Virus record (IMG/VR): IMGVR_UViG_3300037044_000229
Span: 1-30,429 of that record
Length of the DNA: 30,429 nt
Direction: 5' to 3' (one strand)
Origin: a virus
Taxonomy: Duplodnaviria > Caudoviricetes
Shown here: piece after piece, positions 1 to 30,429 of the stretch
Layout: every line of letters begins with the position of its first letter
How positions within the stretch are numbered: the first letter of the stretch is position 1
Made by a program: the position numbers and the translations under genes
Notes under the pieces: generated by a model
What the model saw: only the letters and a program-made list of their open reading frames with translations
Told to the model about the DNA's origin: nothing
Database searches by the model: none

Positions 1-210
1 CTAATTTTTGATGAGCCTTATTTCCCCGGCCAATACTCTTGCGGTTTTGAAAATGAACAACTGATCGTGGATCATAAGTGTTACGTCCGTTACCGGCAAA
101 GCGGCAACGGTAATCGTTCCAGACGCGGCTACGCCGACCGTCCGGTAAGACGAATCTCTGACAATATCCAGAACTAGGTCGATCAGTTGTCCAAAATTCT
201 CACCAGACAT
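1..210 (-). CDS. Hypothetical protein downstream of head genes (possible head-completion/virion protein)
   Basis: ATG 3 nt after the stop of 214..648, GGAG SD upstream; TAG at the window edge. Confidence 0.5.
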   Translation of the reverse strand: MSGENFGQLIDLVLDIVRDSSYRTVGVAASGTITVAALPVTDVTLMIHDQLFIFKTARVLAGEIRLIKN

Positions 211-213
211 GGT

Positions 214-648
214 CTACTCTGCGCCGACCAGGTCTTCAACTTCCAAAAGCAAATTGGCAAAGGATTTACGTTTGTCCAGGTCCACACCAAACTTCTTCTT
301 GGCGTAGGCCTCCAGTTCGTCCTTGTCCATGTCGGCAAAGTCTTTTTCCATGGCATTGATTTCGACCATGTTAATTGCCCTGGCAATCTCAACGTCTTGG
401 ATCGGCGGGGCCACGGTCGGCACAACCACCTTCTCTTCGACAATTTCTGCAACGGCCGGAGCCACAAACTGCGGAAGCGTGTCACCTCTGGCACCCAGGA
501 TTTCAAACATTCGCGGGTTGGCGGTCTTCAGTTTATCGGCGTCAGTGTTTTCCACCCAGGCATCATGGGCGAAGGTATATTCGTGCATCAGCCAGTTCTG
601 TCCGATAACCAACCGGGGTTTCTTCCCCTTGTATCTCATTAGAATCAT
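214..648 (-). CDS. Hypothetical phage protein with short C-terminal helical domain (MDKDELEAYAKKKFGVDLDKRK, Rho-N/HeH-like)
   Basis: AAGGA SD; typical position after capsid genes. Confidence 0.65.
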   Translation of the reverse strand: MILMRYKGKKPRLVIGQNWLMHEYTFAHDAWVENTDADKLKTANPRMFEILGARGDTLPQFVAPAVAEIVEEKVVVPTVAPPIQDVEIARAINMVEINAMEKDFADMDKDELEAYAKKKFGVDLDKRKSFANLLLEVEDLVGAE

Positions 649-665
649 AATGTAATCCTTTCAGA

Positions 666-702
666 ACCAGGGCCGGGCATCACATATTGTCCCGGCCCTG
701 GT
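666..702 (-). terminator. 12-bp stem hairpin ACCAGGGCCGGG/CCCGGCCCTGGT after capsid genes (terminator or mRNA stabiliser)
   Basis: Perfect inverted repeat 666-677/691-702; weak U-tail. Confidence 0.55.
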
Positions 703-720
703 GGTCAGGGGGTGAGTGAT

Positions 721-1158
721 TTAAGTTTCGTCGGACAAGGTGCCGAGCATCTTGTAGTTGGCATCCAGCTTGAGAGTAGCACCGGCGGCCAAGGCACTCT
801 TGAGGGTGATATCAATGGTGTCATTGGTGGTGTATTTGCGATACATCCCGGCATAATCACCGTCTTCCACCCAATTAAAGATGAACCCATCGCCGGTACC
901 GGTCGTAAACCCATCAATGAAATGATCGGGATTGTCTCCGTCGCCAACATCGATTTCAGTGCTGGCGGCCGCGCCCGCAACGGTTCCCTTGATGTCCAGG
1001 ATCATGGCATTCTTCGGGACGGGAACCATCTGGATAACATCCCCGACCAGTAGCGCCTCGGTAGCGGTGTAGACTCCAAGCCGGTTCAGCACGTTGCCAG
1101 CCATGGCCATATCGGGACAAAGCCCGGAAAGAGCGGCCGCACTTTTGTAAATGGTCAT
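721..1158 (-). CDS. Putative capsid decoration/minor head protein
   Basis: Directly after MCP, GGAGG SD, beta-rich Gly/Ala/Thr composition. Confidence 0.6.
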   Translation of the reverse strand: MTIYKSAAALSGLCPDMAMAGNVLNRLGVYTATEALLVGDVIQMVPVPKNAMILDIKGTVAGAAASTEIDVGDGDNPDHFIDGFTTGTGDGFIFNWVEDGDYAGMYRKYTTNDTIDITLKSALAAGATLKLDANYKMLGTLSDET

Positions 1159-1179
1159 ATCGTTATTCCTCCCCCCAAC

Positions 1180-2262
1180 TTAGTTGTTGGGATCCTTGCA
1201 GTAGGCGTCAACGGCGAAGACGGAAAAGTCCATGCCGCCGAAACGGGTTTTTTTGACACCGTAGATCGTGCCGGAAGTAATGGCCAATGCCTGCCCTCTA
1301 TCGTCAGTCTCTTCATTCCAATCGTAACGACCAGCGCCGTTGGTCCCACCCCAGGCAATCATAGCCGCCTGAGCGCCCAGGAATAGCGAACGGCCCGCAG
1401 TCATACCAGTGGCACAGCCGGTGGTGTCATCGAAACGGATAACATTCCGGTGCTTGTGCAGGATCACGCCGCCGTATTCACCAAGGGAGTTCTTGTAAAT
1501 GATGGATTTTTGGCCGTCGGTGGCCTTGTGAACATCCATCCAGTCGTTGGTGGAAATGGACCGGCGCAGGTCGTAGGCTTGCCAGGTGTGCATAAGCAAC
1601 ACATGCTTGGACTCACCGTCAATGTCGAACGGCTGAATCATAGGGTCAGTCGTCTCGGCCGCGGAAGTGAGCCGCTCAACAATGTCCAGGGACATCTTGT
1701 CATTGGAATCAATGTCGCTCAGTCCGGAAGCGCCGCCGGCATAAATGACATGCGCGGAATCCGGCGCTTCCAGGGGGTTCCCTGCACGGCCGGTCCAACT
1801 AACGGGAACATGAAAGTTGGTCGCAATGCCCCGGGCGCCGGACAGATACGCAAAAAGCATCTGGTCGTAGTCTTCAGCCCACCAAACAGACAAACTGTCC
1901 CGACCCTTCTTGCGAAGGTCGTAGGGAACCCGCTGCTGGGTCATTTTGCCTTTGGTTTTGGTCCCTTTCCTGCGTTGGTCAATCAGCAGGGTATCGTAGA
2001 AGAAATCAAGGCTTTCCTCTGCGGAAGTCCCCTCGATTACATTCTCGCCCTCGACACCGTCTTCGGACAGCTTCATGGACAGGGCGAACCGGATACTATC
2101 GCCACGGCCCTTGTTGAGTTCCGTCTTGATCTTGATCATGGAGGTATCGCCGGCGCCCATGAATTTACGGAAATATTGCCTAACCTCTGCCTCAACCGCC
2201 AGGCTGGTAGACCAGCGTTTGACGGTTAGGCCGTGATTTACTCCAAACTCGGTAGCTCCCAT
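1180..2262 (-). CDS. Major capsid protein, N4-gp56 (DUF4043) family
   Basis: Motifs KRWSTSL, GDSIRFAL, LLIDQRR, DLRKKGRDSLSVWW, SLFLGAQA, YGVKKTRF; position after scaffold; GGAGG SD. Confidence 0.9.
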   Translation of the reverse strand: MGATEFGVNHGLTVKRWSTSLAVEAEVRQYFRKFMGAGDTSMIKIKTELNKGRGDSIRFALSMKLSEDGVEGENVIEGTSAEESLDFFYDTLLIDQRRKGTKTKGKMTQQRVPYDLRKKGRDSLSVWWAEDYDQMLFAYLSGARGIATNFHVPVSWTGRAGNPLEAPDSAHVIYAGGASGLSDIDSNDKMSLDIVERLTSAAETTDPMIQPFDIDGESKHVLLMHTWQAYDLRRSISTNDWMDVHKATDGQKSIIYKNSLGEYGGVILHKHRNVIRFDDTTGCATGMTAGRSLFLGAQAAMIAWGGTNGAGRYDWNEETDDRGQALAITSGTIYGVKKTRFGGMDFSVFAVDAYCKDPNN

Positions 2263-2293
2263 TTTATCCTCCCGACCCCATTACAGGACGGGC

Positions 2294-3325
2294 TTATCCG
2301 CCAAGATTCTTCCGGCGTTGGGCCGGTGTCATGTTGGCGTAGCTTTTCTCGGAAAATTCAGCCGGCCCCGGATCTTCACCTTTGCCGCCCGCATCTCCCA
2401 AGGCTCGATAGCCCCCAGTGGGGTCGCCTTTAATTTTTGCGAGAAGTTCTTTTGTGATTGTTGTGCGGAGGTCTGCTTCAACCTCTGCGCGGACTTTTGC
2501 CGGATCAGCCGCGTTGACAGCCTGTTGAAACTTGTAAACAAGCTCCACCAGGGAAGCGGCCCCATCGCCTAACGATTGCTCTTTACCGGCCACGATGATC
2601 TTTGTACGCGGATCAGCCAGGGGACCAAGCAAGTCACGGTTAAACCCCTGTTCAATGGCAAACTCGGTTAGTTGGTTGCCCAGGTCACTTCCCTCTTCAT
2701 ACAGGCCCGGAATGGCCTTCTGAACGCGGTCATAACTGGACTGAAGCAAGGCTTTCTCATTGTCCGCCCGATTCTTAATGGCAGCGACTTGCTCTTTGTA
2801 TTCAAGTAAGTCTTGCTGATACTCAATGGCCTTGACCGCGTCTTCTTCCAGCAATTCCTTAAACTCTTCTTTGGTCAGCACCTTGAAGTCGGACAATGCT
2901 TCCGCCGGGGCTTCCGCCTCGGTTTCATTCGGCTTGGTTGCCTTGGCCGCATTGAACTCCGCTCTAAGGTTCGCCAATTCCTTTGCCAATGCCTGTCGCT
3001 TTTCCCGTTCCTCTTTCAAGGCCTGGTGAGGGACAGTCCCGGCCGGTGGCTTCTTGTCTTCTTTTGCCGGCGGCGTTTCTTCGGTTGCTGTTTCTTCCGC
3101 AGTCTCTTCGTCGTCGTGGTCTTCGGTGGCATCAAAGTCTTCAGCCTCAGACGTATCGCCCTCATTGGCCGCTTCCTCTTCGCCTAAATCCTCACCCCTT
3201 AGTTCCGCCTCGGAGATAGCCTCATCAACGAACAAGGGTTCCATGCGATTACCATCACCACCGGTAGTTACCTCTGTGGTTATGGCCGCATCGTTCGATT
3301 CTGTTGCAATCGCCTCGATAGTCAT
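2294..3325 (-). CDS. Putative capsid scaffolding protein
   Basis: Acidic N-terminus, VPHQALKEEREKRQ coiled-coil motif, directly upstream of MCP. Confidence 0.75.
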   Translation of the reverse strand: MTIEAIATESNDAAITTEVTTGGDGNRMEPLFVDEAISEAELRGEDLGEEEAANEGDTSEAEDFDATEDHDDEETAEETATEETPPAKEDKKPPAGTVPHQALKEEREKRQALAKELANLRAEFNAAKATKPNETEAEAPAEALSDFKVLTKEEFKELLEEDAVKAIEYQQDLLEYKEQVAAIKNRADNEKALLQSSYDRVQKAIPGLYEEGSDLGNQLTEFAIEQGFNRDLLGPLADPRTKIIVAGKEQSLGDGAASLVELVYKFQQAVNAADPAKVRAEVEADLRTTITKELLAKIKGDPTGGYRALGDAGGKGEDPGPAEFSEKSYANMTPAQRRKNLGG

Positions 3326-3423
3326 TTGTTACCTTCGCTTTCCGTCCAGTGGACGACTTCTCACGCATTGTCGGAGCATGAACCCGAGTTATGTTTACGG
3401 TGATTACGTTCACCGTTGACGAC

Positions 3424-3467
3424 AAAAAAAGACCGGTTAGCAGTGTGGTGTTCACTGCCAACCGGCC
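3424..3467 (-). terminator. Intrinsic terminator upstream of scaffold gene
   Basis: Imperfect stem 3431-3445/3453-3467 followed by T7 on the minus strand. Confidence 0.7.
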
Positions 3468-3526
3468 CTAAATGGTGCGCGTGTTTGGCGCCGAAAAAAG
3501 ATGTCTTAAAGGGTTAACTGCCTACT

Positions 3527-3694
3527 TCATTTCCGTTCTCCTGTTTTTGTATCCAACTTAATGGAAACTGAACACTTGACCGTTTTCAGGTCTGGCTTTA
3601 ACTCAGATTCAATCGTAAGCCACAAGTTATGGGCTTGGCAAATGCTTTTTATTTGCTCGACAATATCAGCCGCAATGTCTTCAGTAATTGTCAT
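3527..3694 (-). CDS. Small hypothetical protein (MTITEDIAADIVEQIKS..., 55 aa)
   Basis: Read by hand; ATGA overlap with upstream ORF; GGAG SD. Confidence 0.6.
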   Translation of the reverse strand: MTITEDIAADIVEQIKSICQAHNLWLTIESELKPDLKTVKCSVSIKLDTKTGERK

Positions 3695-3804
3695 GATATG
3701 ATTTGCTCCCGGGTAGACCCGGTCAGTTCACGGATACTCCCGAGACACCTCGGAAGCATCCGCTCTTCGTTCTTCACGGTCATACAGGTGGAGAGCTTGA
3801 TCAT
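3691..3804 (-). pseudogene. Remnant of a family-2 glycosyltransferase N-terminus (MIKLSTCMTVKNEERMLPRCLGSIRELTGST)
   Basis: Resembles the GT2 signature LS-x-C-M-I-V-K-N-E-E...L-x-x-C-L-x-S...D-T-G-S-T, with the DEIIVVD segment missing and a stop after 37 aa. Confidence 0.6.
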
Positions 3805-4085
3805 AGGATTCTCTCGTATTGACGTCGAAATCTCTCGTCGTCCACAACCTCAGCACTCAAGCCGTCTTCGGACAATACCACCCAGTCACTGGGGGATACC
3901 GTGCGGGGCCGTTCCGTAACTGGAGGTTTGAGACGCAAATATGTTCGACCCATTGGCCGGTCAATGAACTCCACCTCTCCCTCGGTAATAAATCTCCGAA
4001 ACCAGTCTGGCAACCAGCATGTCGCCGGCTTGCCGTCCCATCGGAAAGCCTCAAAGACAGGCTTTTTCTTCGTGAACTTAGGCAT
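3801..4085 (-). CDS. Conserved phage protein (KKPVxxEAxxW family)
   Basis: N-terminal KKKPVFEAFRWDG and C-terminal DWVV...FRRQYE pattern; AAGGGG SD. Confidence 0.7.
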   Translation of the reverse strand: MPKFTKKKPVFEAFRWDGKPATCWLPDWFRRFITEGEVEFIDRPMGRTYLRLKPPVTERPRTVSPSDWVVLSEDGLSAEVVDDERFRRQYERIL

Positions 4086-4100
4086 AGGGCTTGCCCCTTC

Positions 4101-4313
4101 TCATACCCCGGCGCCCGGAGCCTTGGGGAATATGTTGTCGAAATTTTTCCGGTAACTTTTCCGTTCGTCATCCGTGATATGGCAAAAACAGTTCCAACGG
4201 TAATCACGGCCGTTCTTTAATTCACGCTGAGAGCGGAAACTCTTTTCTACCTTGGCGTCAAACGCCGCCTCTTGTGCCGCCGTATGGAGAGGCGCCCCAA
4301 AGTCACTGTCCAT
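4101..4313 (-). CDS. Hypothetical protein (MDSDFGAP..., 70 aa)
   Basis: GGAGGT SD before ATG 4313; the upstream ORF extension overlaps the DHH gene. Confidence 0.6.
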   Translation of the reverse strand: MDSDFGAPLHTAAQEAAFDAKVEKSFRSQRELKNGRDYRWNCFCHITDDERKSYRKNFDNIFPKAPGAGV

Positions 4314-4317
4314 TGTT

Positions 4318-5193
4318 TCACCTCCCCAACAACGCAAACGGAAGGTGCCGACAGTGAAACCCCGCGGCATTGGCATGTCCACCGCCCCCGTGATTCTTGG
4401 CCACCCGGGAAACATCCACATCAGGCTTGTCGGAATACAGCGAAACAACCCAACCGCCGTTCCTCCAACCAAAAGCCAGCATCGCGTCATACCGGTCCTG
4501 ATTCCAGACGGAATCAAACAGTTGGCTATTGGTCGCCATCTTGTTAATGGCAATGCAACGCATTCCGTCCAGTTCCACGGAGAAGGCCGCGGATCTTGCA
4601 TACTTTCCGTTGTCCGTATTGATGTAATTCAGGATATGCCGGCCGGCGCAACAAATGTCCTCAATTCGATCTGCAATACGGTCCCGTATTCTGTCATCCA
4701 AACACAGGAGGGTTTCCCATAACGCTATGGTCTTCGGGTCGGCAGGGTCAGTATCCAAGGCCCTCATGCCATATTGGAAGTGAAGGACAGTGTCGTCTTC
4801 AAGATCAAATACGTCATACCGGCCCAATAGATAGACGGGAGCTGGGGTAAGCACCGGATCCGGGGAAAAATATTCCCAAACCAATTCACAAGCCGCTTTA
4901 CCAATTTCACGAAGCCCCCCTATGTGCCGGCCGCATTTACTGTAATCATCCATGGCCGTCTTGTGATGGTCAATCCAAACCAAATGACCGCAGGTATCCG
5001 CCAATCGTACCATCCGGTCAAAGGGCTGTAGGCTCATATCCACCATGTAGACAATCTCATCGGGACCGATACAGTCCCAGTTAAACGGCCGGTTGTAATC
5101 AGTGCCGATCATTACACATTCCGGATACTTGGCGCGGATAATGGCCCCGGAGCAATGGCCGTCCAGGTCTGCACTATGGTAAAAACATTTCAT
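4318..5193 (-). CDS. DHH/DHHA1 family phosphoesterase (NrnB/oligoribonuclease-like)
   Basis: YHSADLDG, MVD, WIDHH and GGGGHANAAGF motifs; likely start ATG 5193. Confidence 0.88.
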   Translation of the reverse strand: MKCFYHSADLDGHCSGAIIRAKYPECVMIGTDYNRPFNWDCIGPDEIVYMVDMSLQPFDRMVRLADTCGHLVWIDHHKTAMDDYSKCGRHIGGLREIGKAACELVWEYFSPDPVLTPAPVYLLGRYDVFDLEDDTVLHFQYGMRALDTDPADPKTIALWETLLCLDDRIRDRIADRIEDICCAGRHILNYINTDNGKYARSAAFSVELDGMRCIAINKMATNSQLFDSVWNQDRYDAMLAFGWRNGGWVVSLYSDKPDVDVSRVAKNHGGGGHANAAGFHCRHLPFALLGR

Positions 5194-5351
5194 TTTCCAT
5201 GCCCCTGTCTGAATTTCGGTTTCAAATAGTAATGCCATTTCAGTTGAAGGTAATGAAGACATTCCTCCTGGATAGCCCTCCAGTCTTCATCCTTGATCGC
5301 TTGGGCCAGGTCCGCCACCACTTTCAGCACTTCCGGCCTTTCGTTAGCCAC
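5190..5351 (-). CDS. Hypothetical protein (53 aa, GTG start)
   Basis: GGAGG SD before GTG 5351; stop overlaps the DHH start. Confidence 0.5.
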   Translation of the reverse strand: MANERPEVLKVVADLAQAIKDEDWRAIQEECLHYLQLKWHYYLKPKFRQGHGK

Positions 5352-5595
5352 GAGCCTTCCTCCATTTGGCCCAAGCGTCCCATGCACAGGCCCCGGCGTA
5401 GACCACCAACCATCCCAGGCCGGCCAAAGCACCAAGTCCCAGGACAAAGGCCGGAGTTCCCCACATCGGTACGAATACCCACCACCATGACCAGTCAATC
5501 ATCCCGAACAATTTGGCCGCGACGAATATCAATGTCAGCACGGGTAAAAATCCCATGGCCATACCCCCCTGTTTCACAACTATATGATTAGACAT
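5344..5595 (-). CDS. Small phage membrane protein (IDWSWWWVFVPMW motif, Tmemb_185A-like)
   Basis: Two hydrophobic segments with the LTLIF..KL.G.IDWSWWWV.P.W pattern; AAGGAG SD. Confidence 0.75.
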   Translation of the reverse strand: MSNHIVVKQGGMAMGFLPVLTLIFVAAKLFGMIDWSWWWVFVPMWGTPAFVLGLGALAGLGWLVVYAGACAWDAWAKWRKARG

Positions 5596-5614
5596 TTAAA
5601 TCTCCTTGTCTTTG

Positions 5615-7753
5615 TTATTTTTTCGGGGTCTTTACCGGCTTCTTGTTCTCGGTCTTCTTCAACTGGGCTTGTTTCTCCTTGTCCTTCCTCTCAGTCTCAG
5701 CGCGGAAAGCGGTAACACCCACGTTGGCCTTGGCGGTATCAGCCTTGGCTTTTTCCGCTAACATCTTCGTCACGGCATTGGCCGCTTCGATCTTGGTCCG
5801 GGCCACGATCTCCGCTATTTCCGCCTCCAGCTTCTTGTTTTCAAGCAGCTTGCCCATCAAGTCAGCCTGGATCCCCTGCTCTGCATACTGGGCATCCTTC
5901 TGCGCCTGGGCCTGTTGAGCCTCAAGCATTTGAATGGTCCTCTGTTTGATCTCTTCCGGAGACATGTCCTCTTCAGTCGGGTCAATGCCCAATATCGGCT
6001 TGATCTTCGCCAATAACTGATCTTTGTTAGGCATGTCGGACAGTTCAAATGCCAAGTTCATCAGGTGCGGGATAACTTCCGGCGGGGACTTCTTAACCCA
6101 TTCGATGATCATGTTCATGTTCTGTTCACGGACAGTGTCGGCTTTGGCCGCAACCACTACCGTCAGGTCAAAACGGCCCTGGGTGATATTGTTCTTAATC
6201 ATGGTCCGGCCATCAGGTCCGGTCATCTGCTGATTAAGCATCACGAACCTTTCGGCCCCACTCACCCTGTCCGTTACCCGGAGAACCATTTCTTCCTTCC
6301 AGAAGTCCTGAATCCCGCTTACCGTCAATTCACCAAGCATCTGCATAGAACGGCGCAGGTTGCTAAACAACGTGGCCGTCATCAAGGACCCCTGTTCACG
6401 TCTAAGGTCTATGGCGGCGCCGGACACCGCATTGCTCTGAAGCCCCATGCGCTCATTATTCGACCCGGATATTTCCTGGATCTCCCGTTCGCTTTGTTCC
6501 ATCAACTGAACCTGTGCCGGCGCCAAGTCCGCTTGCTCCACGATCTTCAAACCAGTCTGTAACTTCCCAGGCCGCACAATGACCAGGCCATCCAGTTTGT
6601 TGGCCTCTTCCCACAACTCCTGTAACCCGGTATCCGGATCGTCCACGACATCACTCTCAGCAAATACCCGGCGGGACTTGAGCAAGGCCAGGGCCATGGT
6701 CCGTCTCTTGTTCGTCTCTTCATCCTGTCCACGAATCTGACGGGGAACCCCGTAAGGCAGGTTGTATCTGTCGATGTATCCAACGAACGGAACAAACGGG
6801 AAGTTGTTGTGGCCATAAGGGGAATCAATATGCTGCAATTCCAAGTCGCCTACAAATGTCGCCACCCGGATCTTCTTCACAGTCGCGGCCACGATTTCAT
6901 AAGCCTGTTGGACCATTTCAAGCTGATCCATAGCCGGCAGGTTGTCACTCAACTCCAGCACCCTGCCGTCACGGAAACGGCAGAACCAAGACTGTGTCCA
7001 CTGCCCGTACCACATTTCTACTGGCCGGACTCGCTTGTTGGTCCCATCAACCCAGTCCGACCCAATCAGTGTTTGTCTGGACTCTTCAACAATATTGGCC
7101 AGGTCATCATCGGCATAGTCGAAGTGGTGATTGTCTCCATCCAGGTCTTGACAATGGTCATTCAATTCCTTGGCCTTTTTCGGAAACAACGCCTGGAGTT
7201 CATCTATCTGGACCCACTTCTCATGAAAAACATACCGGGACGTGTCCGGGTTTAGCCATGGCCCACCATACGGATCAAAGTGCATCTCCTTCCAGTCCCG
7301 GTAAGCAACCCTGATCTTTTCCCGTCGCGGATCCGGGTTGAGCCCAACAGACAAACACCCGAATCCCGGCACAATGGAATCAGCAAAGCCTTGACCAATC
7401 AGCCACTCACCCATGTTCTGATCCATGACATACTGAATACTCTCTGTCATGATCTGGCTGATCTCCCCGTCCTTCTGTGTCCGGGCCTTGGCTATGATAT
7501 TGTTGCTGTTCATCGACTGTGTTCCGAGAATCAAATTCACCGAAGGGAACGTCCGGTTAATAGTCAACGGGTTCAAGCCGGCCGCTATCGCCTCTTCCCA
7601 ATCCTCATCCGTCCATTGAGCCCGCCCACCGTCGTACATCTGAGCGTCGCGCCAACTTTCCGCCCGCCATTCCGCATCAGCTACACGGGCCTCATAAACC
7701 CATTGGCGCAATCTCGGCAAATCAGGTGTATTGATAAAATTATTCTTCGCCAT
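5615..7753 (-). CDS. Portal protein, P22-like
   Basis: 712 aa after terL; LTINRTFPSVNLILG, FPFVPF, PYGVPRQIRGQDEETNKR, SGAAI motifs; C-terminal coiled coil. Confidence 0.88.
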   Translation of the reverse strand: MAKNNFINTPDLPRLRQWVYEARVADAEWRAESWRDAQMYDGGRAQWTDEDWEEAIAAGLNPLTINRTFPSVNLILGTQSMNSNNIIAKARTQKDGEISQIMTESIQYVMDQNMGEWLIGQGFADSIVPGFGCLSVGLNPDPRREKIRVAYRDWKEMHFDPYGGPWLNPDTSRYVFHEKWVQIDELQALFPKKAKELNDHCQDLDGDNHHFDYADDDLANIVEESRQTLIGSDWVDGTNKRVRPVEMWYGQWTQSWFCRFRDGRVLELSDNLPAMDQLEMVQQAYEIVAATVKKIRVATFVGDLELQHIDSPYGHNNFPFVPFVGYIDRYNLPYGVPRQIRGQDEETNKRRTMALALLKSRRVFAESDVVDDPDTGLQELWEEANKLDGLVIVRPGKLQTGLKIVEQADLAPAQVQLMEQSEREIQEISGSNNERMGLQSNAVSGAAIDLRREQGSLMTATLFSNLRRSMQMLGELTVSGIQDFWKEEMVLRVTDRVSGAERFVMLNQQMTGPDGRTMIKNNITQGRFDLTVVVAAKADTVREQNMNMIIEWVKKSPPEVIPHLMNLAFELSDMPNKDQLLAKIKPILGIDPTEEDMSPEEIKQRTIQMLEAQQAQAQKDAQYAEQGIQADLMGKLLENKKLEAEIAEIVARTKIEAANAVTKMLAEKAKADTAKANVGVTAFRAETERKDKEKQAQLKKTENKKPVKTPKK

Positions 7754-7913
7754 GTTCCCTCCGGACTTTACATAAGCCCCCTTTCATTTCCCGCCGAAGA
7801 CGGCGGTTGTAAGTGTTCTTCCAATATTTCCGGAGCCCGGTGCTCCAGTTGTAGCTATGGCGCCACTTGGTCAAAGCGTCGTATTCGCCGGCGCCTTTCA
7901 ACGGAATCCTCAT
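7740..7913 (-). CDS. Small basic phage protein (GAGEYDALTKWRH...YNRRLRR)
   Basis: ATGA overlap with the terL stop; fills the terL-portal gap. Confidence 0.6.
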   Translation of the reverse strand: MRIPLKGAGEYDALTKWRHSYNWSTGLRKYWKNTYNRRLRREMKGGLCKVRREHGEE

Positions 7914-9253
7914 CTCTTCCTTCCCCATCCGTGGCCGGAAGACTTCTTCTTGCCCCGGTTAGGCCTGAACCCACCACCGCCCTTGTGGAACCTGTGAAGC
8001 AACGCAAACGTCTGGAACGCATCCGCCGGGTGAGAAGTCCAGTCATGAACTGGACGCAATGCAAACACCCCGTCCTTCTCGTTCCATTCCTTCCGGTATT
8101 GCTTGAGCCCCTCGACACCACGTTCACACTTGTCTTCATCAAACCAGCATTTGCCCAGGATCTGACGGCAAGCCTCGATCCCGTCCTCTTTCTTGGCCGG
8201 CTTCGGAGCTATGTCCGCCGAAAACCCCAGGTCATACAAGAAGTCCTGTGCACTTTTCCCAGTCTGAAGCTCACGCTTGGCCCCATCGTGAGGAAGATGA
8301 ACCCGGCCAACCATGGCCCCATTGGAATTAACGAACTTGGTGATCTCGTTGGCGTAGTGAGCCAAAGGCTCTCCGCTGTTTTCGTAGTAATTGACAAAGT
8401 GAACCTCACGGCCCACGTTTTGGGTGAACCAAATAGAAGTCGAATCGTCCATCCCCAAGTCCCACCAGGTATCTACCGGGACACCACCCTCAATCGGCAC
8501 ACCGCAAACCCGGTTCTGAGTATCAGCAGCCTTCATCTGCTTGGAATAATAGGCGCCCGGGATAGAAGCCTCGAAACTGCAATAGAACTCCTGTTGGATC
8601 AGGTCATCATCCATCCCGTCCAACCGTTCTTGCTCTATATCTTCAGGGGTCAACACGCCGGTATCAGCAACGGTCAGCTTTTCGCAAAACCAGGTGGGGT
8701 TCTTTAGGGCCAGTTTATACAGCCGGAAAGCATGGTTCTTGCCGCGGGGCGTAAAGTTGAAAGCCGCCCATCCCCCGTTCTCACGGAGAATCGGCCGGAC
8801 AAAGTCCCATCCGGTAGGATCCTGCAAGGAATACTCGGAGAAGATACAGCCCACCGGGTTAGTCCCGACGATACTGTCAATATTGTCAGAGCCCACCAAC
8901 TGGAACAAAGACCCGTTGGTCAGCTTGATTTTCATCTCAGTACTGTTCGTGTTTTCCCGGATCTGCTCGGGAATATGAGACAGGAAAGGGAACCCGTCCT
9001 TCCCTATCCCGTCCCACACGATCTTTCTGGCCTGTTTCAACGTCGGCAGGAAATAGTAATAGGCGCCAACCCGCTTGGCCCAGGCCATGGTAATCAGAAT
9101 GTTCAACAGCGTCTTGTCTTTCCCGGCCCGCCGGTGCCAGACAGTGGCCGCACGGCGAACGCCGTCCCTGACAATCGCGTTAAACAACGGCACTTGGTAT
9201 GTCCTTGGGATAAACTCGTGAGGTATGGTGATATTTATCGGCTCAACTGCCAT
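7910..9253 (-). CDS. terL: Terminase large subunit
   Basis: PRTYQ, WHRRAGKD Walker A, IFSEY Walker B, FTPRG coupling motif, WDLG and SHPADAF nuclease motifs. Confidence 0.95.
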   Translation of the reverse strand: MAVEPINITIPHEFIPRTYQVPLFNAIVRDGVRRAATVWHRRAGKDKTLLNILITMAWAKRVGAYYYFLPTLKQARKIVWDGIGKDGFPFLSHIPEQIRENTNSTEMKIKLTNGSLFQLVGSDNIDSIVGTNPVGCIFSEYSLQDPTGWDFVRPILRENGGWAAFNFTPRGKNHAFRLYKLALKNPTWFCEKLTVADTGVLTPEDIEQERLDGMDDDLIQQEFYCSFEASIPGAYYSKQMKAADTQNRVCGVPIEGGVPVDTWWDLGMDDSTSIWFTQNVGREVHFVNYYENSGEPLAHYANEITKFVNSNGAMVGRVHLPHDGAKRELQTGKSAQDFLYDLGFSADIAPKPAKKEDGIEACRQILGKCWFDEDKCERGVEGLKQYRKEWNEKDGVFALRPVHDWTSHPADAFQTFALLHRFHKGGGGFRPNRGKKKSSGHGWGRKR

Positions 9254-9339
9254 GTTTCGTTCGTCAAATTCCCTGTAAAACCTAAAAAATTAAAATAAAA
9301 AAAATAGAAGTTTCGCACTCACGGGACTAGTTACATAGT

Positions 9340-9419
9340 GGGGGGAGGCCGGCCCGGCCGTCGGTTGGTGCCCCCCATGGGGGTGGGGGGGGTCATGTGC
9401 AGAAAATGAAAGGGGGGGG
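9340..9419 (+). repeat. Four G-tracts (G6, G5, G8, G8) in the terL-terS intergenic region; candidate packaging/cleavage site
   Basis: G runs at 9340-9345, 9379-9383, 9385-9392, 9412-9419; function is inferred. Confidence 0.45.
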
Positions 9420-9645
9420 TGACCTTGATCTCCATCGAACATGGCCAGAGCGCCACAGAATCAGGGCCAGGGAAAACCTCCACCACAACCGACCGGCATG
9501 GTAGAGCATGTGCGCTTTTAATATTTTGAATAGCGCAGTGTGACCTATGGCCTATGCCCTGCATTATTAATAATGCAGCACTGGCCACCCTCTTATGTAT
9601 TATTAATGTAATGTTTACAATGGCTTGCATTATAATATACCCCAA

Positions 9646-9673
9646 AGTTTACATAACATAGGTTATCGGACAT
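9646..9673 (-). other. XerCD dif-like recombination site ATGTCCGATAA-CCTATG-TTATGTAAACT
   Basis: 11-6-11 architecture with ATAA-N6-TTAT core; right arm 9/11 identical to the E. coli XerD arm TTATGTTAAAT. Confidence 0.75.
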
Positions 9674-10253
9674 TTTTATCTATCTGCTTGTTTTCATTGG
9701 ATATTGGCGTAATCGTGACTGCACTTCCGGCTTGACCGGACGGATCGAATGCCAAAATTGCTGTAATCGTGATGGGGACTTGAGGCGGTGTATCGGCCTT
9801 TTGTTCTCCGAATTGGAGCGGTATCATCTTGCCAAGTCTCCATCTAAGGGAATCCAGGAGCACCTTGGCCGTAGGCGGGTCCGTCCGCCGATTATCAAGA
9901 TCATCCTCAACCTGGGCAATCTTTTCCAAGGCCATCCATGCTTGAGAAACCCGCGCGTGAATGTGGAGCTGTCTCGCTTCTTCGTGTCTCGTCACCATGC
10001 CCCAAAATGAGCCTTCCGAAATTCCCTCTTGTTGACATGCTTTCCTGACAAGCATCCCGGCCGCAATCCTTGAACAGATTTTTTCCACGTCAGTCATGGA
10101 CAATTCGACATTGCCATCTTTATTGGCAACGATAATAGCGGTTGCTATTTCTTTGTCTTTATTTGTTGTTGATTGGCTGGGTTTGTCGGTCTTCACTGAC
10201 TTGATTGGCTCGATTTTACTGGTATCTGTGGATGTCGTTTTCGTTTTGTCCAT
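9663..10253 (-). CDS. terS: Terminase small subunit (Sf6-like)
   Basis: KICSRIAAG..VRKAC HTH and AKVLLDSLRWRLGKM.P..FGE motif; upstream of terL; start uncertain (10253 or 10292). Confidence 0.8.
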   Translation of the reverse strand: MDKTKTTSTDTSKIEPIKSVKTDKPSQSTTNKDKEIATAIIVANKDGNVELSMTDVEKICSRIAAGMLVRKACQQEGISEGSFWGMVTRHEEARQLHIHARVSQAWMALEKIAQVEDDLDNRRTDPPTAKVLLDSLRWRLGKMIPLQFGEQKADTPPQVPITITAILAFDPSGQAGSAVTITPISNENKQIDKNVR

Positions 10254-10399
10254 AGTGACAACAGTGTATCGCGTGGCGCGAATCGTTGCCAAGCGGATTA
10301 TGTGTAATTATGCTTAATTAATGTCATGGTGTTTTAATAATGATTATTATAATTTATGTCGTTTCTTACGTTATGCTGCTTTTATTTGCTTCTATTTTC

Positions 10400-10428
10400 T
10401 TGACAATCGGAAGCTTGTCGGCGATACT
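10400..10428 (+). promoter_or_regulatory. Near-consensus sigma70 promoter TTGACA-N17-GATACT for the plus-strand cassette
   Basis: TTGACA 10400-10405, GATACT 10423-10428, AT-rich upstream region. Confidence 0.8.
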
Positions 10429-10434
10429 GACACT

Positions 10435-10756
10435 GACACCAAGAAAATGCTCTTTCAAAACACAGCGGAAACCGAGTCAGAGGGACCGATAAAATCACCT
10501 TCGGGATAGCCGCAAACGCGAGAAACAACGCGGGAAATCTTGTTAGACGCCGGGTAATACCTTGCGCCAAGGGTAGTTAGGATAAACCTCCCAGTGAAAG
10601 ACTGGGCTTAGTTAGGATTCTCCATTGGTTGGTGCCTGCGATAGTGACTGACAGGCCATACTGAGCTATTCCGGCCCATTGAACGATGGGTTTTCACCAG
10701 CATGACAAGGGACGGGAATGTCCGGAGTCTGCCGATAGGCAGATTGCGAAGATTTT
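10435..10756 (+). ncRNA. Candidate large structured leader RNA/ncRNA of unrecognised family
   Basis: No convincing ORF; several small-loop hairpins (cUUCGg, GGAA, GAUA, GAAAG) and nested long-range helices. Confidence 0.5.
10448..10460 (+). promoter_or_regulatory. boxA-like antitermination element TGCTCTTTCAAAA
   Basis: Close match to rrn boxA TGCTCTTTAACA, about 13 nt after the predicted transcription start. Confidence 0.65.
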
Positions 10757-10791
10757 TGACCCTCAACCAACCAACGGAAAGGAAAACGCAC

Positions 10792-10980
10792 ATGGGACTG
10801 ATGAAAAACTCGTGGAAATTCCTCAGTGAGGACATTGATTTAGCGGAGTTTGTAGCCGGGCTAACCGAGGAACAACGGGCCGAAATCGAAGCAGACTGGG
10901 CCGATATTCAGGCAGAACGCGAAGAATTGGAAGAGCTGGCCAGGGAATTAGACGGTTTGGATTTAGGAGAAGAGGAATAA
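10792..10980 (+). CDS. Small highly acidic protein (62 aa), first gene of the cassette
   Basis: GAAAGGA SD before ATG 10792; 21 D/E versus 5 K/R. Confidence 0.75.
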   Translation: MGLMKNSWKFLSEDIDLAEFVAGLTEEQRAEIEADWADIQAEREELEELARELDGLDLGEEE

Positions 10981-10984
10981 CACC

Positions 10985-11347
10985 ATGGAAACGACAATCA
11001 GGGAATTGGCCGAATTTGCCACACCGCAAGAGGCGACTTCTTGGTTTTACGGGGCTACCATTGATGATTGTCGAGCAATCAACCTTGGCCAAGGTAAAGG
11101 CAGTCCAAATTCTGCCATGCCGGTAATATTAGCGGAAATTGTATTCGGTATTCACAGCATAAAACCCGGAACAATTGATTTTGCTCTGCCAAACTATTGG
11201 TGGGGACCGATACTTGAGCAATCCAATGGTGTGCTCGGGGATAATCCTTTAAGACATTTTGTCTGGACATACGATTGCGAAGAATCCGAGGGGAAGCCGT
11301 ATCCGTTGACGCTGGAAGCGGCGGAATTGCTTTGTAGCCTACAATAG
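10985..11347 (+). CDS. Hypothetical protein
   Basis: GAGGA SD; tightly packed after the previous gene. Confidence 0.7.
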   Translation: METTIRELAEFATPQEATSWFYGATIDDCRAINLGQGKGSPNSAMPVILAEIVFGIHSIKPGTIDFALPNYWWGPILEQSNGVLGDNPLRHFVWTYDCEESEGKPYPLTLEAAELLCSLQ

Positions 11348-11461
11348 GTAGAATCTTAGCTTTGATTATTTCCCGGGCCGATCTTCTCTATGGCCCGGGA
11401 AAACATGAGAGCTAACACTACCAGGTAAAAGGTCCGGACTGCTACTAACAGCCGGACCTTT
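11347..11461 (+). other. Two intergenic RNA hairpins (long interrupted stem 11347-11422; stem 11428-11461)
   Basis: GGTAG/CTACC, TTAGCTTT/AGAGCTAA, TTTCCCGGGCC/GGCCCGGGAAA; AAAGGTCCGG/CCGGACCTTT. Confidence 0.65.
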
Positions 11462-11515
11462 AGCGTTTTGTCCTAACCCCCAACCAACCACGATTAGAAG
11501 AGAAAGGAAAAACAC

Positions 11516-12856
11516 ATGGCCGAAAATACCAGTCCTGCATCCTGGAATCAATGCAAAGTTTTAAAAAGTATTACCCATATTGAGATTGAACCCTGGCAGG
11601 AAACCGGAATCAACGTGTCCCAGGCAGGGGAGATAATCGCCTTGGGATTTAGATACTTCGGAATCAAGCAACAGAAGGACATACAGGTAAAACCCCTGTT
11701 CGAAGACGCGGTAAGAGTCTTCTTCCCGGATTTTGAAGCCCCGGCCAGAACGATATGGCTTGGCGGCGGAAGAAAAAAGAGCAATGGCGGCAATGGCCAG
11801 GAAAAGAAGGAAGAGCAGGAAAAACCCCGGTCCGATCAGGGCCAGGGGGACAAAGACCGGGAAGAACAGCAAACTCCCCCACCCCGTCAAGAGCAAAAAC
11901 AAGAATCCGGGACTGGCCAAGAAGAGCATGACAGCGGTCGGGAAGAAGAAGAGCGGGAAGAAAAGGCCAAGAGGGACCGGGAAAAATTTGAACAGAAAAT
12001 GCGGGAAGATGATGAAAAAGAGCAGGAACGGCGGCGGGAAGAGCAGGCCAGGCAGGATGAAAAAAACCGCCGGGAAGAAGAAGAGCACCAGGAAAAACAG
12101 GATGACTATGTTCCGCCTGAGATTTACCAAGAGTTTCTTGGTTTGGTCAAGATGGGGACGAATGTTCTTTTGACTGGCCCGGCGGGTTGTGGCAAGAGCT
12201 ACATGACCGAAAGGGCGGCGGCGGATCTTGGTTTGGACTACACATGTATCTCTCTGGGCGGCGGCATGAGATATGCCCAGGTTATTGGAAGCAAAGAGAT
12301 TGTGGACGGCAATACCTCTTGGCTCCCTGGCCCACTGATTCAGGCCATACAGCGCCCAGGATTGATTCTGCTTGACGAAATCTTTGGTTGCGACCCTGAC
12401 GTCCTGTTGGGGTTGAACTCTGTTACGGAGCCTTCCAGTCGTCGCATAGTGACTCCAGGCGGAACTTTCCGGGTTGATCCTGGTGTTAGATTTGTGGCGG
12501 CGGCCAATACCACTGGCCGAACTGTTTCCAGGCAATACACCGGGGCGCAAAGGTCAGATGACAGCGTTCTCAGTCGATTCGGCATGACTTTGGTGATGGA
12601 CTATGACCGGAAAGTCGAATTGTCCATACTCCGCAAGATGGGGCTTAATGGCAGTGGGGACAACTTGGTTGATTTAGTGGAAAAACTTCGGGACCGAGTT
12701 AAGATAAACAATATTCCCTTCGATCCTTGCACTCGAAGACTGATTGCGGCCGGCAGAGCGATTGCCGAGGCTGATTTCGCAGTTGGCCGTGCTTTTGAAA
12801 TCGCCTTCCTGAATGTTCTCTCCCCTGCTGAAAGATCGAAAGTGGGGATGCAATGA
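11516..12856 (+). CDS. MoxR/CbbQ/CobS-type AAA+ ATPase with long charged N-terminal linker
   Basis: GPAGCGKS Walker A, LILLDEI Walker B, AAANT sensor 1, VLSRF arginine finger. Confidence 0.88.
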   Translation: MAENTSPASWNQCKVLKSITHIEIEPWQETGINVSQAGEIIALGFRYFGIKQQKDIQVKPLFEDAVRVFFPDFEAPARTIWLGGGRKKSNGGNGQEKKEEQEKPRSDQGQGDKDREEQQTPPPRQEQKQESGTGQEEHDSGREEEEREEKAKRDREKFEQKMREDDEKEQERRREEQARQDEKNRREEEEHQEKQDDYVPPEIYQEFLGLVKMGTNVLLTGPAGCGKSYMTERAAADLGLDYTCISLGGGMRYAQVIGSKEIVDGNTSWLPGPLIQAIQRPGLILLDEIFGCDPDVLLGLNSVTEPSSRRIVTPGGTFRVDPGVRFVAAANTTGRTVSRQYTGAQRSDDSVLSRFGMTLVMDYDRKVELSILRKMGLNGSGDNLVDLVEKLRDRVKINNIPFDPCTRRLIAAGRAIAEADFAVGRAFEIAFLNVLSPAERSKVGMQ

Positions 12857-13611
12857 TAACAGCGCAAGAATACGTCAAGGATAAGCCGATTATCGCCTTC
12901 CTACATGCCTTAGACGTTTTGGATTATTGTTTGAAAGATAATCCCGATAATCCATCTGCCTACAAACATCCCAATGAACCGCAAGACAATGGTCGCCGAA
13001 TCAGGATGAAGAAATTGTTGGAGCAAGAGCGGGAAATCAAAGACGTTGAATTTGGGGACTTGCAAGACAAGATCATGGCACCAAAACCGAAAACGACAAT
13101 CGTCGATTCGGAAACAGGGGAAATAGACGTAGACCGGTATTTGGCAGGGGAGCGACTGTGTTTTGATGAACCGATCAAAATACCCCAAGATGTTTCAAGT
13201 ATGTCCTTGGTGCTCGATATGGCCATATCGTGGCATGAGCGAGAGCTAACAGACATGATTGCCAGGCATCGTGAGACTTACAGACTTGCGCTCCATGCCG
13301 AAAACAACAGGATACCATGCCGGGTAATAGCTGCGGTCGGCCTTAAGATCGCAGAACGACAAGTGCCGATCAGGTTATATTTGGTCATAAAAGATTATGA
13401 TGACCCTATTTTCCCTGGAATATGGGGGGCTTTTGAGACAAACGCGACAACCAATGATTTTCTGAACGTTATTTTAGATTACTTGGTCGGGACCAGGACA
13501 AAAGCCAATGGCCGTATTGTCAATATGACCGTAGACCAGGAAATTGACGACGATACCATCATAATCCTACATGGGGGCGGATGTGTCATAACAAATAAGG
13601 GACCGCAATAG
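12853..13611 (+). CDS. Putative VWA-like partner of the AAA ATPase
   Basis: ATGA-coupled to the ATPase; GEIDVDRYLAGE motif then hydrophobic strand LVLDMAIS (degenerate MIDAS). Confidence 0.55.
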   Translation: MITAQEYVKDKPIIAFLHALDVLDYCLKDNPDNPSAYKHPNEPQDNGRRIRMKKLLEQEREIKDVEFGDLQDKIMAPKPKTTIVDSETGEIDVDRYLAGERLCFDEPIKIPQDVSSMSLVLDMAISWHERELTDMIARHRETYRLALHAENNRIPCRVIAAVGLKIAERQVPIRLYLVIKDYDDPIFPGIWGAFETNATTNDFLNVILDYLVGTRTKANGRIVNMTVDQEIDDDTIIILHGGGCVITNKGPQ

Positions 13612-13628
13612 CGGTTCCTTCACAGGAG

Positions 13629-13658
13629 AGGCCAGGGAGATAACCCCTGGCCTTTTTT
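13629..13658 (+). terminator. Intrinsic terminator
   Basis: AGGCCAGGG/CCCTGGCCT stem ending in a T6 run. Confidence 0.75.
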
Positions 13659-13709
13659 GTGAGGGATTTTCCCCAACCAACCATGAAAAAAACCCGGAGG
13701 AAAAGGAAC

Positions 13710-13886
13710 ATGCCAAGTAATTGGGAAAGACTGGAAGGCGGTTGTGTAGCAGCGGTTTACCAGGGACGGAGATTCGTGGACCGGACCCCAGGCGCAGTCC
13801 TGGAAAGAATTCGAAACACTATTCAGGAAACTGTCAGGCTGGAACAAGCACGGCGCCGGGACCGGCGGGCAAAGAGAGGTTTCTGA
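13710..13886 (+). CDS. Small protein with C-terminal Arg-rich motif (EQARRRDRRAKRGF)
   Basis: GGAGG/AAGGA SD before ATG 13710; stop overlaps next start. Confidence 0.65.
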   Translation: MPSNWERLEGGCVAAVYQGRRFVDRTPGAVLERIRNTIQETVRLEQARRRDRRAKRGF

Positions 13887-14083
13887 TGGACAGTCTATTC
13901 TCTGACGAGGGGCGGTTTATCTTGGCGGTATTCTGTATGGACTGGCACGGCGGCCAATGGAGCCGTGGTTATCGGATTCTATGCAGACTGAAGCCGCGGA
14001 ACTTTTCGTCTGAATTGTGCCAGGAACTACGACAGACCAAACTTTATAAATATCTGGTCAAGAATTATGGGGGGACCGTATGA
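13886..14083 (+). CDS. Hypothetical protein (DWHGGQWS motif)
   Basis: GAGG SD; TGATG overlap with the upstream gene. Confidence 0.7.
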   Translation: MDSLFSDEGRFILAVFCMDWHGGQWSRGYRILCRLKPRNFSSELCQELRQTKLYKYLVKNYGGTV

Positions 14084-14406
14084 AAACTCAACAAGAACAA
14101 GTCAAGTCGGCAACCAGGGCATACATCATGCCGATAAACCGAACGAAAACCCGCTTCCAGGTTTATCTTTGTGACGGGATACATGCGTTGACAAATCTCT
14201 GGCCGAGTGACTCCCGCAGAACGAAACAGAGTAAAGAACTCTTGGCCTGTCAGATTTACAGCACCCACAAGGATTATCCGGCGTTTCATTTCTATTTCAG
14301 GGGAACCGGATACAGCAGAACGCGAGAAATACGGGAAGCCCTGTTGGAAATCAACTCAAACTTGGTGATTTACGAACTTCACCCCGGTCATAACCCTTCC
14401 TTGTAG
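14080..14406 (+). CDS. Hypothetical protein
   Basis: ATGA overlap; GGGGGA SD. Confidence 0.7.
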   Translation: MKTQQEQVKSATRAYIMPINRTKTRFQVYLCDGIHALTNLWPSDSRRTKQSKELLACQIYSTHKDYPAFHFYFRGTGYSRTREIREALLEINSNLVIYELHPGHNPSL

Positions 14407-14582
14407 CCCGCCAACCGGCGGCCGGGTCTTTGGCGAGGCCCGGCCCCTCCCCTCCCCTGGACTGAAAACGGGGAGATGAAGCAGCCCTGCGGACTGAATA
14501 CTAAAAGGCGAAATTTTACTATGGTTATAACACCGAGATTAACTCCGAGTTTTCACCATACCCACACTGAAAGGCGGAAAAA

Positions 14583-14996
14583 ATGAAGATTTATGATAAC
14601 GACGGCGAAATTGTGGCCAAGGTGTATGAGGCCATGGCCAATGAACCCACACAGAATCTTGTCCAGGCTGTTGTCAAACGCGACTGGAAGGCCCTGGTAG
14701 GCCAACTGGATACTGAGGCTCTCATTGCCCTACACATTGAGGCTATTAGCAGACTGGGCAGCCTGTGCGACGCCAATAATAACAAACATTTGGCATGTCC
14801 GAATTGTGGCAATACGGGCAAAGAAACCGCACTGTATATCCGTGGAGAACTATTGCTCGAATACACTGACGGCGAGTTTACTTCTGCCCAAGACGCGGAA
14901 GACGACCTAAACTTTTATGCCGAAAACACCTGTTATTGTCCGGTTTGTGACTTTAGCGGGACCGTCTATGAATTTTTACCGAAGAAAGAGGAATAA
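14583..14996 (+). CDS. Hypothetical protein with C-terminal CxxC...CxxC zinc ribbon
   Basis: CPNC and CPVC pairs; AAGG SD. Confidence 0.75.
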   Translation: MKIYDNDGEIVAKVYEAMANEPTQNLVQAVVKRDWKALVGQLDTEALIALHIEAISRLGSLCDANNNKHLACPNCGNTGKETALYIRGELLLEYTDGEFTSAQDAEDDLNFYAENTCYCPVCDFSGTVYEFLPKKEE

Positions 14997-14998
14997 TC

Positions 14999-15412
14999 AT
15001 GAGAACTTATAAGGATTTATTGGAACAAGCAATTGAATATCTTCAGGAAACACACCAAGACGAAATCCTGAATGAACATTACGGCGATGACCGGGCAACC
15101 TGTACCTACTGCCAACTGATAGACGATGCCAAGAAAGCTCTGGCCGTGGAACCCGATCCGCCAACGGTCATAATCGACATGGACGGTGGTCTGATCCAGT
15201 GGATTGGGGCCGACATGCCCATGAACATTATCGTTGTAGACATGGATATAGACGGTGTGGACGAAAACGAAGTAGAGATTCCCTTTTACGACACACCCGG
15301 CCACTTTGCTGGCGCTGTCTACCAATGGAACGATCACGAATGTATCCCTGACGAGTACAAGGCGCATGTGCTTCAAACCATAGCCGACAGCGAGAAAGAA
15401 GGTGAATCATGA
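14999..15412 (+). CDS. Two-domain acidic hypothetical protein
   Basis: GAGGA SD; halves resemble the next two genes. Confidence 0.75.
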   Translation: MRTYKDLLEQAIEYLQETHQDEILNEHYGDDRATCTYCQLIDDAKKALAVEPDPPTVIIDMDGGLIQWIGADMPMNIIVVDMDIDGVDENEVEIPFYDTPGHFAGAVYQWNDHECIPDEYKAHVLQTIADSEKEGES

Positions 15413-15579
15413 TTATCAACGAAGAAGAACGCTCTATATTGCGAAACGCATTAGAACACTTAAAAGAATTAGACGAAGAAAACCATAACTGGGACCATTC
15501 CGACGATGATGTCTGTCTCGTTTGTGGTGCCATAAAAGAAATGGACGAACTTTTGGACGCTTCGAGGGGTGAGTCATGA
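15409..15579 (+). CDS. Small acidic H...CxxC protein (MIINEEERSIL..., 56 aa)
   Basis: Read by hand; ATGA overlaps at both ends; AAGGTG SD. Confidence 0.7.
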   Translation: MIINEEERSILRNALEHLKELDEENHNWDHSDDDVCLVCGAIKEMDELLDASRGES

Positions 15580-15947
15580 CAAAAACGGAACTTGAGAAGG
15601 TCATAAACAGCGATCATTTTGACCGACTGAAAGTTGGACTTCTGTCTCCTGACCAAATACGAGTTTTACTTGACCAGATTGCCAAACACCCGGATTGCCC
15701 TACTGTGAAGATGTTGGTGTCACTGTGCAATGGTCAGGTTGAAGGAGTTGGAACTACCTTCCCGGTGGAAGTAGGTGTTGTGGACTATGATATAGACCCC
15801 AAGTGCGATAAGCCTGAAGACTTTGATCTACCAGTTTACGATGACGACAATGGCCATTGGATCGGCATTATCCGCGATTACGGTATGCACCCGGACCACA
15901 ACGACGAAGACGCCCAAAAATACTGGGACATGATTGACGGCAAATAA
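15576..15947 (+). CDS. Acidic hypothetical protein
   Basis: ATGA overlap; VVDYDID motif shared with 14999..15412. Confidence 0.75.
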   Translation: MTKTELEKVINSDHFDRLKVGLLSPDQIRVLLDQIAKHPDCPTVKMLVSLCNGQVEGVGTTFPVEVGVVDYDIDPKCDKPEDFDLPVYDDDNGHWIGIIRDYGMHPDHNDEDAQKYWDMIDGK

Positions 15948-15954
15948 CACTAAC

Positions 15955-15981
15955 GGGCCGGTTCCCGGCGGGGACCGGCCC
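15955..15981 (+). other. GC-rich intergenic hairpin
   Basis: GGGCCGGTTCCC/GGGGACCGGCCC; no U-tail. Confidence 0.5.
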
Positions 15982-15994
15982 AACAGGATGGTTT

Positions 15995-16204
15995 ATGCCC
16001 ATGCTTTACGACCCCCGCGATTTACTCCCAGGCCACGAACAATTTGAAAGATATTGGAGCCCGGTGGCCGGGAAAAATATGTGGCAATACGACTATCGTG
16101 ACCCGAAGGGGCATCTTTATAGTTGTGTGGCTTTCAGCCTGGAGATATGCCTGGCCCGGCGGAAAAAATGGCAGGAACTTCTGAAGCAGAATGGGACACC
16201 TTGA
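15995..16204 (+). CDS. DUF3873-like protein
   Basis: QYDYR..G.LYSCVA..LE.C..RR..W pattern recalled for DUF3873. Confidence 0.65.
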   Translation: MPMLYDPRDLLPGHEQFERYWSPVAGKNMWQYDYRDPKGHLYSCVAFSLEICLARRKKWQELLKQNGTP

Positions 16205-16260
16205 CCCCCACTGCTTTACAATGCTATACAACTGAAAGCACTATTCCCGAAGGAGGGGCT

Positions 16261-16446
16261 ATGGCAAAAAAAGATTTTATTAGTATTTCCATGAGGTTCG
16301 ACAAGGAAACGTATGTCAGGTTAAAAAAGATCGCTTTTCTTGAAGACCGGGCGGTGTCAAACCTCATGCACAAGTGGGCCTTGGAGAAGATTGAAGAGTA
16401 TTGTGACCAGATGAAAGAGGGCTGTCCGCCGACTCCAGGCAAATAG
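16261..16446 (+). CDS. Ribbon-helix-helix (Arc/CopG-like) regulator
   Basis: ISISMRFD beta-ribbon, RLKKIA..EDRAVSNL helices; AGGAGG SD before ATG 16261. Confidence 0.8.
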   Translation: MAKKDFISISMRFDKETYVRLKKIAFLEDRAVSNLMHKWALEKIEEYCDQMKEGCPPTPGK

Positions 16447-16474
16447 CGGCTGCATTAATATTAATACTATACTC

Positions 16475-16500
16475 AAAGGCGGGTTCGTCCCGCCTTTTTT
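16475..16500 (+). terminator. Intrinsic terminator
   Basis: GGCGGG/CCCGCC stem followed by a T run. Confidence 0.7.
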
Positions 16501-16513
16501 TATTGGAGGAACC

Positions 16514-16717
16514 ATGTTTACAGACGTGGAAATCAACGCCTTTAGGGCCTGTATTGATGTGGCGGTAATTGTCTTGGACCGTGAGGCCGAGAATCCGGGG
16601 ATTAGACAGCAGTGCCGAGTTCACTTGAAAAACCTATCCCAACGGCTCACCGAAACCTTGGAGTCCGTTGCAGTCTACCAGAAAAAACAGGAAAGGCCAG
16701 TGAACAATGGAGCGTAA
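16514..16717 (+). CDS. Hypothetical protein
   Basis: GGAGGA SD. Confidence 0.7.
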   Translation: MFTDVEINAFRACIDVAVIVLDREAENPGIRQQCRVHLKNLSQRLTETLESVAVYQKKQERPVNNGA

Positions 16718-17171
16718 TGAATCGGACCAAGCCTACAAGGACGGTTACGACCAAGGCTTTCAACATGGTCTTGAAAAGGGCCGCACTGAAAAGCCGAAAA
16801 ACCCGGTGGAACCCACCCCGGTTGATTCCGACGACTGCAACGATGACGGCGGTTCCAAGGCCCTTATAGACTATGACAACCAATTCAGGCATGATCCCGT
16901 GCAGGTGCAGGCTGAATGTGATTGTTGTAGGGAACCGACTGTGGTAGACATGTGTTGGTGGGAATACCATAACGAAAAAGTCAACGATGGTAAGCCCTAT
17001 TGGAAATTAGACGAGTTGGATGAACTGAGCGTCAACGACCGCTGTTGCCCCAGTTGTCTTGATAAGCGGCTGAAAGCCGAGGAGCGAAACCGAGAATTAC
17101 TCTCTGATTCGCCCCCCGCTTGGTTCGATCCGGCAAACGCCGGCGAAAGCTGGCACGAAAACGACTATTAA
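16707..17171 (+). CDS. Hypothetical Cys-rich protein with GYxxG repeats
   Basis: AYKDGYDQGFQHG; CDCC and CCPSC; last plus-strand gene of the cassette. Confidence 0.7.
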   Translation: MERNESDQAYKDGYDQGFQHGLEKGRTEKPKNPVEPTPVDSDDCNDDGGSKALIDYDNQFRHDPVQVQAECDCCREPTVVDMCWWEYHNEKVNDGKPYWKLDELDELSVNDRCCPSCLDKRLKAEERNRELLSDSPPAWFDPANAGESWHENDY

Positions 17172-17217
17172 GTCGTTACTCTCTCAAAAAGTTCCTTATC
17201 AGGAACCCCGCCTACAT

Positions 17218-17268
17218 ATCGGGCGGGAAAGCAGTAATAGCTTTGGCTGACTCGCTTTCCCGCCCGAT
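17218..17268. terminator. 15-bp stem hairpin at the convergence of two transcription units
   Basis: ATCGGGCGGGAAAGC/GCTTTCCCGCCCGAT. Confidence 0.6.
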
Positions 17269-17310
17269 CCTCATTATCAAATATCATCTAAGTTGTTAGA
17301 CGTGAGAGAC

Positions 17311-17817
17311 TTATAGTCCTGGAATTGGCCGGTCATCACCGGTCGGATGAATCCGGGCATATTCCAGGAGAGCCAAACACCCCCATGCGGCATGGGCAAG
17401 ATGATGGAGGCCGCTTTCCGGGTCCAGGTTTTCCCCCGCCCAAAAACTGCACAAATGCCGTTGCACCGCCGCCCACACCCTGGACCATTTCATGCCCTTT
17501 TCCCAGTTGCGGTCAGCGTATTTCCTGGCCCCGTAGTTGTAGACGGCCACGACTTCTTCCAGGGCGCGAATTGGGACCAGGTCAAACCGAAGTTTCCCGT
17601 CATCGTCTTTCCGGCCACCAGCAAATTCACCCGGCCCAATGGATTCAATGGGGATTTCCACCTGGTTGCCGTGCTTGTCAAAAGGAAGAACACCTAAGGC
17701 CAATGCCTTTTCCAGTAGGTGGATCGCCCGGGCATCGTGACAGGCAATGGACGCAATGCTGCTCGCCATGTCCTGCTTCATATTGTTTCGGTGCCAATCG
17801 TCTATAAGTCCCATCAT
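17311..17817 (-). CDS. dATP/dGTP diphosphohydrolase domain protein (DUF5664)
   Basis: GRKDDDGKLRFDLVP, YGARKY..RNWEKG, RHL, DPESGLHHLAHA motifs; start at ATGA overlap. Confidence 0.85.
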   Translation of the reverse strand: MMGLIDDWHRNNMKQDMASSIASIACHDARAIHLLEKALALGVLPFDKHGNQVEIPIESIGPGEFAGGRKDDDGKLRFDLVPIRALEEVVAVYNYGARKYADRNWEKGMKWSRVWAAVQRHLCSFWAGENLDPESGLHHLAHAAWGCLALLEYARIHPTGDDRPIPGL

Positions 17818-18287
17818 CCTTGCCTCCGCATGTAATCTGCTATCCAAAGGGCATCTGCCCGGTTGTGATCCATTTCCCGTCTCAGCAACGTGGTTGACAT
17901 TTCTGGCCACTGCCTACGGGCGGCAATCAGGGATTGTTTTTTCACATCCGGGCTGTCGGTCTTGAACAACACTCCCTTTTTCCACTGGTTCGGCTTTACA
18001 ATTTTAAAGGGAATTTGCAGGGCGGCTAAAATCCCGATCCAGATACCCACGTTCCGACCGAAGATGTAGTGTCCGATTGAACCCCGCATCTTGGGGTTGA
18101 CCGCGCCCAGTTCTTCCAGACCCACCGCAATATGTCCATCTCTGCCGTAAGTCTTCATCCATGCCCCGAGAATCCTGGCCATTTTCGACTCATCTTCAAA
18201 ATCTTCCAAGTGTATGTTCTCGCCATTGGCATTGTTTAATGCCACGGCCCCGGTCTTACCAGGGTCTATCCCTATGTAATAGTTCAC
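17814..18287 (-). CDS. RuvC-like Holliday junction resolvase
   Basis: YIGIDPGKTG, LEE, P.QWKK, HNRADALWIA. Confidence 0.85.
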   Translation of the reverse strand: MNYYIGIDPGKTGAVALNNANGENIHLEDFEDESKMARILGAWMKTYGRDGHIAVGLEELGAVNPKMRGSIGHYIFGRNVGIWIGILAALQIPFKIVKPNQWKKGVLFKTDSPDVKKQSLIAARRQWPEMSTTLLRREMDHNRADALWIADYMRRQG

Positions 18288-18288
18288 G

Positions 18289-18645
18289 TTATGCCTCTAT
18301 ATCCAGGTATTCAATTTTCAGGTTTTCAGGTTTCATCTGATCCTCTACCCGCTTGGACAGTTCGGCCACAATGTTTTCGGTTCCCTGCCCCATGATCTCA
18401 GCGGCTCTCCTTTTCAGCCAGGTCATAAACTTCGATGAATCAACCAGGCGCCGAAAGGCGGCATCCTTATTTTGTTCTCGGGACCGGCTTTCGGTCCCAG
18501 TGGCTTCGGCCCCGGATTCCGGGTGTTTTATCCGGCAACAATTCTGGTGTTTATTCCGGTGCTGGCCCCCGGCCCCGGAACCGGAATACCACTCAAGGAC
18601 AAAGTCCTTTTTTGTGACGCTCAGAATTGGCTCTCGATCTTCCAT
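18289..18645 (-). CDS. Peptide chain release factor-like peptidyl-tRNA hydrolase (stand-alone GGQ domain)
   Basis: SGAGGQHRNK...CRIKHPESG...ESRSREQNKDAAFRRL. Confidence 0.88.
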   Translation of the reverse strand: MEDREPILSVTKKDFVLEWYSGSGAGGQHRNKHQNCCRIKHPESGAEATGTESRSREQNKDAAFRRLVDSSKFMTWLKRRAAEIMGQGTENIVAELSKRVEDQMKPENLKIEYLDIEA

Positions 18646-18664
18646 ACGGCTATGCCCTCTCTTT

Positions 18665-19069
18665 TTAAACCTGGCGACGAATTACCCGACTCAGCGCCGG
18701 AGTTTGGGGCTCAAAATTGGCTACCGTCCCCCCCATGCCCTGTCTCTCGGGATTGGTTCCCAGGCGATAGGGATGCAAGGGGCATCTTTGGTCATGACAA
18801 TTCTTGACGGTGTCGGAGCTTTTACCGCAGCAGTGAAGACACTCGTTCCGAATGGCTTTGACAGACGGTCGGCCCTGGCCCTGGCGGAAGGGATGGAAAA
18901 GACACTGGGATTCTCCGTCAGTTATCCCCTCCCCTCCGCAATTTACGGTTTTCTCATCCCACCCCAGGCACTCGCGGCAAAAATAGACCACGGCCTTCTT
19001 GGGGGTCAGACTCACTTCCTCGATTCCGGTTCTGGTTCTGATTTCCCGAATCAGGCTCATAGTGTTCAC
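18665..19069 (-). CDS. Protein with two tandem Cys-rich zinc-binding repeats
   Basis: A...FCREC...C...CLFHPFRQG and A...ECLHC...C...CPLHPYRLG. Confidence 0.75.
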   Translation of the reverse strand: MNTMSLIREIRTRTGIEEVSLTPKKAVVYFCRECLGWDEKTVNCGGEGITDGESQCLFHPFRQGQGRPSVKAIRNECLHCCGKSSDTVKNCHDQRCPLHPYRLGTNPERQGMGGTVANFEPQTPALSRVIRRQV

Positions 19070-19260
19070 TCTCCCCCCTGGGCGGCCTCGGCCTTGCCGG
19101 CCCAGGGGGGTAGGTCGGCTTGTACCGGTTTCAGTTCCGGTCGATATTTCAGGTGTGCGGTTTCGATTAGGTTGACAATCGCCGGGACAAAAGCATCGTT
19201 GTTGTAAAACAATACTTCTAATTTCGCTTTAATCTTTATCATATCACATGCCAATATCAT
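19066..19260 (-). CDS. Hypothetical protein
   Basis: Overlapping start/stop junctions with both neighbours. Confidence 0.55.
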   Translation of the reverse strand: MILACDMIKIKAKLEVLFYNNDAFVPAIVNLIETAHLKYRPELKPVQADLPPWAGKAEAAQGGE

Positions 19261-19544
19261 TACCTTGCCCCGCCTTGTTTTTTGGAGATGTATTTTTTAC
19301 GTGTCTCCATCCACTCATCCGTTTCAATTTGGACAGGATATTTGACGTACTCAAGACAAACCCATTTACTGGCCATATAACTTCGCACAAAACGCAATTT
19401 GAAACGTGCATCATGTATCTCTGCCAACTTGTCGTTGATCTCGGAAAACATCGTACTTAGTTTCCGGCCGATGGGGTCAATCCGAATGGTGACGATTTCG
19501 TCCGGCTGGTAGGTCCGGTTGACTGACGATCTTTTAATTGCCAT
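19260..19544 (-). CDS. Hypothetical protein (MAIKRSS...)
   Basis: GAGGA SD before ATG 19544. Confidence 0.65.
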   Translation of the reverse strand: MAIKRSSVNRTYQPDEIVTIRIDPIGRKLSTMFSEINDKLAEIHDARFKLRFVRSYMASKWVCLEYVKYPVQIETDEWMETRKKYISKKQGGAR

Positions 19545-19625
19545 AGACGTGTCCTCTCTCTGTGGTTGGTTGGGGGTTGGTAGTTGAGATAGTTGGTGGT
19601 AATAGATATATGTATGTGGGGAGAC

Positions 19626-19935
19626 ATACATATATATATATATATATTATATATATAGAAGGTTTTTGCCGGGAACGATAAGTAGTTGATATTGCGCCAT
19701 AAAACGTTCCCGGCCGGAAAAACGTTCCCGGGAACGTTTTTTAAATAGTATTTGATATTATTGACAAATCCGGAAACGTTCCCGGGAACGTTTTGGGAAT
19801 CCACTTTATAAGTAAACCACCAAATATTGGTTAACTTGCTGGTGTTGTTGGTTTTTTCAGCTTTGACTCCAAAAACGTTCCCAAAACGTTCCCGGCCTGA
19901 TATTATTGACAATTTCGGAAACGTTCCCGGCCCGT
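19626..19935. repeat. Putative replication origin: (TA)n tract plus AACGTTCCC iterons and palindromes
   Basis: Six plus-strand and two minus-strand AACGTTCCC copies; palindromes 19718-19741 and 19774-19793; 33-bp direct repeat 19753/19898; directly downstream of primase-helicase. Confidence 0.75.
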
Positions 19936-19970
19936 TTTGGGCCTTTTTACTTTTCATGGTCAACATGTTT

Positions 19971-22244
19971 TTATGCCTTTTTTTCCTTTGCAGGGGAAAC
20001 CGCGCCCCTTGGAATGGCATCATCGGAGCCAAGCCAGATCGGGCCAAAAGGCACGTCCAGCCACTTGGCAGTGTTACCCTTGAAGTAGCATTTACAAACC
20101 GCACCCTCATCTATAAGTTCCTTAACCATTTCTTGTAAGGTGTGTTTTCCTAGTGATTGCAGTTCGATTGAAAGGGTATGTTTAAGTTCATGTATACCGC
20201 TTAATCCTGACGTGGTAAATGGCTGGCCGTCCTCTGCTTTAGATGCAATATCGGCAGTTAACAGTTCCTTTAAAATATCCTTGGAAGTTCGCATGGCTTT
20301 TAGTTGTTCGTCTACAACTTCAAGTAAACCATTCTCTCTTCTCAGATATGTTTTTGGTTCCTTATCTGCCGGTCCATTGGCTTTGACAACCGCGCCTTTA
20401 AACACACAACCATAATGAAATACTATTTGGAGTTTTTTACATACATCCTTGGCATAATCGTTATCGACCGGCCAAAGCGAATAGGCCAACCGGACTCCAT
20501 CAACCAGGGCCGTGGTCCCTCTAATCGCCGCCCGAGCCTGTTCAGGAGATTTGATCTTTTGGGCGGCGGTCCCGTTGCCCTTGGCCATGTGGTGACACGT
20601 CAGGGTAAAGGCCCCGGTTTCGGTGGCCAGAGAAGCCAACAAGCCGGTGGTAAAAGCTCCCACAGCCGGATCAGCGTTGATGTCGGCCGAGACAAACGAG
20701 GCCAGGGGGTCAATGACCACAAGTTTTAAATCAGGTATTTCGAGCAGTTGCCGTCTTAGCTCTATAAAATCGTTGGTAGCGGTGGGATTGTTGTTTTTGC
20801 CGCATTCAATCAGGGGGAAGGTTCCACCGGCATTGGGCAGTGGGACAACCATCAACCTGCCGTTGGTGGAGGACAGCTTGTTATACCGGTCTATGCCCTT
20901 GATTCGACGGTGGACTTCATCCAGGTCATCCTCAGCCGTCAGAATCACCGCAGAACCAAACTCTTTAACCAGGTTCCCGAAAGCCATTGGCGGGTTTATC
21001 AGAGAACAATCCGACCAATCAGCAGTTACTTTTAGGGCAAGATCAAGGGTGAGCATCCCCTTACCGGCGTCTCCCAGTGCCGCCAGTATGCCCACACTGG
21101 CCATAGGAAATGTCCGGTCCACGAGCCATTTGCGCACTGGGGGGTCGCCACGAAATAGTAGGTCGGCCTTCCAGTTGGTAAGTGTAATTCCGGGTGAAGT
21201 GGGAGCCGGCAGTGGTGGAGGAACGGGTGTAAATGGCACGGTGGGAGCCGGGTGTAACACAAAGGTCGTCACATCAAAGCCTTCGTCAATGGCGTCCGAG
21301 GCATCCCATTTCGGGGGCTTGTCAGGAGGAATAGCCAGCACTCGGATAGACTTGGCCGTGGATTTAATGTATTCGGCCACTCGGTAGGCATAAGCACGGC
21401 CGGCGTCATCGTTGTCCGGCCAAACTATAACGTCCTTCCCCTGGAGCGGGCTCCAATCGGTCTTTTCCACCGGCGCATTGGAACCGTTCATGGCGGTGGT
21501 AGCCGCAATGCCATATTGGGACAATGCCTTGGCGCATTTCTCGCCTTCTACCAGTACCACGGTTCCGGCGTTTTTGATGCCCGGTTGATTGTAAAGCGGT
21601 CGGGGATCCGGCGCCTGGTGTTTTTTGGTTGTTACATCCCATGGCCGGAACTCCTTATTGACAGTGCCGTCCTGCTGAATGTCGTCATATCTTGTTACCT
21701 GGGCAATGATGTTGCCCTCGGCGTCCCGGTATTGCCAGGTCGCCACCGGCAACCCTGGAGACATAGGAGGATCTTTCTTGGGCTTTTCTTGGGGGGTTAA
21801 ATGATAGTCCGGGGTCTTGGTCGGTGTAGACCGGCCGCCACCGCCTAAATACTTTTCTATCTCATTTAATGCGGTCGGAAAATCGACACCGCTGTAGGCC
21901 TGCCAAAGGGCGATCATGTCACCGCCCTGGCCACTCTCGAAGTCCTTCCAGAGCCCTCTTTTGTCACCCTTGAGGCTGACCTTTAGGCTTTTACCCGGCG
22001 ACCCATAAACATCGCCAATCTCGAACACTCCGTTGACGATCTTCCCGGCCGGGAAAAGGGATTGCAAGACTTCTTCGGCCCTCGCGTTAAGTTCGTTTTT
22101 AATGTTTTCCTTCCGCTGCTCACGGTCCGCATCGGACGGCCATTCCCGTTGGGCGGCGGCATGGGCAAAGCTGATAACATTGGGGGGTAAGGTACTGGCG
22201 TCATCGTCTTCTACATTTTGAGGTCCGGCCTTACTAAAATCCAT
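19971..22244 (-). CDS. Primase-helicase fusion (Toprim + RepA/AAA_25 helicase)
   Basis: LVEGEKCA, WPDNDDAG Toprim; GDAGKG Walker A, VVIDPL Walker B, HHMAK, IRGTTAL. Confidence 0.9.
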   Translation of the reverse strand: MDFSKAGPQNVEDDDASTLPPNVISFAHAAAQREWPSDADREQRKENIKNELNARAEEVLQSLFPAGKIVNGVFEIGDVYGSPGKSLKVSLKGDKRGLWKDFESGQGGDMIALWQAYSGVDFPTALNEIEKYLGGGGRSTPTKTPDYHLTPQEKPKKDPPMSPGLPVATWQYRDAEGNIIAQVTRYDDIQQDGTVNKEFRPWDVTTKKHQAPDPRPLYNQPGIKNAGTVVLVEGEKCAKALSQYGIAATTAMNGSNAPVEKTDWSPLQGKDVIVWPDNDDAGRAYAYRVAEYIKSTAKSIRVLAIPPDKPPKWDASDAIDEGFDVTTFVLHPAPTVPFTPVPPPLPAPTSPGITLTNWKADLLFRGDPPVRKWLVDRTFPMASVGILAALGDAGKGMLTLDLALKVTADWSDCSLINPPMAFGNLVKEFGSAVILTAEDDLDEVHRRIKGIDRYNKLSSTNGRLMVVPLPNAGGTFPLIECGKNNNPTATNDFIELRRQLLEIPDLKLVVIDPLASFVSADINADPAVGAFTTGLLASLATETGAFTLTCHHMAKGNGTAAQKIKSPEQARAAIRGTTALVDGVRLAYSLWPVDNDYAKDVCKKLQIVFHYGCVFKGAVVKANGPADKEPKTYLRRENGLLEVVDEQLKAMRTSKDILKELLTADIASKAEDGQPFTTSGLSGIHELKHTLSIELQSLGKHTLQEMVKELIDEGAVCKCYFKGNTAKWLDVPFGPIWLGSDDAIPRGAVSPAKEKKA

Positions 22245-22267
22245 TGACTAATCCCGAGCCGAGGCTC

Positions 22268-22999
22268 TTACAGGTTCCAGCAGGTATCGTGATAATCACA
22301 AAACTTACATTCAAAATGATCCGGTTCAGCGGCGATACGTGGTAGCAACTCATAGCGGTCACAGCACTGGAGAACCAACACGCCCTTGTCAGATAGTCTT
22401 TGAGCCAGGCCCCCATCAAATGGGACTTCTTCCGGATAAATTTCCATGGTATCGGCGTTGATTGCGGTGAAAATGCCCGGATTGTCCATCAGGTTCATGT
22501 ATGCTTGATAAATAGACATTTGGCCGCGATATACCGGGTAGGCTTTGGCAAGTTTTTCCTTTTCGACCTTTTTCCAGCCTTTGGAGCCCAGGGCCTTACA
22601 CTCCCACAAGGCCGGATATTTAAAAATGTCAGGTCCGCCCACCAACACGCCGTCCAGGTGGCCTGCAATGCGGCCCTTGGCCACTGCAAATCCGAACTGT
22701 TCTCCGTCTGGCCTGTGAGTCAGTAGCTTAAATCCGGCCAGGCGCAGCCACCTGGCCATCATGTCCTCAAACACATGGCCACGCTCAAATATCCGTAGAA
22801 TCTTGCCCGAAAAATCCCGACCGGCGTCCTTTGGAGTGCGGGTGTATTCATACTGCAATGCCCTGGCGCAAGCATGGCCTAATCGGGATCCGCCCAGGTA
22901 TGTCCTCGGCGGCTGTTTTCGGTTTTCATGTTCTATGGCTCGATCCAGCAGGAAGTTAAATCGTTCTCTGTTGTTTTTATGAGCAAAAGACATTCCCAT
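22268..22999 (-). CDS. Cas4-like PD-(D/E)XK exonuclease
   Basis: GGSRLGHAC, GHLDG, WECK, Q..IY, C-terminal CKFC....C. Confidence 0.85.
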   Translation of the reverse strand: MGMSFAHKNNRERFNFLLDRAIEHENRKQPPRTYLGGSRLGHACARALQYEYTRTPKDAGRDFSGKILRIFERGHVFEDMMARWLRLAGFKLLTHRPDGEQFGFAVAKGRIAGHLDGVLVGGPDIFKYPALWECKALGSKGWKKVEKEKLAKAYPVYRGQMSIYQAYMNLMDNPGIFTAINADTMEIYPEEVPFDGGLAQRLSDKGVLVLQCCDRYELLPRIAAEPDHFECKFCDYHDTCWNL

Positions 23000-23358
23000 T
23001 ATTTGGCTCCGTACTTGGCGTAAAGACGTCTCAGGTCCGACTGTAAAGCTCCATTGAAGGCCCTTGGTCCGTTTGGTCCTTCAATGACATTTGCCAATAG
23101 ATATTCCCGATATTGTTTGGCATTAACCTTTATCATCGGTTTTAACTGACATTCCTCATCGGGTAATTCGGTGGCTTTCAGCCAGGTAATAGTGCGTTCA
23201 ATGTCAGGAGTCCAGACGCAGGCGCAGTTGATAGCGGTGCTGATTAAGGTTGTTACCTCTTCCCTGGAAAATTCTCGAAGTTTTTTATCCCATAGTTTGG
23301 CCTGGCCAATGATCAGACCAAACCGTGGTAAATCAATGGCGTGTTGGGAGATGTTCAT
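22999..23358 (-). CDS. Hypothetical protein
   Basis: Coupled overlaps at both ends. Confidence 0.65.
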   Translation of the reverse strand: MNISQHAIDLPRFGLIIGQAKLWDKKLREFSREEVTTLISTAINCACVWTPDIERTITWLKATELPDEECQLKPMIKVNAKQYREYLLANVIEGPNGPRAFNGALQSDLRRLYAKYGAK

Positions 23359-23681
23359 CTGATATTTTCGTCACGTTCGCGGATCAGCTTGGCAAATCTG
23401 CGAACGGAATCACTCATGCGGTGATTGATAATCACACCGATTTCCTCAAAATAATCCCCAACTCTACATCGGCACAAATTGTTCACAAATTCTGCCCAGG
23501 TCAACGCTTGTGCCTTGGGAGGAATATCCAATGGTGCATTGGAAAAGTGACACCACCCGGGCACTTGCTTGTGTTCATGACATGATCTGCTACACTTAAA
23601 GTCAAGACAGATTACCCGGTCTTCTTCTCCTGTTAATTCACAAAACCGGCCATGGTATCTATATAATCTTTCAAGAGTCAT
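23355..23681 (-). CDS. Hypothetical Cys/His-containing protein
   Basis: GAGGA SD; ATGA overlap downstream. Confidence 0.65.
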   Translation of the reverse strand: MTLERLYRYHGRFCELTGEEDRVICLDFKCSRSCHEHKQVPGWCHFSNAPLDIPPKAQALTWAEFVNNLCRCRVGDYFEEIGVIINHRMSDSVRRFAKLIRERDENIR

Positions 23682-23725
23682 ATTGTTTCCTCTGTTCAGT
23701 ATTTAAAATTTCTTACCCGCTCCAC

Positions 23726-23808
23726 TACAAGTTCAATATCCGCCAGCGTTCCAACAGTTGGTCATACGTGGCATTTTCAATCCACTATTTCATCTCTTCA
23801 GGCTGCAT
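23726..23808 (-). pseudogene. Amber-interrupted gene remnant MQPEEMK*WIENATYDQLLERWRILNL*
   Basis: GAAGGGG SD, in-frame TAG at 23785-23787; resembles a WIDNASYxxLLxRWR phage family recalled from memory. Confidence 0.4.
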
Positions 23809-25462
23809 ATAAAACCCCTTCTATGGCCCGCCTGGCCCATTGAAACTGCATGTGGCAAGTTGCCTTGTATTTGGTCCAGTTGAATGACCGCGGGCCTACC
23901 TGGTACCCAAACTGAAGCAACCATTTTATTTGTTTATCCGATGGGGAATCCTTCAACCAGCGTCGCGTTTTGTGGGCCGAATCATCATCTTCGTTCGCCC
24001 TCAGAAAATCATCCGCAGCCGCTAAGGATTGAAGCCTTTCACCGACACTCAAGACGCGGAGTTTGGCCCCCTGTATTTTGCCCATGGCAAACCATTTTTG
24101 ACCGTCTCTGGAACACACAAACACCGATGCGGTAAACCCACTGGCGGTCATGGCCCGACCGCTGCCGAATAAATCAACCCATTGGAAGGGTGACGATTGA
24201 AGAATATTCATTTCCACGAGTTCGGCGGATGTGATGATCTCCTTGTTGGCCACGGCCTCGATGATAAATTCGTAATCACAAAACGGACAAAACTTCACAG
24301 CCGCCGGAATAACCGCTTCACAGTTCGGACAGGTTTTGGTAGGCGCTTCGCCTTGCCCATCGGTTTCTACACCGTCCAAATTGACGGTGGTGTTAATGTC
24401 TCCATGGACGGCTAAACTAATTCCAAAATCCATTACAATGCAGTCGGTTTTGACCACACCGGGATACAGTTCCGGATCTACGGTACGGAGCCCGCGCCCG
24501 ATCATTTGAATGAGCGTGGATTTGAACGAACACGGTCTGAGTAATACGATACAGCCAACGATTTGGCAGTCAAAACCCTCGGTCAGCACCGCTACATTAA
24601 CCACCACCTGGGTTTCCCGGTTGTCAAGTCGATGTAATATCCCTTTTCGCGTTTCAGTCGGTGTTTCACCTGTAACCAATTCGGTTTTTATACCAGCATT
24701 AATAAATGTGTCGGTTACGTCTTGGGCGTGGGCTATGTTGCTGGCAAAAACGATTGTCTGTCGATCACCGGCCTTTTCCTTCCAATTCCGCACAACCTCT
24801 TCGTTAATGACAGACTTATTCATGATTTCGGAAACTTCTTCCATGTCATAGTCCATGGCTGTTTTCCGGACCTTGGCCAGTTCATCATTGAGCCCGAGAT
24901 CCACGGCAAAGGCCCTGGGCGGAACCAGGTGGCCCGCTTCGATCAATTCTTTGAGGGTGATTTGGTCAGCGCAGTTGGAAAAAACAGACCGGATACCTTT
25001 CCGGTCCCCTCGATTCGGTGTAGCCGTAAATCCGGCGATCAGCGTATTATTATTAAGGTCAAGAATACGGTCCAATATTCGGCGGTAAGTATCGGCCGCT
25101 GAATGGTGGGCTTCGTCCACCAAAACCAAATCCATGGCCGGCATGGTGTCCAGGTTGCGTTCTCTGGATAACGTCTGAACCATGGCAAATACTGCATCTC
25201 CAAACCACTGTTTGGAATCGGCAGTGTAGAGTGATGGACGATGGTTAGGATTGATATTGCGAAACTTGGCCATGTTCTGAGCAATAAGTTCGTCTCTGTG
25301 CTGCAAGATCAGCGTTTTCGGCGCGTTGACCTCTTTGGCCACGGCAGACAGCATGATTGTTTTTCCGGCGCCTGTGGGCGCCACAACCAATGTATTGCCG
25401 TGGGTCTCCAAGGCCTTGACGGCCTTGGAAACAGCCACTTGTTGGCGGGGGCGGAGGATCAT
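23798..25462 (-). CDS. SF2 DEAD/DEAH helicase with zinc ribbon (RadD/YejH-like)
   Basis: APTGAGKT, VDEAHH, TATP, LTEGFD, QMIGRGLR, CPNC...CPFC. Confidence 0.93.
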   Translation of the reverse strand: MILRPRQQVAVSKAVKALETHGNTLVVAPTGAGKTIMLSAVAKEVNAPKTLILQHRDELIAQNMAKFRNINPNHRPSLYTADSKQWFGDAVFAMVQTLSRERNLDTMPAMDLVLVDEAHHSAADTYRRILDRILDLNNNTLIAGFTATPNRGDRKGIRSVFSNCADQITLKELIEAGHLVPPRAFAVDLGLNDELAKVRKTAMDYDMEEVSEIMNKSVINEEVVRNWKEKAGDRQTIVFASNIAHAQDVTDTFINAGIKTELVTGETPTETRKGILHRLDNRETQVVVNVAVLTEGFDCQIVGCIVLLRPCSFKSTLIQMIGRGLRTVDPELYPGVVKTDCIVMDFGISLAVHGDINTTVNLDGVETDGQGEAPTKTCPNCEAVIPAAVKFCPFCDYEFIIEAVANKEIITSAELVEMNILQSSPFQWVDLFGSGRAMTASGFTASVFVCSRDGQKWFAMGKIQGAKLRVLSVGERLQSLAAADDFLRANEDDDSAHKTRRWLKDSPSDKQIKWLLQFGYQVGPRSFNWTKYKATCHMQFQWARRAIEGVLYAA

Positions 25463-26193
25463 TAGAAGGGTAGATTCTCAGGTTGCGTCCAGGTCGGCAC
25501 AGGCTCAGGCCCACCCACCGGAGCAACGGGCGGGGGCGTCCAGGACGGGGTTGTCGGTGGAACAACTGCCGGTGTTACGGGTGCAGCAATAGCGGGAGCG
25601 GCTGAATTCGGAACCGATCCGGCCGGCGGCGCCCATGTGGGTGTCGCGGTGGCTGCGGGTGTGTTAGTCGGGGCTGTGCTGCCTGCTGCTACCGGACCGG
25701 TGGCCTTGTAAATAGCGAACTCTTTCATGTCCAGGGTGATGACGGTTTTGATTTTATTTTTGTCGTCATAACCGTCTTTTCCCTTTTCGATACCGATTTT
25801 GGCCAGGAACTGTAGGCCCTGAAGTTCGGCCCAGTCGTTAACGACGCGTTTGGCGTCCGCGGCCGGCGAGGGATCTCGGGGGTCTATACCCCGGGCGCTT
25901 TCCAGGATTGCCCGTAAGGTGGCGTGTCCACCCTGGACCCATCCCCTCACGCCATCGGGAGCATCGTCTGTGGCATAGACGGGAAACATGGCAAAAACCT
26001 TGCGCTTGGCATACGGTCCTTCAACCACGGTCAGTTCAGTTTTCAGGTAGTACCCGGTTTTGGCGTCGGTAACGGTCCACCAGCCGCCCTCGCCTGTGCC
26101 GCCCGGGTCAATTTTCATGGACAATAAAGCAATGACTCCGTTTGGAATCAGATCGGATTTTTGTGGGCCTGCGCCCGCGAATGACATTCCCAT
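25462..26193 (-). CDS. Putative single-stranded DNA-binding protein (DUF669-like) with Pro/Ala-rich tail
   Basis: Between AAA_24 and helicase; ELTVVEGPYAKRKVF; tail ending LPF; AGGAG SD before ATG 26193. Confidence 0.7.
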   Translation of the reverse strand: MGMSFAGAGPQKSDLIPNGVIALLSMKIDPGGTGEGGWWTVTDAKTGYYLKTELTVVEGPYAKRKVFAMFPVYATDDAPDGVRGWVQGGHATLRAILESARGIDPRDPSPAADAKRVVNDWAELQGLQFLAKIGIEKGKDGYDDKNKIKTVITLDMKEFAIYKATGPVAAGSTAPTNTPAATATPTWAPPAGSVPNSAAPAIAAPVTPAVVPPTTPSWTPPPVAPVGGPEPVPTWTQPENLPF

Positions 26194-26197
26194 AAAA

Positions 26198-27073
26198 CTA
26201 CTCCTGAATGGTTGGTTGGGGGTTAGGGGTTGATTCGGCCGGCGCCGCCGCCGGTAATGTGAATACGTTTTCAACTATCGGCCGTGGGCCGATGATTTTG
26301 TCCATCAAAGCGCCCAAGTGCGGACGTTCTAGCATGTCCAGTCGGGTGGAACGGTCCTTGGCGGGATAGCCCCAAGGGTTGACTTTGTGGCAAACAAACG
26401 CCCGGTACGGCTGGCCGTCGTCTGTTTTGAGTTGGACCATTGAAATGATCTCGTCAAAAATGCCGGGCAGTTCCAAGGCGGCCTTGGCTCCATCAATTTG
26501 GAGTGAATAGGTTGGCCGGTTAAAATCGTCGGGCTTTTCATCCAAGCCACCAACCAACCAAACATGCTTATTGGTGTGCTGAATTTCCGTGAACCAGTCG
26601 ATCAGTTCTCGACCAAGTAATCCATACAGGCCCCGATTGTCGGGCTTGCCGCTTTTCTCGCTGAACGCCTTGGGCTGCCCACCGCACCATTGCAGGCATA
26701 ACCGAGCAGCAACACTGATTGAATCCCAAAAATAGATACTGTATTTGTCCAGGAATTTCGGGTCAGTCTGTGAACAACAATAGTCATAATGTGCCTGCGA
26801 ATATGGTTGGTCCGAACGTAAGGCCGGGTTGGGGCCACGAGTCAGGCAGGCGAGTTCTCTCGCCTGATCCCAGGTTTGGATATTAATTGAGTCTACCGGG
26901 AAGTCCTGGACCGCCAAATCGCCGGCTTCCAAGTTCAGAAACAGCGTCTTGGCCGGATCCAGTGTTTTGAGTAAGGTGGTCTTGCCAATCCCATGAGGGC
27001 CGGCGATAACGCCCTTGACATACCGGGTTTCGGCCATTCTCTCATCGGCGGTAATGATCCTAAATCCGGTCAT
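26198..27073 (-). CDS. AAA_24 (Sak4-like) ATPase/recombinase
   Basis: GPHGIGKT, LEAGDL, FWDSIS, AKDRS motifs. Confidence 0.85.
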   Translation of the reverse strand: MTGFRIITADERMAETRYVKGVIAGPHGIGKTTLLKTLDPAKTLFLNLEAGDLAVQDFPVDSINIQTWDQARELACLTRGPNPALRSDQPYSQAHYDYCCSQTDPKFLDKYSIYFWDSISVAARLCLQWCGGQPKAFSEKSGKPDNRGLYGLLGRELIDWFTEIQHTNKHVWLVGGLDEKPDDFNRPTYSLQIDGAKAALELPGIFDEIISMVQLKTDDGQPYRAFVCHKVNPWGYPAKDRSTRLDMLERPHLGALMDKIIGPRPIVENVFTLPAAAPAESTPNPQPTIQE

Positions 27074-27501
27074 GCGGTGGTTTCCGTCCTTTCAGTGAAC
27101 TCGTATTTGGTTTTGCCAGGGTTGACAGTTCGGGCCGGTGCGAAATGCGCCTTGATGCTTTTCGGCCAGGCTTTATAGGCGGCTTCACTGATCTCGAATT
27201 TTCTCTTGAGATAGTCACGCGGGTCTTCGGCGCTGGCGGCGATGGTGTCCCAGGCCGTTTCAAGTGCCTCTTGGTCCCAGTCCACGTTTTTGCCCGTCAC
27301 AGCCTTGACATCAAAACCTTCCATCTCAAAATGCACCGTTCCGGTGTCCTGTTTTTTTGCCAACATGGCCCGACGCCGGGTATCACCGACAATTTTTTCA
27401 ATTTCGTCGTCGATTTCGGCAATGTTGTTTTTCGCTTCGGTCAACGCTTGGGCGTTGGCGGCTTTTCTCTCCAATAAGTATTTAAGGGTGTAGCTGGTCA
27501 T
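27070..27501 (-). CDS. Conserved phage protein of the recombination module
   Basis: KNVDWDQEAL...ISEAAYKAWP...FAPARTV; GGAG SD; ATGA overlaps. Confidence 0.75.
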   Translation of the reverse strand: MTSYTLKYLLERKAANAQALTEAKNNIAEIDDEIEKIVGDTRRRAMLAKKQDTGTVHFEMEGFDVKAVTGKNVDWDQEALETAWDTIAASAEDPRDYLKRKFEISEAAYKAWPKSIKAHFAPARTVNPGKTKYEFTERTETTA

Positions 27502-27635
27502 TGGTTCTCCAAAACGTGCCGGGCCAGGTCTTCTACCCAATCGGCATCCGCCTTGGTCGTCTCGCCGGATTCAATCCGTTGCAAAACGTCCGGGAGTTGG
27601 AGTTTGAAGACTGCTTTTTCTTCAGGTGACATCAT
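27498..27635 (-). CDS. Small hypothetical protein (MMSPEEKAVF..., 45 aa)
   Basis: Read by hand; GGAG SD; ATGA overlap downstream. Confidence 0.65.
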   Translation of the reverse strand: MMSPEEKAVFKLQLPDVLQRIESGETTKADADWVEDLARHVLENQ

Positions 27636-27708
27636 TTCTCCGTGGTTGGTTGGGGGTTTTAAGGGCAAATACTGCCGTTGGCGAGTTGCGTCTTATACCT
27701 TCCCCTGG

Positions 27709-27867
27709 TTAGAATGGGTTGCTGACAATCCGGCCGGCCAAGAACACAATCGCGGCCAGAACAATCAGGTTTACAGCCAGAGCTTTGATCCTGAACCGTG
27801 TGGACGGTTGGGCCTTGGTCAACAATCCGATGCGGCCCAATAGCTTCCAATTCAACTGAGTTTCCAT
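27709..27867 (-). CDS. Small membrane protein (METQLNWK..., 52 aa)
   Basis: Read by hand; GAAAGGA SD; C-terminal hydrophobic helix ALAVNLIVLAAIVFLAG. Confidence 0.6.
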   Translation of the reverse strand: METQLNWKLLGRIGLLTKAQPSTRFRIKALAVNLIVLAAIVFLAGRIVSNPF

Positions 27868-27999
27868 AGGTTCCTTTCTGTGATGGAAATTGACATGTCA
27901 GGCTTGACCGTGTGGACTCTTCAAGAGGCATTTTCGATTGTGACTCTTCGGCCAAACACTTGTCGGCGAGACACATTATGTAGCCAGCCGTTACCATAT

Positions 28000-28239
28000 T
28001 TACGCACCAACGCTTTTTTGAGGCTCAGGCCGGGGTTTGGCTTGTGCGGCGGCCGCAATGGCCGCCGCTATATCAACCGCGGTTCCCTCCAGCATTATTT
28101 CCTTCGGGATTCCCGTAGTTTGCTCGATATGCTTCGCTGTATCGTATGAACAGTGCCTCACGCCTTTACAAAGCTGATGGATGTATTGCGGCGTGAGCCC
28201 AGTTTTCCGGGCAATTTTAGATTTAGCTCCGTGTTTCAT
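28000..28239 (-). CDS. Cro-like HTH protein
   Basis: KSKIARKTGLTPQYIHQLCKG HTH; divergent from the repressor. Confidence 0.85.
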   Translation of the reverse strand: MKHGAKSKIARKTGLTPQYIHQLCKGVRHCSYDTAKHIEQTTGIPKEIMLEGTAVDIAAAIAAAAQAKPRPEPQKSVGA

Positions 28240-28248
28240 TTGAGGGCC

Positions 28249-28340
28249 ACTTTAAGCAAATAGCTTCATATCGGTCAAGTTTTTTTTACTGATATCCAGC
28301 TTAGATGTTGCTTTTATTAAGCTGATAGCTTAATATCGAT
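28249..28340. promoter_or_regulatory. Leftward lytic promoter (TTGACC-N18-TAAAGT) with AAGC-N5-GCTT operators
   Basis: Operator cores 28254-28266 and 28319-28331 within 22-bp imperfect direct repeats. Confidence 0.65.
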
Positions 28341-28432
28341 CCGTGGTAAATAATTGATATGCAGAGTGGTAATTATAGATATAAAAAGATTACGATTAGT
28401 TAGGCAAAAATAAACTGTGGGGTGAATAGACC

Positions 28433-29158
28433 ATGACCGAAAGCCAACAACGTGATCCGTTTCAAGTTGCTCTCAATTATTTGTTAAACCAGATGTCTTA
28501 CGGGGGACAAGGGGGGATCGCCGAAAAAGCCGGCATAGATCCGCAATATCTATCACAACTTAAAACTGGAGCGAGACGCGGAGCTGAACCCACACGCCGG
28601 GCTGTTGCCCTGGCGCTCGGGTATCAATATGAAGCGTTTCTCTCTGTTGGTCAGGCAATCATTGAGGGCAAAAAGCCTGATGATGGGGGGCAAGTTGTTT
28701 TGGAGTCTTACGTTCCTATCCGGGAATCAGCCGTTGGATTTATCCCTCAAGGCGGGGCTGAATTTGCAACTGGTCATGATGACTGCGAATATGCGTTCAG
28801 GTCGGATTGGCTACAGAAATACGGCGGACCCGAAAACAAAATATTGATCCGAGTCATTGGCGATGCCATGGACCCGACCCTTAAACCAGGTGACATGGTG
28901 CTTTGTGACAAAGGAGTCACGCATCTGATTGCCGGACAACTGTATCTTATTCGCTTGGGTGATACAGCGGTAATGCGCCGGGTTGATTTCTCACCCGACC
29001 GCGCCGGAATCGTTCTACGGTCTGACAATCCAAACAAACATATTTTTCCTGACATAACCATTCCGTTTGAGCCGCGAGACATGGCCAGTCCGCTTATTGG
29101 GCTCCTGGTTTGGGTAGGCCGGGAACTCGTGTCATCCGAATATTACAAGAGGAAATAG
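28433..29158 (+). CDS. CI-like repressor (HTH + S24 domain with substituted catalytic residues)
   Basis: QGGIAEKAGIDPQYLSQLKTG HTH; VIGDAMDPTLKPGD, VMRR and LRSDNP in the S24 domain. Confidence 0.88.
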   Translation: MTESQQRDPFQVALNYLLNQMSYGGQGGIAEKAGIDPQYLSQLKTGARRGAEPTRRAVALALGYQYEAFLSVGQAIIEGKKPDDGGQVVLESYVPIRESAVGFIPQGGAEFATGHDDCEYAFRSDWLQKYGGPENKILIRVIGDAMDPTLKPGDMVLCDKGVTHLIAGQLYLIRLGDTAVMRRVDFSPDRAGIVLRSDNPNKHIFPDITIPFEPRDMASPLIGLLVWVGRELVSSEYYKRK

Positions 29159-29159
29159 C

Positions 29160-29188
29160 TTGACTCCTGGTAGCGGACAGCTTATTTT
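29160..29188 (+). promoter_or_regulatory. xis-int promoter TTGACT-N17-TATTTT with operator-like TAGC-N5-GCTT in the spacer
   Basis: Sequence TTGACTcctggtagcggacagctTATTTT. Confidence 0.55.
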
Positions 29189-29234
29189 TTAGACACCAGC
29201 GTTTTTTTGAGGTTCAGACCTTGAATATTAAGGA

Positions 29235-29546
29235 ATGAACCTAATGGACCATCTTATAATCCTGTCTGTTGCCGAAGTCTCAGCTATCATGAAGAAAAGC
29301 CAAAAATGGGTTTACAACCATGCCGGGGAGCTTGGCGCTTCCAGGGTGGGTGGCTCTTGGATCTTCACACAGGAGGGTTTGATAGATGCCTTGGAAAGAG
29401 GGAAAAGGGTGGAGGGGTGCCTACCGGGATCCGGCAACCGGCAAGCAAATTCGGCGGATGTTCGACACAAAAAAAGAAGCCGTAAAATGGGAGCGGGACA
29501 TGGCCACCGTGAAGTTGACCCCGATCCCGGTCGGCATGGACTTTAA
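29235..29546 (+). CDS. xis: Excisionase-like HTH protein
   Basis: LSVAEVSAIMKKSQKWVY...RVGGSWIF winged HTH; AAGGA SD; directly upstream of int. Confidence 0.75.
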   Translation: MNLMDHLIILSVAEVSAIMKKSQKWVYNHAGELGASRVGGSWIFTQEGLIDALERGKRVEGCLPGSGNRQANSADVRHKKRSRKMGAGHGHREVDPDPGRHGL

Positions 29547-30429
29547 GGAGTTCACTAATAAATACCTTGACTTCGTGGCCGTCAGATATATCCCAAAAAC
29601 CTATAAGGAAAAGAAGCTGGAAGCCAAAATGTTGCTTGGCTTCATCGGCCAAGATGACATCCTCACCGAAAAGATTACCACTGAATTAATCTCTGATTAT
29701 TTATTGTTCCGGGCCTCTGCCGTTTCTAACCATGCTTCCAATCGCAGTCGAAAAAACTTGCTGGCCCAATGGAATTGGGGTCAAAAGGTTTTGGACCTGC
29801 CCAGTAACCCAGTGGCCAGGCTTGGCCGGTTGCCTCATACCACGGCCAATCAATACACTCCACCGGAACACGACGTTTTAAAGGTGCTGGCCGCTACCAC
29901 CGGGCAGGATCGCATTATAATAGAATTGTATTTACAGACCGCAGCCAGACGTGCCGAAATATTCAACCTGAAATGGGATGATGTTAACCTGGAAAGGCGT
30001 ACTGTCACGCTCAAAACCCGGAAGTCAAGGGATGGATCCTGGAAGCCCCGCACAGTGGCTATCACTCAACGCATGGCCGATAGCCTAAAAAAAATATGGG
30101 ACACCAGGAAATTCCCTGATGTCCCCAATGTTTTTGTCGATTTGCGTGAAGGACCGCATTATGGACAACCCTACAGTGTCCGGAGATTAATGCTTAAAAT
30201 TCTTTGCAACAAGGTCAAAGTGAAGCCATTCGGTTTTCACGCACTGAGACGGTTCGTGGCCACCACCCTGAACGACAATCCCAAGATCAGGACCAAATTC
30301 ATTCAGGAGCTTTTGGGGCACTCCAGCCAGTCCACCACGGAACGTTATCTGGCCAACATAGTGTCGGACGGACACGCCGGCGCTGAGATCATGGATGAGG
30401 TGATTTTGGGGCTCTCCAATATCACGTAA
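29386..30429 (+). CDS. int: Tyrosine recombinase (phage integrase)
   Basis: TAARRAEI, HALRR, LGHS, TERY catalytic motifs; N-terminal arm-binding domain. Confidence 0.95.
   Translation: MPWKEGKGWRGAYRDPATGKQIRRMFDTKKEAVKWERDMATVKLTPIPVGMDFKEFTNKYLDFVAVRYIPKTYKEKKLEAKMLLGFIGQDDILTEKITTELISDYLLFRASAVSNHASNRSRKNLLAQWNWGQKVLDLPSNPVARLGRLPHTTANQYTPPEHDVLKVLAATTGQDRIIIELYLQTAARRAEIFNLKWDDVNLERRTVTLKTRKSRDGSWKPRTVAITQRMADSLKKIWDTRKFPDVPNVFVDLREGPHYGQPYSVRRLMLKILCNKVKVKPFGFHALRRFVATTLNDNPKIRTKFIQELLGHSSQSTTERYLANIVSDGHAGAEIMDEVILGLSNIT

Follow-up and report, generated by a model that had tools for sequence, protein, structure and literature searches.

A conserved non-coding leader stands at the head of an accessory operon in a tailed-phage provirus, and it is a real, undescribed and narrowly distributed RNA element. 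It was found in the window, by which we mean the whole stretch of 30,429 nucleotides of viral DNA that was analysed. The evidence supports a conserved part formed by a weakly folded, motif-repeating core of about 180 nt, behind which lies a stable stem whose sequence is not conserved. We think that the leader acts in cis, loading host Nus factors for read-through of the 6.7-kb cassette behind it, and we give this reading a probability of about 0.5. Both its position and its boxA favour antitermination over a stand-alone RNA. The initial annotation had pointed to a non-coding RNA element behind a boxA, and such an element is borne out: it is conserved in a related phage (L002), has a genuine-looking boxA and lies outside the described Rfam families. 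The sequence strings quoted in that annotation were all found where it had put them.

Genomic setting, promoter and boxA

The provirus record comprises 30.4 kb and is about 60% complete, and the full-length matches to the stretch are groundwater metagenomes, two of them being possible sources. Family searches of the window gave a P22-like portal, capsid, terminase, replication genes, a repressor, an excisionase and an integrase. We infer that the host probably belongs to the Desulfobacterota, because the integrase and one cassette protein have their named relatives in Deltaproteobacteria, Desulfobacterales and Desulfobacteraceae. To our knowledge, Nus biology has been little examined in this lineage of anaerobes. 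The window also encodes a release-factor-like RF-1 domain protein with a GGQ motif (18289–18645, minus strand; PHROG 3122).

The leader lies between the minus-strand gene of the terminase small subunit, terS (9663–10253; Pfam PF20901 with E 6e-15, PHROG 1482), which is divergent from it, and the plus-strand cassette at 10792–17171. In L002, terS occupies the same position relative to the leader. About 50 bp upstream of terS, both phages have a GTAATT-N5/6-TAATT motif (window 10300–10325, L002 5003–5025), a candidate late-promoter or activator site.

Transcription of the leader is predicted to start near 10435, from a sigma70-type promoter (TTGACA-17-GATACT) at 10400–10428 on the plus strand. 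This promoter had been described as strong, and it is indeed the best site in the scanned region, the sole one scoring 10/12 among 20 sites found in 5000–20000. The L002 promoter is TTGACA-17-TATCCT at 5123.

The boxA at 10448–10460 (plus strand), a predicted NusB-NusE site of the rRNA type, was scored with a host-type matrix built from 16S loci in a sample of 61 Desulfobacterota genomes. Out of 30 such loci, the 28 with a 5′ end were used (L194–L221) and the two with only a 3′ part were dropped; the consensus of the matrix is that of the Desulfobacterota, whereas the phage host itself is assigned from relatives only. All 28 rRNA leaders contain a boxA, with scores of 10.5–23.1 bits. The site of the window, already noticed in the initial annotation, falls inside this range with 18.4 bits and ranks first among 60,834 positions. 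Its distance from TTGACA (48 nt) is also host-like, as it measures 38–62 nt in 25 of the 28 rRNA leaders. The boxA-like site of L002, at 5164 and in the same place, scores 8.0 bits (rank 3 of 26,622), which is below the host range; a natural boxA in the spacer of one of the Desulfobacterota loci (L204) differs from it by a single letter. In the rRNA leaders the boxA is extended, and 20 of the 28 have a conserved RATAG 3 nt behind it. Directly after the boxA of the window this host-type RATAG is absent and ACACAGC stands there.

A conserved core with repeated RWUAG motifs

L002 was found through the AAA protein of the cassette, and it yielded one homologous leader in the same place. The gene order is that of the window: terS, promoter, boxA-like site, a 310-nt leader, AAA gene, partner, 58-aa ORF, acidic ORFs, Arc-like gene and terminator; the first cassette gene differs between the two phages. 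Behind the boxA, positions 10461–10553 are identical to L002 in 68 of 92 aligned columns (74%), which can be compared with 37% at the four-fold degenerate sites of six shared genes (121/326) and with 66% identity for the TerL gene. A small ORF in the core was considered and rejected, since stops occur in all window frames except one on the minus strand, no similar protein is preserved in the L002 counterparts of that open frame, and the substitutions between the phages are spread over all codon phases. Closer relatives, P0003 (84%) and P0004 (61%), exist.

Both leaders carry five RWUAG motifs spaced 29–41 nt apart, which had been overlooked in the initial annotation. They start at 10505, 10542, 10576, 10611 and 10640 in the window, and at 5235, 5271, 5312, 5345 and 5380 in L002. 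This chain of five is the sole chain of at least four in either sequence, on both strands; one chain of five was found in 1.5 Mb of control strands, and when each leader was shuffled 5,000 times, five motifs were never reached.

The core folds into small domains that bear the repeats. Domain 1 (10465–10513, plus strand) is formed by the helices 10465–68/10510–13, 10472–75/10501–04 and 10481–83/10498–500, with an internal loop in which AAA lies opposite the GAUAG of repeat 1 (10505–09). It is the minimum-energy fold of the window piece and of the L002 core when each is folded alone, and its three variable pairs are all compensatory with respect to L002. It is followed, at 10517–10552, by a CGCG hairpin (10517–32) and by a GGGAAAUC-NN-GWUAGAC module conserved in the alignment, which holds repeat 2; here the single variable pair is compensatory. 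Domain 2 (10574–10627) is a bulged hairpin bearing repeats 3 and 4. Its pairs were picked by hand from pairing probabilities, and 13 of 13 are kept in L002, with one two-sided and three one-sided changes. Repeat 5 (GAUAG, 10640–10644) stands in a hairpin loop and has its L002 counterpart at 5380.

Homologous leaders with covariation had been called for in the initial annotation. This has been answered in part: one homolog exists and, among the 19 pairs within 10461–10553, 15 are invariant, the four variable ones are changed on both sides and none is broken, while slid controls were 31–49% paired and showed no two-sided change. The covariation is nevertheless not significant, as 37 of 500 shuffles equal it with two full sequences and a structure derived from those same sequences. 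Two fragments of closer relatives, X4 and X5, each cover part of the leader at low depth; X4 has eight substitutions in it, five of which fit the predicted fold and three break pairs, one of them in repeat 4.

Folding energies tell the core from the stem. Compared with shuffles, the whole leader has a z of −2.1 because its 3′ half is very stable (−5.0), whereas the conserved 5′ core, at −0.3, folds no better than shuffled sequence. The 3′ half of the L002 leader is also strongly folded (z −3.8), without common sequence with that of the window, where the branched stem spans 10621–10778. Better-than-random folding thus holds for the 3′ half and for the leader as a whole but not for the core. One large nested fold of 320 nt is not supported. 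The four long-range pairings proposed in the initial annotation join complementary strings, but the pairs sampled from each had a probability of 0.0, and none is among the helices shared with L002 in a comparison covering 10448–10644. The local hairpins proposed at the same time fared unequally. Those at 10517–10532 (P 0.69, with the compensatory change in L002), 10590–10606 (0.84), 10634–10656 (0.99), 10675–10690 (0.94) and 10726–10745 (1.0) are predicted with confidence. Those at 10558–10575 (0.006) and 10710–10723 (0.0) are not, and neither is the cUUCGg tetraloop at 10499–10504 (0.0), the UUCG of which pairs instead with 10472–10475 and the loop of which is not kept in L002.

The conserved motifs might also be read as DNA sites that serve the divergent terS promoter or a packaging start and are bound by a late activator, a repressor or the terminase small subunit, in agreement with a location of the block 210–390 bp upstream of terS in both phages. 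We consider this highly improbable, as the compensatory and G-U pairs are specific to the plus strand, the spacing of the repeats keeps no constant helical phase and the motifs are absent from all 79 of the other TerL loci inspected.

The repeats resemble the RATAG that follows boxA in the host rRNA leaders, and NusA is a candidate partner. Repeats 2 and 3 match AAR-N4-RWUAG in both phages, with N4 variable, as do 19 of the 28 host leaders, and repeat 1 faces AAR across its internal loop; this rule is post hoc, and two of five repeats is marginal against a background of 434/5,690 (p about 0.05). With a 14-nt matrix of the host post-boxA sequence, repeat 2 ranks 7 of 26,620 in L002 and 368 of 60,832 in the window, so that mimicry of the full 14-nt motif is rejected for the latter. 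For NusA of M. tuberculosis, KH1 binds AGAA and KH2 binds CUCAAUA (PMC1635273, Table 1), and the AUA is critical (PMC2724277); three of the five window repeats are GUUAG and thus lack AUA. The link between the RWUAG repeats and NusA, drawn from motif likeness, is a lead and not a result.

Proposed read-through of the cassette and competing explanations

In the mechanism that we propose for the Nus-loading leader, host sigma70 polymerase would start at the promoter described above, and NusB-NusE would bind boxA and build an elongation complex of the rRNA type. The folded core would present its RWUAG copies of the host post-boxA motif and hold the KH domains of NusA off terminator hairpins, thereby replacing a protein of the lambda N type. 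In the rrn complex NusA is moved from the exit tunnel and Rho is blocked (PMC13753749), and in lambda N is required for intrinsic terminators (10.1101/091223). The holding of NusA by the core is the weakest step of the mechanism. RNase III cleaves the lambda N leader and, by analogy with this case and with T7, we infer that the 3′ stem is a site of RNase III-like processing or a spacer, which would free the first gene from a translational block by the boxA loop. Such a loop can repress the translation of the next gene, even a distant one (10.1101/091223), and this would explain the long cleavable stem before the first gene.

A bolder version, which we regard as rather doubtful, is a protein-free phage antiterminator working as a multivalent NusA trap. 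Through NusB-NusE, the boxA would tie the RNA to the polymerase; the host post-boxA motif, in up to five copies placed about 35 nt apart on hairpins, would hold NusA off terminators or, once the RNA is cut free, drain NusA from the host rRNA operons. The leader of an unrelated phage (L228, see below) may be a distant version of it.

The first gene starts at 10792, about 330 nt downstream of the boxA as had been annotated, and ends at 10980 on the plus strand; it encodes an acidic protein of 62 aa without family, and the X5 fragment shows four third-position synonymous changes in it. A CAACCAACC motif and the Shine-Dalgarno region precede it (10764–10791, plus strand). The same motif precedes purine-rich, ribosome-site-like stretches at five other places of the window, 11481 and 13674 on the plus strand and 19572, 26218 and 27652 on the minus strand. 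A CAACCAACC-type motif is also present in L002 at 5975 and 8178. Considered together, these motifs stand some 20–30 nt before ribosome-site-like stretches, on both strands, and they are probably a phage-wide translation enhancer.

The cassette encodes a CobS-like AAA ATPase and its partner, many small acidic proteins without family and an Arc-like regulator (window 16202–16446, L002 9655–9910). The AAA ATPase and the partner, a family-less protein of 250 aa (41 relatives), span 11516–13611. For the small proteins of the cassette, no role emerged from searches with Atlas, PADLOC and NCBIfam. The Arc-like gene has a promoter-like site upstream, seen by eye in the window and scoring 9/12 in L002, and no internal promoter above 8/12 was found in the scan of the window cassette.

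Terminators at about 13629 and 16475 had been proposed as those to be read through, and terminator-like hairpins were found at 13630 and 16478, plus another at 11425, all on the plus strand. The one at 11425–11473 has −22 kcal/mol and a TTTTGTCC tail. That at 13630–13660 has U6 and can be extended to a 22-bp stem (13616–13666), and that at 16478–16502, with U7, follows the Arc-like gene. Only this last one has a clear counterpart in L002 (9931–9954), a result that makes reading through intrinsic terminators less necessary; upstream of the Arc-like gene of L002, as far as the leader, no clear U-tract terminator was seen. A long-stem hairpin with perfect arms of 15 bp (17218–17268) marks the junction of the cassette with the converging left operon. 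Long GC-rich stems occur in every intergenic gap examined (11356–11415, 13616–13666, 14420–14450, 15955–15982 and 17218–17268), and likewise in L002; they may be processing sites.

The leader might instead be a platform bound by a phage protein for autoregulation of the cassette (N/nut-like or as an attenuator switch), with the repeats as the sites of that protein. The candidate is a basic protein of 58 aa with an Arg-rich C-terminus that is kept in both cassettes (window 13710–13886, L002 8214–8393). The lambda nutL site speaks for it, as some 200 bp separate it from N and the spacer is structured (10.1101/091223), and so do two alternative pairings of 10621–10627 of the window, one in domain 2 and the other in the 3′ stem. 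However, no homologs or family were found for the 58-aa protein, and its Arg-rich tail is only loosely kept; the two phages do not have the same first gene; in L002 the alternative pairing fails to reach the ribosome site; and there is no conserved boxB-like hairpin beside boxA. No match to N, Q or NusG-like families was obtained among the ORFs scanned; since the record covers about 60% of the provirus, the missing part may encode a phage antitermination protein. On balance we find the platform improbable.

The Nus-loading leader that we prefer is most like an rRNA leader or lambda nutL in its working, while it is not nut, put, conAn or any Rfam family. With the rRNA leader (boxA; NusB-NusE, NusA, NusG, SuhB) it shares a TTGACA promoter, a boxA of the Desulfobacterota type at the same distance and the RAUAG motif, but no rRNA follows, as it heads a protein-coding phage cassette, and the host RAUAG 3 nt after boxA is replaced by five copies downstream on hairpins. 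The lambda nutL/N leader has likewise an early promoter, a boxA, a long structured leader, a first gene and downstream terminators (PMC2724277, 10.1101/091223). Here, in contrast, there is no boxB hairpin by boxA, where L002 has a 13-nt insertion, no N-family protein was detected, and the core has about 180 nt with repeats. HK022 put is also a promoter-proximal structured RNA that heads an early phage operon, and no phage factor is evident in either case, but put is a double hairpin of about 65 nt that binds polymerase directly (PMC8632103), whereas the present element is three times longer, with boxA first; its size, a multi-domain core of about 180 nt, sets it apart. The conAn2/EAR elements are long cis-acting RNAs at the start of operons with internal terminators, and conAn2 regions measure 260–600 bp (PMC8191782). 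On the Gram-positive plasmids that carry it, conAn2 is located behind its partner gene conAn1, unlike our leader, which has a promoter and divergent terS upstream; boxA occurs 0 times in the main text of that paper (PMC8191782). Only three RNA-based antiterminators, put, EAR and conAn2, are counted in the same 2021 paper (PMC8191782). If our reading is true, a boxA-anchored RNA with repeated copies of a host motif adds a further design, and it becomes testable whether RNA alone can neutralise NusA.

CsrB/Rsm-type sponges repeat short motifs on small hairpins, and a similar build can be recognised in the five short motifs on separate small hairpins and in the weak overall folding of the core. 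The 5′ core might be the payload itself: a small RNA, released by cleavage at the 3′ stem, that acts in trans and offers several decoy sites to a host RNA-binding protein or a UAG-recognising nuclease (NusA or a defence factor), with boxA only protecting and folding the RNA. A cassette rich in small acidic family-less proteins fits this idea, and so do the hammerhead that ends the leader of L228 and, among 20 other phage loci tested, the three in which boxA precedes tRNA clusters; as boxA also heads such clusters, it does not by itself separate a leader from a payload. Against the decoy, neither phage has a terminator right after the core, the GGA required by CsrA is not kept at the repeats, and searches with Rfam models in 10300–11000 gave no hammerhead or other ribozyme in the window leader. 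The sponges of the CsrB/RsmZ type differ as well in having GGA and not RWUAG, and the element here has no terminator of its own. We regard the decoy as possible but not likely; the phage-protein platform and the DNA sites are less likely than it. If the leader is a decoy RNA instead, its motif would give a clue to a new host target. Three more specific roles were unsupported: a CsrA sponge, since GGA occurs at repeats 2–4 in one phage each; an anti-Shine-Dalgarno RNA, since the CCUCC stretches are paired in the folds common to both phages; and type III antitoxin-like repeats, the units being too dissimilar from one another for that family.

Distribution of the element and other boxA-led loci

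The full examples of the leader are two, in the window and in L002. That the element lies outside described Rfam families, as had been suspected, is confirmed by the lack of matches at or above the gathering threshold in the window (best E 0.97 in 10300–11000). A blastn search of the leader against annotated phages and plasmids gave no match, nor did the L002 leader against four runs. Pattern scans of viral sequences gave 0 matches and then 1 real match in 5, 1 in 2, 1 in 30 and 1 in 102 (100 of the 102 loci were inspected), every real one being the L002 contig, as was the single real match of 69 in a metagenome scan. The scans led by the AAA and partner proteins found only L002, and in the TerL-led scan, where 80 loci were kept out of 147, L002 alone had the leader; TerL itself gave one distant match in 401 genomes. 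RNA models run over genomes gave one weak match in 151 (E 0.03), which failed confirmation, and 0 in 83. No published description of the element was found, and the motif lists in the supplements of RNA-discovery papers could hold it.

The protein-led scan of GTDB found a Desulfobacteraceae contig (L121) without the leader, in which the AAA and partner genes (6554–8738) are divergent, while they are tandem in the window. The same contig has at 325–2106 a reverse-transcriptase/maturase-like ORF with a YADD motif and an HNH-like end, as judged by eye.

The 102 viral loci came from a scan for a promoter plus boxA, and many of them are chance matches. Among 20 loci chosen by eye, four had tRNA matches, in three of them just downstream of boxA; in these (L230, L252 and L292) the promoter and boxA head phage tRNA clusters. 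The unrelated, complete 45-kb phage L228 has on its minus strand (2050–2555) a TTGACA/GATACT promoter, a boxA and a GC-rich leader of 447 nt with six GCGAG repeats, which gave no match to the RNA models of the window/L002 element. It contains a CGGGAAATC-NN-G-NN-AG module, the sole match in 2.6 Mb of strands beyond the copies of the window and L002, and a type II hammerhead (41.6 bits) ends the leader just before the first gene.
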